DNA of 64,000 nucleotides from Bacteroidia bacterium. GTDB lineage: Bacteria > Bacteroidota > Bacteroidia > UKL13-3. The notes below the pieces were generated by a model. That model had not been told where the DNA came from. It worked only from the letters and a program-made list of their open reading frames with translations, and ran no database searches. The stretch covers positions 1,239 to 65,238 of the forward strand of contig JAGVLJ010000017.1 of NCBI GenBank assembly GCA_020049855.1, in the 5' to 3' direction. Every line of letters begins with the position of its first letter. The stretch's first letter is position 1. A program made the position numbers and the translations under genes. Positions 1 through 64,000 of the stretch are shown one piece after another.

Positions 1-60
1 TCATACTTGGCTAATGTAAGGGGTTTATTTTAAATACCCGAATATTTGGTCGGAACAGTT

Positions 61-1767
61 TTACAATAGCCTTTTAAGTTCGGTAGTTACAAACTGCATT
101 AAACTTTCAATATAGTTTCGTGAGAAATCAAAGCGAATATCGGCTGTTTCATAAATTTCTTTCATGGGTTTAGTATATCCCAAACTTAATGCCTCTTTGT
201 AACTGTTAACTGCTTTTGCTCTATCTTGTTTAAAGTTTTTCCATATAGAAATAGCCCCAAGTTGTGCAATGCCATATTCTATATAATAAAAAGGAACCTC
301 AAATAAATGCAATTGTTTTTGCCAACTGTAGGCAAGATTTTCTTCCAGTCCGCTGTAATTAACCAGTCCTGTGCTAAACTCATTATGTATGTCAACCCAA
401 GCCTTTTTACGCTCTGTGGCAGTATGCGTAGGATGAGTATATATCCAATGTTGAAATTTATCAATAGTTGCTATCCAGGGAAGCACTTTTATAATGCCTT
501 CCAGGTGTTCCTGCATGGCACGGTTAAACTCTTCTTTGTTTTGGTAAAACGCATCTTGTCCTTCGTGCGATAGCAATTCCATGCTCATGCTGGCTAATTC
601 CGCTACCTCGCTGGGGCAATTTTTAAAAGCAGCAAGTTCCAGGTCTTTGCTAAGAAACGAATGTACCGCATGGCCTCCTTCGTGAACCATTGTTTCCACA
701 TCGCGTACACTGCTTGCGGCATTCATAAATATAAAAGGAACGTTGGTTTCTGACATGGGATAGTTGTATCCACCCGGAGCTTTTCCTTTGCGGCTTTCCA
801 GATCCAGACGGTTCATTTCATCCATGGTTTCAATGCACCATGCAAAGTACGGGTCTATTTTGTTAAAACATTTAATCGTCTTATCCAATAAATCTTTTCC
901 GCTGGTAAATGGTTCTAAGGGAGTTCGTCCTTTGGTATCAACATCCATATCCCATGGGCGCAATTCAGAATAGCCCAATTCTGTTTTTCTGCGTTCATTA
1001 ATTTCTTTGCATAGTGGCAACACCGCATCACGTACCGAATCATGAAATGCAAAACAATCTTCAGGTGTGTAATCAAATCTTCCTAATGCGGCAAACATAT
1101 AATCTCGGAAGTTGCTGAAGCCAGCGTTCACAGCTACCCGATGACGCAACTTTACCAAACGATCAAATAAATCATCTAGCTCTTTTGAATGATTCAGGCG
1201 TTTGTTCATGATTTTGCGATAAACTTCTTCCCGCTTTTTGCGGTCGGTATTTTTCAGGTAGTTTGATGCTTGCTGCAGGGTGAGTTCTTTGCCATCCACT
1301 TCTACCATCATACTGCCCACAATGGCTCCGTATTTCTGCGATTCGGTTTGTATTTCGGCAAAAATAGGAACGTTTTCTTCCCTGAAAATTTCCAGCTCTT
1401 TACGTATTCCTCTCAAGTAAACAAAATATTTATCTTTATCCAATTCGTTGGTAAAAGGGCAATCTATCAGCTTGCGATTCAGTTTATCATTAAATGGGGA
1501 AATTTTCGGTTCAATTTCGGTGACAAAAAACAAGTAGGCCTTTTCCAGATCTTTGTTGTTGGTATCACACGTCATTTTTACGTAACGCCATGCTAAATTT
1601 TCACTTACAAAAGCTTCCAGTTCACTGCGGTGTTTTAACCATAATTCCAGTTCGGCCTTGTTGGTGATGTTGCGTTCAAGCAATTGGGTAAAATAAGGCT
1701 CAAGGGTTGCCCATGAAGTAATTTTTAATTTATCCGGTAAAAACTTGTGGTGGGTTATAACTAGCAT
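61..1767 (-). CDS. pepF: M3-family oligoendopeptidase F
   Basis: 568 aa ORF with the zinc-metallopeptidase HEGGH motif (VHEGGHAVHSF) and overall M3B/PepF-like architecture. Confidence 0.85.
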   Translation of the reverse strand: MLVITHHKFLPDKLKITSWATLEPYFTQLLERNITNKAELELWLKHRSELEAFVSENLAWRYVKMTCDTNNKDLEKAYLFFVTEIEPKISPFNDKLNRKLIDCPFTNELDKDKYFVYLRGIRKELEIFREENVPIFAEIQTESQKYGAIVGSMMVEVDGKELTLQQASNYLKNTDRKKREEVYRKIMNKRLNHSKELDDLFDRLVKLRHRVAVNAGFSNFRDYMFAALGRFDYTPEDCFAFHDSVRDAVLPLCKEINERRKTELGYSELRPWDMDVDTKGRTPLEPFTSGKDLLDKTIKCFNKIDPYFAWCIETMDEMNRLDLESRKGKAPGGYNYPMSETNVPFIFMNAASSVRDVETMVHEGGHAVHSFLSKDLELAAFKNCPSEVAELASMSMELLSHEGQDAFYQNKEEFNRAMQEHLEGIIKVLPWIATIDKFQHWIYTHPTHTATERKKAWVDIHNEFSTGLVNYSGLEENLAYSWQKQLHLFEVPFYYIEYGIAQLGAISIWKNFKQDRAKAVNSYKEALSLGYTKPMKEIYETADIRFDFSRNYIESLMQFVTTELKRLL

Positions 1768-1830
1768 GATGGTGTTTGTTAAGCGAGCAAAAATAGAAAA
1801 CTAAATGGCTTTTGTTGGTAAACGAATAAA

Positions 1831-1866
1831 AATAAAAAAAGCCACCCGGAGGTGGCTTTTTTTGTT
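1831..1866 (-). terminator. Intrinsic terminator (A-run / GCCACC-cgga-GGTGGC hairpin / T-run), usable in both directions
   Basis: aaaaaaaGCCACCcggaGGTGGCttttttt directly downstream of the minus-strand ORF ending at 1880. Confidence 0.6.
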
Positions 1867-1879
1867 TTTGAAATAGTTT

Positions 1880-2434
1880 TTATACTGATTTAGGACGGTA
1901 AGTGGTTTTAGCACCACCGGCACTTTTTGAGTTGGCTTTGGCAGCCATATTTTTTGGAGCTACGGTTTTTACTGCCGGGTGCTCATTCTTTTTCAGTTCT
2001 TTATCTTCTGTTTTAGCTTCTTTGCCTTCTGACTCCGCCTTTTCTGCTTCTTCCATAATAGTTTTAAAGTTCATTTCATCTTTTAGGATGTTGAACCATA
2101 AAATGGCTTTACGAATATCTGAAGGATATACCCTTTCTGTGTCATAATCAGGCAATGCCTCTTTAAAAAATGCAGTTAACTCATTGTTTTCAGCTTTGGG
2201 GTCAATGGTTTTTCCCAGTGCTTGCATATTGGCAAATACCTGTATTAAACGCACTTCTCCGGTAAGAGTGTACATGGCAATATCATCCAGCACTGAAATT
2301 TTTTGAGTAAAGGATGTAGGCATGCGATTTTTCGCTGCATCTATCGATTCTACAATCAAACCTGTTGGTCTTCTGCCAATAACCTTGAATAATCCGCCTT
2401 TGCCCGAAATGGCAATAATATCTTTTAAGTCCAT
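1880..2434 (-). CDS. Conserved hypothetical protein (Bacteroidota DUF-type) with a K/E/A-rich C-terminal tail
   Basis: ORF 1880..2515; the likely start is the internal Met (MDLKDIIAISGKGGLFKV...); no catalytic motif recognised. Confidence 0.5.
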   Translation of the reverse strand: MDLKDIIAISGKGGLFKVIGRRPTGLIVESIDAAKNRMPTSFTQKISVLDDIAMYTLTGEVRLIQVFANMQALGKTIDPKAENNELTAFFKEALPDYDTERVYPSDIRKAILWFNILKDEMNFKTIMEEAEKAESEGKEAKTEDKELKKNEHPAVKTVAPKNMAAKANSKSAGGAKTTYRPKSV

Positions 2435-2563
2435 TTTATCTCTTCTTTTTAACCTTGAAGGTGCAAATAAAAACATTTTAGCTCTAAAATCCTTGCAATT
2501 AACTGCAAGAGGCAAATCGGGTAAAAAGTGTAAATTTGACCGCTATTTTCAGGCAATTAGCTT

Positions 2564-5500
2564 ATGGAGAGTGTAGAAAAATATATTCCGAAGAACAAAA
2601 TCAGGGTAGTAACGGCTGCCAGTCTGTTTGATGGCCACGATGCTGCCATAAATATTATGCGCAGAATCATTCAAGCCAGTGGGGCCGAAGTGATTCACCT
2701 GGGCCACGACCGCAGTGCAGAAGAGGTAGTTAACTGTGCCATTCAGGAAGATGCCAATGCTATTGCCATGACCAGTTATCAGGGTGGACACGTGGAGTAT
2801 TTTAAATTTATGTACGACCTGCTGCAGCAGAAGGGCTGCGGCCATATTAAAATTTTTGGAGGGGGTGGTGGAACCATTCTGCCCGAAGAGATTGACGAGT
2901 TGCAGACTTACGGCATCACTCGAATTTACCATCCGGATGACGGCCGAGCCATGGGCTTGCAGGGAATGATTAACGACATGTTGCAAAAATGTGATTTTAA
3001 AACAGGGGAAAACCTGAACGGGGAAGCCAAACACCTCAAAGAAAAAGACTGGAAATCCATTGCCCGGTTAATCTCGGCAGCAGAAAATGACCCCAAAGGA
3101 TTTCAACCATTCTTAGATGCCATAAAAAAAGATGTGAAACCGGTACCAGTATTGGGAATAACCGGAACCGGTGGTGCAGGAAAATCATCGCTGGTTGATG
3201 AACTGGTGCGCAGGTTTTTGCTCGACTTCAAAACTAAAAGCATCGCCATCATTTCGGTCGATCCGAGTAAACGCAAAACAGGTGGTGCTTTGTTAGGAGA
3301 CCGTATCCGCATGAATGCGATTAAAAATCCACGGGTGTATATGCGTTCACTGGCAACACGACAAAGTAATCTGGCATTATCTAAACATGTGCAGGAAGCT
3401 ATTGATATTGTAAAAGCCGCGGCTTTTGATTTAATTATTCTCGAAACATCAGGTATCGGGCAAAGTGATACTGAAATTATGGATCACAGTGATGTGGCTT
3501 TGTATGTGATGACACCCGAATACGGAGCAGCTACTCAACTGGAAAAAATTGACATGCTTGATTTTGCCGACATCATTGCCATCAACAAATTTGATAAGAA
3601 GGGGGCGCAAGATGCCCTGCGTGACGTGAAAAAACAATATCAGCGCAATCACCAGCAGTTTGATAAATCGCCCGACAGCATGCCCGTGTACGGCACCATT
3701 GCCTCCCAGTTTAACGACCCCGGCATGAACCGCCTGTACAAAGCGGTTATGGATAAAGTGGTGGAGAAAACCAAGGCGGATCTCAAATCTACCTACGAGA
3801 TTACCGATGAGATGAGCGAAAAAATTTACATTATTCCTCCCTCACGCACCCGCTACCTTTCCGAAATTTCGGAGAATAACCGCAACTACGATAAATGGGT
3901 AAAAAAGCAATCTGAAATTGCGGATAAGCTTTACGGATTGAAATCATCCATCGATACATTGAAATCGTCAGCCATTGATGACAAAGAACGGTTGATAAAA
4001 GCATTAGATGAAACATACCATCAGGTTGCACTTGATTTGGATCCCCGCAACCGGAATATTCTGGAGACATGGGAACAGAAAAAAGATTTGTACCGAAATG
4101 AGTACTATGTGTTCAAAGTGCGCGATAAGGAAATCAAAATTAAAACACATACCGAATCTCTTTCGCATACGCAGGTTCCCAAGGTAGCGGTTCCAAAATT
4201 CAAAAGCTGGGGCGATATTTTACAATGGGCTTTGCAGGAAAATTTCCCCGGTGACTTTCCATACACAGCAGGTATCTATCCGTTTAAACGCGAAGGAGAA
4301 GACCCTACCCGTATGTTTGCCGGAGAAGGCGGACCGGAGCGCACTAATAAACGTTTTCACTACGTATCGAAGGGTATGCCTGCCAAACGCCTCAGCACGG
4401 CTTTTGATTCGGTAACACTCTATGGAAACGACCCGGATCATCGCCCCGATATTTACGGAAAGATTGGTAATTCGGGTGTGAGTGTATGGAGCTTAGAAGC
4501 TGCGAAAAAATTGTATTCCGGTTTTAACCTCGCTGATCCAAAAACTTCCGTCTCCATGACCATCAATGGGCCGGCTGCCATTATCTGTGCCTTCTTTATG
4601 AATGCCGCTATTGATCAGCAATGTGAATTATATATTAAAGAGCATGGCCTCGTGGATGAGGTGAATGCGAAGATTGATACACTATTTAAAAAGCGGGGCA
4701 CCACACGCCCAACCTACAATGAAACACTTCCTGAAACCAATGACGGATTAGGCCTGATGTTGCTGGGTGTAACCGGTGACATGGTATTGCCGGCAGACGT
4801 GTACAACAAAATAAAAGTGGAGACTTTAAAAAACGTACGTGGTACCGTGCAGGCGGATATATTAAAAGAAGACCAGGCCCAGAACACCTGTATCTTCTCT
4901 ACTGAGTTTTCATTACGCGTAATGGGTGATGTGCAGCAATATTTTATTGATAATGCCGTGCGTAATTTTTATTCCGTATCCATCAGCGGTTACCATATTG
5001 CCGAGGCAGGTGCCAACCCGATTACGCAATTGGCCTTAACGCTTTCCAACGGGTTCACCTTTGTTGAATACTATTTGAGCCGCGGAATGAACATTGATGA
5101 TTTTGCACCCAACCTGTCTTTCTTCTTCAGCAATGGCATTGACCCGGAATATTCGGTAATAGGCCGTGTATCGAGACGCATATGGGCCAAGGCGATGAAA
5201 CTCAAATACGGGGCCAACGTACGCTCACAAATGCTCAAATACCATATTCAAACTTCCGGTCGCTCGCTGCACGCACAGGAAATTGATTTCAACGATATAC
5301 GCACCACGCTGCAGGCCTTGTATGCCATTTACGATAATTGCAATTCACTTCACACCAATGCCTATGATGAGGCCATTACCACACCTACTGAAGAAAGTGT
5401 GCGCAGGGCCATGGCCATTCAGTTAATCATTAACCGCGAGTTGGGATTAGCCAAAAATGAAAATCCGTTACAGGGTTCTTTCATCATTGAAGAATTAACG

Positions 5501-5938
5501 GATTTGGTGGAAGAAGCCGTCCTGAGCGAGTTTGATAAAATCACTGAGCGGGGAGGAGTGCTGGGCGCCATGGAAACCATGTACCAGCGCAACAAGATAC
5601 AGGAAGAAAGTATGTACTACGAAATGCAGAAACATACTGGAGAATTCCCGATTATTGGGGTAAACACTTTCTTAAGCAGCAAAGGCTCGCCTACGGTATT
5701 GCCTAAGGAAGTTATCCGCTCCACCACCGAAGAAAAGGAATACCAGATTACCATGCTGAATGAATTGAAAAAAGGCAATGAGGCAAAAGGCAAAGAAATG
5801 TTGCTACGTTTACAAAAAGCCGCCATACACAACGAAAACCTTTTTGCCGAGCTGATGGAAACCGTAAAGTATTGCTCTCTGGGGCAAATTACACATGCCC
5901 TGTTTGAAGTGGGCGGGCAGTATAGGAGGAATATGTAG
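2564..5938 (+). CDS. icmF: Fused isobutyryl-CoA mutase (B12-binding domain, MeaB-like GTPase and methylmalonyl-CoA-mutase-type catalytic domain)
   Basis: 1124 aa. N-terminal B12-binding DxHxxG signature (DGHDAAIN), P-loop [12 protein letters not shown] of the MeaB/ArgK G-protein, and a long C-terminal acyl-CoA mutase domain. Confidence 0.8.
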
Positions 5939-6094
5939 CTCTATGGTTATTAAAGGTCGGCCTCAAATTCAACTGGAGCGTACATATTGCGCGTTATCAT
6001 TTGTTTCATAAAAGTATTAGCGTGCTGCCACTTGCTACAACTGACGATATATTTCCAGTTTGGCGGCTAAGTATATTTTGAAATCTGCATTCAC

Positions 6095-6256
6095 ATCCCC
6101 CTACCCCGTTAGCTTCGCTGAACCCTTCGGGTTTTGCTTTCCCGCCACCAGCCGCACAAGGGGGACAGATCCATTTCAAAAAGATTTTCGGTAAAGTGAG
6201 GTTCCAGTCCCCCTTGCAGCGAGGGCCTGAAGCGTGAGGGAAGGGGGTAGGGGGAT
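6095..6256. other. GC-rich nested inverted-repeat element (candidate structured RNA or palindromic repeat unit)
   Basis: Perfect 13-bp inverted repeat ATCCCCCTACCCC (6095-6107) / GGGGTAGGGGGAT (6244-6256). It encloses a perfect 10-bp inverted repeat CAAGGGGGAC (6157-6166) / GTCCCCCTTG (6207-6216) and a small hairpin AACCC-ttcg-GGGTT (6121-6133). Confidence 0.5.
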
Positions 6257-6355
6257 GAACTACGGATACCTGTGGCTTCATTGTACTTTATCTTTCACTA
6301 ATTAGGAAATGCGGCCGGATTTACCTAACCTTTGCATAATTAAAATAATAATCTT

Positions 6356-6802
6356 ATGATGTACATATCTATTTGCGTTACGCTGCTCACCATGATTGCA
6401 GCCATGCACCTGTTAGCAAAAACCAATAAAGAAGCCCTGGGCTCCCTTTTTAAGTGGGTTTCTTATGCAGTACTTATTGTGGCTTCGCTGTTGTTGCTTT
6501 GTCAGGTAACACGCGGGATTGCCAAAATGTGCTGCCATAAGGAATGCAAGGAAAAAAGTCATTGTGAAATGGGGAAAATGGGTGGACACAGGGGAATGAT
6601 GATGATGGAAAAAGAATGTCGCATGCACGGAGAAGAAGGATGCTGTGAAATGGAAAAGATGCACAAAAAAATGGGCAAAGGAGATTGCAGTTACATGAAG
6701 TGTGAAGAGGAAACAGAAAAATGCGGAGGCAAAATGAAATCGGGGATGGATCATCGGGAGATGAAACCCGATAGTGCCGCTGGCCACCATATGGGCAAAT
6801 AA
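6356..6802 (+). CDS. Small membrane-anchored Cys/Met/His-rich protein (putative metal-binding)
   Basis: 148 aa with two N-terminal hydrophobic helices followed by CCHKEC, M-rich (GMMMMEKEC), CC, CxxxC-like and HH motifs. The opposite-strand ORFs look like antisense artefacts of purine-rich codons. Confidence 0.55.
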   Translation: MMYISICVTLLTMIAAMHLLAKTNKEALGSLFKWVSYAVLIVASLLLLCQVTRGIAKMCCHKECKEKSHCEMGKMGGHRGMMMMEKECRMHGEEGCCEMEKMHKKMGKGDCSYMKCEEETEKCGGKMKSGMDHREMKPDSAAGHHMGK

Positions 6803-6968
6803 TTGTACGGCCACGTATGATGTAAATCAATTTCTCCTAGTTTTTATTTAAAACGGATACTCAAATGCCATGCACTCTGGTGCACCGGCAGTTGATTGCA
6901 AACTGAGGAAGATCATCGGTTTGATTCTTCAGTGACAGCGTACCTTTGACCAGATATTTTATGAAACA

Positions 6969-7466
6969 ATGAAACATATTTTAATAGCAGTTTGCATTTT
7001 ACTTTTTGGATTTAAAAGTTATGCGCAATACCCGTTGGCTAAAGGGCAAAAACAATTGAATGCTGGATTTGGGTTTTCGTCTTGGGGGCTTCCGGTTTAT
7101 GTTGGATTGGATTTTGGCGTACATAAAGATATTTCGGTAGGCGGAGAGTTTTCATTTCGTTCCTTCAGCGATAATTTTAAAGGGACAAGTTACAGCCACA
7201 CCATCATAGCGTTGGCGGCTAACGGAAATTATCACTTTAGCAGCCTGCTTAACATTCCAAAGGAGTGGGATGCCTATGCAGGACTGAATCTGGGATTTTA
7301 CAGTTGGAGTTCACCAACCGGATATAATGGCGGAGGCGGTTCAGGCATTGGCATGGGCGCGCAATTCGGGGGGCGTTATTATTTTAACACTAAATTTGCC
7401 GTCAATCTCGAATTGGACGGAGGCACTACTTCAGGCGGTAAGATTGGACTCACCATGAAGTTCTAA
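6969..7466 (+). CDS. Small outer-membrane beta-barrel protein (OmpW / porin-like family)
   Basis: Signal peptide MKHILIAVCILLFGFKSYAQ, Gly/aromatic-rich alternating pattern, C-terminal ...GLTMKF ending in Phe. Confidence 0.7.
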   Translation: MKHILIAVCILLFGFKSYAQYPLAKGQKQLNAGFGFSSWGLPVYVGLDFGVHKDISVGGEFSFRSFSDNFKGTSYSHTIIALAANGNYHFSSLLNIPKEWDAYAGLNLGFYSWSSPTGYNGGGGSGIGMGAQFGGRYYFNTKFAVNLELDGGTTSGGKIGLTMKF

Positions 7467-7543
7467 TTGCCGATTTAAACCCAGTTCGATAAACGGGGTA
7501 CTTACATTTCCCCGAAATTTTTTTGCAACAAACATTGGATACT

Positions 7544-8713
7544 CTAATCTTTGTTTAACGACACTTGTTTATATTTATCTTTATTTAGAACGGTCAATTC
7601 TAATACAGAATTTTGATTAAGGAGAGAAATCATTAAATTACAAAAATCATTTTTATTGATGTTTTCTGTAGCTGTATTGTTTATTTTAACTATTCTTTGT
7701 CCAACTCTAATTCCTTTCTTATATGCAATGCTGTTTTTCCAAACGAATGCAACCAAAATCTCATTCTGGTCATTAAGTTCCAAATTCAATCCAAATCTAA
7801 TTAAATCTTTTTCACCCTTAAAATCGTAAAGTGTTAAAAAAATAATGCTATCGGAAAAGTTAAATATCACATTATAATTTCTGAATAATGCAGATCCCAA
7901 TAATGGTTTGTCTTGAGAGCAGTAGGTTGGAATGCTTGTGATGAACTTATTCCCTAGCAATAATGTATCAACTAAAATTAGTGTTTGGTTGCCATTAATA
8001 ATTCCATTTACAGTCATAAACTTTTTTCCTATCCCATATGTTTTACTAACTTTTTTAAACTTTAACGACTGTTTTATTTTCTTTTCATTAATCACTAAAA
8101 AACCATTAAATCCCGTGTCAATTAACACATAAAAATCAATGCCTCCATATGCCACTCTTGCTAAAGGTAAATTGCCGTAATACTGTAACGGAACCTTTAT
8201 TGACATCCCTTCTTCTTTAAAGGGCTCTCTTGACCAATAGAGTGTGCCTGATTGTGAATTCATATTCCAATTTAAAAGATTAATAATATTAGCACCGATT
8301 ATACCATCAATCTTCACACATGTTTGCTTATTAAACTGATAAAGGTCAAGCTGAGTGCATTTTACTTCTCCAAATGCAGTATGACCAATTGTAAAATTTT
8401 CCAGAAAAATATTCGCGCTGTCAGGAATGCCATTAATACTTATTTTACCTATTTTGCCTGAAGTAGGTGTTATCTCATTAGAAATGACAGTTAATCCTGA
8501 TCCTGTATCAAACAAAAAATTATAGGCTATATTGTTAACGTAAACTTGTATTATCGGCAAATCGTTGTTATACTCAATTTGTGTTGAATCTGTTGTATTG
8601 AGACTTAAAATGGATGACTGAATAGTTTGTGCAAATAGAAGTCTACTTGACAATAATAGTAGAAAAAACGGAATGGGATATTTTGCCCTTACATAGCACA
8701 TAGTAACTATCAA
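7544..8713 (-). CDS. Secreted retropepsin-like aspartyl protease with two D-T/S-G lobes and a C-terminal PDZ domain
   Basis: Signal peptide, two catalytic-type motifs (FDTGSGLTVIS and LIDTGFNGFLVI), and a C-terminal PDZ-like segment (GIRVGQRIVKINNT...). Confidence 0.7.
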   Translation of the reverse strand: MIVTMCYVRAKYPIPFFLLLLSSRLLFAQTIQSSILSLNTTDSTQIEYNNDLPIIQVYVNNIAYNFLFDTGSGLTVISNEITPTSGKIGKISINGIPDSANIFLENFTIGHTAFGEVKCTQLDLYQFNKQTCVKIDGIIGANIINLLNWNMNSQSGTLYWSREPFKEEGMSIKVPLQYYGNLPLARVAYGGIDFYVLIDTGFNGFLVINEKKIKQSLKFKKVSKTYGIGKKFMTVNGIINGNQTLILVDTLLLGNKFITSIPTYCSQDKPLLGSALFRNYNVIFNFSDSIIFLTLYDFKGEKDLIRFGLNLELNDQNEILVAFVWKNSIAYKKGIRVGQRIVKINNTATENINKNDFCNLMISLLNQNSVLELTVLNKDKYKQVSLNKD

Positions 8714-9797
8714 TAAAGAATCTGAATTTACTGTAACTGTTATATTTTATCTAACTCGTTGTGCAAAGTTTGTTGAACTGTTGTCGTTTTAGGTCGAGCC
8801 TTTTTTGCTTGAGTTACCTTTGACGTGATGTTCAATTTTCGTTGCTCAAAAGAAAGAAATAATAAGTGAAAAAGCAAATCGGAATGATTCTGAATTACCG
8901 GCATTGCTCCATTGGATACAGGAATAACGAAATGCAATAAAAAATGTCTTGTTGATATTGTTACTTAGTTAGTCTTGCTATGCCCCTAATGTTCCTGCTG
9001 TGGCGGAATTAGATCCACTAACTTGTTGTGAGAGCGCATTCGTTTAGTAAAGCAACCGCTGTATGCGAGACCCGTACGTACAGTAGTGTGAGAGATGCAC
9101 CCTATTTATAAAACTCGGTAGAGCTGTCTTCTCGATTAGGGAATTTCCGTATAAACGTGGTCAAAATGGAATGGTGAAACGCTGAACCATTAGGGAAAAT
9201 GAGTAAAATAGAGCATGAAACAAAATCAGAGATTTTGGCACATGCGGTTTTCACCTCTGCCAGATGTGGCATGGTGCAAGTGGAGGGTCTGCATACCAAA
9301 AGGCTCTATGCAGCCACGTCAGGGTAGTACTCCCGCCTGCTAGGCAGCGAAAGCTAAATTTTCCCCGACTTGCGGATTGGTATCCAACATATGGCTGTTA
9401 AGTTTTTCTTATCGGGTCATCGTGTACCTGATTCTAAAAAATCTGTGAAACTTACGTATAAAGAAAGTTGGTAGAATAAAGCGGTAAAACATACGGAAGT
9501 ATTTCACATTTTCTACCTCGCTGGCATCAATCGGATGAGTTAGAAATTCCTAATTGATAGAGGAGCGTTTTTTGAAAGCATACCGCATGTCAGGAAATCA
9601 GGTTGGCCTATCTGTATTTCTAATGGATCCCTTCAGCGGAAAACTTTTTTAAGTAGTTTTTTCATATGTCTTAGTTACGTGACATTCGTGTTAGTACGTC
9701 CGCAGACTTACCCCTATTAGCCCTGTAGCGTGGGCTAATAGGGTACTCAGTATTGTTGTACCAAAGAATAAATGATTTTAAGTACTTCCTCCACAGC

Positions 9798-10145
9798 TTA
9801 ACTTTTGAGTTGTGCTGCCCATTCCACTTCGTTAAATCCAACCAGATAGCTTTTCCCGGTTTCCAGTACCGGACGTTTAATCATTGATGGGTTAGCCATC
9901 ATTAGTTGAATGGCTTTGCTTTTGTTGCTGATGGATGCCTGTTGGGCAGCAGTAAGTTTTTTAAAGGTAGTGCCTTTGGTATTGATGAGTGTGGTAACCG
10001 GAAAATGTTTGAGTAAGTCGGTCAGTTTGGTTTTGGTAATGCCTTCTGTTTTGTAATTATGAAAGGAGTAGGCCACCTTGTTTTGCTCGAGCCAGGTGAA
10101 GGCTTTTTTCATGGTATCGCAGTTTTTAATGCCGTAAATAATCAT
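9798..10145 (-). CDS. ArsC/Spx-family (YffB-like) protein
   Basis: 115 aa, N-terminal MIIYGIKNCDTMKKA with the conserved Cys, typical ArsC/Spx fold signature. Confidence 0.8.
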   Translation of the reverse strand: MIIYGIKNCDTMKKAFTWLEQNKVAYSFHNYKTEGITKTKLTDLLKHFPVTTLINTKGTTFKKLTAAQQASISNKSKAIQLMMANPSMIKRPVLETGKSYLVGFNEVEWAAQLKS

Positions 10146-10184
10146 GGCTCAAAAATAAGCGGTTGTTGAATAAATTCACATAGG

Positions 10185-10940
10185 TTGTATACTTGCATTA
10201 TGAATAAGTACAGGTTGTTTCTGAGAAAAAGTTTCAGTTACTTTTTGATAGCAGTATTGATTATTGCGGGCTGTGCATTTTTCGTCCCCGAAAAAATTCC
10301 ATTAGTTTATAAAGTGCGGGCAGCAAGTATTAAAACCGCTCATCCGGGTTTAGTGATTATGTTGCACGGGTTGGGAAGCAATGAGGACGATATGTTTGGT
10401 TTAGCCACGCATTTACCAAAGGAGATGATAGTTGTTTCGGCTCGCGCACCTATTACATTGGCTAAAGATTCCTATGCTTGGTATAAGGTTGACCGAAGTA
10501 ATGGAAAGTTTATTTATGATGCATCCGAAGCCGAACGAGCCCGGGTGTTGATATCGCAATTTATTGATGCGGTAAGTAAAAAATTTAGGATAGATGCTAA
10601 ACGAATTTTTTTGTTAGGGTTTAGTCAGGGGGCAATTATGAGTTACAGCGTTGCTTTGTCCCAACCTGAAAAGGTAAAAGGGATAATGGCGTTAAGTGGT
10701 CGTTTAATGGCTGAGTCAAGAGTGAAAACCGGAAACCCAGATAAGCTTAAACAGCTTCAGGCGTTTATTGCACATGGCACTGATGATGAAATATTACCTG
10801 TAACTGATAGCAGAGAAGCTGCAGCTTTTTGCACAAGTGAAGGGGTGCAGGTGCTAATGAAAGAATACCCAATTAAACATCAAATTAGTGAGCAGGAATT
10901 GGCAGATTTGCTCCGTTGGCTAAATGCACAAAACATGTAA
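10185..10940 (+). CDS. Alpha/beta-hydrolase (phospholipase/carboxylesterase family)
   Basis: HGLGSNEDD motif and nucleophile elbow GFSQGA; the start may be the internal Met at 10200. Confidence 0.75.
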   Translation: MYTCIMNKYRLFLRKSFSYFLIAVLIIAGCAFFVPEKIPLVYKVRAASIKTAHPGLVIMLHGLGSNEDDMFGLATHLPKEMIVVSARAPITLAKDSYAWYKVDRSNGKFIYDASEAERARVLISQFIDAVSKKFRIDAKRIFLLGFSQGAIMSYSVALSQPEKVKGIMALSGRLMAESRVKTGNPDKLKQLQAFIAHGTDDEILPVTDSREAAAFCTSEGVQVLMKEYPIKHQISEQELADLLRWLNAQNM

Positions 10941-10952
10941 TGTTGTTTGGTT

Positions 10953-11426
10953 TTATATCCCGAATTGAGTGAAGTGGTAATTGATATGTGAATAAAAATG
11001 ATTCCCCCAGTCCTCCCGGCTCATTTTTCCAATTAAGGGATGTGTTTCTGCAAATGATTCAATATTTGCAAGCAACCTAAAGGCTGAAATAAAATTTTCT
11101 TTCTCTGTGGTGAAATTACCTGCCTTTACGGTTGTATTTAATTGAACGTCTATTTCCGGAAAAGTCATAGGTGGATTTCTTTCAATGCGCCTGAGCGAAG
11201 GTACTTTTGCGCTTAATAAAAAATGACGCAAGAAATTTCGGGTAAAGAAAGTACTTCGGTCACTCACTTTAATCTGTCCGGTTGAAATTTTAAATGCAAG
11301 CTGTACGTGTTTCAGCATTTGTGCTGTATTCATTTCGCCCCACAGGGGCAAGGTCGTTTCGGTAGGTTTTTCCAAACGACTCATAATTTCAGTTTGCACC
11401 TCGGGCGAAAAAACCGATTTTTTCAT
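10953..11426 (-). CDS. Hypothetical protein (DinB/YfiT-like helical bundle?)
   Basis: 157 aa ORF, no signal peptide, conserved His residues near the C-terminus; family assignment is tentative. Confidence 0.45.
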   Translation of the reverse strand: MKKSVFSPEVQTEIMSRLEKPTETTLPLWGEMNTAQMLKHVQLAFKISTGQIKVSDRSTFFTRNFLRHFLLSAKVPSLRRIERNPPMTFPEIDVQLNTTVKAGNFTTEKENFISAFRLLANIESFAETHPLIGKMSREDWGNHFYSHINYHFTQFGI

Positions 11427-12046
11427 TTTATTTTATAAAAAGGCAAAGTAGGGTAGAATATGGGAATAAAAAAATATTCTGTCTAAATTGGATTTCTGCA
11501 ACGGATTGGGTAGCGAAAATTGAACTTTTGCTTTTTTTCAGGCTTAATATATTGTTTAAGATGTTGAGTGTATTTTAGTTTCCAAATGCATTTTCCGGCA
11601 GGGCGTGAGCAGGTAGTTGTTTTTATAACTTTTTTAAGTTTAATATACCCACCTCTTTTAGTTTGTTCAATTGTACACTCAGGTTTTCGGCTGGCAGAAC
11701 TGTTTTTTTAGCAAGGTAAAATGCCCTCATTCACCTATTAGTACTGATTCGCTGGCCAGCCCTGAATGCGACTGCAAAAGGAATTGAGTTCTTTAAATTT
11801 TTGGTGTATTCAGCTTTTTTAAGATGTTTCGAAATAATATATCTGTTAAACACCAAAAGTGCTATCGAAAGCAGATGCAATTGATGTGCAGGGAAAAGTA
11901 GAGGCACCGGGCAGGTTAAGTCTAACAATGCTTTCATATCACCATGGATTTTTTTTAAAATTAAAATTAAGGAATAAGTAGGATCAAAAAATCAACTTTA
12001 TAAAACGAAGGAAGTATTTTAGTATTGTATTTCAAAAAATCGTAGT

Positions 12047-12784
12047 ATGAAGCAAATTGAACCTTGGATGGGGCGCACCCGTTTATTATTAGCTGATGAG
12101 CAATTAGAGAAACTGATTAATTCTAATGTATTAGTAGTTGGGTTGGGTGGGGTTGGAGGAATTGCTTCAGAAATGATTGCCCGCAGTGGGGTTGGGAAAA
12201 TGACCATTGTAGATGCCGATACCATTGATACTACAAACCGCAATCGCCAAATTCCGGCTCTGTTTAGCACTGAAGGGAAAGTGAAAGCTGATGTGCTGGC
12301 CGAGCGATTGCTTGATATAAATCCAGATTTGGAGTTAACCGTTTTGCCAGAATATTTTAAGGATAAACGCACCAACGAAGTATTGAATGCCGGAAAATTC
12401 AACTATGTACTTGATTGTATAGATACACTTTCGCCCAAAGTCTTTTTTATAAAAGCGTGTATTGAAAAAGGGATTCCAATTGTAAGTTCTATGGGTGCAG
12501 GTTCTAAGGTGGATCCTACCCGTGTACGAGTGGCCGACCTATCAGAAACGCACACGTGTAATTTGGCGAGGTATGTTCGTAAATACCTGCACAAACTCGG
12601 GATACATTCGGGTGTTAAAGCTGTTTTTTCCGATGAAGAAAGAATGGAAACTGCTCAGGTAGTAATTGCTGACGGGAAAAATAAAAAATCGGTGGTAGGA
12701 ACCATCAGCTATATGCCAGCGGTGTTTGGCTGCACCGTAGCTTCGGTGGCAATAAGGGATTTGTATACTAGAAAAACTATTTAA
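12047..12784 (+). CDS. tcdA: tRNA threonylcarbamoyladenosine dehydratase (ThiF/MoeB-family E1-like)
   Basis: Rossmann GxGxxG (VGLGGVGG), ThiF-family motifs, and length of about 245 aa typical of TcdA/CsdL. Confidence 0.85.
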   Translation: MKQIEPWMGRTRLLLADEQLEKLINSNVLVVGLGGVGGIASEMIARSGVGKMTIVDADTIDTTNRNRQIPALFSTEGKVKADVLAERLLDINPDLELTVLPEYFKDKRTNEVLNAGKFNYVLDCIDTLSPKVFFIKACIEKGIPIVSSMGAGSKVDPTRVRVADLSETHTCNLARYVRKYLHKLGIHSGVKAVFSDEERMETAQVVIADGKNKKSVVGTISYMPAVFGCTVASVAIRDLYTRKTI

Positions 12785-13301
12785 CTTTGGTAAGTATGGC
12801 TTCCTGATAAGCCATAATTTCGAAATCCTGAACTATAGGAATTTTGTCCTTACCTCCGGTAGTTCCTGCCGGGCTTGCGTTAGCACTAATTATTCGAAAA
12901 CGTATTTGCTCCCTTTCAAAACTGTAAATGGCAGTAAGTAGCTGCCCTTCTACTACAAACTGACTAATGAGAGTAGTGCCAAAAAGGTACTCATTTATTT
13001 TAATCCCATTTCCTTCATCCATCAAATAGTGGCCCGGATTAAGCGTATCTGAAATAAGGGTATAACTACGCACGTCATCTTTGCCTCCGTTGGAATACAC
13101 AATGGTAAAATAGTATTGATTTGGCTTCTTGGAATTTTCAAGTATCAGTTGCATACTTACATTGTTCACGCTTCCATTATTGGCTGCTACCTGCAGGGTT
13201 CCTTTCCACTGGCCAATCCAGGTTTTAGGAAAAAAGATGCTTTGTGCCTGTAACGAAAATGTACCCAAAGAGAATAAAAAAAGTAAAATTGTTCTGTTCA
13301 T
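12777..13301 (-). CDS. Hypothetical secreted protein
   Basis: Signal peptide MNRTILLFLFSLGTFSLQAQ; no recognisable motif. Confidence 0.5.
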   Translation of the reverse strand: MNRTILLFLFSLGTFSLQAQSIFFPKTWIGQWKGTLQVAANNGSVNNVSMQLILENSKKPNQYYFTIVYSNGGKDDVRSYTLISDTLNPGHYLMDEGNGIKINEYLFGTTLISQFVVEGQLLTAIYSFEREQIRFRIISANASPAGTTGGKDKIPIVQDFEIMAYQEAILTKVK

Positions 13302-13303
13302 AA

Positions 13304-14167
13304 TTAATGAATTTCAATATTATATGCTGCTTCAAATATATCATTGCTTTTTAATGATTGGATACCTTCTTTTTCTTCCAGTTTCCCATTATGTTGCACG
13401 TAGTCTGCAAGGCCATACCATGGTTCAATACAAATGAAACGGGCCTCCGGTTTTTTCCAAATGCCCAAATATGGAAATCCTTCAAACGAAACCGAAATTT
13501 TATGTGGATGCCTGAAAGATGAAAGAGTGACAGATGACGACCGAATGTTTTTAAGTACAATAGCATCTTTGGCAAATAGCACCTCACTAAGGGGTAAAAA
13601 TTTTCCAGTAATAACAGGCTCTTCTCTTAAATCAAAAAGTCCGTTAGTAAGCAGGTGTCTGTTTAAATATTCATCTTGGTTAAACATAATCGAGTAATCA
13701 GTTAAAGTTTCATTTTCAAATAACGGGCAGGTAAACCCCGGATGTGCACCAATGGAAAAGTACATGGTTTCATCACCCGTATTAATTACTTTATAGGTAC
13801 AGGAAAGGGTAGCTTTGATTAGGGTATATCCCAATTCAAGATGAAATGGGAATGGAAAATGTTGCAAGGTGTTTTGCGAAGCACTTAATTTCAGTGCTAC
13901 GGATTCAGTGCTTTGAAACATTACTGAAAATTGTTCATCTCTTGCAAAACCATGCTGACTACATAGATAGGATTTGTCCTGCCATTTAAATGAATTGTTT
14001 TTTAATTTTCCGACAAACGGAAAAAGCACCGGTGCATGTCGGTTCCAGCTGAAAGCATCTGCCTGCCACAAAAGTTCCTTCTGAATATCCTTGCGAAATA
14101 TACTGGTCAGTTCTGCGCCTTTTTCGCTGATGGTTATTTTTAAAAAATCATTCTCAAGTTTAGTCAT
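13304..14167 (-). CDS. Aldose 1-epimerase (galactose mutarotase-like) family protein
   Basis: 287 aa, YihR-like mutarotase fold signatures (HAPVLFPFVGKL..., HPGF); 4-nt overlap with the downstream EamA gene. Confidence 0.65.
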   Translation of the reverse strand: MTKLENDFLKITISEKGAELTSIFRKDIQKELLWQADAFSWNRHAPVLFPFVGKLKNNSFKWQDKSYLCSQHGFARDEQFSVMFQSTESVALKLSASQNTLQHFPFPFHLELGYTLIKATLSCTYKVINTGDETMYFSIGAHPGFTCPLFENETLTDYSIMFNQDEYLNRHLLTNGLFDLREEPVITGKFLPLSEVLFAKDAIVLKNIRSSSVTLSSFRHPHKISVSFEGFPYLGIWKKPEARFICIEPWYGLADYVQHNGKLEEKEGIQSLKSNDIFEAAYNIEIH

Positions 14168-15030
14168 GCAGTCTTTTTTTGTGTATTATATGAAAGAAAC
14201 AGATTCAACACCACTCCGACAATTATCAAGGTCATTCCAAATAAACTCCAATGATTAAATGTTTCATCAAATAGGAAATAGCCTGTTGCCAAAGCATAAA
14301 TTGTTCCCAGATACGTAAGGATGGAAACATCAGAAACACGCTCCAACTGATAAGATTTGGTCATAAAATATTGTCCGAATTGAGTGAATACTCCGGTTGC
14401 AACTAGTAATCCCCAATCGGTAACGGTGGGAGTGGTCCAGTGGGTAAGGGTATAGGGTGTCACAAAGGGAAGAGTAACAAGAGGGAAATAAAATACAATA
14501 ACTAGGGCGTGATCCGATTGATTTACTTTACGAATGCAACTATACGCCAACCCCGACATCAGGGCAGAGAACATACCAAGCATAAGCAACTCATTACTAA
14601 TGCGTGGGTCAAAACCCTTTACAAGTACTACCCCGGAAAATGATAAAATGGTGAATAGCCAGTTACGAAATGTTAGTCGGTCGTCTAAAAGAAAGTAAGC
14701 GAAAATAAGTGTAAAAACCGGAGAGAGGTATTGGATGGTTACTGCACTGGCCAATGGAATTTTTTGTACAGTGATGATGTAGCATAACAATCCTGCAAAA
14801 CCGGCCAGGCCTCGCAGAATAAGCCATTTTTTATCATTACCCCATGGGTTAAGTTTTTGTTTGCGGATAAAATAGAGGGTAATAAAAAAGGTAATTATAG
14901 AACGAATAAATACAACCTGATGAGCAGGAATATGATTTAGGTATTTAATGCAAAGATTCATGCCGGCATAGTAAACGGTTGCCTGCAGCATATACCTTAT
15001 TCCGGGTCGTAATTCCATTATGCGTTGCAA
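14164..15030 (-). CDS. EamA/DMT-family transporter (10 TM)
   Basis: 288 aa with repeated hydrophobic helices arranged in two EamA-like halves. Confidence 0.8.
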   Translation of the reverse strand: MQRIMELRPGIRYMLQATVYYAGMNLCIKYLNHIPAHQVVFIRSIITFFITLYFIRKQKLNPWGNDKKWLILRGLAGFAGLLCYIITVQKIPLASAVTIQYLSPVFTLIFAYFLLDDRLTFRNWLFTILSFSGVVLVKGFDPRISNELLMLGMFSALMSGLAYSCIRKVNQSDHALVIVFYFPLVTLPFVTPYTLTHWTTPTVTDWGLLVATGVFTQFGQYFMTKSYQLERVSDVSILTYLGTIYALATGYFLFDETFNHWSLFGMTLIIVGVVLNLFLSYNTQKKTA

Positions 15031-15110
15031 GATAAGCTGCCTTTAGGTAAATGAAAAAGCCTTCTAGCGGTTAAGAGAAGGCTTTTGAATGATTTTGTGA
15101 TTACCTAAAG

Positions 15111-15947
15111 CTACCTTAGGGTAATTGTTCTTGTTCTATTCTTATAGGTAATTTGGGCAATTTTGTCGCAGGGCTCTCCACCAATCGGATCAAAATCTAA
15201 TACCATGGAGTTGCCATTGGAGTTAGTAATAGTGGTTTTACCGCTTACAATTCGGGCGCATCCAATCTTCTTTTTTAATCCCTGAGTAATATTAACCGAG
15301 AAATTTTTACCTCTTCTGCTTACTCCATTGGCCGATCCGGTAATCAGGTACACATCATCCAATGGATTGAGTGTAGCATCTCCTTCTATTCGGTCAATTT
15401 CCCCCTGCGAACTCCAGGTTATAGTTCCTGTAGGTGTAATTGCGCTGGCTCCGGTAACTACGTACGAATATTTAAAATGTCCGGAGGCATTGCCCAAATT
15501 AGTAACTGTTCGGGTTCCGGTGTATTGAACATCGTTTACAAAATAATTCTCGAGCGTGATTACCAAAGTTGATCCTTGGGTGCGGTAAGCGCCTGTAAAT
15601 TCTGCCCTTATTTTACCTTTTCTGTAATTTCCGTCAGCACCTAAACAACCTGCTGAACTGTTTGAATCGGAAAATGTAATTTCAAGCACTTTTGGATTTG
15701 AGCTTATATCGGTGTAAACCGTGGCACAGGCAGGTAAAATAGAAATATTTACTTTGCCAAAACCGGGTTTGTCCTGCGCTTGATTATCTACATTGTCGTG
15801 AATATTCGAGAACTCTCCATCCAACAATGCCTGATCTTCGGCCGATTGAAAAATTTCTTCCAAGTCTTCTTTATCCCTGTTGCAGGATACGTTCACTAAA
15901 CTCCCCGAAAGGGTAAGCATAAGTGCAAAGAGTGTAATTTTTTTCAT
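15111..15947 (-). CDS. Hypothetical lipoprotein
   Basis: Lipobox-like signal (…LVNVSC), Ser/Thr/Gly/Asn-rich beta-type sequence. Confidence 0.55.
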   Translation of the reverse strand: MKKITLFALMLTLSGSLVNVSCNRDKEDLEEIFQSAEDQALLDGEFSNIHDNVDNQAQDKPGFGKVNISILPACATVYTDISSNPKVLEITFSDSNSSAGCLGADGNYRKGKIRAEFTGAYRTQGSTLVITLENYFVNDVQYTGTRTVTNLGNASGHFKYSYVVTGASAITPTGTITWSSQGEIDRIEGDATLNPLDDVYLITGSANGVSRRGKNFSVNITQGLKKKIGCARIVSGKTTITNSNGNSMVLDFDPIGGEPCDKIAQITYKNRTRTITLR

Positions 15948-15998
15948 ATAAGGATATTTTTTTGTAGTTAGAGTGGGTAAGGTAGAAAAAGTTTAACC

Positions 15999-17188
15999 CT
16001 ATTGACAAATTTCTGAAATACTTTCGTTAATTACACTACATGCCCATACAATTTGTTCACCAATAATGGTTAATGGAGGGGAAATACGTAGTTTATTGGT
16101 TGCAAAAAGAAACCAATCGGTAATAAGTCCTTTCTCAATACAGCGGTCAATAATTTTTTTGTTCGTTTCAAAAGAATCAAATTCCAAAGCCAGCATCAAT
16201 CCTCTGCCACTTATGCTACGAATGAACGGATGCGAAAGAAGTTCACGAAACATAGCTTCTTTGGCAGATACCTCCTTAATCAATTGCGAGGCAGTTAATT
16301 CGTTGAGCACTGCCAAGGCCGCAGCACAACTCACCGGGTGTCCTCCAAAAGTGGTAATATGCCCAAGGTACGGGTCATTTGTGAAAGCCTGCATCTGGTT
16401 TCGATCAGCAATTAGCGCACCTATTGGCATTCCCCCACCCATTCCTTTAGCCAGCATCAACATATCGGGAATCACCTCATATTGCTCAAAAGCAAACAGT
16501 GAACCCGAGCGACCAAAGCCTGTTTGAATTTCATCAAAAATGAGAAGTGTACCGGTTTCGTTTGTTCGGGCTCTTAATTTTTTTAGGTAATTTTTTTTGG
16601 CTGGCAAATAGCCTGCTTCTCCTTGTACGGGCTCAATAAATATACAGGCTGTTTTTTCAGTGATCAGCGTTAGATCTTCTTCATTATTAAAACGGATAAA
16701 GCGGATATCAGGCAACAACGGACGAAATGCATTTTTAAAGTACTCGTCACTATTTAAACTTAATGCACCCTGTGTGCTGCCATGATACGAATGGTAACAG
16801 GCAATAATTTCAGATTTACCACTAATTCTTTTGGCCAATTTCATGGCCGCTTCGGTTACTTCTGCTCCAGAATTTAAAAAATAGACTGAGTTTAATGATG
16901 GGGGCAGGTTGTGGCTCAGGGCTGAGGCGAGTTGTACCTGTGGACTCTGAACATATTCTCCATAAACCATCAGGTGCATATAGCGGTCAAGCTGATGCCG
17001 AATGGCAGCCAATACTGCCGGATGACGATGCCCGATATTACTTACGGAGATGCCTGAAATAAGGTCAAGGTATTTTTTGCCACTTACATCAAACAGGTAC
17101 ACACCTTCTGCTTTTTCAATCTCCAGCATTAATGGTGCATCTGAAGTTTGAGCCACATGTCGCAAAAAAAGTTGACGATTACTGATCA
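15999..17188 (-). CDS. Class-III pyridoxal-phosphate aminotransferase (acetylornithine/ornithine aminotransferase-like)
   Basis: PLP-AT class III motifs (…DEIQTGFGRSG…, MLAKGMGGGMPIGA). The ORF-track start at 17381 is probably an N-terminal over-extension; the start is taken at the internal Met MISNRQ. Confidence 0.8.
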
Positions 17189-17241
17189 TGTGTACAAAAC
17201 TAAGCAGCAATATGCGGTGAACACAAGCTTTTTCGCTTTTT

Positions 17242-18609
17242 TTGAATGCGAAAATGTTAATCCCCTTTTTTAACCGCATTTTTAAAAGTGAGCATATTGC
17301 TGAATTGCTGAGAGGAGGAGTATATGCCGTTGTTTTTAAAACGCTCTCTTTTTTTAGCGGGTTGCTGATAACTTCCATCATGGTAAGACATTACGGGATC
17401 CAATCGTATGGAGTTTATGTATTGTTTGTTGGGTTCTGGGGTATTGGTGCTTTTGCCGGCCGCTTTAGTTTAGATACCGCTGTTAATAAATACATCGCTA
17501 TTCATCATTCGGTTGGAAGATTTAGTTTAATTAAACCTATTCTTCAAAAAGCGATAAAGTTATCAATAGTGTTTTCGGTTTTGGCTGCGCTCTGCATTTT
17601 TGTTTTAGCAACCCCCATTGCCACGTATTTTTTTAAGGATGCTAGCCTTTCTATGTCAATAAGAATTTTCTGCTGGTTTATTATTCCTATTGCCACGGGA
17701 ATGATTTTACAAAGCGGATTACGTGCTTTGAAAAAAGTAAAATCATATACATTTTCTACATTTGCCTCCAGCAATTTGTTGATGCTTTTGCTTATATCGG
17801 GGAGTGTATTTTTTAGCAATCAATTTTTTACACCGGTATGGATTGCTGCATTTGCATCAGTACTTGTTTGGCTAATGGCTCAAGTTCTATGGATGAAAAA
17901 TTCAAAATATGTATCTGCTCAAAAACTTCCGGATGGTGACGCCACCAAATTGATTCAGTCAGCCTGGCCGGTATTTTTTTCTTCCATTTGGGTAGTGATT
18001 AGTCACTATGCCCCACTGTTGCTTCTGGGTTATTTTACCGATGTTATTCAGGTTGGGTTATTTGAGGGAGCTTTTCGTTTAAGCAAGTTGATTATAATTG
18101 GCCTGTTCTTAGTGAATACCGTTGCTGCTACAAAATTCACCGAATTATTGCACAAGGAAGATAAAGATGAGTTACACCGTTTGTTGCAACATAAAGCCAT
18201 AATTGTATCGGGAATCGCTGTAGTGGTTTTTGTTTTTTCTTTGCTTATTCCTGATTTTCTTTTGAGGTTACTGAATGACCAATTCGCCATCGGCCGATCG
18301 GCTTTCATTATTCTTGGGTTGGCACAGTTAGTAAACGCTTTGGTTGGCTCTGTAAATATTTTAATGATAATGGCAGGATATGAAAAACAATTGATGCGCC
18401 TAAATATGTTCGGTACTTTGTCTAGTGTTGTTTTATCATTTATTCTAATTCCATCTATGCAAATGGAAGGTGCTGCCATAGCTCGTAGTATTGGTATTGT
18501 ATTGGTAAATATTTCCTGCTGTATTTTTATTTACCGAAAAACAGGATTGCTCACTTTTTGGTGGCCATTTCTTAAAAAAAAGGGAACTAAAGTCCCCTTG
18601 CAAGTGTAA
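17242..18609 (+). CDS. Polysaccharide/oligosaccharide flippase (Wzx/MATE-like, multi-TM)
   Basis: 455 aa with about 12-14 hydrophobic helices, polysaccharide-biosynthesis-protein family architecture. Confidence 0.7.
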   Translation: MNAKMLIPFFNRIFKSEHIAELLRGGVYAVVFKTLSFFSGLLITSIMVRHYGIQSYGVYVLFVGFWGIGAFAGRFSLDTAVNKYIAIHHSVGRFSLIKPILQKAIKLSIVFSVLAALCIFVLATPIATYFFKDASLSMSIRIFCWFIIPIATGMILQSGLRALKKVKSYTFSTFASSNLLMLLLISGSVFFSNQFFTPVWIAAFASVLVWLMAQVLWMKNSKYVSAQKLPDGDATKLIQSAWPVFFSSIWVVISHYAPLLLLGYFTDVIQVGLFEGAFRLSKLIIIGLFLVNTVAATKFTELLHKEDKDELHRLLQHKAIIVSGIAVVVFVFSLLIPDFLLRLLNDQFAIGRSAFIILGLAQLVNALVGSVNILMIMAGYEKQLMRLNMFGTLSSVVLSFILIPSMQMEGAAIARSIGIVLVNISCCIFIYRKTGLLTFWWPFLKKKGTKVPLQV

Positions 18610-18638
18610 ACCTAATCCTCATTATAAAAATCATTTCC

Positions 18639-19115
18639 TTACCTTCTGGGAGGTGACCCACCAGCGGGTGAACCCATTCTTCGTTCCCTTATTCTTCGAA
18701 TCAATTCACGTTTAAAATCTTCTTCAGCTCTGTACAGGAGCAGAATCTTTTTAGATGAAATAATCTTTTTAAATTCAATCTGATATTTTTTAATCAACGC
18801 TACCTGAGCTTCTCTGAAAGTTATCACTTCACTGATTCGCTTTTCGGCCTCCTGTTCGCTTAAATCAGCCGGTAATTCTTCTTCTTCGCTAAGCCGGTAT
18901 TTTTTTCTCAATTCCTTCATCTCTGTTTCCATTTTGTTGTAAATAGGCCAAAATCCTTTTGCTTCTTCAGTGGTTAGTTGAAGTCTGTCGGTAATAAAGG
19001 CAATTTTCATGGCTTCTATTCGCTCTTTTACAACCCGCCCGTCTCCTTGGGCACACACACATACAGGTGTAGTTAAAAGGCTGCAAATCCAAACTAACAT
19101 CTTTGTTTTTTTCAT
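18639..19115 (-). CDS. Periplasmic Spy/CpxP-like (LTxxQ-type) protein
   Basis: Signal peptide, helical, charged; last gene of the ECF-sigma / anti-sigma operon. Confidence 0.6.
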   Translation of the reverse strand: MKKTKMLVWICSLLTTPVCVCAQGDGRVVKERIEAMKIAFITDRLQLTTEEAKGFWPIYNKMETEMKELRKKYRLSEEEELPADLSEQEAEKRISEVITFREAQVALIKKYQIEFKKIISSKKILLLYRAEEDFKRELIRRIRERRMGSPAGGSPPRR

Positions 19116-19672
19116 AACTCCTCCAGTATTAATTGTTCATCTGCATTGTCAAAAATATATTCTTCTATAAGCATATTGCTATCAGGGATACTGCTTACTG
19201 AGTTGTTTTTTCGGGGGGGGAGGGCGGTGTAAACTTCGGTGACTAAGTCAATGCTCACATCATTGTTTTCTAAATAGGTAAGAATTTCATCATCCGTTGC
19301 CGGTTCATGGGCAATTGCTTCGCTATTATGAATTGCCGCTTTTGAAAGAAGCAATACCAATCCAATGGCAAGCAGGGCTACTGCTGCTACAAAAATTCGG
19401 TTAATATGGATTAAGCGAATAATTTTACCGCGTGTTTTTAGGGAGGTGCTTTTTGAAACTATTTGCGAAGGGAAATGTTCAAAATAACCTTGTGGCACCT
19501 CAAATGCTGAATCTATTTTTTGGGATAATTGCGGTGTTTCACTACCCTTTACCCGTATCAAAATACTTTGAGGCAATTCCTCAAAATAGGAGTAGGGTAG
19601 AGTAAACGGGTTGTTTTTGGGAAGTCCGTTTACAAATTCTTCTTCAGGCAATCTGGGGTTTTGTATATCCAT
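19112..19672 (-). CDS. Putative anti-sigma factor (single TM)
   Basis: 186 aa with a central TM (IFVAAVALLAIGLVLLL), immediately downstream of the ECF sigma and overlapping the next gene by 4 nt. Confidence 0.5.
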   Translation of the reverse strand: MDIQNPRLPEEEFVNGLPKNNPFTLPYSYFEELPQSILIRVKGSETPQLSQKIDSAFEVPQGYFEHFPSQIVSKSTSLKTRGKIIRLIHINRIFVAAVALLAIGLVLLLSKAAIHNSEAIAHEPATDDEILTYLENNDVSIDLVTEVYTALPPRKNNSVSSIPDSNMLIEEYIFDNADEQLILEEL

Positions 19673-19695
19673 TTTTTGTTAGAACAATTTCTATT

Positions 19696-20259
19696 CTAAA
19701 GGTTTAATGTGTGGTTGAAATAGATTTCAATTTTTTTTACAGCATGGTGGTATGATGCCTTAAGGGCTCCTACCGAGGTGTCTGTTATTTCGGCAATTTG
19801 TTCGTAGGGCAATTCATCAAAATATCGCATATTAAAAACAGCCCGCTGTTTATCGGGAAGTTCCAGAATGGCTAATTGCAGTTTTTTCTGTATCTGATTT
19901 CCGTTAAAACCAATTTCATTGGTGATTTGATGGCTTAGGTAGTGCTCGGCATCTTCCATATTTATGTGTAGAGATGCTTTTTTCTTATTGATAAAAGCGA
20001 GTGCTTCATTGGTGGCAACCCTGAAAAGCCAGGTAAATAATTTCGATTCTTCTCTAAACCCGTCAAGTTTTTCCCATGCCCTTATAAAAGTATTTTGTGT
20101 TACATCATCGGCATCGTCATGATTAATAACCAACCTGCGTACATGCCAGTAAACCTTTTGCTGATATTTTTTAATAATAGCCTCAAACGCCTGTGTGCGG
20201 CTTTCTTCTCTGCGAAAGGCCTCTATCAATTCTTTATCGCTGGTTACGCTTCCTGTCAT
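19696..20259 (-). CDS. RNA polymerase ECF sigma factor (sigma-70 regions 2 and 4)
   Basis: 187 aa with sigma-70 r2 and r4 helix-turn-helix (…YEQIAEITDTSVGALKASYHHAVKKI…). Confidence 0.85.
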   Translation of the reverse strand: MTGSVTSDKELIEAFRREESRTQAFEAIIKKYQQKVYWHVRRLVINHDDADDVTQNTFIRAWEKLDGFREESKLFTWLFRVATNEALAFINKKKASLHINMEDAEHYLSHQITNEIGFNGNQIQKKLQLAILELPDKQRAVFNMRYFDELPYEQIAEITDTSVGALKASYHHAVKKIEIYFNHTLNL

Positions 20260-20315
20260 TTGGTTAAGGCTACCCGTGTATTTGATGGCTTTGTGTGAAA
20301 AAGGTTTAAACGGGT

Positions 20316-20642
20316 TTATTTTAATTTTTCATTTTCTTTGTGTCGTTTCGAATCGCGGTTATTTTTCTTATCAATATTCTTTTGCAGGGCATCGGTTAGG
20401 TTTATGCCTGTTTGGTTCGCAAGGCATATTAGCACCCATAGTACATCGGCCATTTCATCAGCCAAATCAATTTTTTTTTCACTTTCCTTAAACGATTGCT
20501 CCCCGTATTTTCTGGCCATAATACGAGCCACCTCGCCCACCTCTTCCATCAGTATAGCGGTATTGGTAAGCTCATTAAAATAACGAACTCCCGTGGTTTT
20601 TATCCAGCGATCAACCGTTTCCTGTGCTTCCTGTATAGTCAT
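20316..20642 (-). CDS. MazG-like nucleotide pyrophosphohydrolase
   Basis: EEVGEVARIMARKYG…EMADVLWVLICLA motifs of the MazG all-alpha NTP-PPase family; start taken at the internal Met MTIQEAQE. Confidence 0.75.
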   Translation of the reverse strand: MTIQEAQETVDRWIKTTGVRYFNELTNTAILMEEVGEVARIMARKYGEQSFKESEKKIDLADEMADVLWVLICLANQTGINLTDALQKNIDKKNNRDSKRHKENEKLK

Positions 20643-20688
20643 GTTATATATATATTTTTGCAATCTAAACACTCACAAGTTCACCCTC

Positions 20689-21141
20689 TCACTCTCTATT
20701 TTTCGAATCTATTACAATGGTAACAGGTCCGTCATTTATTAAGGTTACTTTCATATAGGCACCAAATTCTCCCGTTGCTATTTTTACTCCAAGTTCTTTT
20801 TCCAGTTGGGTAATGAGGTATTGGTATTGCGAAATAGCCTTTTCGTGCCGTGCTGCTTTCAGGTAAGAAGGGCGATTTCCTTTTTTGGTAGAGGCATGTA
20901 AAGTGAATTGACTTACCAGCAAAATCGCACCGCCTGCATCCTTAATATTTTTATTCATTACTCCATTTTCATCAGGGAAAATGCGAAGGTTACAGATTTT
21001 GCTACAAATCCATTCCGTATCTTCGTTCATGTCGGCATCTTCTATCCCAACCAATATCATCAACCCTCTTTCAATAGAAGAAAAAAGTTGTTCATTAATG
21101 GTTATTGATGCATTATTTACCCGTTGGATAACTATCCTCAT
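20689..21141 (-). CDS. dtd: D-aminoacyl-tRNA deacylase
   Basis: 150 aa, N-terminal MRIVIQRV and SQFTL motif, characteristic Dtd length. Confidence 0.9.
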   Translation of the reverse strand: MRIVIQRVNNASITINEQLFSSIERGLMILVGIEDADMNEDTEWICSKICNLRIFPDENGVMNKNIKDAGGAILLVSQFTLHASTKKGNRPSYLKAARHEKAISQYQYLITQLEKELGVKIATGEFGAYMKVTLINDGPVTIVIDSKNRE

Positions 21142-21150
21142 AAATTTATG

Positions 21151-22071
21151 TTAATGGTGAATGTCTTCGTTGCGAAGCATACTCAGGTAATTGCGGTAAC
21201 GCTCTTCATCGAGTTTTCCTTCTTCCAGGGCTTTCAATACGGCACAATCAGGTTCATTTACATGCTGGCAATTATTAAAGCGGCAATCACCCATCAGTAA
21301 TCGCATTTCGGGAAAATAATGGGAGAGTTCTTGCTCCGAAATATCAACTAATCCTAAATCTTTAATTCCCGGAGTGTCAATAATAAAACTGTCGGGCATT
21401 AATTTAAACATTTCGGCAAACGTGGTGGTGTGCATTCCTTTTTCTGAGTATGCCGAAACTTCGCCTGTCTTGCGTTCAGTTTCCGGCTCAAGGGCATTAA
21501 TTAGGGACGATTTACCAACGCCCGAATGACCCGCAAGTAAAGTAACATTACCATCCAGTATTTTTTTTAGATCGGCTATTCCATCCGTTTTTACAGCCGA
21601 GGTGCGAATTGTTTTATAGCCGAGCGATTGATACAGTTTTTCATATTCAGAAAGAATATGCTTTGCATCCTCGTTATATAAATCAATTTTATTAAATGCT
21701 ATGGTTACGGGAATATGATAAGCCTCGGCAGTAACAAGAAATCGGTCAATAAATCCGGTGCTTGTTCTGGGGTAAAACAACGTTACAATGAGTAAGGCCT
21801 GATCTATATTAGCGGCAAGTATCTGGGTTTGTTTAGCAAGGTTATTTGATTTGCGGATGATGTAATTTTTTCTTTCTTTCAGTTCGGTGATTATTCCAGT
21901 TTCTTTTTCAGATTCCTGTTCTATCACCACTTTATCACCAACGGAAATCGGATTGGTATGTTTAATTCCGTCAAGGCGAAATTTCCCTTTTAACCTACAT
22001 TCCATGAAACAACCGCTCTCCAAACGAACCGTGTACCAGCTTCCGGTTGATTTGGTTACAATGCCTTTCAT
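21151..22071 (-). CDS. rsgA: Ribosome small-subunit-dependent GTPase A
   Basis: OB-fold N-terminus, circularly permuted GTPase (NKIDL, GHSGVGKSSLINAL) and C-terminal Zn-finger cysteines (CRFNNCQHVNEPDC). Confidence 0.9.
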   Translation of the reverse strand: MKGIVTKSTGSWYTVRLESGCFMECRLKGKFRLDGIKHTNPISVGDKVVIEQESEKETGIITELKERKNYIIRKSNNLAKQTQILAANIDQALLIVTLFYPRTSTGFIDRFLVTAEAYHIPVTIAFNKIDLYNEDAKHILSEYEKLYQSLGYKTIRTSAVKTDGIADLKKILDGNVTLLAGHSGVGKSSLINALEPETERKTGEVSAYSEKGMHTTTFAEMFKLMPDSFIIDTPGIKDLGLVDISEQELSHYFPEMRLLMGDCRFNNCQHVNEPDCAVLKALEEGKLDEERYRNYLSMLRNEDIHH

Positions 22072-22436
22072 ATTCCGGAAATTTTGTATCCGATAAAAAC
22101 GAGAGCAACCCCTGTCACATTGGTAAGCAAAATATAGGAGACTGCAGTGAAATAAGATTTAGCCTGCAGTAGATGAAATGTTTCGAGTCCGAATGAAGAA
22201 AACGTGGTGAAGCCGCCCAATACACCGGTAATCAAAAAAAAATAAAATGACCGATCGGCTGCATTTTTATTGAGTAGAGCCCATACAAGCCCAATGGCAA
22301 AACAGCCGATTAGATTTACCACAAAGGTGTGCCACGGAAACTGGGACATTTCGCGCACGCCCACCCATTGGCCAATTACATACCTGAACACCGAACCAAC
22401 GGCACCGCCCACCCCAACCCAAATCAAAGGATTCAT
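22068..22436 (-). CDS. crcB: Fluoride ion channel CrcB/FluC
   Basis: 122 aa, four TM helices, GGxxGxxxRY motif; overlaps rsgA by 4 nt. Confidence 0.9.
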   Translation of the reverse strand: MNPLIWVGVGGAVGSVFRYVIGQWVGVREMSQFPWHTFVVNLIGCFAIGLVWALLNKNAADRSFYFFLITGVLGGFTTFSSFGLETFHLLQAKSYFTAVSYILLTNVTGVALVFIGYKISGI

Positions 22437-22535
22437 GGGGATAAAGATACGGGATTCGTTTAAAAGTGCAGAAATATGAACAGGAATTAGGTAAAAAAAT
22501 ACTAACTTTATAGGTGATTAGTTTTCTTTGCTTTT

Positions 22536-23459
22536 ATGAAAAAGATGGCCGTTTTGGATTTAGGTACAAATACCTTTCACCTGCATATTGCCAATGTGGG
22601 GGAGACTGGTTTTGAAACGGTATTCAAATTGCAAATTCCGGTAAAACTTGGAGAGGGAGGCATTAACCAGGGATATATTGGAGAGGGGGCATATAAGCGG
22701 GGTATTGCAGCCATCAAAGTTTTTGCAACCGAATTAAAAAATTATCAGGTAGATTTAATCAAAGCATTCGCAACCTCAGCTATTCGGGATGCGTCAAACG
22801 GATTAAAATTTTTGGAAGAAGTTAAACGCGATACTCAAATTGAAATTGATGCGATTACCGGAGAGCAGGAAGCTTTACTTATTTGTGATGGGGTGCGCTA
22901 TTCGTTGCCGTTTTCTTCAGAACCCATGTTAATTATGGATATTGGTGGCGGAAGTGTGGAGTTTATTATTGCTAATAAGCAGCATGTTTTCTGGAAGCAA
23001 AGTTTTCGTCTGGGTGCAGCGCGACTTATCGAAAAATATCATCGCAGCGACCCAATGGGAGAGGAGGAGTGTATTGGTTTGTATGAGTATCTCCGGTTAG
23101 AATTGGCTCCCCTTTGGGATGCATTAAACCAATTTCCGGTAACCGATTTGGTGGGTGCTGCAGGTTCATTTGAATCGGTAGTAGAGTTGGTAGGGGATTT
23201 ATTAAAAAAGCCGGTTAAACTATATTCCGCTAAAAGCCATTTAATTGAATTGAACGACTTTTTTCAGATTCATTCTATACTGATAAAGTCAACGGCCGAA
23301 GAACGGAGAAAAATGAAAGGTTTGGTTTCTTTTAGGGTTGAAATGATGGTGGTAGCAATCTGTATAATTGATGTGGTTTTAAAACAAACGGGAATTAACC
23401 AACTTATAGCATCGGAGTACTCGCTTAAGGAAGGTGTTTTTTTCTTTGAAAAAAATTAG
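22536..23459 (+). CDS. Ppx/GppA-family phosphatase (exopolyphosphatase-like)
   Basis: ASKHA-fold N-terminus (LDLGTNTFHL), 307 aa. Confidence 0.8.
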   Translation: MKKMAVLDLGTNTFHLHIANVGETGFETVFKLQIPVKLGEGGINQGYIGEGAYKRGIAAIKVFATELKNYQVDLIKAFATSAIRDASNGLKFLEEVKRDTQIEIDAITGEQEALLICDGVRYSLPFSSEPMLIMDIGGGSVEFIIANKQHVFWKQSFRLGAARLIEKYHRSDPMGEEECIGLYEYLRLELAPLWDALNQFPVTDLVGAAGSFESVVELVGDLLKKPVKLYSAKSHLIELNDFFQIHSILIKSTAEERRKMKGLVSFRVEMMVVAICIIDVVLKQTGINQLIASEYSLKEGVFFFEKN

Positions 23460-24022
23460 ACTCCGAGTTTTTTTAATTCCTCATTCACCCTGCTTACGGG
23501 CAACCCCATTACATTATAAAAGCAACCATTTATTTTTTGTACAGCTGTGTAGCCGAACCAATCCTGAATTCCGTAGCTGCCGGCCTTATCGAACGGGTGA
23601 TATTGATGAATATAATGCCATATTTCATCATCTGGGAGTTGTTTGCAGGTTACTTCGGTGCGTTCAAAAAAAGTATGAACTATTTCTGTTGTACGCAAAC
23701 AAACCCCGGTAAATACTTCATGCGTGGTGCCACAAATAGTTTTCAGCATTCGGAAAGCATCATCTTCGTCTTCGGGTTTATTTAATAAGCGGTCGTTTAC
23801 CCATACAATGGTATCGGCCGTAAGTAAAATATGATTGGTTAAATCACCGGGAAAGTGTAACGCCTTCTTTTTTGCCAGATACACGGCAATCTCGTAACTA
23901 TGCAGTTCGGCTGGAAAACTTTCATCAACTTCATAGGTGTGAATATCATAAGCAAGTTCAAGTCCTTTAATAAGTTCTTGCCTTCTGGGAGACTTGGATG
24001 CAAGGATTATTTTTTTATTCAT
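23456..24022 (-). CDS. maf: Maf-like nucleoside-triphosphate pyrophosphatase
   Basis: ILASKSPRRQELI N-terminal signature, about 190 aa. Confidence 0.9.
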   Translation of the reverse strand: MNKKIILASKSPRRQELIKGLELAYDIHTYEVDESFPAELHSYEIAVYLAKKKALHFPGDLTNHILLTADTIVWVNDRLLNKPEDEDDAFRMLKTICGTTHEVFTGVCLRTTEIVHTFFERTEVTCKQLPDDEIWHYIHQYHPFDKAGSYGIQDWFGYTAVQKINGCFYNVMGLPVSRVNEELKKLGV

Positions 24023-24031
24023 ACCTTTTAA

Positions 24032-25108
24032 TTAAAATAAAAGGTTAAACTTTTCACCAAGTATCTTTAAATCTTTTATCACGTTTTCGTTTAATGGAAT
24101 TCCGTTATTTAACCTTTGCTCGGTCAATATGAATTCCGGTTCACCGGGTATCAAAACCCTTTCTGAAATATCAACAGATGGAGCACTTTTAAAACGTTGA
24201 ATCCAGTTGTCCATATGCTTTTTGAAATCATCAGCCGGACGAAATGCATCGATACGCATGGCACCTACAAGATGCCCCAGCCCTTTGCCGGGCAAATCTG
24301 GAAGCGGGTCTAGAAAAGTGACAAATGGCGGAACCCATGGGCCATAGTTGGCACCTCCCAATATAGCACTCATAATATCCACTAAGGCGCCTAAACCGTA
24401 TCCTTTATGTCCGGCCGCATCATGCGAGCTACCCAGCGGTAACAAGGCTCCACCATTTTTTACGGCATTTGCATCGGTGCTATCATTTCCATCTTTATCC
24501 TGTACCCATCCTAATGGAATGGGCTTACCTTCACGTTGAGCAATTTCGAGCTTCCCATTTGCAGCCGAAGAGGTGGCCATATCAAGTACAAATGGTTTTT
24601 CATGAAGTGCCGGAATCGCAACACTAATCGGATTGGTACCCAGCAAACGCTCTTTACTGAAGGTGGGTGCTACTAATGGACTGGCGTTGGTCATGGCAAA
24701 GCCAATCATATCGTATTCCAAAGCCAACATGCTATGATAACCTGCAATACCAAAATGATTAGAATTCATTACACTTACCCAGCCGCTGCCACATTGTTTA
24801 GCTTTTTCAATTGCTATATTCATAGCAAACGGAGCAGAGATTAATCCTAAAGCTGCATCGGCATCTAAGGTTGCCGTAGAAGGCGTTTCATGAATAATTT
24901 TCATAATGGGGGTTGCGTTTACCCGTTGTTTTTCCCATAATCGCACATAGCCCGATAAGCGTGCCACACCATGCGAATCGATTCCACGGATATCGGCAGC
25001 CAGCAATACACTGGCACCTAGTTGGGCATGTTCTCTACTGTGCCCTATTTTTAAGAGAATGTTTTCAGTGAATGAATACAGGTGTTCTCTGCTAAAAAGA
25101 GATGACAT
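24032..25108 (-). CDS. Ldh_2-family (malate/L-lactate/ureidoglycolate dehydrogenase type 2) oxidoreductase
   Basis: 358 aa with family-typical DSHG and HKGYGL motifs. Confidence 0.75.
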   Translation of the reverse strand: MSSLFSREHLYSFTENILLKIGHSREHAQLGASVLLAADIRGIDSHGVARLSGYVRLWEKQRVNATPIMKIIHETPSTATLDADAALGLISAPFAMNIAIEKAKQCGSGWVSVMNSNHFGIAGYHSMLALEYDMIGFAMTNASPLVAPTFSKERLLGTNPISVAIPALHEKPFVLDMATSSAANGKLEIAQREGKPIPLGWVQDKDGNDSTDANAVKNGGALLPLGSSHDAAGHKGYGLGALVDIMSAILGGANYGPWVPPFVTFLDPLPDLPGKGLGHLVGAMRIDAFRPADDFKKHMDNWIQRFKSAPSVDISERVLIPGEPEFILTEQRLNNGIPLNENVIKDLKILGEKFNLLF

Positions 25109-25129
25109 ATATGAGGAGATTGATGAAAA

Positions 25130-26035
25130 TTATTTTGTGTCTATGATTAATGGAGAACTTCCTTTATTAGGAATAACAATCACTTTTGAGTTTGGTGATT
25201 TGGCCAGCTCTAGATTTGCTTTTATGCTTTCGTATTGAAGTTGCTTATCGCTCAATCCGCTGCTTATGATTTTTTGATAGTCGGCAATCCCTTGTGCTTC
25301 CACGCGCTTACGTTCGGCTTCCTGTTTTTCTTTTTGTAAAACAAATTGCATTTTTTGTGCCTCCTGTTCTGCATTTATTTTTGATTCAATACTTGTTTTT
25401 ACAGATTGGGGGAGGGTTATATTCCGAATGAGTAATTGTTCCAAAATGAGTCCACGATTTTTAAAGTCTTTTTCAATACTGTTAAATATGCGGGTTTGAA
25501 ATTCATCTCTTCTTTTTGAATATAACGAAACGGCATCATAATACACGGCATTATCACGAATTTTTGTACGCGTTAAGGGGCGCACAATTTTGTCTTGGTA
25601 GTCGAGCCCTGTTTGTTGAAGCAATCTGGGTGCTTCAGACGAAACAACACGGTAGAGAACTGTTAGGTCAATGGTTACTTCAAGTCCGTCAGATGTGAGT
25701 ACACGAATAGCATCATCACCTGATTTGCCTCCTTCATCATGGATACCACTCATGGTATAATTTTGTGTGCGTATATCTACTGATTTCACTTCCACCATCG
25801 GATTAATAAAATGCAAACCGCTTTCTAATGTTTCAGGTTTTACCTGTCCGAAAAGTGTTTGAACTCCTATTTCGCCCGGATCTATTTGTTTAAAACAAGC
25901 CGATAATAATCCGAAGGCTATTAAACCATAACCGGCCCATTTCACCTGCTTCATGATTTTGGCGAGGTTGTAAACTCGCGAGGCAATTACTCCTGCAAGC
26001 ACTACTACAATAATACCAAGTACTATTAGTCCCAT
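25130..26035 (-). CDS. SPFH/band-7 (prohibitin/HflC-like) membrane protein
   Basis: N-terminal TM, SPFH domain, C-terminal coiled-coil (EQEAQKMQFVLQKEKQEAERKRVEAQ). Confidence 0.8.
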   Translation of the reverse strand: MGLIVLGIIVVVLAGVIASRVYNLAKIMKQVKWAGYGLIAFGLLSACFKQIDPGEIGVQTLFGQVKPETLESGLHFINPMVEVKSVDIRTQNYTMSGIHDEGGKSGDDAIRVLTSDGLEVTIDLTVLYRVVSSEAPRLLQQTGLDYQDKIVRPLTRTKIRDNAVYYDAVSLYSKRRDEFQTRIFNSIEKDFKNRGLILEQLLIRNITLPQSVKTSIESKINAEQEAQKMQFVLQKEKQEAERKRVEAQGIADYQKIISSGLSDKQLQYESIKANLELAKSPNSKVIVIPNKGSSPLIIDTK

Positions 26036-26047
26036 AAGTATAAATAT

Positions 26048-26803
26048 TTAGTTAATTCCCAAAGCAAGTAATTCTGCCAGATGCATCACTTTTATCGGTA
26101 CATTATTTTTTTGTACATATGTATCCAGATGTAACAGGCAACTGTAATCAGTAGAGACAATATACTGTGCTTCTGTTGCAAGTGCTTTTTCAATTTTTTG
26201 TTCAGCTAATGAAACAGAAATGGATTCAAATTTATAAGAAAATATACCACCAAAACCACAGCAATTTTCGGTATCGATCATTTCAATTAATTCAAGACCC
26301 TTTATGTTATTAAGCAATACTCTTGGGGCATCTTTTATTTTTAGTTCTCGCAGGGCACTGCACGAATCGTGATACGTTACTCTCCCTTCAAAGCGGCATT
26401 CTAAATTCGGTTTCCGAAGTACATTCACCAGAAAGTCGCTTAACTCAAACATGTTTTTTTGCACTTTTCGACATTGGTTATGAAGTGATGTGTTTTGAAA
26501 AATTCCGTTGTAGTGATTTTTTACCATTCCGATGCACGAGGCGGCAGGGCATACAATCGGCTTTTCAATTGGTTTTGCAAATGGTTTGTCCGGATCTCCC
26601 AATGGAAATTCCTGAATAAATTTTTCAGCTACCTCGCGTGCCTCATTCCAGAAACCTGCTGTATAGGCGGGTTGCCCGCAACAGGTTTGCTCGGTGTTAT
26701 AAATTACATTACATCCGGCTTTTTCCAATACCTTAATCATATCGAAAGCAATAGATGGCTTTAGCTGATCAATAAAACAAGGAATAAACAATTCAACCTG
26801 CAT
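26048..26803 (-). CDS. Cys-rich (Fe-S) oxidoreductase, LutA/GlpC-like with CCG domains
   Basis: Two CCG-type motifs (TCCGQP and CCGFGG); start taken at the internal Met MQVELFIPCF. Confidence 0.7.
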   Translation of the reverse strand: MQVELFIPCFIDQLKPSIAFDMIKVLEKAGCNVIYNTEQTCCGQPAYTAGFWNEAREVAEKFIQEFPLGDPDKPFAKPIEKPIVCPAASCIGMVKNHYNGIFQNTSLHNQCRKVQKNMFELSDFLVNVLRKPNLECRFEGRVTYHDSCSALRELKIKDAPRVLLNNIKGLELIEMIDTENCCGFGGIFSYKFESISVSLAEQKIEKALATEAQYIVSTDYSCLLHLDTYVQKNNVPIKVMHLAELLALGIN

Positions 26804-28139
26804 GAATGCCTTTGAAGTTTTTAATTTGCAACATAGATAACAGTCCAAAGATAAAAAAAGCAGCCAAAGCTAAGGCAGAGTACCTCATACTATCTGTTAA
26901 TTCTTCAATAAAACCATAGGCAAATGTGCCAAGTACAATAGCAATTTTTTCCACTACATCATAAAAGCTAAAATAAGATGCATGATTGTAGGTATTGTCG
27001 GGTATCAATTTGGCATACGTAGAGCGGAACAAACTTTGTATGCCTCCCATTACAGTGCCTACTACTGCACCAAGAATGTAAAACTGAGCGGGGGTTTGAA
27101 TAAAATAAGCAAACACACATACAAAAATCCAAACAACAACTAAAATGCGTAGTGTACGAATATTTCCTATTTTTCCCGAAATAGCTGAAAAAAGTAAAGC
27201 CCCGGGAACACCAATAAGGTTGATGAGCAGAACTGCTCCAATCAGGTTTGTTGCAGGCAAATGAAGTTCTTTTGCACCAAATAAACTTGCTACATACATA
27301 ACTGTTTGAAGCCCCATACTTACAAAAAAGAAGGAACGCAAAAATTGGCGAAGTTTAAGATTCACTGCAATTTCACCCCACACTTTTTTTAATTGGTCAA
27401 CGCCATGATTAAGTGCCCCGCCTCTAATTCGTTTTTCTTCGCTAGGTAAATGAAAAAAGGTGATCTGTGCAAACCCCGCCCACCATATACCTACCGAAAT
27501 GAAGGCAATTTTAGTAGCCATTGATGGGGAGATAAAGGAAATAACCGGTTGGCCTCCTTTGAGTGGAGTCTCCGTGAGGAGAATCAAGGCAAGATTTGCA
27601 ATTAGCAGCAGAACACTTCCAAAATAGCCATAAGAATAACCGCGGGCACTTACTTTATCATAGCGATCCTCTGTAGTGATTTCCGGAAGAAAGGCATTAT
27701 AAAAAACAATGCTGCCGGCATATCCAATCATACCAAGAATAAAAAAGAGAAGGCCTACCCAAATTCTATCTGGATCAAAATAGTAAAGTGTAACACAACT
27801 GGAAGCTCCCATGTAGCAGAAGAATTGCATAAAGGCCTTTTTCTTGGCCTTAATATCCGCAATACCCGAGAGTAAAGGTTGTATAATAGCAACCAGCAAA
27901 AAGGCAACAGAAAGGGCATAGGAGTAGAGGGCGGTATTTACAAAGTCGCGACCCAAAAAATGGGTGTAATACTGCCCGTCTCTAACCATGCCATTGGCAA
28001 CCGCAGCCTTTTTGGTTACACTTTCAAAATAAATAGGAAATATAGCGGTGGTAATAGATAGTGGAAATACCGAATTTGCCCAGTCATACATGGCCCAGGC
28101 TCGTTCGAGTTTACGATTTGGAATGCGGATTTCCGTCAC
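26793..28139 (-). CDS. MFS transporter (UMF1-like)
   Basis: 448 aa with about 12 TM helices in the usual MFS 6+6 arrangement. Confidence 0.75.
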   Translation of the reverse strand: MTEIRIPNRKLERAWAMYDWANSVFPLSITTAIFPIYFESVTKKAAVANGMVRDGQYYTHFLGRDFVNTALYSYALSVAFLLVAIIQPLLSGIADIKAKKKAFMQFFCYMGASSCVTLYYFDPDRIWVGLLFFILGMIGYAGSIVFYNAFLPEITTEDRYDKVSARGYSYGYFGSVLLLIANLALILLTETPLKGGQPVISFISPSMATKIAFISVGIWWAGFAQITFFHLPSEEKRIRGGALNHGVDQLKKVWGEIAVNLKLRQFLRSFFFVSMGLQTVMYVASLFGAKELHLPATNLIGAVLLINLIGVPGALLFSAISGKIGNIRTLRILVVVWIFVCVFAYFIQTPAQFYILGAVVGTVMGGIQSLFRSTYAKLIPDNTYNHASYFSFYDVVEKIAIVLGTFAYGFIEELTDSMRYSALALAAFFIFGLLSMLQIKNFKGIHAG

Positions 28140-28159
28140 CTCCGCAAATTAGCAAAAAA

Positions 28160-29392
28160 TCAGGCTGCTTTTAATGCCTTGAATTTTATTTTCTCAAAGC
28201 AGGCTTTGGTGTACCCAAGATCAATGGTAATGGATTTGGCGTTGTTTTTACTGCTAGGCAAATCGTACATGTAATCCAGCATAATTGCCTCCATAATGGA
28301 GCGAAGGCCGCGTGCACCCAGTTTATACTCCTGAGCTTTCTCTACCACAAAATCAACTACCTCATCATCAATATTCAGTTTTACACCTTCCATTTCAAAA
28401 AGCTTTTCGTATTGTTTTATCAAAGCGTTTTTTGGTTCCAGAAGTATTTGTTTTAAGGCACTTTGATCTAAGGGATTCAGATGAGTGAGGATTGGTAAAC
28501 GCCCAATTATTTCAGGAATCAGGCCATAGCCCCGTACATCACTTGGAGATATAAACTGCAACATATTTTGGTCATCTCCGGGTTTGTCATCAGTGTTTTT
28601 AAAACCGATGGCCTGTGTTTGAATTCTGCGAGCAATTATTTTGTCAATGCCCTCAAAAGCTCCACCGCAAATGAACAAAATATTGTCAGTATTAATCTGA
28701 ATCATTTTTTGATCCGGATGCTTGCGTCCTCCCTGCGGGGGTACATTAGCAATTGTACCTTCCAAAATTTTTAACAGAGCCTGTTGCACACCTTCACCGC
28801 TTACGTCTCGGGTAATGCTTGGATTGTCACTTTTGCGGGAAATTTTATCTATTTCGTCAATGTACACAATACCTCTTTCGGCAGCGGCTACATCGTAATC
28901 GGCCGCCTGGAGCAAGCGGGAAAGGATGCTTTCTACATCTTCCCCAACATATCCGGCCTCGGTAAGTACCGTGGCATCGGCAATGCAAAAAGGAACCTGC
29001 AGCACTTTGGCCAGTGTTTTAGCCAGAAGTGTTTTTCCGGTACCGGTTTCCCCTACTAATAGAATATTGGACTTTTCAAGCTCCACATTTTCTGAAAGTA
29101 GTTTATGTTTTAAACGTTTAAAATGATTGTAAACGGCAACAGAAAGTACCCGTTTAGCCTCGTCCTGCCCGATGACGTATTCATCCAAATGCGCCTTTAT
29201 TTCGAATGGCTTTAACAGCTTAAAGGTAAGCTTGTTTTTCTTTTCTTTCTGATTACCCAATTCTTCATTAACAATGCGAAATGCCTGATTTACGCAACTA
29301 TCGCATATATATGCATTCAATCCGGCAATCAGAAACTCGGTCTCTGTTTTATTGCGTCCGCAAAAAGAACATTTATCGTCTTTACCTTTCAT
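28160..29392 (-). CDS. clpX: ATP-dependent Clp protease ATP-binding subunit ClpX
   Basis: N-terminal C4 zinc finger (CSFCGR…CDSC), Walker A GETGTGKT, about 410 aa. Confidence 0.95.
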
Positions 29393-29452
29393 AATTTGGA
29401 TTTAAATATGATAGGCATAGATCAATTATCTGCATCGTATTTGTATTCTAAG

Positions 29453-30133
29453 TTATTTTTTTGCGTGCTTGGTAAGTACTTCGTCAATCATTCCATAGGC
29501 CTTAGCTTCTTCGGCAATCATCCAGTAATCACGATCCGAATCTTTCCATACTTTATCAAACGGCTGACCACTGTGGTTCGCAATAATCTCGTAAAGTTCT
29601 TTTTTCAGTTTTTCAATTTCACGGTAGGTGATTTCGATATCTGAAGCTTGTCCCTGTGCCCCGCCCATAGGTTGATGAATCATTACGCGGGCATGTCTTA
29701 AAGCGGTTCGTTTTCCTTTGGCTCCGGCACACAGTAATACTGCTGCCATTGATGCCGCCATGCTGGTACAAATGGTGGCCACATCAGGGTTTACCCATTG
29801 CATGGTGTCATAAATTCCCAATCCTGCATACACCGAACCACCCGGACTGTTGATGTATAACTGTATATCTCTTTTCGCATCCATCGACTCTAAGAAGAGA
29901 AGCTGTGCCTGTATAATATTGGCGAAATAATCATCAACCTGCGTTCCAAGAAAGATAATTCTATCTGCCATTAAACGTGAAAAAACATCAATTTCCCTGA
30001 AGTTCATGGGGCGTTCTTCAATAACCGTTCTGGTCATATCTTTAACAGAACTTTTAATATATGACTCAACTTTTAAACTACTAATGCCAAGATGTTGGGT
30101 GGCATATTTTCTGAATTCAATTCCGTCATTCAT
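29453..30133 (-). CDS. clpP: ATP-dependent Clp protease proteolytic subunit
   Basis: Catalytic Ser/His/Asp context (GMAASMAA, HQP), 226 aa. Confidence 0.95.
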
Positions 30134-30267
30134 ACGAAGTAAATTTTTGATAAGATTTTACGAGTATAGTCAATTTCAATACCATTACAAAATACCCGCA
30201 TTTTGTCATAGATTTCAAAAACAGGTTAAATGAGAACGCTTAAATTTTTGGAACTGAGGGTTGTTAA

Positions 30268-31707
30268 TTAATGACTGTGGACGCCCTCGTGGCTGTGCTC
30301 ATGTTGGTGCTCATGATTGTGAACATGTTCATGTTGCTGGTGATGGAGGTTGCTGTGTTCCTTCATTTTCTTGAAAAAATCATCAATCAATAGTTCTTTT
30401 TCCTCAATTGTAACCATATTCTTAAGCGCATTGATAACTTTAGTTTCAATGGCCATATTCAGCATGCGTGAGCGGTAGTTTTGATCTTTTAGCTGTTCTT
30501 TGGCGTAAGTTTCAAGGTAATCACTAACCGGAATATTCATATTATAACCAAAAAACATGCGTTTTGTGTAATTTACCGAGGCGTTTAATAAGTCCGGGTC
30601 TTCTATTTTTAATCCCTGATCTGCAATTACTTTTTCCTGAAAAAGTGTTGAACGCAGGTATTTTGCTTCAGGTTCATATTTATTATCTACCGTATCAGGA
30701 GTAAACTTATCTGGATGCCGATCAATAAGCCAACGCTTTAAGAAGGAGTCGGGCAAGGAAATAGAATGTTTCGCCAACATGGCATCAAATAACTCATGCT
30801 CCAGGGCATGATCCGCCTCTGATGCATAAAATTGCTTTAATTCTTCTTTTACTTTAGCTCTGAATTCTCCTTCGGTTTTAACGGAATTTTCGCCATATAC
30901 TTTATCAAAAAATTCCTGATTCATTTCAGCAAGTTCCTGTCTTTTGATTTCTATTACAGTAAAACTAAAAAGTCTATGTAAATCAGTTACGGTCTCTTTA
31001 CTAATTTTTAAAACTGTTGAAATTTCAGTTGTATTGTTATCAAACACTTCAAAAATATCGGCTGTCACCAAAGCCCCTGATTTCTGTCCGAGAAATGTTT
31101 TTTGTGTAGCCTCGTGTTTTATAGCCGACAGAAGAATTGGAAACTCGGCCTGAACTCCGCCTTCCCAAAAAGTTCCCTCCTCATTTAATTCTTTTGCATC
31201 TACAGTTAGTATATCGTTTGCCTCAGCAATGTCCACGCTAACTTGATTTCCGTACCGTTGCCTTGAGCGTTCCACTTCCTTTGAAATAAGGTCTTCGTCA
31301 ATAGTCGGAACATGTTTTACAAAATAATCATTCTTGGAAATGTTGAGGTCAAATTTTGGGGACAGGCCAATATCAAAACGAAATTTAAAGTCTTCAGTCA
31401 CCGTCCAATCATAGTTCTCGTTGTCGGCACTTAACACCGGTTGACCCAAAATTTCAAGCGCGTTTTCTTTAAGGTAATTGTTTAATACTTCAGACGTAAA
31501 ATTGTTCACCTCGTCAACTAATACGGCTGAACCGTACATTTTTTGAATCATGCCCATAGGGGCCTTTCCAGGTCTAAAGCCGGGAATATTAGCTCGCTTC
31601 TGGTAATTTTTCAGAGCCTTTTCAACGCGCGGGGCATAATCAGTTTTTGTTACGTTTACGGTGAGTACCGCGTTCAGATCGTCTTTGTGGTCAATAGAGA
31701 TGTTCAC
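30268..31707 (-). CDS. tig: Trigger factor with a His-rich C-terminal extension
   Basis: 479 aa with the ribosome-binding motif region (GFRPGKAP), a PPIase-like middle and C-terminal arm, plus a tail HHQQHEHVHNHEHQHEHSHEGVHSH. Confidence 0.9.
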   Translation of the reverse strand: MNISIDHKDDLNAVLTVNVTKTDYAPRVEKALKNYQKRANIPGFRPGKAPMGMIQKMYGSAVLVDEVNNFTSEVLNNYLKENALEILGQPVLSADNENYDWTVTEDFKFRFDIGLSPKFDLNISKNDYFVKHVPTIDEDLISKEVERSRQRYGNQVSVDIAEANDILTVDAKELNEEGTFWEGGVQAEFPILLSAIKHEATQKTFLGQKSGALVTADIFEVFDNNTTEISTVLKISKETVTDLHRLFSFTVIEIKRQELAEMNQEFFDKVYGENSVKTEGEFRAKVKEELKQFYASEADHALEHELFDAMLAKHSISLPDSFLKRWLIDRHPDKFTPDTVDNKYEPEAKYLRSTLFQEKVIADQGLKIEDPDLLNASVNYTKRMFFGYNMNIPVSDYLETYAKEQLKDQNYRSRMLNMAIETKVINALKNMVTIEEKELLIDDFFKKMKEHSNLHHQQHEHVHNHEHQHEHSHEGVHSH

Positions 31708-31744
31708 TGAATGTGTTGTTTATAGTATTGAGAATAAGTTAAAA

Positions 31745-31827
31745 GTGCGCACGGAGGGACTCGAACCCCCACGCCTTTCGGCACCAGATCCTAAGTCTGG
31801 CACGGCTACCAATTACGCCACGTGCGC
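31745..31827 (-). tRNA. tRNA-Leu (anticodon TAG), type II with a long variable arm
   Basis: Reverse complement folds as a cloverleaf: 7-bp acceptor GCGCACG/CGTGCGC, anticodon loop CTTAGGA, long variable arm, T-arm GGGGGTTCGAGTCCCTC. Confidence 0.85.
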
Positions 31828-31891
31828 GAGAAAGAGCGGCAAAGGTACACCGATGTGGATGAATTCCAAATTCCCCGGCTTGCAAAAACAT

Positions 31892-31899
31892 TAAATTTG
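31892..31899 (+). promoter_or_regulatory. Bacteroidota-type -7 box TAAATTTG upstream of relA/spoT
   Basis: Exact TAnnTTTG match 19 nt upstream of the ATG at 31918; no good -33 TTTG, so weakly supported. Confidence 0.3.
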
Positions 31900-31917
31900 C
31901 ATCAAGAAGTAAAAAAA

Positions 31918-34140
31918 ATGCACCCAACCATTGATGTAGAGCAGGAAAACAAAGAGATAGTTAAACGCTACCGACACTTGCTGCGATCGTGCCGCAGGTT
32001 ATTGGAAAAAGGCGATAAGAAAAAAATAAGGGAAGCTTTTGAACTGGCAATGGATGCCCACAAGGGCATGCGAAGAAAATCTGGCGAACCTTATATCTTT
32101 CATCCGCTGGCAGTTGCTCAAATTGCTACCGAAGAAATAGGGCTTGGACCTACCTCCGTGGTTTGTGCGTTATTGCATGATGTGGTAGAAGACACACATT
32201 TCACCCTTGATGATATTAAACACCAGTTTGGGGATAAAGTAGTTCAGATTATTGACGGACTTACTAAAATATCCACTGTTTTTGATACAGAAACCAGTTC
32301 GATTCAGGCCGAAAATTTTAGAAAAATGCTACTCACCCTTTCGGATGATGTACGGGTGATTTTGATTAAACTGGCCGACCGGCTGCATAATATGCGCACT
32401 TTGGGTTCCATGTCGCGCAAAAATCAATTAAAAATAGCCTCCGAAACCAAATACATCTACGCCCCGCTGGCGCACAGGCTGGGGTTATATGCCATTAAAA
32501 CCGAACTTGAAGACCTTGCCCTTAAATATACGGAAGAAGATCAATTTAAATTTATTGCAGACAAACTCCAGGAAACTAAAACACAAAGAAATCGCTACAT
32601 AAAACAATTTACTGAACCTTTGATAGAAGAGCTCGACCAACAAGGCTTAAAGTACGAAGTAAAGGGACGGCCTAAGTCTATTTATTCTATCTACAATAAA
32701 ATGAAAAAGCAAAACATCCCTTTCGAGGAGGTGTATGATTTGTTTGCCATTCGGGTAATTATTGATACCCCGTTAGACAAAGAAAAATCTGATTGTTGGA
32801 AAGTTTATTCTATTGTTACCGATCATTACAGACCCAATCCCGATCGTTTAAGAGATTGGGTTTCTACTCCCAAATCAAATGGGTACGAATCATTGCACAC
32901 CACGGTAATGGGGCCGCAGGGGCGTTGGGTAGAAGTTCAAATTCGCACACAACGAATGGATGAAATTGCGGAGAAAGGGTTTGCCGCACATTGGAAATAT
33001 AAAGATAACGGAGCACCTACAACCAGTGATTTGGAGCGGTGGTTGGCACAGGTACGTGAAATTTTGGAAAACCCGGATTCGAACGCGGTTGATTTTCTTG
33101 ATGATTTTAAACTGAATCTTTTTGCTGAAGAGGTTTTTGTGTTTACACCCAAAGGAGAGTTACGGAAACTGCCTGCCAATGCTACAGCACTTGATTTTGC
33201 TTTTGATATACATACTTCGGTCGGATCAAAATGTATTGGAGCCAAGTTAAATAATAGATTGGTTCCCATTAATCATAAGTTATCAAATGGAGATCAGGTA
33301 GAAATAATTACTTCAAATAAGCAAAAGCCAAATGAAGACTGGCTTGCATTTGTAGTAACTGCAAAAGCCAAATCAAAAATTAAAGATTTTCTTAAAGAAG
33401 AAAAGAAAAAAATAGCGGAAGACGGAAGAGAAATTCTTGAGCGCAAGTTTCATCATCAAAAAGTGGAATTTAACTCTGAGAATATAAATCATGTATTGTC
33501 TTTTTTTAAACTTAAGGCTGCTATTGATTTATACTACCTGATTGCAACAGAAAAAATACGTAAGCAGGATATTGATGTAATTGCGATTCTGTCTCATGCA
33601 AATGAAAAAAAACAAGTAAGTACAGCGGTGAACGAGCCAACCGGAAACAGGAAAAAGGCTGGTATCAACGAATTGAAAGAAGACACCATTGTTATAGGAG
33701 AAGATTATGATTTTGATTATTCAACGGCTAAATGTTGTAATCCCATTCCGGGGGATGATATATTTGGATTTATCACTGTTGGAGAAGGAATCAAAATCCA
33801 TCGAACAAATTGTCCTAATGCGGTAGGGCTTATGTCTAATTATGGCTATCGCATTCTTAAGGCCAAATGGAAGAATTCACCAATAAAAAGTTCTAAGGCA
33901 TTTCTTGCCGGAGTACAAATACAGGGGATTGATAGTGTTGGGATTATCAGCACAATTACCGATATTATTTCAAAAGAACTGAAGGTGAACATGCAGTCTA
34001 TAACCGTTGAATCTCATGAAGGTAAATTTGATGGTAGGATAATGCTGTTTATTTATGATACTTCACATCTGGAAGAGTTAATTAATAAGCTTAAGGAGTC
34101 CAATCAGTTAATTCAGGTGAGTAGAATTGATGTGAATTAA
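31918..34140 (+). CDS. relA: Bifunctional (p)ppGpp synthetase/hydrolase RelA/SpoT (HD, synthetase, TGS, ACT)
   Basis: HD-domain motifs, RelA/SpoT synthetase, TGS and C-terminal ACT. The ORF-track start at 31822 overlaps the tRNA-Leu gene, so the start is moved to the in-frame Met MHPTIDVEQ. Confidence 0.9.
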   Translation: MHPTIDVEQENKEIVKRYRHLLRSCRRLLEKGDKKKIREAFELAMDAHKGMRRKSGEPYIFHPLAVAQIATEEIGLGPTSVVCALLHDVVEDTHFTLDDIKHQFGDKVVQIIDGLTKISTVFDTETSSIQAENFRKMLLTLSDDVRVILIKLADRLHNMRTLGSMSRKNQLKIASETKYIYAPLAHRLGLYAIKTELEDLALKYTEEDQFKFIADKLQETKTQRNRYIKQFTEPLIEELDQQGLKYEVKGRPKSIYSIYNKMKKQNIPFEEVYDLFAIRVIIDTPLDKEKSDCWKVYSIVTDHYRPNPDRLRDWVSTPKSNGYESLHTTVMGPQGRWVEVQIRTQRMDEIAEKGFAAHWKYKDNGAPTTSDLERWLAQVREILENPDSNAVDFLDDFKLNLFAEEVFVFTPKGELRKLPANATALDFAFDIHTSVGSKCIGAKLNNRLVPINHKLSNGDQVEIITSNKQKPNEDWLAFVVTAKAKSKIKDFLKEEKKKIAEDGREILERKFHHQKVEFNSENINHVLSFFKLKAAIDLYYLIATEKIRKQDIDVIAILSHANEKKQVSTAVNEPTGNRKKAGINELKEDTIVIGEDYDFDYSTAKCCNPIPGDDIFGFITVGEGIKIHRTNCPNAVGLMSNYGYRILKAKWKNSPIKSSKAFLAGVQIQGIDSVGIISTITDIISKELKVNMQSITVESHEGKFDGRIMLFIYDTSHLEELINKLKESNQLIQVSRIDVN

Positions 34141-34163
34141 TCCGCAATTCATAACTTGCGACC

Positions 34164-34679
34164 TTGTTTTGCCAAACAGTAATGCATAAAAACACCGAAA
34201 CAGATAAAACCAAAGAAACAGTAAAACGCCTTTTTACTGAGTATCTTGAACGAAATAAGCAACGTAAAACGCCAGAGCGTTTTGTAATACTTGATGAAAT
34301 TTACTCTAAAAAGGAGCACTTCGATGTTGAAACCCTTTATGTGCAAATGAAAAATCGAAATTACAGGGTAAGCAGAGCTACCGTTTATAATACATTGGAT
34401 TTGTTGCTCGATTGCGGATTGGTAATTAAGCATCAGTTTGGAAAAAATATTGCTCAGTTTGAAAGGGCATATGGGTATCGGCAGCATGATCATCTTATTT
34501 GTAATATTTGCGGAAAAGTAACAGAATTTTGCGACCCCCGCATTCAGCAAATTCAAACCATGATGGGAGATTTGCTTCACTTTAATGTTACCAATCATTC
34601 ACTCAACTTGTATGGTTCACCCAAGATTGATAAAGATGGTAAATGCATGAGTTGCCACAAACAGGTGAATATTGGATAA
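34164..34679 (+). CDS. fur: Fur-family transcriptional regulator
   Basis: Winged-helix N-terminus, HxH and CxxC…CxxC metal-site pattern (HDHLICNICGK … CMSC). Confidence 0.75.
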   Translation: MFCQTVMHKNTETDKTKETVKRLFTEYLERNKQRKTPERFVILDEIYSKKEHFDVETLYVQMKNRNYRVSRATVYNTLDLLLDCGLVIKHQFGKNIAQFERAYGYRQHDHLICNICGKVTEFCDPRIQQIQTMMGDLLHFNVTNHSLNLYGSPKIDKDGKCMSCHKQVNIG

Positions 34680-34691
34680 GAAAATCAAAAT

Positions 34692-35975
34692 ATGGTTGAC
34701 GTACTTTTAGGTTTACAATGGGGAGATGAAGGCAAAGGAAAAATAGCCGATTTTATTACGCCCCACTATGATATTGTTGCCCGTTTTCAGGGGGGGCCAA
34801 ATGCAGGTCATTCACTTGAAATTAACGGGATGAAACATGTGCTGAATACAATTCCGTCCGGAATTTTTCATCCCAATTGCATTAACCTTATTGGTAGTGG
34901 GGTGGTTATTGATCCGGTAAAACTCAAGGATGAGATTTCTAAATTGTACCCTTTAGGGGTTGACGTAAAAAAGAACCTGTTTCTTTCGAAAAGGGCACAC
35001 CTTATTTTGCCAACTCACCGTCTGCTTGACGCAGCATCCGAGCAATCAAAAGGGAAAAATAAAATTGGTTCTACCCTTAGAGGAATTAGCCCTTCATATC
35101 AGGATAAAACCGGACGCTCGGGTATAAGAGTGGGCGATATGAATCTTGCTACTTTTAAGTATAAATATGATGAAGTAAAACAACGCCATTTGTCTTTGCT
35201 CAGGTTCTATGGGTTTGACCTTACCGCTTCAAACTTGCAACAATTGGAAGATGATTGGTTTGCCGCTATTGATTATTTACGTGATTATGTTCAGGTTGAT
35301 AGTGAATATTACATTAATGAGGCAATGGTATCGGGAATGAAAATTTTGGCCGAAGGTGCTCAGGGAAGTATGCTTGATATTGATTTTGGAACTTATCCAT
35401 TTGTTACCTCGTCCAATACTATTACCGCTGGTGCTTGTACCGGTTTAGGGTTGGCTCCTCGCCACATCAATAGAGTGTACGGTATTTTTAAAGCCTATTG
35501 TACTAGAGTAGGTGGTGGCCCTTTCCCTTCAGAGCTTATTGATGAAACAGGGGAACTTATTCGAAAAAAGGGACATGAATTTGGAGCAACCACCGGCCGA
35601 CCCCGCAGAACAGGTTGGATTGACTTAGTTGCGTTGAAGTACGCAATTATGCTAAATGGGGTCACTCATGTATTTATAACAAAATCGGATGTATTATCCG
35701 GATTTACCGAGATAAAAGCTTGCGATAGATACTTGTCACACGGTGAGATTCTTTCAGGCGTTCCTTTTGAACTAAATGATGAAAGCCTAACTCCTTTATA
35801 TAAATCATTTAAAGGTTGGGACAAAGACCTAACAACTGCTAAACACGAATGTGATTTGCCTCTAAACTTTACTGAATATATTAGTTACCTTGAAAACGAA
35901 TTAGCAGTTCCAGTCAGTATTGTTTCTGTTGGCCCTGATAGGGATCAAACTATCATCAGAAAAGAGTTCCGATAG
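34692..35975 (+). CDS. purA: Adenylosuccinate synthetase
   Basis: N-terminal GLQWGDEGKGK P-loop and GTTGRG motif, 427 aa. Confidence 0.95.
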   Translation: MVDVLLGLQWGDEGKGKIADFITPHYDIVARFQGGPNAGHSLEINGMKHVLNTIPSGIFHPNCINLIGSGVVIDPVKLKDEISKLYPLGVDVKKNLFLSKRAHLILPTHRLLDAASEQSKGKNKIGSTLRGISPSYQDKTGRSGIRVGDMNLATFKYKYDEVKQRHLSLLRFYGFDLTASNLQQLEDDWFAAIDYLRDYVQVDSEYYINEAMVSGMKILAEGAQGSMLDIDFGTYPFVTSSNTITAGACTGLGLAPRHINRVYGIFKAYCTRVGGGPFPSELIDETGELIRKKGHEFGATTGRPRRTGWIDLVALKYAIMLNGVTHVFITKSDVLSGFTEIKACDRYLSHGEILSGVPFELNDESLTPLYKSFKGWDKDLTTAKHECDLPLNFTEYISYLENELAVPVSIVSVGPDRDQTIIRKEFR

Positions 35976-36015
35976 AATTTAACAGGATAAAATTGTTTTA
36001 ATTGGTGGGGGGATA

Positions 36016-36056
36016 TAAAAAAGAAAGCCCAGTTTATGGCTGGGCTTTCTTTTTTA
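36016..36056. terminator. Bidirectional intrinsic terminator between convergent purA and gldN
   Basis: aaaaaaGAAAGCCCAGtttatgGCTGGGCTTTCtttttt, a perfect 11-bp stem with flanking A- and T-runs. Confidence 0.7.
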
Positions 36057-36070
36057 TGAAACTTTATATC

Positions 36071-36964
36071 TTAATATTCCCAAAGGTCATGTTCAAAGAT
36101 AAAAAGTTCTTGTTTAATCCTATCTGCTTCAAGTAAAGCGGCAAGATTATCTTTTTCATATTCAGGCATGTTCTTTATGTAATAATCATACATATTTGAT
36201 TCCTTAATAATATAGCTTGAGAACAAGCGGTTTTCAAACCAATCATCGTAGGTTAATCGCATGGCATCATTAAAGCGATTGTAAAGTTGTTCATTAACCA
36301 AAATTTCCCTTAACTCGGAATACTTAATGGTGAAAAGTGGGTAAACCTCACCAGTGGCATCGCCATTTACTAAGAGGTCGGCAATCGGGGTAATAGCGAT
36401 AATTCGGGTAATAATTTTTCCATGGTTTTTGTCAAAAGCCCATTCTTCCATTACTCTGAATTTTTGAACGGTTGACCATCTTCTCGGCTCATCAATAGTT
36501 ACGGTTTTAGTGATAGCGGTGGTAGGATCAAAAGTTGGTAATAAAATATCTGGATTCTGTGCACTGTCAATTACTTCGCTTTGCGTTTGAATAGACGCTC
36601 TTTTTGAAGCTTCTTCGGGAGTTAAGGGCGTAATCATGGAGTCAGGGTCGGCATAAACATGAAGTTGACCGCTACGCGCATATTTCAACACTATATCGGC
36701 AAATGCATTCCTAGGCCAAGTCATTACCTTGTTATTCTTTTCGCGCAGGTCAATAATTCTCCAAACTCGCTTTCTGTATATCGCGTCAGCCTCTCTTAAA
36801 AAAGGCCATTGAACAACCATTCCATCAGGGAATCTGTTTTCGTTATAAAGAACGTTTTCCGAATATGGCTGTTGCTGCTGTGGTTCATTTTGGGCAACAG
36901 AAAACATCGGAACAGCGTTTAGAAATAATAGAAAGCCGGAGAATCTTTTAATAGTGCGTATCAT
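36071..36964 (-). CDS. gldN: Type IX secretion / gliding motility protein GldN (PorN)
   Basis: 297 aa with signal peptide, last gene of the K-L-M-N operon; GldN-family composition. Confidence 0.8.
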   Translation of the reverse strand: MIRTIKRFSGFLLFLNAVPMFSVAQNEPQQQQPYSENVLYNENRFPDGMVVQWPFLREADAIYRKRVWRIIDLREKNNKVMTWPRNAFADIVLKYARSGQLHVYADPDSMITPLTPEEASKRASIQTQSEVIDSAQNPDILLPTFDPTTAITKTVTIDEPRRWSTVQKFRVMEEWAFDKNHGKIITRIIAITPIADLLVNGDATGEVYPLFTIKYSELREILVNEQLYNRFNDAMRLTYDDWFENRLFSSYIIKESNMYDYYIKNMPEYEKDNLAALLEADRIKQELFIFEHDLWEY

Positions 36965-38550
36965 TACTTTATTTTTAAAAGAATCGAAGATTTGATGTTC
37001 ACTACACCAATTTTGGTACCAATAGCGTCCGCTTTGATATTGCTTATGATAAGCATGTCGCCTGCACGTGCACCACTTACCCCGTTAACAATATTACCAG
37101 GAAGGGTTTGCCCCTGAACTCCGTTAGCAATAATAGGATCGCCACCTTTGCGTGTTAAAATAGCATCGAATGAAAGCACTTTATAACGTATTCCTTCAAA
37201 GGCAAAGTCAGCCAAATCGCACACTACGTACGGCAAACCTTTTATTTCGCTTGGTGTGGCTGATGAGTTAATTATTTTACCAACCATTGGTGTTGGGCTA
37301 GGCACTTTCTTAACGCGGTATTTTTTAGATTCAACACGTTTAACAGTTCCGTCTTTACTTCTAACAGAAGCAATAATTTCTACTTCTTTTCCTCCGTCAA
37401 CCTGTAAATTCCAGTGTCCTTTTTGACCAGAAACAGGAATCATTCTTCCTCCAACGCAATTGGCAATAATCTGTTCAGGTGCACTGCCGGGAACAGAAAT
37501 AGCAATTGGATTATCAAGGCCAATATACACTACGTTCATTTTTTCAGCAGAAATGGTTGCCATTCCTTTGAATGCGGTGTATGCTAATTCGGCTGTTTTT
37601 TCCTCAACCGATCCATCCGGTTTACGAACATTAACAACTACCTTAAGTTTCTGCTCTCCTTCACTCGATGGGTTGGTTTTAAAAAGTCCTTTTCCATCCT
37701 TCACATCAATAGCACGTCCGTTAACAAACATTTCATTGTTTTTCTTTGAATCGTAAGCAGCAAGATAAATTTCAGCTTCAAATTCGCCACCAATTGGAAT
37801 AACGGTGCCTTTTGTTGGTACAGCTACAGCTATCGTTTGGTCAAATTTGATATCATCTTTGTTTATACCTTTAGCCAATAAGTCGAGCACTTGTGATTCA
37901 GTGTTTTTGCAGTCGTTCTTGATTTTTTCAATCATCGTTACAACCGCAGCCAATGGAGCATGTTCAAACATTTCCGATTCCCATGCTTGTTTTTGACCTC
38001 CGTGCGATGGAGGATCCGGGGTATATAAATCTGTTTTTACGTCCTTTTGCTCAGCCGGTGAAAGAAGTTTCAGCAATGCTTCACGTGTTGAATTTATTTT
38101 TTCTTTTAGCTTCTTACTTTCAGCACCACCATCTTTTTTAATAAAATGGAAAGCGTGTTTTTCGATATTATCTGGTTGAGCCAATTCTCTTTCAGCCTCT
38201 GGTAAGGCGTGATTGTCTTCATCGTCTTTCCTGCCTTCTGCTTGTTTAACAAGCATGGTTTTGATATTATCTAAGTAATCTGTTAGTTCTTTGGATACTT
38301 TACGAGCTTGCTGTGCCTTTTCGTAAAAAGGACGCGTTTTTTCAGCATTAATTGACATCTCTTTTTCCAAAGCTTTCATGGTCATGTTGTTTTTGTCGTC
38401 TATATTCTTACCCGACTTCATCATGCTCACTTCCACCATGTGGAATGCTTTTAGGATGTCTTTTGATACGTTCAATGCAAGCAAAGCTGTCAACACGAGG
38501 TACATCATGTTGATCATCTTCTGCCGCGGTGGTAATTTGCCACTTGCCAT
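36964..38550 (-). CDS. gldM: Type IX secretion / gliding motility protein GldM (PorM)
   Basis: 528 aa, single N-terminal TM then a long periplasmic domain; start codon overlaps the gldN stop. Confidence 0.85.
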   Translation of the reverse strand: MASGKLPPRQKMINMMYLVLTALLALNVSKDILKAFHMVEVSMMKSGKNIDDKNNMTMKALEKEMSINAEKTRPFYEKAQQARKVSKELTDYLDNIKTMLVKQAEGRKDDEDNHALPEAERELAQPDNIEKHAFHFIKKDGGAESKKLKEKINSTREALLKLLSPAEQKDVKTDLYTPDPPSHGGQKQAWESEMFEHAPLAAVVTMIEKIKNDCKNTESQVLDLLAKGINKDDIKFDQTIAVAVPTKGTVIPIGGEFEAEIYLAAYDSKKNNEMFVNGRAIDVKDGKGLFKTNPSSEGEQKLKVVVNVRKPDGSVEEKTAELAYTAFKGMATISAEKMNVVYIGLDNPIAISVPGSAPEQIIANCVGGRMIPVSGQKGHWNLQVDGGKEVEIIASVRSKDGTVKRVESKKYRVKKVPSPTPMVGKIINSSATPSEIKGLPYVVCDLADFAFEGIRYKVLSFDAILTRKGGDPIIANGVQGQTLPGNIVNGVSGARAGDMLIISNIKADAIGTKIGVVNIKSSILLKIK

Positions 38551-38591
38551 GTTCTGTTAACTCCTTTGTTTAAATTGTTAAACTTATTAAA

Positions 38592-39392
38592 TTAACCCTT
38601 TACAACCATAGCGCTTAGCATACCGCCATACACATTGTTGAGGCTTGTGAGGTTTTTAGATAATTTATCCATTTCCTGTTTGAAGGTAACAGCTTGTTGT
38701 TCTGTTTCAGAGAGGCTACTGATAACACCGGAAAGATTACCAACAAATGCATTGATAGTTTTGAGGTGATTATTTGATTCGGCAATCTCTAATTCATAAA
38801 TTGAATTTAACTGAGCCAGATTTTTAGAGATTTTCTCCATCTGATCACCATACTCACGAGAGTTAGAACTTGAAGCAGCCAATGTATTTAACGCATCAAC
38901 GGCACCAACGTAGGATGAATTGATGCCCTCAATTGATTTAGATGCTTTTTGAACATTAGAAACATATTCGTTCGTTGCCACAGAAGCATTAGAGAGGTCA
39001 GTAAGATTAGAAACATTTGAACTTAAGGTTTGTAAACCAGTCCCTAAACTACTGATTAATTCAGGGCTCACTTTGGCATCCTCGAGCATTTTGTCTAACT
39101 GCTGACTTACAGAGCCTTTGTTTTTAGCTTCCAGTTTACTAACATCATAATCCTCGGCTAATTCTGGATAAACACGAGACCAGTCAACTTCATCATGAAC
39201 CGGTTCAAATGCCGAAACTGTAAAAATCAAAGCTTCCGTAAGCAAACCCACTGTAAGCATGACGTCCGCTATTTTAAGGTGGAGAATCTTTGCCCACGCA
39301 CCCACAATTACCACAGCAGCTCCTAATCCATAAATTTTTGCCATCAATCTTTTGAAAGCCATTGATTCAAGAAATCCCTTTTTTTTGCTCAT
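38592..39392 (-). CDS. gldL: Type IX secretion / gliding motility protein GldL (PorL)
   Basis: 266 aa with two N-terminal TM helices and a conserved Glu in TM2 (…LTEALIF…), cytoplasmic C-terminus. Confidence 0.85.
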   Translation of the reverse strand: MSKKKGFLESMAFKRLMAKIYGLGAAVVIVGAWAKILHLKIADVMLTVGLLTEALIFTVSAFEPVHDEVDWSRVYPELAEDYDVSKLEAKNKGSVSQQLDKMLEDAKVSPELISSLGTGLQTLSSNVSNLTDLSNASVATNEYVSNVQKASKSIEGINSSYVGAVDALNTLAASSSNSREYGDQMEKISKNLAQLNSIYELEIAESNNHLKTINAFVGNLSGVISSLSETEQQAVTFKQEMDKLSKNLTSLNNVYGGMLSAMVVKG

Positions 39393-39466
39393 AATACTTA
39401 AGTGAATTTTTAGGTTATGTTAAACAATTATAAATTAATAGTAATGAATTAATTATTTAAAGATAA

Positions 39467-40783
39467 TTAATTTTTATCTTTAATAGAGCGACCCATAAAT
39501 GACATTACACAGCGGAAGCCGACAAATGACTTTGCTGAATCCTGATATTCGTAGGTACGGGTTGCTACGTTAATAAAGTGACCAATATCCTTCCACGACC
39601 CACCGCGAATTACTTTTCGTTTTAACGTCTCTGCGTCTCCGTTAGGGTTTTCCGCTTTGGTGGCCTGAGCTTCATATTCATAATCAGAGTTCATGTCGTC
39701 TGAGAAGAAGTTAGTTGAATTTTGGTACGCAGTGCGGGTCCATTCGGCAACATTGCCCGCCATGTCATAAAGCCCAAAGTCATTAGGGAAATATGTACCT
39801 ACATGAATTGGGTAAAAGCCTCCATCAGCAGGATAATCACCCCGACCCGGTTTGAAATTGGCGAGGAAACAACCTTTGCTATTGCGAATATAGGGACTAC
39901 CCCATGGGTACATATTTCCATCGCGTCCGCCACGAGCTGCGTATTCCCACTCATATTCGGTAGGCAAACGAAATGGTTCAACAATTGGCTCATCTATTTT
40001 ACCATAATAGGAGTTCATGTGCATTGTTCTCCAATTACAAAAAGCAGTAGCCTGACGCCAGTTAACTCCTACTACCGGATAGTTATCGTATTTTGGATGC
40101 CAAAAATACATTCTGGTCATTGGTTCATTAAATGAATAAGTAAAATCTCTAACCCAAACTAATGTATCAGGATAGATTTCAACACCACTGTCATCGTTTG
40201 CTTTTTCTCCTGCTTTACGAATAAAATCGGCACGATTTGCATCATAGCCTTTGCGTGGCGCTTTTGCCGCGGCAACCAAATCAACCCACTCATACCTGTA
40301 TTTTAGTTTACGCACATCAAGTTGTTTTACTTTATAGTGACGTTCACTTTCCGCATAAAACATGTCGTTTAAAGTTTCAATTGCGGCCGGGTCTTCCATG
40401 TCTAAGCGCTCATCATAATTAATATAGTGGTCTCCGTTCTCCTGCTCAATCCAGTAGGTTTCTCCCATAGTTTCACGGGCAATAGAGTCCACCACATGAT
40501 AAACAAACTGGCGATACTCGTTATTGGTAATTTCTGTATCGTCCATGTAAAACCCAACAATGGAGATTTGTTTATTTGGAGCCAGCTGAGAAGATAAAAT
40601 ATCTTGCTCATCCTGCCCGATATGGAAAGACCCTGTGGGCACATAGATGGTACCAAACGGTTGAGGATGGAACCAAACACTTCTTCCAGGTACACCAGTC
40701 AACTCACCACGATCATTGCTCAAACCGCAACTTACCAGCACGGTTACTGTGACCAGGATGAGGAATGAATTAACTATTTTCAT
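39467..40783 (-). CDS. gldK: Type IX secretion lipoprotein GldK (PorK), formylglycine-generating-enzyme-like fold
   Basis: Lipoprotein signal (…LVSCG), FGE-sulfatase-like motifs (RGGSW, GFRCV), 438 aa. Confidence 0.85.
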   Translation of the reverse strand: MKIVNSFLILVTVTVLVSCGLSNDRGELTGVPGRSVWFHPQPFGTIYVPTGSFHIGQDEQDILSSQLAPNKQISIVGFYMDDTEITNNEYRQFVYHVVDSIARETMGETYWIEQENGDHYINYDERLDMEDPAAIETLNDMFYAESERHYKVKQLDVRKLKYRYEWVDLVAAAKAPRKGYDANRADFIRKAGEKANDDSGVEIYPDTLVWVRDFTYSFNEPMTRMYFWHPKYDNYPVVGVNWRQATAFCNWRTMHMNSYYGKIDEPIVEPFRLPTEYEWEYAARGGRDGNMYPWGSPYIRNSKGCFLANFKPGRGDYPADGGFYPIHVGTYFPNDFGLYDMAGNVAEWTRTAYQNSTNFFSDDMNSDYEYEAQATKAENPNGDAETLKRKVIRGGSWKDIGHFINVATRTYEYQDSAKSFVGFRCVMSFMGRSIKDKN

Positions 40784-40819
40784 CTGCTTTGTTCTATGGT
40801 ACTTTTATGTTCAGTTTCG

Positions 40820-40850
40820 CAAATTTAGAGCTTGAAATCGAAATTCCAAA
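40820..40850 (-). promoter_or_regulatory. Candidate sigma-A promoter for gldK (TTTG-N19-TAAATTTG)
   Basis: On the minus strand: TTTGG, a 19-nt spacer, then TAAATTTG about 37 nt upstream of the gldK ATG. Confidence 0.4.
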
Positions 40851-40923
40851 TCCTTATCCATGTGGATAATATTTTTATTTCTGTGGATAAAACGGAAATT
40901 CACTAAATTTTATTGTTAATAAT

Positions 40924-41892
40924 TTACAAATATCTGGGCGTTAAGCGGATATTTGGAATTTTGGGTACTGGGGGCTTAAATTTAAAGCAATACGTAACAT
41001 AAATTTCGTGCGAACCTCCACTAAACTTACTCAACTGGCTTGTGGTAAAGTCATATGAATAACCTGCATGAAAGTTTTCGGTGAACTGATAGCCGATCAA
41101 GCCAATTAAGGCATCACCCGAGCGATATATTACGCCACCCCTTATTTTGTTGTTATATAATACAAAGGCATTTAAGTCAACCTGCATTTTTCCAGGAGCC
41201 TGCTTTATTAAAATATTAGGTTCAAGTGTAAGCGAAGAGGTGAGGTCTAAGGCAGCACCTGCCATCAAATAATAGTGAGTGGCTAACTTTGAGTCAACGG
41301 TATTACCATTAATGGTAGTATACGAAATGGTACTTTGCATTAGATGTGTAGCTGACAAGCCAGCATACACATTTTTTAGTCGACCAATGGAAGTGTTAGT
41401 GTAATAAACTCCTCCATTTATATCGGGGGCTGTCGCTGAAACTTTTGATATCGGGATTTTAGGGTCTCCCATTTGTTCCGGTTTTAGTTTAGTTCCATCA
41501 AGCGATTTCTGCATAAAACCTCCTGCCGCACCAACGGCCAAATTGCTTGTGCCTGCTGAATTTAGCTTAATTTTATATGCAAAAGAGAAGACCACATTTA
41601 AGGAATTTTCGTATCCCAATTTATCATTAATGAGTCCTAAGCCAACTCCAGCTCGTTGTTTTGCTATGGGGGAGTTGATATTTAATGTTTGAAATTCCGG
41701 TGCTCCAGCAAAACCAGACCATTGTTTTTTGTAAACCGAGGTAGCACAAACAGCATCTTTGCTTCCTGCATAGGCTGGGTTGTAAGCCATTTTGTTGAAC
41801 ATAAAGAAGGAGTAATACGGATCTTGCTGTGCATGTGATTTTGCTGCAAACAACAGAGCCACAAGGGCCAAGGCAAAGTATTTCCTGATCAT
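40924..41892 (-). CDS. porP: PorP/SprF-family type IX secretion outer-membrane protein
   Basis: Signal peptide and conserved N-terminal QQDPYYSFFMFNKMAYNPAYAG signature of the PorP/SprF family, beta-barrel C-terminus. Confidence 0.8.
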   Translation of the reverse strand: MIRKYFALALVALLFAAKSHAQQDPYYSFFMFNKMAYNPAYAGSKDAVCATSVYKKQWSGFAGAPEFQTLNINSPIAKQRAGVGLGLINDKLGYENSLNVVFSFAYKIKLNSAGTSNLAVGAAGGFMQKSLDGTKLKPEQMGDPKIPISKVSATAPDINGGVYYTNTSIGRLKNVYAGLSATHLMQSTISYTTINGNTVDSKLATHYYLMAGAALDLTSSLTLEPNILIKQAPGKMQVDLNAFVLYNNKIRGGVIYRSGDALIGLIGYQFTENFHAGYSYDFTTSQLSKFSGGSHEIYVTYCFKFKPPVPKIPNIRLTPRYL

Positions 41893-42003
41893 CTTAGCGT
41901 TTTTAACTGATTAAATGTGTAACGATAATTGCAAATATTAATTATTCTGCTTGGACAAGCAAGTTAGTATTAATAACATTAAAAAGCAAGGATGAAGAAA
42001 AAA

Positions 42004-42774
42004 TTAGCCTTTATTAACTTTTATGATGTATTGTTCAAGTGCCATTACCATTGATGGCGCAGCAGGAGTAGGGGCAGAAATATTAATTGTAAGTTTTGCA
42101 TCCTCAATAGCCTTACCTGTGGCAGATCCGAAGGCAGCAATGCGGGTGTTATCTTGAATAAAATCGGGAAAGTTGTCGAAAAGAGATTTTATATCCACTG
42201 GGCTGAAAAAAACCAGTATATCATATTTAACATCCGACAGGTCAGAAAGATCGGCAGAAAGGGTGTGGTAGCTGATCGCCTCTTTAAAGAAGAATTTCTT
42301 TTTAGCCATAAAAGATGGAATCACATTCTTACGTACGTTTGAGCAGGGAAAAAGAAACTTTTCAGACGGATGGTTTTTTATAACATCAAGTAAGTCTGTT
42401 TCGGTTCCTTTGCCGTGAAAAACTTTTCTTTTTCTAACCTGAATGTATTTTTGAAGGTAATTGGCAGTTCCTTCATTGATGCAGAAATACTTGGTATCTG
42501 GAGCCATCTCTATTTTCATATCTGCACATAATCTAAAAAAATTATCTACTGCATTACGTGAGTTAAGGATGATAGCGGTAAAATCGGTAAAGTTAATTTT
42601 TTGCGATTTGAACTCTTTTGCAGGAATAGGTTCTATGGTTATAAAAGGTCTAAAGTCAACTTTCAGGTTAAGCTTTTTTGCCAGTTCTAAATACGGAGAG
42701 CGTTCGCCCTCTGTTGGTTTTGGTTGGGAAATCAGTATGCTTTTTACCTTCACGCCTAAGTGCTTTTTATTCAA
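42004..42774 (-). CDS. hemD: Uroporphyrinogen-III synthase
   Basis: 256 aa HemD-fold pattern; conserved Bacteroidota neighbourhood with DUF4271. Confidence 0.75.
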   Translation of the reverse strand: MNKKHLGVKVKSILISQPKPTEGERSPYLELAKKLNLKVDFRPFITIEPIPAKEFKSQKINFTDFTAIILNSRNAVDNFFRLCADMKIEMAPDTKYFCINEGTANYLQKYIQVRKRKVFHGKGTETDLLDVIKNHPSEKFLFPCSNVRKNVIPSFMAKKKFFFKEAISYHTLSADLSDLSDVKYDILVFFSPVDIKSLFDNFPDFIQDNTRIAAFGSATGKAIEDAKLTINISAPTPAAPSMVMALEQYIIKVNKG

Positions 42775-43705
42775 ATATCAGGGTTACAATTATTATCCAA
42801 GGAGATATTTCGAAGACGCAAAGATAGAGAATTATATAAATCAATGGATACCTAAAATAAGTACCTGATAAAATGATTAATCTAGCAACCCGGTAAACCA
42901 CACTCAGCATAAATGTGGCGATGATAGTTTTGGTTAAGATTTCTTCCATAAGTGGCGAGTTAATATAAATTCGTGCAACGAAAACCGGAAGTATAATCAG
43001 TGCCACAAAATTATTTGTTGTAATTGTATTGGAAACCATGCTAATTCCAAATTTATTTAATTGGAGTAACCAGCCCCAAAAATAGTGTGCAATAAATTTT
43101 AAACCGTAAATACAAAAAATTAGCCCTACTATCGCAAGGTACATTAAAAGTGAATTATCAAGAAATGTGCGGTCTTGAGCATCAAGTACAACGTACACAA
43201 ACAGGGCACTTATTAGGAGAAAAATACTAAAGAGTTGCATGGTGATGTAGTTAAAGATTACCCCGCGCTCTTCCCAAAGTTTAGCAGTAATTTTTGTGCT
43301 GAAAACAGAATTAAGTGAGGCCTTAAAGTTTTTCTGATTAAATGTCCTAACCCATCCAATATATGCTAAAATGAACAGTAAGGTACAAAACAACCATTTA
43401 GGGCTTCTTTCTTTTCGGTATTTCACTTCCTTTATAGACGGAACCTCTCGCTGCGAATAATTATCTCCTACACTAATATGGTTATTTATGGAAGCATACC
43501 TTCTGAAATTTGCATTAATAAAGGAATCGTTTAAAAGGCTGTCAAGAATTGTTTCAGAGCCTGAATTGGCTACCAAGGCTGTATCGTTGAATGATGAATC
43601 CAACTGTAATACCAATGGGGTAGAATCGGTTTGAGCTATTGCCGCTGGAAAACCATTTAGAAGCAATACCGAAACTAAAATGAAATTAATTAAACCACCT
43701 TGCAT
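42767..43705 (-). CDS. DUF4271-like multi-TM membrane protein
   Basis: 312 aa with signal peptide and about 6 TM helices; typical partner of hemD in Bacteroidota. Confidence 0.6.
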   Translation of the reverse strand: MQGGLINFILVSVLLLNGFPAAIAQTDSTPLVLQLDSSFNDTALVANSGSETILDSLLNDSFINANFRRYASINNHISVGDNYSQREVPSIKEVKYRKERSPKWLFCTLLFILAYIGWVRTFNQKNFKASLNSVFSTKITAKLWEERGVIFNYITMQLFSIFLLISALFVYVVLDAQDRTFLDNSLLMYLAIVGLIFCIYGLKFIAHYFWGWLLQLNKFGISMVSNTITTNNFVALIILPVFVARIYINSPLMEEILTKTIIATFMLSVVYRVARLIILSGTYFRYPLIYIILYLCVFEISPWIIIVTLIFE

Positions 43706-43714
43706 GAATCAGGG

Positions 43715-45472
43715 TCAAAAATAATTAACTAATCCGAAATGTACCTTACCTTGTTTTAATTGTATAGGGTTATTAAATTGACGCCCCAACGCATAATAAA
43801 GGGAAAAGATACCTGCACCTGTTTCAAAGTTAATACCTGCTCCGAACCCAAGTGGAGTATCTGATAATTTTATTTGTCGCGTATTCCGCTCATACCAGGC
43901 GGCATTTGTAAATAAAATAAAGTTTGAGTTGATTCCAAGAATATATCGGTATTCCATAGTCAAAATGGCGTATGAGTTAGCAAAAATAGATTGTTCATCA
44001 AATCCCTTTAAGGTTTTAATACCACCAATTCTGAATAGCTCATTTGTGAAAATTTCTTTTGCCGATAAAGTAGCTGCGGATATTTGCGTTCTAACAGCAT
44101 TTGTCTTATTAAGAGGCCAGAATTTATCAATATTAATTGTTGCCTTTAGTTGCATACTTCTCAATTCCATGCTGTCATAAAGCGTGTATTTTTTTGACCG
44201 GGAATCGGTAAAGACTATTTCTTTTATGGTATTATTTTTTTTTATTTTCTTTATACCTGCCCCAAACGAAGCCTCAATTAATATTCCTTTTGTAGGATTT
44301 GCGGGGTAATTGAGAAAATTGAGTTTCATTGAAAGTCCATAGAGGTAGGTATACATATCCGCAAACTGTGGTAGTTGACGGTTATTCTTTACTGAATTTG
44401 TATCAACAGAAAGCAACGAGGTGTTTTGAATATTATAAAAAGTTTTAAAGTAATTGCTGCCTCCAAGCGCATATTGGAAACCTATGTCATTTTCTACCTG
44501 TAAATACAGTGAATCAAATTTTAACAACGCAAAATAATAATCAACTCCTACAGGGGAATTAGCTAAATAAGGATAAACTAACCGTACTTTAAGATCTTGC
44601 GAGTTGATAAGAAAACTTCGGTAGTGAAGCTCAAAGGTTTTACCAGTACCAAACAGGTTTTGCAAATTCAAATTTAACTCTCCGGTAAGCACAAGTTTAT
44701 TATTAATATTACTTCTTGGGGCAAATCCCACTACACCGTCCAACTGGCTTGCCTTTTTTTGATCAATAAATGTAATAATACGTGCTTTTGAACCCGTAAA
44801 ATATATTTGAATGGGTTTGGTTGTTTTTGCGAAGGACAATTGATTGATTCGTTTGTTAATTTGTTTGATTAGGTTTTCGTTGTAAAGGCTGCCACTTTTA
44901 ATACCTGTATAGTTGTACAAGTATTTACGCTTTAACGAAGAGTTACCTACAATTTCAATGCTATCAACAAAGATGAGCTGTTTTTTGTTTACCCTTAAAT
45001 TGGCTGTAATTGAATCATGATTTATTTTTACACTATCAAAACTTACCGTAGCAAATGGGTATCCGTTATTTTCGTAGTACCTTAGTATTTTTTCAATAAT
45101 CCGTTTTACTTCTTCCGGATTAAATGGTTTTTCTGCAAATAATCTTTCCCGGTAGCCAATTCTACTTAAAACCTCTTCCTCTCCATTATCAGGGTTTAGT
45201 TTAATCAATCGGTACTTTGAGCCTAAGGAAATGTAAACCACATGTAAACCGTTCGTGGCAACAACACTGTCAATTCCGGCTGTGAGAAAACCTTGAGCAA
45301 TGGCTTTGGTTATTTCAATTTTGCCCTGTGTGAAGCAACTAAGGCTGTCAGTGAAGCTGCTTATTTGTTTTGAATTAATTTGTAGCACCCACCTTTCGGC
45401 CGTTTGACCAAAAGTTTTTCCGGCAATCAGGAAGCATACACAAATGATATATTTAAAGTACTTTTGCAGCAC
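43715..45472 (-). CDS. BamA/TamA-family outer-membrane protein (POTRA plus Omp85 barrel)
   Basis: 585 aa with signal peptide, POTRA-like N-terminus, C-terminal beta-barrel ending ...FGLVNYF. Confidence 0.7.
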   Translation of the reverse strand: MLQKYFKYIICVCFLIAGKTFGQTAERWVLQINSKQISSFTDSLSCFTQGKIEITKAIAQGFLTAGIDSVVATNGLHVVYISLGSKYRLIKLNPDNGEEEVLSRIGYRERLFAEKPFNPEEVKRIIEKILRYYENNGYPFATVSFDSVKINHDSITANLRVNKKQLIFVDSIEIVGNSSLKRKYLYNYTGIKSGSLYNENLIKQINKRINQLSFAKTTKPIQIYFTGSKARIITFIDQKKASQLDGVVGFAPRSNINNKLVLTGELNLNLQNLFGTGKTFELHYRSFLINSQDLKVRLVYPYLANSPVGVDYYFALLKFDSLYLQVENDIGFQYALGGSNYFKTFYNIQNTSLLSVDTNSVKNNRQLPQFADMYTYLYGLSMKLNFLNYPANPTKGILIEASFGAGIKKIKKNNTIKEIVFTDSRSKKYTLYDSMELRSMQLKATINIDKFWPLNKTNAVRTQISAATLSAKEIFTNELFRIGGIKTLKGFDEQSIFANSYAILTMEYRYILGINSNFILFTNAAWYERNTRQIKLSDTPLGFGAGINFETGAGIFSLYYALGRQFNNPIQLKQGKVHFGLVNYF

Positions 45473-45507
45473 GCGGCAAATTACGCTAAAATTATTTTAC
45501 ATCTAAA

Positions 45508-46623
45508 ATGGCCGGTATCTACCTTCATATTCCCTTTTGTAAAAAAGCTTGTTATTACTGCGATTTCTATTTTACAACTTCCCTACGTTTAAAAGGAGAT
45601 TTTATTACGGCTATTCGAAAAGAAATTAATACCCGACAAAATTATCTGAGCAATGAGCAGGTAGATACTATCTATTTTGGAGGAGGAACTCCATCCCGAT
45701 TGGATTTCGATGATATTGAGCGGTTATTAGACACCATCCATGATTCATTTAACGTATCAACTTCGGTCGAAATTACGCTAGAAGCAAATCCTGATGATTT
45801 AACAAAGTTGAAAATTAGCGAATTTAAGCGAGCCGGGATTAATCGGCTCAGTATCGGAGTTCAATCATTTTACGATGAGATTTTAAAATGGATGAACAGG
45901 ACTCACACCGCGCAGGAAATTTTTACTTCTATAAGCGAGTCACAACAGGCAGGTATTTCTAATATAACCATTGATTTGATTTATGGTATTCCGGGATTGT
46001 CGGATGAGATGTGGCAAATGAGTATAGAAAGATTTTTAGGTCTATCTGTTTCCCACCTTTCGGCCTATTCATTAACAGTGGAACGGAAAACCCCTTTACA
46101 CAAGCTTATTGCTTCTGGAAAATATGTTGCTGTTAGCAATGATGCTTCTGCAAAACATTTTGAAATATTAATGCAATTGATGCAGCAAGCGGGATGGCAG
46201 CATTACGAAATTTCGAATTTTGCAAGGGAAGATGCTACTATTTCTAAGCACAATAGCGCTTACTGGAATGCTACCAATTACCTTGGATTAGGCCCTTCGG
46301 CTCATTCGTACAATAGTTATCAGCGCAGATGGAATAATACGCCTTTGCAAAGGTATATTGATAAAATAATGTCGAACGAAGTATATTATGAGGAGGAAAC
46401 CCTAAATAAAATCGATAAGTATAATGAACGGGTGTTAACAGGGCTTCGCACTATGTGGGGAATACATGAATCGGATCTTGGTGAATTAAGCAACTACTTT
46501 AGAGAGAATGTTGAAACCTATTTGAACCAAAATATGGTAGCTTACTCGGGTGGGAGGTATGTATTAACCCAAAGTGGAAAGTTGTATGCCGACCGTATTG
46601 CTTCGGACTTATTTTACGTTTAG
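45508..46623 (+). CDS. hemW: Radical-SAM haem chaperone HemW (HemN-like)
   Basis: CxxxCxxC radical-SAM motif (CKKACYYCDF) at the N-terminus, HemN C-terminal domain, 371 aa. Confidence 0.85.
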   Translation: MAGIYLHIPFCKKACYYCDFYFTTSLRLKGDFITAIRKEINTRQNYLSNEQVDTIYFGGGTPSRLDFDDIERLLDTIHDSFNVSTSVEITLEANPDDLTKLKISEFKRAGINRLSIGVQSFYDEILKWMNRTHTAQEIFTSISESQQAGISNITIDLIYGIPGLSDEMWQMSIERFLGLSVSHLSAYSLTVERKTPLHKLIASGKYVAVSNDASAKHFEILMQLMQQAGWQHYEISNFAREDATISKHNSAYWNATNYLGLGPSAHSYNSYQRRWNNTPLQRYIDKIMSNEVYYEEETLNKIDKYNERVLTGLRTMWGIHESDLGELSNYFRENVETYLNQNMVAYSGGRYVLTQSGKLYADRIASDLFYV

Positions 46624-46625
46624 GG

Positions 46626-49157
46626 TCACTGTGGTACATCTTCCTCCCAATTTATTTCCTCCTCTTGTTTCTTTTCTTCTTCTTTAAGTTTTTTATCCTC
46701 CTCGGTTTGAAATTCCTTTTTTAGAATATCTTTAATATTTTGCTGTTCAACGTGAATACTCTCTTTAATTTTTTTCTTCACGCCTAATTTGTCGTATGAA
46801 ATGACAAGATTTTCAAGGTAACCTTTCATTGTTAGGTAAATGTATATTCCTCCACCCTGAGTTTCTTCTTCTTCAAATTCTTTATTTATTTTGGTGTTTC
46901 GTTTTTTGCGAATTACATCAGAAAGTTTTGCACGTATGTGATAGTCGAGGTAATTATCAGGGAATGTATTTGTTCCTGAAATGGCCAAATTTAGCGCGTT
47001 GTTTTTTACTTCCATTTGAGGGATAATTATTTTTCCGTCAAGTATCTGGATTGTATTGGTGAGTTTGTCAAATGTGAGGTGTTTAAGCTCATTTACTTCT
47101 GCAAATTTGGATAGTTCCATCAAGGGGGCGTAGTCCATAATTTCACCATTCGTAATTGTTATATCTGCTTGCGCTACAATTTTTTTCAAATCGCAGTTAA
47201 AATCGGAATTCCAAACTGAACCAAACTGAATTTTTGTATCTAATTTACCACGCAGGTGCTTGTCGGTAAGCATATCCTGCCCAAAATTTTCGCATTGATA
47301 AAAAAGCTGGTTGATGTCGAGTTGTTGCATGCTGGCATCGCAACTGATTAATAATCTATCTTTAATTCGGTTATTAATTTCACCCGCAATATTAATTTGA
47401 CCCTTCATTGCTTTCAAACTAAGGTTTGCTGACCTAAGTATATTATTTTTCAGTGTCAAGTTACCAGTCACTTCACTTGCGTTAAATTTATAAAGTTTTA
47501 GTTTTTCAATACGAAGGTTTAGATTCAGTTCAATATTTTCAGGGAAAATGAATCCGCTTGAATCTATGCGTTCCTGATTTCGGCTTGTGAAAAAAACTTT
47601 TTCCAAGTCAATGTTGGTAGATGTAAGGTTGGCATCAATAAGTAGGTGTTGTTTATCCAAAAAGAGGTATGGAAGGAAATTCTTGATTGTTCCGTTCAGC
47701 AAAAAATTAGTCTCATCGGCCGTTGCTGCAAAATCATTAACAGAAAAATCATTTCCATGTAAACCAAACTGTCCATTTGTAATTCTGTAACTATGGGGGT
47801 TATCTTTTAATTTAAGTTCAATGCCGGAAAGTTTCATTTGTCCTTCCGATTTTGTTTTTAATGCCGTTTCTTTTTGTTTCAAATCACTAATTCTCCCCGC
47901 GAAATATAGGTCGGCAAAGGCAAATCCTTTTAGTGTTTCAATTTGTTCTATCTGAAGAAAATCGGTCATTTTTTGTAAATCAATATTGCCATGCAATTGA
48001 GCAATTAGCAGCGGGTCGTTAAGGTTTTCTATTTGCAAAACTGCATTTAATTCATTCGGGCCTAATTTGGCTTTCAGGTTTTCAATAATTAGTTTACTGG
48101 TTTGTGCATTTTTTGCCGACCCATTTGTAAATGTTCCTTTGCACGAAAGGTTCTGTAAGCCTTCACTAATTCCCGAGGTATAAACACTTGCTTTTGAGAT
48201 ACCGAAATTAATATTAATATGAGGATTTTCTTTAGCGGATAGCACTCCGTTAATTTGGGTGTTAAAGTAGAAATCGCCCTCACTCTTATAATCTACTACT
48301 GCTTTGCGATTTTCTTCAGGCAACAACAAAAGGAATGATTGAATGGTCATCTCTTTGCCGGTTATATCCATGTTAAACAAGGTGCCTTTATCTTTGGGCA
48401 GCAGTTTAATATTCCCTTCCACATTAAACGGCAACCCCGAGATGGTTAAATCCCCTTTGGCAAAACGAAAGTTGCTCTCTTTTACATTTACTTCCAGTGC
48501 TGAGTTCATTGACACCCTGCGTTTTTTGATATAATTGATTTTCCCGAATTGCAAGGTGTCGAAATAAAAGTCGCCTTTCCATTTCAGGTTAAATTTCTCT
48601 TCATAAAAGTCCCCGCCAAGGGTGGTTTCATTAATTAACGAACTTAACCATAGCCCTACTTCCAGATCTTCATAAACTACTTTCATGTTATGGATACGAA
48701 TATCTTTAAGGTGTACACTTATTGAGTCATTCGGATTGTTCTTCGGGGCTTCTTTTATAAAGGTATAATTATCCCTCCCTTTTTTATCAACGAATAAATT
48801 GGCATTACCATTTTTTATGACCACCTCATTGATAGTATATTTTTTATCAATAATGTCCCAAATATTAAAGGACAGATAAATTTCATTTGCTTTTAGTAAT
48901 TCTTTTTTTCTTCCGGGGTAGTTTTCGAAAATTACTACGTCTGAAAAGAGCAAACTTGCTTTAGGGAAATTAGCCAGAATTGAAAACTGAATATCTCCTG
49001 TTTTAACCTCTACTGCCAGTTGATTACTAATTTGGGAAACTAAGTACAGTTTAATATTTCCCCCAAACCAGTAAATGACACCATATAGAGTAGGTATAAC
49101 ACAGAGTAGTGTTATGGTTAAAACAAGAAGAAAACGCTTGAATTTTTGCATTGGCAA
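46626..49157 (-). CDS. AsmA-family protein (N-terminal TM, long beta-rich periplasmic domain) with a KE-rich C-terminal tail
   Basis: 843 aa, N-terminal TM, AsmA-like repetitive beta-rich body, and tail …KKEFQTEEDKKLKEEEKKQEEEINWEEDVPQ. Confidence 0.65.
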   Translation of the reverse strand: MPMQKFKRFLLVLTITLLCVIPTLYGVIYWFGGNIKLYLVSQISNQLAVEVKTGDIQFSILANFPKASLLFSDVVIFENYPGRKKELLKANEIYLSFNIWDIIDKKYTINEVVIKNGNANLFVDKKGRDNYTFIKEAPKNNPNDSISVHLKDIRIHNMKVVYEDLEVGLWLSSLINETTLGGDFYEEKFNLKWKGDFYFDTLQFGKINYIKKRRVSMNSALEVNVKESNFRFAKGDLTISGLPFNVEGNIKLLPKDKGTLFNMDITGKEMTIQSFLLLLPEENRKAVVDYKSEGDFYFNTQINGVLSAKENPHININFGISKASVYTSGISEGLQNLSCKGTFTNGSAKNAQTSKLIIENLKAKLGPNELNAVLQIENLNDPLLIAQLHGNIDLQKMTDFLQIEQIETLKGFAFADLYFAGRISDLKQKETALKTKSEGQMKLSGIELKLKDNPHSYRITNGQFGLHGNDFSVNDFAATADETNFLLNGTIKNFLPYLFLDKQHLLIDANLTSTNIDLEKVFFTSRNQERIDSSGFIFPENIELNLNLRIEKLKLYKFNASEVTGNLTLKNNILRSANLSLKAMKGQINIAGEINNRIKDRLLISCDASMQQLDINQLFYQCENFGQDMLTDKHLRGKLDTKIQFGSVWNSDFNCDLKKIVAQADITITNGEIMDYAPLMELSKFAEVNELKHLTFDKLTNTIQILDGKIIIPQMEVKNNALNLAISGTNTFPDNYLDYHIRAKLSDVIRKKRNTKINKEFEEEETQGGGIYIYLTMKGYLENLVISYDKLGVKKKIKESIHVEQQNIKDILKKEFQTEEDKKLKEEEKKQEEEINWEEDVPQ

Positions 49158-49346
49158 TTTTAACAGTTCTCAAAAATACATCAAATTTAGGGTAGGCTTT
49201 GCACTATAACGTGTTGATAACGAAAAACTGATGTATGATTTATCAGATTTTTTACTTCCGGTTTGCAAAGTTTGCGGTCAATCCTATATTTGCAGTCCCT
49301 TTTGGAAACAACAGTTTGCAAAAGTTTATTACGTATTTATTATATT

Positions 49347-49421
49347 GGAAGTTTAGCTCAGCTGGTTCAGAGCATCTGCCTTACAAGCAGAGGGTCGGGG
49401 GTTCGAATCCCTCAACTTCCA
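49347..49421 (+). tRNA. tRNA-Val (anticodon TAC)
   Basis: 75-nt cloverleaf: GGAAGTT acceptor, D-arm GCTCAGCTGGTTAGAGC, anticodon loop CTTACAA, T-arm GGGGGTTCGAATCCCTC; CCA not encoded. Confidence 0.85.
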
Positions 49422-49427
49422 CTCAGG

Positions 49428-49456
49428 TAAAGCTCTGCATATAGCAGGGCTTTTTG
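49428..49456 (+). terminator. Intrinsic terminator after tRNA-Val
   Basis: GCTCTGC-atata-GCAGGGC stem followed by TTTTT. Confidence 0.5.
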
Positions 49457-49458
49457 TT

Positions 49459-50106
49459 TTAGGGTTTTAGTCTGTCTTTGAAAACTTTTTCGAATTTGTC
49501 GAGTTTCGGTTTAATTACAAACCTGCAATAAGGTTGGGTTCCATTTTCATTATAGTAATTCTGGTGATAATCTTCCGCAGGAAAGAACGTAGAAAAAGGA
49601 ACGATTTCAGTTACAATTGGAGAATTAAAGGCATCTGATTCATCTAATTCTGTTTTGAGTTTTTGGGCAATTAGTTTTTGTTTCTCATTATGATAAAAAA
49701 TGGCCGAGCGGTATTGAGTTCCAATATCATTTCCTTGTTGGTTTAGTGTTGTGGGGTCATGAGCCAGCCAAAAAGCTTTTAAAATTTCTTCATAACTTAT
49801 AGTATCGGGGTTATAAATAATCTGGCATACTTCGGCATGGCCAGTGGTGCCGTTACATACTTCCTTGTAGGTGGGGTTTTTTGTATTCCCGCCCGTATAG
49901 CCTGAAATTACCTTTTGTACTCCGTTAAGCCTTTGGAAAATGGCTTCAATGCACCAAAAGCATCCTGCTCCAAGGGTTGCAGTATCAGTTTTGCAGGTTG
50001 TTGATTGCGCGGGTGGTGTCATTTTTTTGCTTTTAATATTGTTCGGTTGACCAAAGCAGCTAAGTAAATTGAGCAAGATGGCTATGGAATAAATTAGTTG
50101 TTTCAT
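49459..50106 (-). CDS. msrA: Peptide-methionine (S)-S-oxide reductase, secreted/lipoprotein form
   Basis: Signal peptide then the GCFWC active-site motif (ATLGAGCFWCIEA). Confidence 0.9.
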   Translation of the reverse strand: MKQLIYSIAILLNLLSCFGQPNNIKSKKMTPPAQSTTCKTDTATLGAGCFWCIEAIFQRLNGVQKVISGYTGGNTKNPTYKEVCNGTTGHAEVCQIIYNPDTISYEEILKAFWLAHDPTTLNQQGNDIGTQYRSAIFYHNEKQKLIAQKLKTELDESDAFNSPIVTEIVPFSTFFPAEDYHQNYYNENGTQPYCRFVIKPKLDKFEKVFKDRLKP

Positions 50107-50260
50107 GAATATTGTTACCTTTTTTAGTGACGAAGGCTCTTACAAAATTAATGAACATATTTTACCCCAAAAGATTTCAATCTTTCATCCGAAATTTGGC
50201 TTATTGACTTTTGCGTTTTATCTGGGATGTCAGGGTGTAACTTAAGGTATTACTAAGGTA

Positions 50261-50295
50261 AATAAAAAAGCCATCAACCTGAGGTGATGGCTTTT
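50261..50295 (-). terminator. Intrinsic terminator downstream of the bacilliredoxin gene
   Basis: On the minus strand, AGCCATCACC-tcagg-TTGATGGCT followed by TTTTTTATTT. Confidence 0.65.
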
Positions 50296-50310
50296 AAGAA
50301 AAACCAAGTT

Positions 50311-50727
50311 TCAGCAAAATTCTTCGTAGGCATCTTGCAGGTTTGCTGCAATCATTTCAGCCGGTCGTCCTTCAATTTGGTGACGCTCGATAAAATGAAC
50401 CAGTTCCCCATTTTTGAAAAGTGCTACGGAAGGTGAAGAAGGAGGAAAAGGAGCCGTAAATTCACGCGCTTTTGATACTGCTGCTAAATCCTGTCCTGCA
50501 AATACAGTAAATAATTTAGCCGGTTTTTTGCTGCCGGTTACTGACTTAATGACGCCAGGACGGGCACTTCCTGCCGCACAACCACATACTGAGTTAAAGA
50601 CAACAAGAGCTGTTCCGTCTTTCTCATTCATGGCCTTTTCAACTTCTTCCGGAGTTTTTAACTCGGTGAAACCTACATTGGTTAACTCTGCCCTCATGGG
50701 GGCTACAAGCATTTCTGGATATGGCAT
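50311..50727 (-). CDS. Bacilliredoxin (BrxA/BrxB, YphP/YqiW, DUF1094) thiol-disulfide oxidoreductase
   Basis: 138 aa with the CGC active-site motif (NSVCGCAAG), typical family length. Confidence 0.75.
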   Translation of the reverse strand: MPYPEMLVAPMRAELTNVGFTELKTPEEVEKAMNEKDGTALVVFNSVCGCAAGSARPGVIKSVTGSKKPAKLFTVFAGQDLAAVSKAREFTAPFPPSSPSVALFKNGELVHFIERHQIEGRPAEMIAANLQDAYEEFC

Positions 50728-50777
50728 ATTTTATTTATTTTTTTCTATTCAATACCTAGTGTTTTAAGGATGCACTC

Positions 50778-50798
50778 TTTTGCAATTATGATGCAAAA
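50778..50798. promoter_or_regulatory. Perfect 8-bp inverted repeat CTTTTGCA-N7-TGCAAAAG upstream of ahcY (candidate operator)
   Basis: Seen directly in the 180-bp ahcY leader; no SAH-riboswitch-like structure recognised. Confidence 0.3.
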
Positions 50799-50908
50799 GT
50801 AAAACAGAATTAAGGCTATTCTGTTTCACTAAGGCAATATTTTGTTATTGCAAAAAATAGAGCTAATTTTGCCACCCTTATTTTACGACTAATTATCTGA
50901 TTATTAAT

Positions 50909-52222
50909 ATGAGCGAATCAAAAACACAATTGCCCTACAAAGTGAAAGACATCTCTCTGGCAGAGTGGGGGCGTAAAGAAATTAAATTGGCCGAGGCGGA
51001 AATGCCCGGTTTAATGGCTATTCGTAAAGAATATGGTTCCAAGCAACCCTTGAAAGGTGCCCGTATTGCCGGATGCTTACACATGACTATTCAGACCGCT
51101 GTGTTGATTGAAACCCTGAAACATCTTGGAGCCGAAGTTAGCTGGAGTTCATGTAATATTTTCTCAACTCAGGATCATGCTGCCGCTGCTATTGCCGCTG
51201 CTGGAATTCCTGTTTATGCTTGGAAAGGCCAGAACGAAGAAGAATTTGACTGGTGTATTGAACAAACCCTGCATGCATTTGAAGGAGGAAAAGCTCTTAA
51301 CATGATTTTGGATGACGGGGGAGATTTAACCAATATGGTATTTGACCGCTATCCTGAATTGACTAAAGATATTAAAGGTCTTTCAGAAGAAACCACTACC
51401 GGAGTTCACCGTTTATACGAGCGCATGAAAAAAGGTACTTTGGTTATGCCTGCTATTAACGTTAACGATTCAGTTACTAAATCTAAATTTGACAATAAAT
51501 ACGGTTGTAAAGAATCATTGGTTGATGCTATACGTAGAGCTACTGATATTATGATGGCTGGAAAAGTGGCTGTGGTGGCCGGATATGGTGACGTAGGAAA
51601 AGGCTCTGCTGAATCTTTGCGAGGTGCTGGAGCGCGTGTATTGGTAACCGAGATTGATCCGATTTGTGCCTTACAAGCTGCTATGGATGGATTTGAAGTT
51701 GTTACAATGGAAGATGCTTGTAAACGAGCTAATATTTTTGTTACTGCAACAGGTAACGTGCGTATTATTACCGACCGTCACTTTAAAGCCATGCGCGATA
51801 AATCTATCGTGTGTAATATTGGCCACTTTGATAACGAAATTGATATGGCCTGGTTAAATAAAAGCTACGGTTCTACCAAATATACTATTAAACCACAGGT
51901 TGACGTGTACAACCTTGACGGAAATGAAATCATCGTTTTGGCTGAGGGCCGTTTAGTAAACTTAGGTTGTGCAATGGGTCACCCTTCTTTTGTTATGAGT
52001 AATTCGTTCTCTAACCAAACCTTGGCTCAAATAGAACTGTGGACCAACAGCAGCAATTACGAAAACAAAGTGTATGTGTTACCAAAGCATCTGGATGAAA
52101 AAGTAGCTGCTTTGCACTTAGATCATATCGGAGCTAAATTGACCAAACTCGATGCCGATCAGGCTAAGTATATCGGTGTTAGAACCGAAGGTCCGTTTAA
52201 GGCGGATCATTACCGTTATTAA
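50909..52222 (+). CDS. ahcY: Adenosylhomocysteinase
   Basis: 437 aa with the NAD-binding GYGDVGKG motif and the SahH N-terminal substrate domain. Confidence 0.95.
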
Positions 52223-52244
52223 AATAGGAGCTTAAACAAAAGCG

Positions 52245-52284
52245 ATAAAAAAGAGCCGGTCAGAAATGATCCGGTTCTTTTTTT
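52245..52284 (+). terminator. Intrinsic terminator after ahcY
   Basis: aaaaaaGAGCCGGtcagaaatgatCCGGTTCttttttt. Confidence 0.6.
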
Positions 52285-52375
52285 GTATGGCATAAGGGTA
52301 ATTACTATTTCAGTTGTCTATATAAATATAATAGAAGAAATAAGTTGTACAATATATTTTTGCACCTGTTATCGG

Positions 52376-52951
52376 ATGCAAGCCACAGAAAGCCAAAATA
52401 TTTTTAACATACGCGAAGGTGATATCCGCTTGTTTGAACAGGTATTTCAGATGTATTGTAAGGAATTAGTGCGTTATGCAAATACAATATTAAAAAATGC
52501 AGATGAGGCTGAAGATATTGTTCAGCAGCTATTTGTTAATCTATGGCAAAAAAGGGAAAGCCTTCAGGTAAATACTTCCATGCGCAGCTATTTGTACCGG
52601 GCGGTACACAACTGTTGTTTAAATCGCATTAAACAATTATCGGTTAAGCAGACTTATACTACTTATATGGGTTATGCGGGAGAGCAGCATTCTGCACCAG
52701 CCTCGGCCGCCATTCAGCAAAAAGAAGTGGAAAAAGCGATAGGGGTGGCCATAGAGAAATTACCGGAACAATGCCGAAAAATTTTCAAATTAAGCCGGCA
52801 ACATGGAATGAGGTACCAGCAGATTGCAGATGAGTTGAACCTTTCAGTAAAAACGGTAGAGAATCAAATGGGAAAGGCATTAAAACATATGCGTGAGCAG
52901 TTAAAAGACTATTTACCCGGAGTAATCTTGTTTTTTTTATACCACAACTAA
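52376..52951 (+). CDS. ECF RNA-polymerase sigma factor (FecI-like)
   Basis: Sigma-70 region 2 (…FEQVFQMYCKELVRYA…) and region 4 HTH (…YQQIADELNLSVKTVENQM…); start taken at the internal Met MQATESQ rather than the ORF-track start at 52283. Confidence 0.85.
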   Translation: MQATESQNIFNIREGDIRLFEQVFQMYCKELVRYANTILKNADEAEDIVQQLFVNLWQKRESLQVNTSMRSYLYRAVHNCCLNRIKQLSVKQTYTTYMGYAGEQHSAPASAAIQQKEVEKAIGVAIEKLPEQCRKIFKLSRQHGMRYQQIADELNLSVKTVENQMGKALKHMREQLKDYLPGVILFFLYHN

Positions 52952-52953
52952 AA

Positions 52954-53946
52954 GTGACAGAGGATAAAACATATATTGATGAGTTAATTGCCAAATACCT
53001 GACTGGGGAAGCACTCCCAGACGAAGCCATTGAGCTGGAAGACTGGCGAAGTGCAAATGCAATTAACCACGATTATGTAAGCAAGGTAGAACAGGCTTAC
53101 CGAATCACCCATATGCTTCCCAAAGCAAAAGAAGTTGACCCCTATGAATTATTTGAGAAAGTGAAGACACAAATTACAGTGCCGCCTAAACAAAATGCCC
53201 TTGTGACTCACTTGAGAGATTATGCTACTTTGTGGCGAGTGTTGGCAGCAGTGTTTGTTCTTGGCCTTGGGGTAATTTTTGCCCTATATTTTATACTGGA
53301 TGCCAAAAAGGGGTTGAGTGTGTACGAATCGGGTAACGGGGTACTGAAACAAAAACTTGCAGACGGAACACAGCTGGAATTAATGGCTAATACCAAACTG
53401 GAATTAGTAGATAGCAAAAAGCGAAGGTTTCGTTTAAGCGGAGAGGCAACCTTTTATGTGGTTCACAATGCGTCTGATCCGTTTGTAATTGAGGCGGGCG
53501 GCATTCAAATTAAAGATATAGGCACCCTGTTTACCGTGAAGGCAATTGAAGGAAACGATTCAGTACACGTAAAAGTAGCTGAAGGTATAGTGCAGGTTTA
53601 TTCAGCATCCGATACTATAGAGTTACACCAGCACCAGATTGGGGTATTTATTCGCTCCACTCAGCGGTTAATTAATTTTTCGAAACGAAAGACTAATGAA
53701 AAAAAAATAGAGCGTGTATTTCATTTTAGCAACAGCGCACTTAAAGAGGCTGTGGAAATTATAAATGCAGCATACCCTGAAAAAATCACTTTAGCGGACA
53801 GGAGGCTGGAAAAATGCCTGATTACAGTTGATTTTAACGGGCAACCTATTGAAGAAATAATATCCATACTTGCAGAAACGTTAGGGCTGTCTTACGATAA
53901 AATACCCTCCGGATATCGCCTCAAAGGAACTGCATGTTTACCATGA
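52954..53946 (+). CDS. FecR-family anti-sigma factor / sensor (N-terminal anti-sigma domain, TM, FecR domain)
   Basis: 330 aa with a central TM (VLAAVFVLGLGVIFALYFIL) and a FecR-like periplasmic beta domain; starts 3 nt after the sigma gene stop. Confidence 0.8.
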   Translation: MTEDKTYIDELIAKYLTGEALPDEAIELEDWRSANAINHDYVSKVEQAYRITHMLPKAKEVDPYELFEKVKTQITVPPKQNALVTHLRDYATLWRVLAAVFVLGLGVIFALYFILDAKKGLSVYESGNGVLKQKLADGTQLELMANTKLELVDSKKRRFRLSGEATFYVVHNASDPFVIEAGGIQIKDIGTLFTVKAIEGNDSVHVKVAEGIVQVYSASDTIELHQHQIGVFIRSTQRLINFSKRKTNEKKIERVFHFSNSALKEAVEIINAAYPEKITLADRRLEKCLITVDFNGQPIEEIISILAETLGLSYDKIPSGYRLKGTACLP

Positions 53947-55784
53947 AATATTTTTTAATTTATTTTATGTCGGTTATTCTTTCTGTATCGCTCTGTTTTG
54001 CTTCAAATGTTCCTGCTTTAGAGCGCGAAGTAACTGTACGGGTGCAAAATGAACAGGTAAAAGAAGTACTTACATTGATGGCACAGCAGGCAGGCATTCA
54101 GTTTTCATACAATCCGGCTAAAATAACAGTAACAAATAGAGTATCGCTGTCTCTGCTAAAAAAACCGGTAAGGCTGGTGTTGAATATGCTGTTCAAAAAT
54201 ACGGTTCAGTATAAACAAAAGGGGAATTACATCATACTAATAGCCGCACCTTTACCTGAGGCAAATGTATTGGTAAAAAAAATTACCGTAAGTGGATACA
54301 TACACGATATAAGAGGGTATAAACTGATTGGAGCAAGTGTGCTCGATAAAAAAAATCAACTATCGGCAGTAACTAATGTGTATGGATTTTTCAGTTTGCA
54401 AATTCCTTACAATACTTTACCCATTGAAATGAGGGTGTTAAAGGAAAATTATCTCGACACTTCCGTTATTATTCAAACTTTAGAGAATACGATTGATATT
54501 ATTTTGCGAACGAAACCGGAGAAAATAATGCCCGTCATCCGGCAGGAAGCAGAGGTGAAAAAGATGAAAGAAAAACCGATGACGGCTGATAGTTTGACTT
54601 TGGAGCAAACCGATATTTCTCCAAACGTCAGCGTTAAGAAAAATTTTCTGGAGCAATTAGTGTCGCCACGCATAAAGGCCAGCCTGCACAATATTTCGGA
54701 TACCTTATTTACCCGTGTGCAATTTACATTTGTCCCTTACCTGAGCACTAACCAACTGCTATCGGGTAATACGATAAATGATTTTTCCTTTAATTTACTT
54801 GGAGGATATTCACAAGGAATTAATAAAGCCGAGTTTGGAGCCGTAATAAATATTGATCGTGGAGATGTTAAATATTTTCAGGCAGCAGGGTTAATGAATC
54901 TGGTAGGTGGTAATGTAAAAGGAGGACAGTTTGCAGGATTGCTTAATGTCAACAGGCAAACATTGTCAGGTGTGCACGTTGCTGGATTAATGAATATGAA
55001 CTTTGGAAAAGTTAAAGGGGTGCAGGTTGCGGGATTGATCAATATAGCCGACACAATAAGAGGTGTTCAGGTTGGCGGATTGGGGAATGTGTGTCGTTAT
55101 TTCAAGGGCGTTCAGCTATCGGGTTTGATTAATACCTGCGTAAAAGTTGATGGAGTGCAGGCGACATCGCTGGTAAATACTGCCGTGTCGGTAAATGGGT
55201 GGCAATGCGCTTCGTTAGTTAATGTGGCTGGCTATGTAAAGGGCCGACAGGTATCTTTTATCAATATAGCTGATTCCATTAATGGCACACCCCTCGGGTT
55301 TTTTAGTTATGTGGCTCAAGGATACCACAAATTAGAGTTATCGGGGGATGAGGTACTCTACAGTCAGTTTGCATTTCGTACCGGGGTTTTAAAGTTTCAT
55401 AATGTTTTATCGCTTGGGGTAAATCCTTATTTTTATGGAGCAACCTTTATAGGTGTAGGATATGGGTTTGGAAGTTATACTTCGCTTACTAAAAAATGGA
55501 ATTTTGGAGGAGATGTTTTTTCCCAATCTATTGTAAAAAATGCGAACTTTAGAAATGCACCTCTACTCACTTCGTTTTTTATCGGTTTTGAACGTAAAGT
55601 AACTCAACAATTTTCTATCACATTTGGTCCGGCTTTGAGGGCTTTACTCAGTTATTCGATTGCCAACGAGTATCTTGTAATAAGAGAACAACTTGCCCCT
55701 TATACTTTTGTCAACCATAGTTTCAACAATGGAACAAATTTGCAGATTTGGGTTGGTGGAAAAGTAGCTTTCCGCTTTTTATAA
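53934..55784 (+). CDS. Secreted STN-domain and CarboxypepD_reg-like protein with an array of 15-residue repeats and a beta-rich C-terminal domain (no TonB-dependent barrel)
   Basis: Signal peptide; STN-type segment (…VLTLMAQQAGIQFSYNP…); transthyretin-like segment (ITVSGYIHDIRGYKLIGASVLD…); then about 10 repeats of the form AGL[MLI]N-x9-G-x-Q-x. Confidence 0.6.
   Translation: MFTMKYFLIYFMSVILSVSLCFASNVPALEREVTVRVQNEQVKEVLTLMAQQAGIQFSYNPAKITVTNRVSLSLLKKPVRLVLNMLFKNTVQYKQKGNYIILIAAPLPEANVLVKKITVSGYIHDIRGYKLIGASVLDKKNQLSAVTNVYGFFSLQIPYNTLPIEMRVLKENYLDTSVIIQTLENTIDIILRTKPEKIMPVIRQEAEVKKMKEKPMTADSLTLEQTDISPNVSVKKNFLEQLVSPRIKASLHNISDTLFTRVQFTFVPYLSTNQLLSGNTINDFSFNLLGGYSQGINKAEFGAVINIDRGDVKYFQAAGLMNLVGGNVKGGQFAGLLNVNRQTLSGVHVAGLMNMNFGKVKGVQVAGLINIADTIRGVQVGGLGNVCRYFKGVQLSGLINTCVKVDGVQATSLVNTAVSVNGWQCASLVNVAGYVKGRQVSFINIADSINGTPLGFFSYVAQGYHKLELSGDEVLYSQFAFRTGVLKFHNVLSLGVNPYFYGATFIGVGYGFGSYTSLTKKWNFGGDVFSQSIVKNANFRNAPLLTSFFIGFERKVTQQFSITFGPALRALLSYSIANEYLVIREQLAPYTFVNHSFNNGTNLQIWVGGKVAFRFL
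54770..55340 (+). repeat. Degenerate 45-bp (15-codon) tandem repeat array inside CDS 53934-55784
   Basis: Protein-level periodicity …AGLMNLVGGNVKGGQF / AGLLNVNRQTLSGVHV / AGLMNMNFGKVKGVQV / AGLINIADTIRGVQV / GGLGNVCRYFKGVQL / SGLINTCVKVDGVQA…. Confidence 0.7.
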
Positions 55785-55838
55785 TTTTTTTGAGGGGGAT
55801 AGGGGTAGTTTTTCTCAAGCTTGTCGTAGGTGTAAATA

Positions 55839-56867
55839 TTGAGCAACATGAAAGTAATTATACCCGTTCATCTGGCCGCTGCAGCAGTTTTTATGCTTCT
55901 TTTTTTTTCTTCTTTTGCGCAGAATGCAACTACGTACAAAGGCACTATTTATACGTTTATAGTTAATAAAGTACCTGATCATTTTCCGGCTCCATTGGTT
56001 GGGTTTGTAAATATGGCACAAGGAAGCCAGACTGGAGCACAGATTGGATTTTTAAATCAGAATCAAAAAAACATTAATGGAACTCAGATTGGATTTGTAA
56101 ACAATGTCGGTGGTTATTTCAACGGATCACAAATCGGATTTGTAAATCTCAGCCGGAAATATGTAAGCGGTGTGCAAACGGGTTTTGTAAATCTGTGCAA
56201 CGATAGCTTCACAGGAGCACAGATTGGCTTTGTTAACGTGGTAAAAGATTCTATGGTTGGCACCCAAATTGGATTTGTTAATGCAGCGACTAAAGGGTTA
56301 AAGGGTATTCAGTTCGGTTTTGTGAATATCTCGAAAAATGGTATTGCGGGGTCGCAGATTGGATTTGTAAACATTGCCGATTCAATGCGACAGGGCATTC
56401 CGTTGGGATTTGTTTCCATAGTGCGAAAAGGAGGTTTCAGTGCGTTTGAAATCGGCACGTCCACTTTATTTCTTTCCACTCTATCCTATAAAATTGGTAT
56501 TCCTACACTATATACTTCGGTTATACTCTCGTTCAATCCGTCATATACTAATCAGTTTGCCTATGGTATCGGATTAGGGTCTATGATCAGGTTGAACAAA
56601 ACATTTGGATTTAACCCCGAGGCAACCATTCAAAATTCTATGGAGCAGCACACGCAAATGTTTTCCACTCTCGCTTCGTGTTTCAGCATCCGTATAACTC
56701 CAAAGACTTTGTTGGTGGCAGGGCCATCCGTTAGCTGGATACATAAAGATTCCCGTTCTGGCGAAACTTTATACAAACCGACCTATTCACTTTATCATTA
56801 TAGCTATAACTACCGCAACGATTTAACCGTAGGAACTCAGGTATCCCTTCGGTTTAAACTCAATTAA
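55839..56867 (+). CDS. Secreted paralogous repeat protein (15-residue [IT]GF[VL]N-x9-G-x-Q repeats plus a beta-rich C-terminal domain)
   Basis: Signal peptide MKVIIPVHLAAAAVFMLLFFSSFAQ; 8-9 tandem repeats (QIGFVNNVGGYFNGS / QIGFVNLSRKYVSGV / QTGFVNLCNDSFTGA / …); C-terminal about 170 aa of alternating hydrophobic pattern. Confidence 0.6.
   Translation: MSNMKVIIPVHLAAAAVFMLLFFSSFAQNATTYKGTIYTFIVNKVPDHFPAPLVGFVNMAQGSQTGAQIGFLNQNQKNINGTQIGFVNNVGGYFNGSQIGFVNLSRKYVSGVQTGFVNLCNDSFTGAQIGFVNVVKDSMVGTQIGFVNAATKGLKGIQFGFVNISKNGIAGSQIGFVNIADSMRQGIPLGFVSIVRKGGFSAFEIGTSTLFLSTLSYKIGIPTLYTSVILSFNPSYTNQFAYGIGLGSMIRLNKTFGFNPEATIQNSMEQHTQMFSTLASCFSIRITPKTLLVAGPSVSWIHKDSRSGETLYKPTYSLYHYSYNYRNDLTVGTQVSLRFKLN
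55990..56425 (+). repeat. Degenerate 45-bp tandem repeat array (recurring cagattggatttgtaaac core) inside CDS 55839-56867
   Basis: DNA-level recurrences of CAGATTGGATTTGTAAAC-like 18-mers at about 45-bp spacing. Confidence 0.7.
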
Positions 56868-56938
56868 TCAGTTTATTTCCATTCGCTGAAACTTTTTTTC
56901 ATCATTCAATTAAAACTAAATTCCATGATCCGTATAGT

Positions 56939-59293
56939 ATGAAAAAACAATTTATTCTTCTTGTGTTAGGCGTTAGTGTATTGACATGTGCATCGGCTCA
57001 ACAGTTTACCCAAACCGTTCGCGGCAGTGTCATTGATAAAATTTCTCAAAGACCTATTCCCGGAGCCATTGTTACAATTGAAAATTCAAATCCGCTTAAT
57101 GGAACAACTACTGATATAAATGGGAAATTCGCGTTGAGGAATGTTTCCGTTGGACGACAAAGTATTAAAGTTACTTACATTGGGTACAAAGATTATATTC
57201 TTCCCAACATTGTAGTAAACTCGGGGAAAGAGGTTGTGCTAACCATTCAGCTTGAAGAATCAATTGTGGTTAAACGCGAAGTAGTAGTAAGGGCAACCCA
57301 ACAAAAAAATAAACCTATTAACGAGCTTGCTTTAGTAAGTGCTCGGACTTTTTCAATCGAGGAAACGCAAAAATTTGCAGCTGCGGTAAATGATCCAGCA
57401 CGTATGGCAACTTCGTTTGCCGGGGTGGTTCAGGTGGAGGATGGGAACAATGGAATTTCTATTAGGGGGAATTCGCCCAATGGAATGATATGGCGTCTGG
57501 AAGGTGTAGATATACCCAACCCGAATCATTTTTCCAATGTGGGCACTTCCGGAGGAGGTATTTCTATCCTTAGCGTTCAGTTGCTAAGCAACTCTGACTT
57601 TATTACGGGAGCGTTTTCCTCCGATTATGGGAATGCTCTTTCTGGTGTATTTGATTTAAAACTTCGAAAAGGAAACAACGAAAAGCGGGAGTTTACTTTA
57701 CAGGCAGGATTTCTTGGCTTGGATTTCGCTGCCGAAGGGCCGTTAAAAAAAGATTATGAAGGTTCTTACCTCATTAATTACCGCTACTCTACACTTTCAA
57801 TTTTAAATAAACTTGGAATTAATGTCGGAGAGGGAGTTACCAATTTTCAAGACTTATCGTTTAATCTTTTTTTCCCCAGTAAACAGTACGGCTCATTTGG
57901 TTTTTTTGGTTTTGGCGGATTGAGTAATCAAAACTCAGAGGCAGTAAAAGATTCAACTGTGTGGCTTGATGAAATTTATAAACAATATACCTCGGTATAT
58001 GTTGCCAATACAGGAGCCGCAGTTCTTAATCATACCCTGCAAATTCGCAAAAGGTCTTTTATTAAAACTTCTTTGGTAGCATCTGGGAATCTTAATAAAG
58101 ATGTTGCCGATAAGTTAAATAAGAATTATGAACTAAGGCGTAATACTTATTCAGAAGCAGGGCAAAGTAAAGTTGCACTAAACTCTATTTTTTCGACTAA
58201 AATAAATGCACACAGCAGTTTTAAACTAGGGTTAATTTATAGTTTGCTTCACTACGACCTAATCAAGAAGAAAACATTGATTGATTCAGTTAATACACTT
58301 AAAACATGGATTAATACAAACGGGCGTACTGCTACTTTACAGTTTTTTGGAAATTGGAGCTACAAAATTTATCAGCGGTGGACCACCAATGTAGGGTTGC
58401 ATTACCTTCAGCTAATGCTAAACAACTCTCAGTCGCTTGAGCCACGCGTATCAGTAAAATACGATGCAAGTTCCAAGAGTGCTTTTGCAGCGGGTTATGG
58501 TTTACAAAGTCAAATTCAACCTCTCGGAGCCTACTTCACAACAGACGCTCTCACCAATCAACCTATAAACAAAAACCTTCTTTTGAGTAAAGCTCATCAT
58601 CTCGTTTTGTCTTATGATTACAGCATCTCTGTGCATACTCATATTAAAACCGAGGGGTATTATCAGGACTTGTTTCACATACCCATAAGTCGTGATAGCG
58701 GCAGTACAATGTCACTGCTTAATGTAAGGGATGGATTTACAACAGAAAAATTGACTTCTGATGGTAAGGGGAGAAATTACGGTGTGGAAATTACCGTAGA
58801 AAGATTCCTGCACAAATATTTTTATTACCTTCTTTCAATTTCACTATTTGATTCAAAATACCGAGCTGCTGATGGGAATTGGTACAATACCCGTTTCAAC
58901 ACTAATTTTGCAAGTAGTTTTACCGGGGGGAAAGAGTGGAAACTTTCCGAGAAACATAAAAATAAAGTGATTGGCCTAAATATAAAGGTTATTTATACTG
59001 GTGGTACCCGAACTACCCCAGTTGATTTGCCTGGATCAATTGCCTCGGGTAATGAGGTAAATCAAACATGGAACGCATTTACAAAGCAAAATCCTTCCTA
59101 TTTTAGGTTGGATACGAAAATAAGTATTAAGCGCAATTTTGCACACTCAACAAGTTCATTGGCACTGGACATTCAAAATACCACCAATCACAAAAATGTA
59201 GGAGGGCAATATTTTGACGTTAATAGTGGGAAAATTAAATTCTGGTATCAGTCTCCTTTAATTCCGGTGCTTAGTTATCGGCTTGAGTTTTAA
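56939..59293 (+). CDS. TonB-dependent receptor (CarboxypepD_reg-like N-terminus, plug, 22-strand barrel), with no STN domain
   Basis: Signal peptide then CarboxypepD_reg-like segment (VRGSVIDKISQRPIPGAIVTIENSN…NGKFAL); plug; long barrel ending …LSYRLEF (C-terminal Phe). Confidence 0.8.
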   Translation: MKKQFILLVLGVSVLTCASAQQFTQTVRGSVIDKISQRPIPGAIVTIENSNPLNGTTTDINGKFALRNVSVGRQSIKVTYIGYKDYILPNIVVNSGKEVVLTIQLEESIVVKREVVVRATQQKNKPINELALVSARTFSIEETQKFAAAVNDPARMATSFAGVVQVEDGNNGISIRGNSPNGMIWRLEGVDIPNPNHFSNVGTSGGGISILSVQLLSNSDFITGAFSSDYGNALSGVFDLKLRKGNNEKREFTLQAGFLGLDFAAEGPLKKDYEGSYLINYRYSTLSILNKLGINVGEGVTNFQDLSFNLFFPSKQYGSFGFFGFGGLSNQNSEAVKDSTVWLDEIYKQYTSVYVANTGAAVLNHTLQIRKRSFIKTSLVASGNLNKDVADKLNKNYELRRNTYSEAGQSKVALNSIFSTKINAHSSFKLGLIYSLLHYDLIKKKTLIDSVNTLKTWINTNGRTATLQFFGNWSYKIYQRWTTNVGLHYLQLMLNNSQSLEPRVSVKYDASSKSAFAAGYGLQSQIQPLGAYFTTDALTNQPINKNLLLSKAHHLVLSYDYSISVHTHIKTEGYYQDLFHIPISRDSGSTMSLLNVRDGFTTEKLTSDGKGRNYGVEITVERFLHKYFYYLLSISLFDSKYRAADGNWYNTRFNTNFASSFTGGKEWKLSEKHKNKVIGLNIKVIYTGGTRTTPVDLPGSIASGNEVNQTWNAFTKQNPSYFRLDTKISIKRNFAHSTSSLALDIQNTTNHKNVGGQYFDVNSGKIKFWYQSPLIPVLSYRLEF

Positions 59294-59344
59294 TTTAAGT
59301 AGGGATGCGAAGAGGTAATTGACAAGATGGGTTAAAGTACGTTT

Positions 59345-59566
59345 TTATGCCACCGTTATGATTTTAACCGGACAGGCCGCTGCTGCTTTGCGGTTGATGT
59401 CTTTTTCATCTTCGTGTACTTTTACGCTCCAGAATTTATTTTTTTCTTTTGCACCAATCAAAACACTTTTCCCATCTTTTTTTGACATTACCCATCGTTG
59501 CGGAGCAAACTCCACACAATAGTTGCATCCAATGCATTTGTCGCGTTGCTGAATGATTGTTATCAT
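59345..59566 (-). CDS. Small 4Fe-4S ferredoxin
   Basis: 73 aa with a CIGCNYC cluster motif plus a distal Cys-Pro (AAACPV); overlaps the upstream U32 gene by 4 nt. Confidence 0.7.
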   Translation of the reverse strand: MITIIQQRDKCIGCNYCVEFAPQRWVMSKKDGKSVLIGAKEKNKFWSVKVHEDEKDINRKAAAACPVKIITVA

Positions 59567-60804
59567 GCCTGCACACTTGCCAATTTGTACAGCTTATCAC
59601 TTTTGCGAACGGGGGTATCTAATTTAAATGCACATTTGTCACCCTTGCTCACTTCTTCCACCGGGCCTTGGTCGGTGTGCAGTTCATTCACAGTTGTTTC
59701 AATAACACCTGTTGTAGGGCCGGTGATTAAAATACTGTCGCCTGTTTTAAGTGTATGCGATTCAACAATAAATTCGGCCACACCTATTTTACTAAAATAG
59801 TTATTGCCTTTCCCTATGTAAATTTTTTTCAGTTTCGCTTTCGAACCTGAGGTATCGGTCCATTCTCCTAATTTCTGGCCTAGGTAATAACCGCTCCAAA
59901 AACCCCGGTTGTATACTTCCTCCATACGCTCTTTCCATTTTTGTGCTTTTTCAACTGTATAATTACCTTCCATATATGCGTCAACAGCTTCGCGGTAACA
60001 TTGCGTAACAGTTTTAACATATTCGGGTCCTTTGCCCCGGCCTTCAATTTTTAAAACCGACACACCTGCATCCATCACTTCGTTTAAAAAATCGATGGTG
60101 CATAAATCTTTGGCCGACATAATATACTCATTGTCTATTTCCATTTCGTGGCCTTCTTCATTATCAATAACGGTGTATGTTCTTCGGCAGTTTTGCGTGC
60201 AGGCTCCGCGGTTGGCCGATGAATTTTGCATGTGTAAACTCAGGTAGCACTTGCCCGATACCGCCATACATAGGGCACCATGTACAAAAATTTCAATTTC
60301 AATCAATCGGCCCGAAGGGCCTTTTATCTGTTCCTGTTTTATCGTGTCGGTTATTTTTTTTACCTGTGTTAAGCTTAGTTCGCGGGCAAGCACAATAGTA
60401 TCGGCAAACAGTGAGTAGAATTTTACCGTTTCAATATTAGTTACATTAAGCTGGGTTGAAATATGCACCTCCATACCCACACTTCGCGCATAGGAAATTA
60501 CCGACTGGTCAGAGGCAATTACAGCCGTAATACCCGCTTCTTTGGCACCATTCACTAGGGTTTTAACCAATGTAAGGTCGTGGTCGTAAATGATGGTGTT
60601 TAGGGTAAGGTACGAACGAATTCCGTGCGATGCGCAGGTGCTTGCCACTTCTTTCAGGTCATCGGCTGTAAAATTCATAGTGGCACGGGCACGCATGTTC
60701 AGTTGCTCCACGCCAAAATACACGGAGTCGGCCCCTCCTTGAATGGCTGCCATCAGCGAGTCGAACCCACCTGAGGGAGCCATTATTTCTACTTTGCGAT
60801 TCAT
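59563..60804 (-). CDS. U32-family peptidase-like protein (RlhA/TrhP/UbiU-type Fe-S enzyme family)
   Basis: U32 signature E-x-F-x-H-G-A-x-C-x4-G-x-C (EIFVHGALCMAVSGKCYLS); start taken at the internal Met MNRKVEIMAPSGG. Confidence 0.85.
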   Translation of the reverse strand: MNRKVEIMAPSGGFDSLMAAIQGGADSVYFGVEQLNMRARATMNFTADDLKEVASTCASHGIRSYLTLNTIIYDHDLTLVKTLVNGAKEAGITAVIASDQSVISYARSVGMEVHISTQLNVTNIETVKFYSLFADTIVLARELSLTQVKKITDTIKQEQIKGPSGRLIEIEIFVHGALCMAVSGKCYLSLHMQNSSANRGACTQNCRRTYTVIDNEEGHEMEIDNEYIMSAKDLCTIDFLNEVMDAGVSVLKIEGRGKGPEYVKTVTQCYREAVDAYMEGNYTVEKAQKWKERMEEVYNRGFWSGYYLGQKLGEWTDTSGSKAKLKKIYIGKGNNYFSKIGVAEFIVESHTLKTGDSILITGPTTGVIETTVNELHTDQGPVEEVSKGDKCAFKLDTPVRKSDKLYKLASVQA

Positions 60805-60849
60805 TGCGGCAAAGGTACATTTTTCAGTTGATTGTTGTAATTTCGGGCA

Positions 60850-61581
60850 GTGATAAATTCCAATGCACATATGCCAATACAGGCTGACGGGGTTCCGGTG
60901 CTGATACGGCAGCCGCTAATGTGCTGTTTTTCTCCGGCTGCTTGCAGCAAATGGGCCGTGGTTCAAATTACCCAACCGCAGCAGTGCATCGTTGCTGAGG
61001 CCATTTACCTTATTAACAAAACATCACTGCCCGGAGATTTCGCTCCGTTGGCCGACAAATATCAATTGGCCGCATGGGTAGATGCCACCTTGCCGCTGGC
61101 TGAATTAATTCAATACATGCTTGTATGGAAAATGCAGCTTCCTTCGTTGTGGCTGCTGGCCGCTTTGCCACCTGGTAGTGAACCGTTGCAGCCATTTTTA
61201 TATCTGGGTTTTGATGGTTTTATTCTTGACTCGGCAGCAGATGAGCGCTTGTCTTCATTGGCAGGTATGCTCAGGCCGACTACACAGGTGCTTAGCTCCG
61301 AGGTAAAAGAAAAACTCGAAACCCTGCGACTGCAGGTAGATGATACCGACCATCAACTTATTGCTTTATTGGCTCAGCGCACCCGCCTTATTAAGCAATT
61401 GGCTGAGTTAAAAAAGCAGGCACAGCTGGATATTTTACAGCCGGCCCGATGGTCGCGCGTGTTAAAGGATGCCGTACTTACCGCAAAGGCAAATGAGGTG
61501 AGTTTATCCGTGCTGCTCTCGGTCCTGGATGCCATTCATTTGGATGCGGTGGAGCAGCAGTTAAAGCATTATGAGAAGTAG
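60850..61581 (+). CDS. Two-domain protein: N-terminal domain of unknown function (GC-rich, about 140 aa) fused to a C-terminal AroQ-class chorismate mutase domain
   Basis: C-terminal 100 aa (…LRLQVDDTDHQLIALLAQRTRLIKQLAELKK…PARWSRVLKDAVLTAKANEV…) resembles the CM_2 three-helix fold with conserved Arg/Lys/Glu. Alternative starts exist at 60871 or at the Met preceding LRPTTQV. Confidence 0.55.
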   Translation: MINSNAHMPIQADGVPVLIRQPLMCCFSPAACSKWAVVQITQPQQCIVAEAIYLINKTSLPGDFAPLADKYQLAAWVDATLPLAELIQYMLVWKMQLPSLWLLAALPPGSEPLQPFLYLGFDGFILDSAADERLSSLAGMLRPTTQVLSSEVKEKLETLRLQVDDTDHQLIALLAQRTRLIKQLAELKKQAQLDILQPARWSRVLKDAVLTAKANEVSLSVLLSVLDAIHLDAVEQQLKHYEK

Positions 61582-61585
61582 TTGG

Positions 61586-62152
61586 TCAATCTTCAATCAC
61601 AATGCCGTAGTGTTGCAGTAATCCGCTAAGGCCTTGTGTGGAGAACCGGGCTTTTTTAATTTTGTTTTTATCGGGGTAAATGGAGTAGTTAAATGCTGTA
61701 CGCAAATCGGCTTTTTCCAGCGTGGTTTGATCAAATGTGGCCAACTGTAAATCGCAGTTGTTAAAAACAGCCTGTGTAAAATCGGCAGCGGTAAAATCGG
61801 CTTCGTGCAGTTGACAATTGGTAAACAGGGTTCCTTTCAGTTTCAGGTTGTAAAAAGATACCATGCTCATCAGGCAATTTTCAAATTGAAGTGAAAGTAA
61901 AAATGGATTACACTGTGCAAAGGATAAACCCAGCAGCTTACAGTTTAAAAAATGGTTGCTTTGAAAAGCGGTATGGTTAAGCTTAGCCAAACTGAGGTTG
62001 CTGTGATGCCAGGTGCAATCAATAAATTTTATACCTGATAAATCAGCCTGGCTTAGTTCGCAGTGTTCAAAGCGGCATTTTTCATACTCACCCGCCAGTG
62101 CGGGAGTGCCTGTAATGGTTTGCTCAAAGGTATATTTGCTCATATTTTGCAA
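61586..62152 (-). CDS. Pentapeptide-repeat protein
   Basis: 188 aa of tandem A(D/N)LxX-type pentapeptide repeats (…ADLSGIKFIDCTWHHSNLSLAKLNHTAFQSNHFLNCKLLGLSFAQCN…). Confidence 0.8.
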   Translation of the reverse strand: MQNMSKYTFEQTITGTPALAGEYEKCRFEHCELSQADLSGIKFIDCTWHHSNLSLAKLNHTAFQSNHFLNCKLLGLSFAQCNPFLLSLQFENCLMSMVSFYNLKLKGTLFTNCQLHEADFTAADFTQAVFNNCDLQLATFDQTTLEKADLRTAFNYSIYPDKNKIKKARFSTQGLSGLLQHYGIVIED

Positions 62153-62253
62153 GGCAAGATAGAATTTTTGTGCTTCTTTCGCTCAGGCAATGTTTGACAA
62201 ATTTCGAACGACTAGGTTTAATGCACGCATAAAGTTATACAGACTGAAAAGAG

Positions 62254-63264
62254 CTATTTCAGAAGCAGTAATGAAAGAAATAGAACACTTATCAAAACTA
62301 GTTTGACAATAAAGCTTTTGAGGGTTACAAATTTGTATTCTTCTCTTTCTTTTATGAACGGATTAAGAATATTTATGATCTGAATTGTAAGAAGATAGGC
62401 CGGGATTTTTTTATACCAACTAAAGCCAAAGTAGTGGTCATAGATTTCTAAGTTTATACTTTCCGTACGGAAAGTAAATAAAGGAATTAATAAAATTCCT
62501 GCTAAGCCAAATATGATTTCAAGTGAGTTTGGAAGTTTAGACTTTAAAATACTCTTAGTCTCTTCATATATATACGTTAAATTAATATTCTTCATTGCAG
62601 AACAATCAACCACGAGAAGTGCTCCATGTATTTCTACAGGAACTCTTTTCCCATCTATAGAGCTATATCTTTCGACATTTTTAACGAACACCTTACTTAA
62701 GGTGCTACAATCATTATCGTTCAATTCATAGTCAACTACAATTCCTGAATATAGAAGTGTGGTACTGTTAGAATCAATTAGGATGTCAGCTTTAGTAAAA
62801 AGATGTTTTTTATCTCTTTCTTTGATATTTTTGAGTTTTTTAAAACCAGTTTGTTGTCCGTTAAAAATGTAGAACCAAGAATTTTTAAAACGTAACATTT
62901 TGAATTTGGTATCAATCCTAGTAATTCTAATTATTCTACCTAACAAAAGACCAAGTATAATACTTAGTAAATATTGAAATCCAACAAATGGATCCACCTT
63001 TTTAAAAATTACTTCATTTAGTGGGATGTCGTTTGATTTTTTTAACCTAAAGGCGGGGTTATTTATGTCTTTAAATTTATCAATGATTGCACTAAGATCT
63101 ATTTCAGTGAATAGATAACAGTAAGAGAGAAAAGATAAGATTACAATTATTAATCCGGGAATTACCGATACCGCAAGTAAACTTACTAAATTATGACCAG
63201 AGTTGAATTCGTTTAAGAATTCTCCATAAAAATATAATCTTCTAAACAACAATCCTGGAAACAA
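62254..63264 (-). CDS. Hypothetical multi-pass membrane protein in an AT-rich island
   Basis: 336 aa with hydrophobic helices at both ends and a K/N/I-rich soluble middle; no recognisable motif; local GC clearly below its flanks. Confidence 0.5.
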   Translation of the reverse strand: MFPGLLFRRLYFYGEFLNEFNSGHNLVSLLAVSVIPGLIIVILSFLSYCYLFTEIDLSAIIDKFKDINNPAFRLKKSNDIPLNEVIFKKVDPFVGFQYLLSIILGLLLGRIIRITRIDTKFKMLRFKNSWFYIFNGQQTGFKKLKNIKERDKKHLFTKADILIDSNSTTLLYSGIVVDYELNDNDCSTLSKVFVKNVERYSSIDGKRVPVEIHGALLVVDCSAMKNINLTYIYEETKSILKSKLPNSLEIIFGLAGILLIPLFTFRTESINLEIYDHYFGFSWYKKIPAYLLTIQIINILNPFIKEREEYKFVTLKSFIVKLVLISVLFLSLLLLK

Positions 63265-63687
63265 AATCAGGATTTAAACGACTAAGAATCCTAAAGAAAT
63301 TTCCACGTTACAGTCTATACAAATATGTCCTGATGCTGATTGTTACTTTCTGATAATTGAATTTTTTCGTTAATATCTTGCATCTTCTTGTCATCAGAGA
63401 GGAATTTCTTTCCCTGTTTGGAAACTATTTTGCTATTATCATCCTCAAAGATTGATTTTATTGTTAGAATAGCCAATACTCCAATCAGAATTCCAACCCA
63501 AGTTTCGGTAGAATCATTTTTTTTGACTTCATCTTTGATTTATAACAAATTTTGTCTCAATATTATTTTTGCTCTGTGGTTTTTCTAAAATTGAACACCA
63601 TCTAATCTTTTACAAGATACGGAAGTTTAGTAATATTATCCAAATGTTACGGATGCAGATTACGAACATTATTATGTGCACAATAGA

Positions 63688-63715
63688 TTTGGGGAACTAT
63701 AATCTTTTATATTTG
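63688..63715 (+). promoter_or_regulatory. Candidate promoter (TTTG-N16-TATATTTG) upstream of the helicase gene
   Basis: -7 box TATATTTG 17 nt before the ATG at 63732; -33 TTTG with a 16-nt spacer. Confidence 0.3.
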
Positions 63716-63731
63716 GGTCTTTTAGTGTAGA

Positions 63732-64000
63732 ATGTCACTAACTTCTATCGTTTTCCCGATATTCGCTGCCATGGAGCAGCATCCACCGGCCATTCTCCCC
63801 GATTTTTCAAACGCCTATTTGCGCAGGGCTTTTGAGGCCATTGAGCAAACGCGCGAGTGCCTGTTTATTACGGGCAAAGCGGGTACGGGTAAGTCAACTT
63901 TGTTGCGGCATGTCGTGGCCAACACCATTAAGCGTTGTGTGGTGCTGGCTCCTACAGGTATTGCGGCCATCAATGCAGGGGGGCAAACCGTGCATTCGTT
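63732..64000 (+). CDS. PIF1/RecD-like superfamily-1 helicase, N-terminal fragment (runs off the window)
   Basis: Walker A in helicase context (LFITGKAGTGKSTLLRHV…VVLAPTGIAAINAGGQTVHS); the ORF is open to the window end. Confidence 0.55.
   Translation, partial: MSLTSIVFPIFAAMEQHPPAILPDFSNAYLRRAFEAIEQTRECLFITGKAGTGKSTLLRHVVANTIKRCVVLAPTGIAAINAGGQTVHS

Follow-up and report, generated by a model that had tools for sequence, protein, structure and literature searches.

We analysed a 64,000-nucleotide stretch of DNA (the window), in which two genes encoding proteins with short tandem repeats, P1 and P2, follow genes for a sigma factor and an anti-sigma factor on the same strand and precede a gene resembling TonB-dependent receptors. 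The features relevant to this study are as follows.

52283..52951, + strand: sigma gene, ECF-type sigma-70 factor (Pfam Sigma70_r2, r4_2 and ECF)
52954..53946, + strand: fecR, FecR-type transmembrane anti-sigma factor of 330 aa (Pfam FecR 48 bits, FecR_C 28.7 bits)
53934..55784, + strand: P1, ORF of 616 aa, with signal peptide, STN, NTE, disordered tether, repeats of predicted solenoid fold and predicted small outer-membrane barrel
54027..54245, + strand: P1 STN signalling domain, aa 32-104 (Pfam, Foldseek and profile)
54279..54518, + strand: P1 SusC-type NTE (CarboxypepD_reg-like) domain, aa 116-195 (Foldseek and profile)
54528..54641, + strand: P1 disordered tether, aa 199-236 (pLDDT <50)
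54795..55289, + strand: P1 repeat block, aa 288-452, ~10-11 rungs of 14-16 aa, [AS]-G-L-x-N-x7-G-x-Q-x
55290..55784, + strand: P1 C-terminal domain, predicted small beta-barrel, aa 453-616, ending ...VAFRFL (Foldseek and P2 homology)
55839..56867, + strand: P2, 342 aa, with signal peptide, 10 rungs of 15 aa and predicted small outer-membrane barrel; LA_2272 repeat family
55995..56444, + strand: P2 repeat block, aa 53-202, with the clearest 45-bp DNA periodicity
56939..59293, + strand: TonB-dependent-receptor-like gene, 784 aa, with NTE, TonB-box-like REVVVRA, weak Plug match and no STN

The sigma ORF scores 178 bits against NCBIfam TIGR02985 (Sig70_bacteroi1; cut-off 126), and its true start is probably the ATG at 52376 rather than the TTG at 52283 that opens the ORF, since homologs are 192-199 aa long. 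The end of the fecR ORF overlaps the start of the P1 ORF by 13 nt. On a 99%-identical contig, the gene caller placed the starts of P1 and P2 three codons later, at 53943 and 55848. We retrieved 594 P1 homologs, some of which NCBI names [quoted passage not shown], so that the P1 family comprises at least 594 clusters at 90% identity.

When P2 (aa 53-202) was compared with itself at a lag of 15 residues, 62 identities were found, against 12.2 ± 3.3 (maximum 24) in shuffled sequences. The block consists of 10 units, each of exactly 15 aa, with the pattern Q-I-G-F-V-N-x7-G-x. For P1, lag 15 gave 43 identities and lag 16 gave 25, against 13.2 ± 3.3 in shuffled sequences, and its ~10-11 units (aa 288-452) are spaced by 16 residues four times, 15 residues four times and 14 residues once. 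The strict 15-residue period that an initial annotation had ascribed to both proteins therefore holds for P2 but not for P1, where spacing varies from 14 to 16, and the P1 examples that it gave are in fact 16-mers. Among homologs, spacings are mostly 16 in the P1 family (263/361) and mostly 15 in the P2 family (330/377). In the rung consensus of the module common to P1 and P2, one Asn and two Gly are invariant, and a Gln is present as well.

This period can also be read in the DNA, as had been claimed, in a degenerate form that stands out clearly in P2 and less so in P1. Identity within the P2 repeat DNA (55995-56444) is 0.52, 0.54 and 0.52 at lags of 45, 90 and 135, and 0.26 at other in-frame lags, while the P1 repeat DNA (54795-55289) gives 0.39 at lag 45 and 0.37 at lag 48. 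A repeat-finding search returned families with 45-bp spacing built on CAGATTGGATTTGT cores. Expansion by duplication of units, also part of the initial annotation, is supported by whole-unit indels between homologs: a 69%-identical P2 homolog shows clean gaps of 15 and 30 aa, and the whole-unit indels between close homologs include single-unit (odd-number) ones. The potential for repeat-number variation that had been attached to this claim is weak at the DNA level, where instability of the repeats is unlikely. That the 45-bp repeats might be a contingency locus, in which slippage varies repeat number between cells or strains, is hardly credible: whole-unit copy-number differences do exist between species and two P2 units have an exact 19-nt stretch in common, but P2 units are on average only 51% identical in DNA (maximum 62%), Tandem Repeats Finder reported no period-45 array, the 99%-identical contig shows no whole-unit difference (both proteins are merely 3 aa shorter), and where two residues are identical, their codons agree in only 49% of pairs.

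P1 and P2 had been described as tandem paralogs, and homology searches bear this out. BLASTP aligned them with E = 5e-19 and 26% identity over 300 aa, and comparison of the P1-family and P2-family profiles by hhalign (probability 100%, E = 5.5e-52) yielded an alignment of 312 columns that spans the repeats as well as the C-terminal domain. Judged by these alignments, one module makes up P2 and recurs as the C-terminal half of P1; no further copy of it was found among the other ORFs of the window. The family, at first considered unassignable, can be assigned as NCBIfam NF047436 ("LA_2272 repeat"), which P2 matches in 5 stretches with 101.7 bits (cut-off 25; E = 1.3e-29). NF047436 is matched by 50/50 P2-family members and by 34/52 P1-family members (best P1-family E value 4.3e-13); the P1 of the window gave no match at E <= 0.1. 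P1 is homologous to P2 but divergent, with a period of mostly 16. Two neighboring NCBIfam models, NF047435 (LA_2272/LA_2273 lipoprotein) and NF047437 (VC2662 family, an equivalog), scored 45.7 bits (cut-off 30) and 48.4 bits (below the cut-off of 140), respectively, against P2, the former matching at profile positions 37-59, i.e., the repeat part, alone. P2 does not appear to be a lipoprotein like the Leptospira founders, since its signal peptide (...FFSSFAQN) contains no cysteine and no lipobox. With the relatives covered by these three models P1 has the repeat in common, whereas STN, NTE and tether are its own additions.

For the LA_2272 repeat we found no Pfam family, solved structure or functional literature; the literature on members consists of list entries for LA_2272 and of the uncharacterised VC2662, for which no phenotype is given. 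Since NF047436 has neither a known function nor a Pfam entry, the repeats do not map to a named Pfam repeat family of known function. The pentapeptide repeat (PF00805) had no Pfam match in P1 or P2; a profile search of the PDB returned a designed pentapeptide protein at E = 0.4, and a few homologs showed weak pentapeptide matches. NCBI labels the repeat as "surface", which would conflict with the periplasmic solenoid proposed below, and we found no evidence behind this label.

AF2 models of both proteins are all-beta and confident, with a pLDDT of 91.5 and a pTM of 0.71 for P2, a mean pLDDT of 85.4 for P1, and pLDDT values of 95-98 in the repeat blocks (89-98 in the P1 repeats). In the DSSP strings each unit has two sites where strands break, G-[LF] and positions 9-11, yet in different rungs strands run on through either of them: E-runs cross positions 9-11 in P1 and G-F in P2. 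Because a hairpin turn would not be readable as a continuous strand, stacked beta-arcs are favored over hairpins. The repeats fit a parallel two-arc beta-solenoid with one coil per rung, a geometry that we infer from the DSSP strings and the indel patterns. Short-period parallel beta-rolls and solenoids carry fixed Gly and Asn at their bends, and the YadA head repeat (14-residue) and pentapeptide-repeat proteins resemble the predicted rungs of P1 and P2 in having one coil per 14-16 residues. The solenoid stack with fixed Gly and Asn positions that had been suggested from the repeat pattern is therefore supported by AF2 pLDDT, DSSP runs and whole-unit indels alike.

The same is true of the small outer-membrane barrel expected after each repeat block, since every significant Foldseek match in the PDB was a small outer-membrane barrel (e.g., NspA, OmpA and OprF-N). 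P2 matched NspA (E = 5.2e-4), Opa60 (TMt 0.72), OprF-N (TMt 0.57) and OmpA, with TMt ranging from 0.45 to 0.72, as well as the designed 8-strand TMB 6x9z (TMt 0.68, rmsd 3.8), and the C-terminal domain of P1 matched OmpA transmembrane domains, OprF-N, Opa60 and PagP. Such a domain does follow both blocks, but instead of the roughly 170 aa first given for both it measures 164 aa in P1 and, in P2, about 140-155 aa. On these models, the two C-terminal domains fit small outer-membrane barrels of 8 to 10 strands. A few P2-family members also matched models of outer-membrane barrels, TDE1717 (2) and AcfA (1). P1 ends in ...VAFRFL and P2 in ...LRFKLN, and the C-terminal family consensuses are ...LRFL and ...LRYxF, so a check for a C-terminal beta-signal finds an aromatic residue near the end that is not always terminal. 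No autotransporter, TAA or Por_Secre_tail matches were found in Pfam or NCBIfam.

Could the repeats and the C-terminal domain instead form one large antiparallel beta-barrel, i.e., a porin or a degenerate transporter barrel? DSSP strands of 12-14 residues with gaps of 2-3, and the ~22 strand elements that follow the tether in P1, would be compatible with such a fold. However, Foldseek gave no good match to barrels of 14-22 strands (TMq <=0.27), the highest-ranking matches, mostly 8-strand barrels, extend over no more than the C-terminal 140-180 residues, single units are gained or lost between close homologs, and E-runs cross both candidate turn sites, all of which makes a large barrel very improbable.

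The initial annotation mentioned neither the STN and NTE domains of P1 nor the sigma/FecR/TonB-receptor operon. The head domains of P1 and the operon carry most of the functional information. In Pfam, the STN domain of P1 scores 27.8 bits, marginally below the gathering score of 28.4, and PF07660 (STN) is precomputed on most P1 homologs. The model of this domain matches the PupA signalling domain (2a02, TMt 0.70) and also the N0 domains of PilQ and EscC, and the P1 profile has weak matches to PilQ and PupA. For the NTE, the best Foldseek match is the SusC-dex NTE, 9hfj (TMt 0.88, rmsd 1.3 Å, 25% identity), a chain that the P1 profile also matches at E = 3.7e-6. Pfam CarbopepD_reg_2 (24.7 bits) stays below its gathering score in this region, and P1 matches positions 1-45 of TIGR04056 with a score of 19.7 against a 368-bit cut-off. 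Pfam detected no Plug or TonB_dep_Rec in P1, and Foldseek matches to TBDT barrels had TMq <=0.15. P1 is not simply a truncated SusC, because in P1 the STN precedes the NTE, whereas in SusC transducers the NTE precedes the STN (PMC7782687).

Within the tether, which otherwise cannot be aligned, the motif MTADSLTLE (aa 216-224; 54579-54605) is conserved and TonB-box-like. It can be written D-[ST]-[VLI]-x-h, with D present in 48/51 homologs, [ST] at +1 in 48/51 and a [VLI]-type residue at +2 in 71%. We treat as leads only its resemblance to the TonB box of BtuB, DTLVVTA, and, in the same sense, to that of BT1763, DEVVVTG. The latter is described in PMC7782687.

Genes for an ECF sigma factor and FecR lie directly upstream of P1, on the same strand, in 75/75 related loci from Bacteroidia, Cytophagales, Chitinophaga and Fluviicola (31-77% identity). 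The three genes form an ECF-sigma/FecR/P1 cassette with P1 as its obligatory third member. A TonB-receptor-like gene is found 3' of P1 in 43/71 loci, within 1.6 kb in 39 of them; about 40% of loci lack it, but none lacks sigma or FecR. In the window, its product matches Pfam CarboxypepD_reg with 62 bits and Plug with 18.2 bits, the latter below the gathering score, and its N-terminal domain matches PDB 6ytc and 9hfj. P2 is linked to the cassette in some lineages only, and P2-type proteins are also found alone, away from any sigma/FecR pair, so the LA_2272-type module is not intrinsically a signalling device.

Textbook cell-surface signalling consists of an ECF sigma factor, a FecR-type anti-sigma factor and a TonB-dependent transporter doubling as sensor, and the STN domains of such transducers bind the anti-sigma factor, as reported in PMC7782687 and PMC11637429. 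From the repeats, the homology, the domain content, the confident fold predictions and the synteny, we lean towards the view that P1 is an outer-membrane-anchored, non-transporter partner of FecR-type cell-surface signalling, with a solenoid-barrel module that it shares with P2. P1 would have no transport channel because it has neither a plug nor a 22-strand barrel. In its predicted topology, the barrel would anchor P1 in the outer membrane and the solenoid would most likely project ~5 nm into the periplasm, since it lies N-terminal to a barrel too small for export and is continuous with the periplasmic STN and NTE. The presumed signal would arise from a change either at the outer membrane or in the TonB-dependent receptor encoded alongside; passed on to FecR through a putative STN-FecR contact, it would free the sigma factor to act on a presumed regulon. 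P2 is a headless paralog, probably acting as a structural or partner subunit.

The position of the solenoid is what separates this proposal from one in which P1 and P2 are surface-exposed repeat proteins (adhesins or coat components), with the solenoid outside as in autotransporters and the sigma/FecR pair only regulating their expression. That the C-terminal domains match mainly 8-strand barrels, too narrow for a passenger, and that STN and NTE domains, which are periplasmic in every characterised protein (PMC7782687), run on into the P1 solenoid both argue against export, as does the lack of autotransporter-type matches noted above. What favors it is the NCBIfam family name, "surface repeat-containing protein", for which we found no experimental support, together with the listing of Leptospira LA_2272 among predicted surface or outer-membrane proteins, the detection of VC2662 in the V. 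cholerae biofilm-matrix proteome and the DUF2807 gene that separates P1 from the TonB-receptor-like gene in one relative. Overall, we consider surface exposure quite unlikely.

A further explanation makes P1 a structural envelope protein, such as an outer-membrane-to-cell-wall spacer or an accessory of the TonB receptor, whose STN does not signal to FecR; the cassette would then be conserved only through control of its genes by the sigma factor. Secretins, too, contain STN domains, which are non-signalling there, and it is PilQ and EscC N0 that the P1 model matches alongside PupA; headless P2-type proteins without a sigma/FecR pair, and the frequent presence of a TonB-receptor-like neighbor, would fit as well. 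Yet invariable adjacency in all 75 loci, fixed order and overlapping frames are the pattern of cell-surface signalling trios, unlike ordinary regulon members, and it is the receptor-like gene, never sigma or FecR, that is missing from about 40% of loci. A purely structural role is therefore unlikely.

Returning to P1 as a signalling partner of FecR, a bolder version is doubtful but worth stating. P1 could represent a class of TonB-coupled outer-membrane signal transducers without a transport channel, in which the tether motif would be a working TonB box, TonB would pull on the solenoid and small barrel, and movement of the STN would switch FecR and sigma; transport would fall to the downstream STN-less receptor (a "split" transducer) or be absent.

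Taken together, these findings describe a widespread Bacteroidota family that appears to have kept the sigma factor, FecR and the STN head while the transporter is replaced by a predicted solenoid and small barrel. They also provide initial clues to the structure and genomic context of the LA_2272/VC2662 repeat module, which comprises ~8,000 clusters at 50% identity and is named, with no fold or function on record. The P1 cassette is like FecA/FecR/FecI, PupA/PupB and the Bacteroides SusC-like transducers in that an ECF sigma factor, a FecR-type anti-sigma factor and an STN outer-membrane protein are co-encoded. P1 further resembles TonB-dependent transducers in its SusC-type NTE and in a TonB-box-like motif just after the periplasmic domains (PMC7782687), but differs from them in having no plug and no 22-strand barrel, its membrane part being the predicted solenoid and small barrel, and in that a separate STN-less receptor-like protein is encoded downstream. 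In the VreA/VreI/VreR (PUMA3) system of Pseudomonas aeruginosa, the "receptor" VreA likewise has an STN and no transporter barrel (PMC2729926). However, VreA is mostly soluble and periplasmic, has a TolA/TonB-like C-terminal domain and is encoded in a different gene order (PMC2729926), whereas the predicted barrel of P1 would itself serve as an outer-membrane anchor, and P1 additionally contains an NTE and a predicted solenoid. In the Dma proteins of Bacteroidota, an ECF sigma factor is controlled via an 8-strand outer-membrane barrel on a long disordered periplasmic tether, anti-sigma domain and barrel being one polypeptide without STN, FecR or solenoid (PMC10927553); in the P1 system, the anti-sigma factor FecR and the barrel belong to two different proteins, and contact between them would have to be made by the STN. 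If this STN-FecR contact is true, the P1 family would join VreA in Pseudomonas and Dma in Bacteroides as a system able to report the state of the outer membrane or periplasm with no ligand import.

The span from 54770 to 56425 takes in the repeat block and C-terminal domain of P1, the first of two adjacent repeat proteins, and the N-terminus and repeat block of the second, P2. In the window, both genes belong to the following five-gene order.

52283 or 52376 to 52951, + strand, ECF sigma factor ORF with two candidate starts
52954 to 53946, + strand, FecR-type anti-sigma factor, with a 13-nt overlap with P1
53934 to 55784, + strand, P1, 616 aa
55839 to 56867, + strand, P2, 342 aa
56939 to 59293, + strand, TonB-dependent-receptor-like protein, 784 aa, last of the order

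The ATG at 52376 (MQATESQ...) is the likelier sigma factor start, judging by homologs of 192 to 199 aa; the TTG at 52283 gives an odd hydrophobic 31-residue extension. In a metagenomic contig 99% identical to the window, P1 and P2 are both called 3 codons shorter. The 784-aa receptor-like protein exhibits a SusC-type N-terminal extension (NTE), the TonB-box-like stretch REVVVRA, and weak similarity to Plug, and Pfam/NCBIfam and domain analysis detected no STN signaling domain in it. A scan for sigma-70-type promoters and terminators stayed at background and was uninformative for a Bacteroidota operon.

The part of P1 that precedes the repeats, missed in the initial annotation, has the following features.

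Ahead of the STN domain, + strand, signal peptide in the N-terminal part of P1
aa 32 to 104, + strand, STN domain, 27.8 bits in Pfam for a gathering score of 28.4
aa 116 to 195, + strand, CarboxypepD_reg-like domain (NTE), best structural match 9hfj
aa 199 to 236, + strand, disordered tether, pLDDT < 50

Most P1 homologs carry PF07660, and the modeled STN of P1 resembles the signaling domain of PupA (TMt 0.70) and secretin N0 domains. In 9hfj, the NTE is matched to that of a SusC transporter (25% identity, TMt 0.88, rmsd 1.3 Å), a chain also matched by the P1 family profile (E = 3.7e-6), and NCBI names some P1 homologs [quoted passage not shown] Immediately before the STN, there is a P-A-L-E-R motif (P1 aa 27-31; window 53934-54030) that is almost invariant across the family: in a 12-sequence alignment, P27, L29, E30, and R31 are invariant, and A28 is conserved in at least 90%. 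The tether is alignable at one short motif only (D in 48/51, [ST] in 48/51, a [VLI]-type residue in 71%, x, then a hydrophobic residue), the window copy being MTADSLTLE (aa 216-224; 54579-54605). We take this D-[ST]-[VLI]-x-h motif to resemble classical TonB boxes. It directly follows the NTE, which is the place of the TonB box in SusC (DEVVVTG in BT1763; PMC7782687), making it a candidate TonB box, a lead rather than a result. It is a better candidate than N-I-x-D-T-L-F-T-x-V-Q-F-S (P1 aa 253-268), which we rejected because it is modeled as a structured strand where the solenoid begins (E258-267, pLDDT ~76-80), and which is also disfavored by the conserved segment that the headless P2 has just before its first rung.

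How constant is the context of P1? We compared 79 genomic loci (species representatives) and 4 loci from metagenomic/genome contigs, encoding P1 relatives with 31 to 77% identity, in Bacteroidia MAGs, Cyclobacteriaceae, other Cytophagales, Chitinophaga, Fluviicola, Ohtaekwangia, Chryseolinea, and Algoriphagus. At all 75 loci with enough upstream DNA, one of which has P1 broken into two ORFs, the sigma factor and FecR genes lie immediately upstream of P1 on the same strand. In this sample, P1 is tied to the sigma/anti-sigma pair without exception. A receptor-like gene is found downstream of P1 at 43 of 71 loci (≤1.6 kb away in 39 of these), and a P2-type gene at only 8 of 71. P1 may instead be purely structural, with an STN domain that does not signal, a less likely reading that fits poorly with the 75/75 adjacency to sigma/FecR when the receptor gene is dispensable.

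Individual loci show several peculiarities. In Algoriphagus vanfongensis DSM 17529 (7932-9614 and 13696-14889), the P1 homolog is broken into two ORFs, by a frameshift or a sequencing error, and a second solenoid-barrel gene lies immediately 5' of the TonB-receptor-like gene. In a Fluviicola taffensis contig, a DUF2807-family gene (10177-10902) takes the place of P2 between P1 and the TonB-receptor-like gene. In an otherwise similar cassette (locus L088, 4177-5916), a ParE-toxin gene, a small ORF, and an AAA/DUF4143 gene lie between the P1-like and P2-like genes. A contig titled uncultured Bifidobacteriaceae bacterium (CAZHTC010000002.1) encodes a Bacteroidota-type sigma-FecR-P1-P2-receptor operon with 76% protein identity to the window, so that its MAG label looks wrong.

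The initial annotation regarded P1 and P2 as tandem paralogs, and this is borne out. Their BLASTP alignment (E = 5e-19, 26% identity) is 300 residues long and takes in the C-terminal domain as well as the repeats, and a profile–profile comparison of the two families gives a probability of 100% (E = 5.5e-52, 312 columns). Thus, P2 as a whole and P1 in its C-terminal half share one two-part module, which was found in no other ORF of the window. Some 5 kb downstream (61586-62152, − strand), a 188-aa ORF resembles pentapeptide repeat proteins, an unrelated solenoid family, and its counterpart in the 99%-identical contig is a 185-aa gene with Pfam Pentapeptide matches; GC content over 60001-62000 is 0.456, versus ~0.39 in the surrounding sequence. 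No Pfam model matches the repeat or C-terminal domain of P1 or P2, and no solved structure related to the module emerged when PDB sequences were searched with profiles. P2 matches NCBIfam NF047436, "LA_2272 family surface repeat-containing protein" (101.7 bits for a cut-off of 25), and the related NF047435, while its match to NF047437 (VC2662 family) is below cut-off. NF047436 is matched by 50/50 aligned P2 homologs and 34/52 P1 homologs; the window's own P1 does not match it. The repeat can therefore be placed, by profile matching, in a named family, and our literature search (LA_2272, VC2662, NCBI product names, STN/FecR in Bacteroidetes) turned up no functional work on either family. LA_2272 appeared in Leptospira outer-membrane prediction lists only, and VC2662, whose deletion gave no phenotype, as an "uncharacterized hypothetical protein" enriched in the matrix proteome of an ompU mutant. 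The module is abundant, with 8,032 clusters at 50% identity with E ≤ 1e-3 in an exhaustive profile search, 1,311 of them with E ≤ 1e-30. P2-type genes are found beside a sigma-FecR-P1-like trio in Echinicola marina and one metagenome contig, and they stand alone in Treponema and three other genomes/MAGs. Their occurrence away from sigma/FecR argues that the solenoid-barrel module is a general outer-membrane building block, and P1 reads as a Bacteroidota fusion of this block to a signaling head. In two genomes (genes at 3514-5943 and 3609-6038), a stand-alone P2-type gene follows, on the same strand, genes for an amino-oxidase-type FAD oxidoreductase and SQS_PSY (squalene/phytoene synthase), probably carotenoid genes, a recurring neighborhood unlike the sigma/FecR context.

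We modeled both proteins using AlphaFold2 with family alignments. Mean pLDDT was 91.5 for P2 (pTM 0.71) and 85.4 for P1, reaching 95 to 98 in the repeat blocks, and both models are all-beta beyond their N-terminal parts. For the C-terminal domains, every notable Foldseek match in the PDB is a small outer-membrane barrel, including, for P2, NspA (E = 5.2e-4), OmpA transmembrane domains, OprF-N (TMt 0.57), Opa60 (TMt 0.72), and a designed 8-strand barrel (TMt 0.68, rmsd 3.8 Å). STN and NTE are periplasmic in characterized proteins (PMC7782687). Barrels this small are unable to export a passenger that lies N-terminal to them, and the solenoid runs on from periplasmic domains, which makes the periplasm its most likely location. 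Display on the cell surface, suggested by the word "surface" in the NCBI family label, is disfavored by the size of the barrel and by the periplasmic head of P1.

The repeats themselves fit a parallel, two-arc solenoid in which each unit makes one coil, a probable geometry read from DSSP strings and indels. In outer rungs, DSSP interrupts each unit twice, once at the invariant G-[LF] and once at positions 9 to 11 of the unit, leaving strands of ~6-7 and 4 residues; in central rungs, the strand crosses G-F in P2 and positions 9 to 11 in P1. A continuous strand is incompatible with a hairpin reversal and compatible with stacked beta-arcs keeping ladder hydrogen bonds, and since a strand runs through either site in homologous proteins, the two-arc arrangement fits. 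Independent support comes from indels, because whole-unit changes are tolerated by a solenoid and would flip an antiparallel meander: a P2 homolog at 69% identity differs by clean gaps whose lengths are exactly 15 and 30 residues, and P1 homologs gain or lose single units. The combination of solenoid rungs and a small outer-membrane barrel anticipated from the sequence thus has the backing of confident predictions. That repeats and C-terminal domain form one large barrel is contradicted by these single-unit indels and by the fold search, where TMq was ≤ 0.27 for P2, so that only the last third of the query was matched and a large barrel did not fit; P1 behaved in the same way.

The period differs between the two proteins. 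P2 aa 53-202 consists of ten units of exactly 15 residues (Q-I-G-F-V-N-x7-G-x), with 62 identities at lag 15 versus 12.2 ± 3.3 in 1000 shuffles. P1 aa 288-452 has ~10-11 units ([AS]-G-L-x-N-x7-G-x-Q) of mixed spacing (four of 16, four of 15, one of 14), with 43 identities at lag 15 and 25 at lag 16 versus 13.2 ± 3.3 in shuffles. Among homologs, 330/377 spacings are 15-periodic in the P2 family, and the P1 family is mostly 16-periodic (263/361). The strict 15-residue period initially ascribed to both proteins hence holds for P2 but not for P1. The 45-bp DNA repeat is visible as described, with identities in P2 of 0.52 to 0.54 at lags 45, 90, and 135 versus 0.26 at other in-frame lags, weaker values in P1 (0.39 at lag 45, 0.37 at lag 48), and repeat families spaced 45 bp around CAGATTGGATTTGT in the window DNA. 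Tandem Repeats Finder detected no 45-bp array in 54000-57500 because the units are too diverged. Since P2 units have a mean identity of 51% (maximum 62%) and share the codon in only 49% of identical-residue pairs, the DNA periodicity mostly reflects conserved codons and not an array of recent origin. A slippage-prone contingency locus is contradicted by this divergence and by the 99%-identical contig, where neither protein has gained or lost a whole unit, and at the DNA level the initially proposed potential for repeat-number variation is weak.

Going beyond the observed repeats, module homology, domain make-up, confidently predicted folds, and unvarying synteny, we infer functional roles for P1 and P2. 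The barrel would anchor P1 in the outer membrane, with a solenoid most likely in the periplasm that, at the usual beta-solenoid rise of 4.8 Å per rung, would span roughly 5 nm with its ~11 rungs. The tethered STN would contact the periplasmic domain of FecR, as in cell-surface signaling (PMC7782687, PMC11637429), and when the outer membrane or the neighboring receptor changes, FecR would become more or less stable and the sigma factor would be released. For P2, the role would be that of a headless partner or a structural paralog. Overall, we lean modestly toward P1 being an outer-membrane-anchored partner of a FecR-type signaling system; its fold is more secure than this reading, and its topology and the nature of the signal are less so. 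The boldest reading still standing, in which P1 is a TonB-coupled signal transducer without a transport channel, or a "split" transducer, seems unlikely.

As an outer-membrane-anchored partner of FecR, P1, with its architecture and obligatory context, would represent a variant of cell-surface signaling of which we found no description in the literature. SusC transducers are reported always to have the NTE ahead of the STN (PMC7782687), whereas in P1 the STN precedes the NTE (aa 32-195; window 54027-54518). There are precedents for parts of this scheme: VreA, in a Pseudomonas signaling system, is an STN protein without a barrel (PMC2729926), and the Dma proteins of Bacteroides use a disordered tether to connect an anti-sigma domain with an outer-membrane barrel of eight strands (PMC10927553).

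Follow-up and report, generated by a model that had tools for sequence, protein, structure and literature searches.

U32-family enzymes act on RNA and on quinones (PMC10990095). A role for prephenate as donor has been published for UbiU/V and is implied for TrhP and RlhA; solely for the UbiU/UbiV/UbiT system has 18O labelling demonstrated that the oxygen comes from prephenate (PMC10990095). An in vitro assay and an electron acceptor are still lacking in this field, and most of the twelve U32 subfamilies have no function (PMC10990095). A CX6CX15CX3C cysteine motif has been called essential in U32 oxidases (PMC11574389). A member of subfamily PepU32#4, the PrtC protein of P. gingivalis, was published as a collagenase (PMC5727448).

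The locus described here lies in a 64-kb window (the whole stretch of DNA analysed, 64,000 nt). It contains a U32 gene, a ferredoxin gene overlapping its 3′-end, and a divergently transcribed gene for a protein with a chorismate mutase (CM) domain. We consider it probable (roughly 0.6), from sequence, gene context and predicted models, that these genes form an O2-independent, prephenate-dependent Fe-S hydroxylase system.

The U32 gene (59563-60804, minus strand; 413 aa) is publicly annotated as 'U32 family peptidase / putative protease'. Its product matched PF01136 (Peptidase_U32) at 243 bits (cut-off 22.4; E=3e-72) and contains E-I-F-V-H-G-A-L-C-M-A-V-S-G-K-C, the E-x-F-x-H-G-A-x-C-x4-G-x-C motif by which a sequence-only reading of this DNA had recognized the family. 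Residues 1-312 (59869-60804) make up the TIM-barrel domain covered by PF01136, in which C179, C186, C202 and C206 show the exact CX6CX15CX3C spacing of the Fe-S motif. In alignments they coincide with the cysteines of TrhP and RlhA from E. coli, and all four were invariant among 34 homologues, so that the protein is not of the collagenase type devoid of Fe-S cysteines. A sequence search of the PDB with the U32 protein gave no match at E<=0.01; the similarity of the predicted model to the U32 structure 5d88, and that of its C-terminal domain to 4he6, came from the fold search only. This C-terminal beta-barrel (residues 321-413 plus the stop codon, 59563-59844, minus strand; model pLDDT >90) is a putative tRNA-binding domain. 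It resembles the C-terminal domain whose structure was solved for a Geobacillus U32 protein (4he6/4he5; rmsd 1.3 Å), also matched domain II of EF-Tu and IF2, gave only a weak Pfam match (GTP_EFTU_D2), and aligns with the C-terminus of TrhP. No signal peptide is evident in the U32 protein, the N-terminus opening straight into strand 1 of the TIM barrel. Among relatives, the gene is 65-96% identical, a level like that of a housekeeping translation factor gene. Binding of a [4Fe-4S] cluster and prephenate-dependent hydroxylation by this protein are predicted, the linked CM gene providing circumstantial support.

The kinship to RlhA and TrhP suggested in the sequence-only reading extends to the Fe-S motif but not to orthology. 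The U32 protein scored 203 bits with the TrhP equivalog NF011996 of NCBIfam (cut-off 534), and 168 and 60 bits with those of UbiU and UbiV (cut-offs 440 and 275). In BLASTP comparisons it was about equidistant from RlhA (32% identity), UbiU (29%) and TrhP (27%). Pfam did not find DUF3656 in the 413-aa protein, while RlhA has ∼650 aa with DUF3656 following the U32 domain; neither a second U32 gene (UbiV-like) nor an SCP2 gene (UbiT) was present at the locus. The protein is classed in PepU32#4 (the PrtC type), outside the orthologue groups of TrhP, RlhA and UbiU/V. PepU32#4 and RlhA1 are the U32 subfamilies given for Bacteroides and Flavobacteria in the available entries of the Sakai 2019 supplementary tables.

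The stop codon of the U32 gene and the start codon of the ferredoxin gene (59345-59566, minus strand; 73 aa) share a 4-nt overlap, ATGA, and the coupling proposed earlier on this basis was borne out when the sequence was read. The small [4Fe-4S] ferredoxin was likewise recovered, with matches above the gathering scores to Fer4_15 (E=5e-12; 46.7 bits, cut-off 22.4) and Fer4_13 (E=2.5e-11; 44.6 bits, cut-off 24.5). It has exactly four cysteines, C11, C14, C17 and C65 (the last in a C-P pair), a CxxCxxC...CP ligand set that fits one [4Fe-4S] cluster. The analogy drawn with YfhL failed on this point: only 17 residues of E. coli YfhL aligned in BLASTP (E=0.014), with just the CxxCxxC stretch in common, whereas YfhL-type ferredoxins are defined by two clusters, including a CX2CX9CX3CP motif (PMC8144621). 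From its cysteine pattern, the ferredoxin is not a YfhL-type dicluster protein. At 74 of the 79 testable Bacteroidota species loci, the U32 gene was followed immediately by a co-oriented ferredoxin gene. This adjacency spans Chitinophagaceae, Cyclobacteriaceae and Flavobacteriaceae, and the surrounding genes are unrelated between lineages. Judged by gene order, the U32-ferredoxin pair is a conserved core, a phylum-wide unit in Bacteroidota, and the arrangement of the two genes is that of a single transcript on which translation of a dedicated ferredoxin is coupled to that of U32. Since it is conserved and translationally coupled, the ferredoxin is a strong candidate for reconstituting U32 activity.

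The open reading frame of the CM-like protein (60850-61581, plus strand) begins at a GTG, but the ATG at 60871 is the start in the public gene model as well as in homologues. The reading frame and its divergence from the U32 gene therefore stand as first described, while the start moves to 60871 (60871-61581; 236 aa) and the divergent intergenic region, previously put at ∼60 bp, becomes 66 bp long (60805-60870). Both strands of this region contain Bacteroidota-type -7 promoter-like motifs: the minus-strand motif, TACCTTTG (60817-60810), precedes the ATG of the U32 gene by 5 nt, and the plus-strand motif, TAATTTCG (60838-60845), precedes that of the CM gene by 25 nt. Close relatives retain the block; these are motif matches only, with a putative function.

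Residues 143-236 of the CM-like protein (61297-61581 with the stop codon) form a C-terminal AroQ-type CM domain, a prediction that held in a test set beforehand: the domain matched CM_2 (PF01817) at 50.6 bits (cut-off 27; E=2.4e-13; residues 159-237 of the 243-aa reading frame), and its AlphaFold model (pLDDT >90) superimposed on E. coli CM (1ecm) with an rmsd of 1.2-1.3 Å over 85-87 columns (TM 0.85-0.87). None of the NCBIfam CM equivalogs reached its cut-off with this protein. Among 20 members of the CM-like family, R153, R170, K181 and W194 were invariant and R193 nearly so (at least 90%). The equivalents of E. coli CM Arg11, Arg28, Lys39 and Arg51 are kept in the family; the position of Glu52 is an invariant Trp, that of Ser84 is altered, and that of Gln88 is Gln in the window, Gln or His in most relatives and Leu in one.

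The N-terminal domain (residues 1-142, 60871-61296) had no Pfam match, DAHP_synth_1 (PF00793) included, and residues 1-44 are poorly conserved. In hhalign, this domain alone aligned with the DAH7PS domain alone (Prob 93%, E=2.7e-7; residues 55-129 against 161-250 of P0178), all of the ∼75 aligned columns falling in the C-terminal part of the DAH7PS barrel, and the full-length protein aligned with bifunctional DAH7PS-CM at E=1.9e-31. The predicted model of the domain has four beta/alpha units. The domain has an LGFDG motif in common with DAH7PS-CM enzymes but no longer possesses the metal ligands, the DPSH and E-x-H positions of DAH7PS not being kept. Members of the CM-like family have 217-330 aa, against ∼360 for DAH7PS-CM. 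From these alignments, the CM-like protein is a truncated remnant of a bifunctional DAH7PS-CM, with a degenerate C-terminal half of the DAH7PS (beta/alpha) barrel and a CM domain of intact fold, and is not itself a DAH7PS. It would be a clean case of a bifunctional enzyme decaying to a specialised single-activity protein that retains half of its dead domain. The 64-kb window does not encode a full DAH7PS-CM.

Conservation of the three genes together, as proposed earlier, was seen in relatives: a CM gene lay divergent to U32(-ferredoxin) in seven of the eight lineages with visible neighbours, and all other neighbours differed. The seven are the clade of the window, L007, L096, L017, L097/L098, L100 and the P0184 contig. 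Their CM-U32 intergenic regions measure 39-186 bp, and the arrangement is retained at CM identities of 24-40%, holding down to the 24-30% range. P0143, the CM-like member that has diverged furthest, has no U32 gene adjoining it on its 3.5-kb contig. Since the U32 proteins of the carrier lineages are 75-96% identical, these lineages are related and part of the synteny could be inherited. Over a broader range, the CM gene was found beside U32 at one of 80 species loci and was absent from the other 79, and is thus not required for the core system. What had been described as a three-gene module is therefore a phylum-wide U32-ferredoxin pair to which the CM gene is a rare accessory. A pentapeptide-repeat gene (61586-62152) was considered as a fourth member and rejected, being kept only in the closest relatives (L001, L005) and absent from L007, L096, L017, L097 and L100. 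A literature search on linkage between U32 and chorismate mutase genes yielded nothing beyond the known papers.

At 47 of the 80 loci, all in Flavobacterium and Myroides, a co-oriented trhO gene immediately preceded U32-ferredoxin, the two often being only 0-14 nt apart (equivalog score 265.6 bits, cut-off 170). TrhO (YceA) is an O2-dependent tRNA U34 hydroxylase with a rhodanese fold; its catalytic fold and chemistry are unrelated to those of U32, yet in Flavobacterium and Myroides it has the same C-terminal beta-barrel. A C-terminal copy of this barrel was present in 46 of the 47 TrhO proteins, with 56% identity to that of the neighbouring U32 (E=5e-30), and the barrel of the U32 protein in the window is 40% identical to the extra domain of Flavobacterium TrhO (E=4e-19). 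Matches of 1500-1770 nt obtained with U32 by tblastn in these two genera, taken at one point for gene insertions, proved to include the C-terminal domain of the upstream TrhO. TrhO is not encoded in the window. The sequence-only reading had named RNA or a quinone as the substrate; the TrhO operons and the common C-terminal domain favour tRNA U34 over rRNA or quinones, and point to tRNA U34 as the U32 substrate. The linkage is confined to Flavobacterium and Myroides and thus reflects few independent evolutionary events. The searchable literature yielded no account of mo5U or ho5U in tRNA of Bacteroidetes.

In the proposed mechanism, the CM-like protein would make prephenate from chorismate near its site of use. 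The U32 protein would bind tRNA through its C-terminal beta-barrel and hydroxylate wobble uridine 34 to ho5U with prephenate as the oxygen donor, and the two electrons taken from the base would pass via the U32 cluster to its ferredoxin partner. The TrmR homologue present in Bacteroidetes would then methylate ho5U34, giving mo5U. A 'self-contained' O2-independent RNA hydroxylation module, as first put forward, keeps in silico support for the hydroxylation and overstates the independence, since chorismate would still come from the shikimate pathway. More broadly, and with the odds somewhat short of even, the Bacteroidota PepU32#4 proteins, 'PrtC collagenase' included, may be O2-independent tRNA U34 hydroxylases, the operon ferredoxin the long-sought electron acceptor of U32, and the truncated DAH7PS-CM paralogue a private supplier of prephenate in some lineages, possibly channelling it directly.

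Other explanations were weighed against these. The same prephenate-dependent Fe-S chemistry, with the ferredoxin, might act on another RNA position or on a small aromatic metabolite instead of tRNA U34. The similar distances of the U32 protein to RlhA, UbiU and TrhP and a subfamily with no assigned function are compatible with this, as are the RNA and quinone substrates of known U32 enzymes (PMC10990095) and a TrhO link coming from one Bacteroidota family only. We nevertheless regard it as unlikely: the available Bacteroides and Flavobacteria entries of the Sakai table list a separate RlhA1 for 23S ho5C, DUF3656 and UbiT/UbiV-like partners were not found, the gene is conserved at the 65-96% typical of a housekeeping translation factor, and the C-terminal barrel is of the type of TrhP/TrhP1-class enzymes and translation factors, exactly the domain that the tRNA enzyme TrhO acquired. 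For the U32 protein to be a peptidase of the collagenase type, secreted or cell-associated, would agree with the public annotation and with the collagen degradation reported for PrtC of the same subfamily (PMC5727448), but is hard to reconcile with the invariant Fe-S cysteine motif, the translationally coupled ferredoxin, the operons and domain in common with TrhO, the lack of an evident signal peptide and the housekeeping-level conservation, and we give it almost no weight.

The remaining alternatives concern the CM-like protein, which might be non-catalytic, binding chorismate or prephenate as an accessory to U32 and either handing the ligand over or sensing it on behalf of that enzyme, in the manner of UbiT or of the regulatory CM-like domain in Bacillus DAH7PS. 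Its rate of evolution is three to four times that of U32; it has a half-barrel without DAH7PS catalytic residues, reaches no NCBIfam CM equivalog cut-off and is altered at the Glu52 and Ser84 positions; moreover, the N-terminal CM domains of other DAH7PS enzymes are mainly regulators (PMC12202928). Against this, the four basic residues equivalent to Arg11, Arg28, Lys39 and Arg51 are retained and the modelled fold lies within 1.2-1.3 Å of 1ecm. The Trp at the Glu52 position need not mark a pseudo-enzyme: R-Y or R-W in place of the usual R-E also occurs in full-length DAH7PS-CM fusions of the same architecture, and CM activity has been measured in P. gingivalis and Prevotella enzymes of that architecture (PMC12202928), whichever residue they carry there. 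A non-catalytic role thus seems rather improbable to us. The adjacency of the CM gene might, lastly, be functionally meaningless, an ordinary aromatic amino acid gene beside a housekeeping U32-ferredoxin operon. Most Bacteroidota have U32-ferredoxin without CM, the carrier lineages are interrelated, and the atypical local GC content (0.50 vs 0.39) could mark a recent insertion; however, a divergent arrangement kept in seven of eight lineages at 39-186 bp, with other neighbours differing and CM identity down to 24%, and a gene family that is a specialised truncated paralogue and not the housekeeping bifunctional enzyme, leave this explanation with little likelihood.

If the broader reading of PepU32#4 is correct, the CM-U32 linkage would be the first gene-neighbourhood evidence for prephenate as a U32 co-substrate, a genomic tie between a U32 enzyme and a predicted prephenate-making domain that is independent of E. 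coli genetics. The TrhO-U32-ferredoxin operons and the common RNA-binding-type domain provide a concrete substrate hypothesis for PepU32#4, and a subfamily long annotated as collagenase would gain a function; 'prtC collagenase' genes would have to be re-read in microbiome and virulence studies, e.g. in a 2025 Nat Microbiol paper. In the available part of the Sakai 2019 tables, Bacteroides, Porphyromonas and Capnocytophaga are listed with trmR present and trhO, trhP and trhP1/2 absent, which speaks for tRNA U34 as the substrate; a U34 hydroxylase of the PepU32#4 type would fill a gap in several anaerobic Bacteroidales listed there with a trmR homologue and no known U34 hydroxylase.

Compared with described systems, the CM-like protein has its nearest counterpart in the bifunctional DAH7PS-CM enzymes of Bacteroidota (P. 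gingivalis, Prevotella nigrescens), which have a homologous CM domain and the preceding LGFDG region. These enzymes possess the N-terminal half-barrel and the metal and PEP ligands that the CM-like protein has lost, and their genes are linked to aromatic amino acid genes, whereas the CM-like gene is linked to U32-ferredoxin. P. gingivalis PrtC belongs to the same subfamily, PepU32#4, by published classifications (Kimura 2017, Sakai 2019). Its published function is proteolysis, while the genes that accompany U32 in the present comparison (ferredoxin, TrhO, CM) speak for an Fe-S hydroxylase. The UbiU/UbiV/UbiT proteins resemble the present system in comprising U32 Fe-S proteins encoded in a small dedicated gene cluster. 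Their accessory partners are UbiV and the SCP2 protein UbiT, in place of a ferredoxin and a CM-like protein, and they hydroxylate ubiquinone anaerobically, while the substrate here is probably RNA. TrhP (YegQ) of E. coli and TrhP1/TrhP2 (YrrO/YrrN) of B. subtilis have in common with the U32 protein described here the TIM-barrel, the CX6CX15CX3C motif and the C-terminal beta-barrel. Their tRNA U34 hydroxylation is prephenate-dependent, a dependence that is predicted for the present protein, and TrhP has an insertion of ∼50 aa that is missing here. A ferredoxin requirement, reportedly described for TrhP by Lauhon in 2019, would be a further shared feature. The ferredoxin of TrhP, YfhL, is a dicluster protein encoded by an unlinked gene, while that described here is of the single-cluster Fer4_13/15 type and lies inside the operon; the linked CM gene in the lineage of the window is another difference from the TrhP systems.

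The three ORFs of the sequence-only reading, which had proposed a self-contained, O2-independent and prephenate-dependent RNA hydroxylation module, are present where it placed them. A U32-family protein of 413 aa (59563-60804, minus strand; Pfam Peptidase_U32, E=3e-72) bears EIFVHGALCMAVSGKC followed by RGACTQNC. This is an exact CX6CX15CX3C motif; E. coli TrhP and RlhA have cysteines at the same four positions of a MAFFT alignment, and all four are invariant across 34 homologues. The 73-aa ferredoxin (59345-59566, minus strand) exceeded the Pfam cut-offs for Fer4_15 and Fer4_13 and has exactly four cysteines in the CxxCxxC...CP pattern of single-cluster families, in agreement with the small 4Fe-4S protein predicted. 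The U32 stop and the ferredoxin start share an ATGA, which is the 4-nt overlap claimed. The divergent gene (plus strand) encodes a 236-aa chorismate mutase (CM)-like protein whose last 90-odd residues match CM_2 (50.6 bits; cut-off 27), as expected of the AroQ-type domain suggested. The opposite orientation and short shared region stand, but the start codon needed correction: the ORF is open from a GTG at 60850 to 61581, while in homologues, as in public annotation, the gene begins at the ATG at 60871 (60871-61581), and the intergenic region is thus 66 bp. The minus-strand segment 60810-60817, TACCTTTG, is a perfect Bacteroidota -7 motif (TAnnTTTG) 5 nt before the U32 ATG; as a motif match alone, it would mean an mRNA with no leader or almost none.

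BLASTP against the four characterised E. coli paralogues (MG1655 sequences) placed the U32 protein at roughly equal distances from all of them: RlhA (32% identity, 157 bits), UbiU (29%, 137 bits), TrhP (27%, 131 bits, full length) and UbiV (25%, 29 bits). On the NCBIfam equivalogs it scored 203 for TrhP (cut-off 534) and 168 for UbiU (cut-off 440), far below threshold in both cases. Judged by these values, it is therefore an orthologue of no characterised U32 enzyme. Twelve U32 subfamilies are described in Kimura 2017 and Sakai 2019, which assign the P. gingivalis PrtC 'collagenase' to PepU32#4; of these subfamilies, the supplementary table lists two, RlhA1 (long, with DUF3656) and PepU32#4, for the Bacteroides and Flavobacteria entries shown. 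Since the window protein has 413 aa and no DUF3656, it was placed, on length and domain content, in PepU32#4. Its AlphaFold model (pLDDT 80) has a TIM barrel, a loop with the cysteines for which confidence is low, and at the C-terminus a beta-barrel predicted with confidence; this beta-barrel superposes at 1.3 A on the C-terminal domain of a solved Geobacillus U32 protein (4he6), and also matches domain II of EF-Tu and IF2.

Protein-database matches to the U32 protein showed 68-83% identity, and a scan of one genome per species found 80 loci at 65-82% identity, spanning Ferruginibacter, Cyclobacteriaceae, Flavobacterium, Myroides, Capnocytophaga and Chryseobacterium. On this sampling, it is among the best-conserved proteins of the phylum Bacteroidota. 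Pairing was scored by tblastn of the window ferredoxin against these 80 loci, one of which ends at the U32 gene and was not scorable. A ferredoxin homologue (47-83% identical) lay directly downstream of the U32 gene, on the same strand, in 74 of the 80 (74/79 scorable); in four Capnocytophaga loci it was 2-3 kb away, and one locus had no homologue within the flank. The genes flanking the pair were wholly different from lineage to lineage. The conserved core, as judged from these loci, is the U32-ferredoxin pair, and the comparison shows what should be an Fe-S-type protein with a dedicated ferredoxin. Lauhon is said to have found in 2019 that E. coli ho5U synthesis requires YfhL. A YfhL-type identity for the window ferredoxin was rejected, given that the two share the CxxCxxC stretch only (E=0.014) and that YfhL ferredoxins are dicluster proteins (PMC8144621).

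The AlphaFold model of the CM-like protein, built from 20 family members, had pLDDT >90 over the CM domain; superposed on E. coli chorismate mutase (1ecm), this domain has an rmsd of 1.2-1.3 A. A word-index search returned seven relatives, and a full profile search some 20 further cluster representatives (217-330 aa) whose match reaches upstream of the CM domain. The profile search also listed proteins of 335-374 aa; the two that were scanned (P0178 and P0226) combine DAHP_synth_1 and CM_2, the Bacteroidota bifunctional DAH7PS-CM architecture. The CM-like family aligns collinearly with these enzymes over residues 43-236 (profile-profile, E=1.9e-31). With the CM columns cut from both, the N-domain still matches the C-terminal portion of the DAH7PS barrel (Prob 93%, E=2.7e-7; window residues 55-129 against P0178 residues 161-250), and a common LGFDG motif marks the barrel end. 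The DAH7PS metal-ligand positions (DPSH, E-x-H) are not conserved in the N-domain, the barrel lacks its N-terminal half and the model contains four beta/alpha units; the N-domain is therefore, on alignment and model, a degenerate DAH7PS half-barrel, a remnant and not an enzyme. The CM domain, unlike the N-domain, is well preserved at the level of aligned residues: all 20 members have the counterparts of Arg11, Arg28 and Lys39, and nearly all that of Arg51, while the Glu52 position is an invariant Trp. The full-length DAH7PS-CM fusions recovered have R-Y or R-W there too. CM activity has been measured for P. gingivalis and Prevotella enzymes of the same architecture (a comparison at the level of architecture; PMC12202928). 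Since in the P. gingivalis enzyme barrel residues around beta6-alpha6 touch CM helix 1, and barrel removal raises the Km for chorismate tenfold (PMC12202928), we consider it reasonable that the half-barrel was kept as a scaffold for the CM domain. A GC plateau (60450-61650; 0.49-0.51, window mean 0.39) takes in the entire CM-like gene (GC 0.498), the intergenic region and, in U32, the 5' third of the gene; amino-acid composition could explain it, or the CM-like gene could be of foreign origin.

The CM-like gene is rare, occurring in one of the 80 species loci (L017). Of the eight lineages in which members could be placed on contigs, seven have it divergently beside U32(-Fdx) (the window clade, loci L001-L006; loci L007, L096, L017, L097/L098 and L100; and the contig of protein P0184). 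The exception, P0143, is the most divergent CM-like member and lies on a 3.5-kb contig. Intergenic distances were 39-186 bp, and the outer neighbours all differed (TonB-dependent receptor/pentapeptide, YceG/UvrC, NHL-repeat/S41 peptidase, molybdopterin genes and others). Where U32 identity to the window was 96%, 88-90% and 75-80%, CM-like identity was 76-81%, 34-39% and 24-30%, respectively; the CM-like protein thus seems to evolve much faster than the products of the adjoining genes. The middle class includes L007:1151-1876 and L096:1435-2088 (compared with 60871-61581); the mismatch there suggests that the CM-like gene has either evolved at a strongly accelerated rate or been replaced while its position stayed fixed. 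Comparison shows, then, that a protein of CM fold, in which the arginines and the lysine for ligand binding are conserved, is linked to U32. Because the arrangement outlasts sequence divergence and reshuffled flanks, it argues for a functional CM-U32 link, with shared ancestry of the carrier lineages as part of the explanation.

Convergent to the CM-like gene, and 4 nt from it, is a 188-aa pentapeptide-repeat protein (61586-62152, minus strand; Pentapeptide_4, E=3e-25), 83-84% identical in the nearest relatives, L001 and L005; it was rejected as a module member since it is absent beside more distant CM-like genes. Beyond it, a stretch of very low GC (62250-63600; 0.27-0.31), perhaps an island or DNA of recent acquisition, contains a 336-aa predicted membrane ORF (62254-63264, minus strand) with no significant Pfam match. 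Elsewhere, a 342-aa ORF (55839-56867, plus strand) carries about a dozen 'G-x-Q-I-G-F-V-N' repeats after a signal-like N-terminus.

TrhO is an O2-dependent tRNA uridine-34 hydroxylase. In the Flavobacterium sp. P21 locus (L059), the gene upstream of U32-Fdx has UPF0176_N, Rhodanese and Rhodanese_C domains and scored 265.6 bits against the NCBIfam TrhO equivalog (cut-off 170). Its roughly 90 extra C-terminal residues resemble the barrel at the C-terminus of U32, with 56% identity (E=5e-30) to the adjoining U32 protein and 40% (E=4e-19) to that of the window. Clustering of all flanking ORFs in the 80 loci put TrhO directly upstream of U32, on the same strand, in 47 (41 Flavobacterium, 4 Myroides, 2 unclassified), often with a gap of just 0-14 nt; 46 of these 47 neighbours have the U32-like barrel, so that, by sequence comparison, U32 and a tRNA U34 hydroxylase have a C-terminal domain in common. 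Barrel-bearing Flavobacterium and Myroides TrhO proteins have about 452 aa (e.g. L059:2851-4209, L031, L086, L088), and a Flavobacterium TrhO of 345 aa (L070) lacks the U32-type barrel. No description of such a fusion was found in the literature searched. TrhO has thus acquired the putative substrate-binding domain of U32 and sits directly upstream of it, which is the strongest available pointer to tRNA U34; the chances that U34 is the specific substrate seem evenly balanced. The window encodes tRNA-Leu(UAG) (31745-31827, minus strand) and tRNA-Val(UAC) (49347-49422, plus strand), whose counterparts in E. coli and B. subtilis carry xo5U34, making them potential substrates of the hydroxylase proposed. 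In keeping with U34 as substrate, the occurrence table of Sakai et al. has entries for Bacteroides, Porphyromonas and Capnocytophaga that list trmR, a ho5U methyltransferase homologue, without trhO, trhP or trhP1/2, a gap that PepU32#4 would fill; the passages there that set out the same logic name PepU32#1 and PepU32#2, not PepU32#4.

By analogy with published work on UbiU/V, TrhP and RlhA (PMC10990095, PMC6599085, PMC5727448), the CM protein would convert chorismate to prephenate, the U32 enzyme would oxidise U34 by two electrons, and prephenate decarboxylation would supply the hydroxyl, giving ho5U, phenylpyruvate and CO2. The U32 cluster would hand the electrons on to the ferredoxin; the latter would then play the part of the 'yet unidentified electron acceptor' of PMC10990095. 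In general terms, a prephenate-dependent U32 hydroxylase system with ferredoxin and CM partners is quite probable; the best explanation, taken overall, has a probability of about 0.6. The TrhO link is limited to one Bacteroidota family, and therefore represents few independent events; the same chemistry on another substrate is unlikely, TrhO and its barrel pointing to U34. That the CM-like protein, with Trp at the Glu52 position and the binding residues kept, binds a ligand but catalyses nothing is more doubtful, activity being known for enzymes of the same architecture. Shared ancestry could leave the CM/U32 adjacency meaningless, but its persistence amid reshuffled flanks makes this very improbable. 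That the U32 protein is a true collagenase, as PrtC was described, is hardly credible beside the invariant cysteines and the ferredoxin.

Public annotation calls the three genes 'chorismate mutase', 'U32 family peptidase' and 'ferredoxin'. The hydroxylase reading opens to direct experiment the electron acceptor, the function of PepU32#4/PrtC and how generally prephenate serves as oxygen donor. A published hypothesis (PMC10990095; Sakai et al.) already takes uncharacterised U32 subfamilies to hydroxylate with the help of prephenate, and full-text literature searches for U32 with prephenate and ferredoxin, or with chorismate mutase, gave nothing beyond known papers. Three features appear to be new: an operon of U32#4 and ferredoxin across the phylum; operons of TrhO, U32 and Fdx which, with the domain shared, give the PrtC subfamily a likely substrate; and a U32 enzyme with a physical link to a dedicated paralogue of DAH7PS-CM in truncated form.
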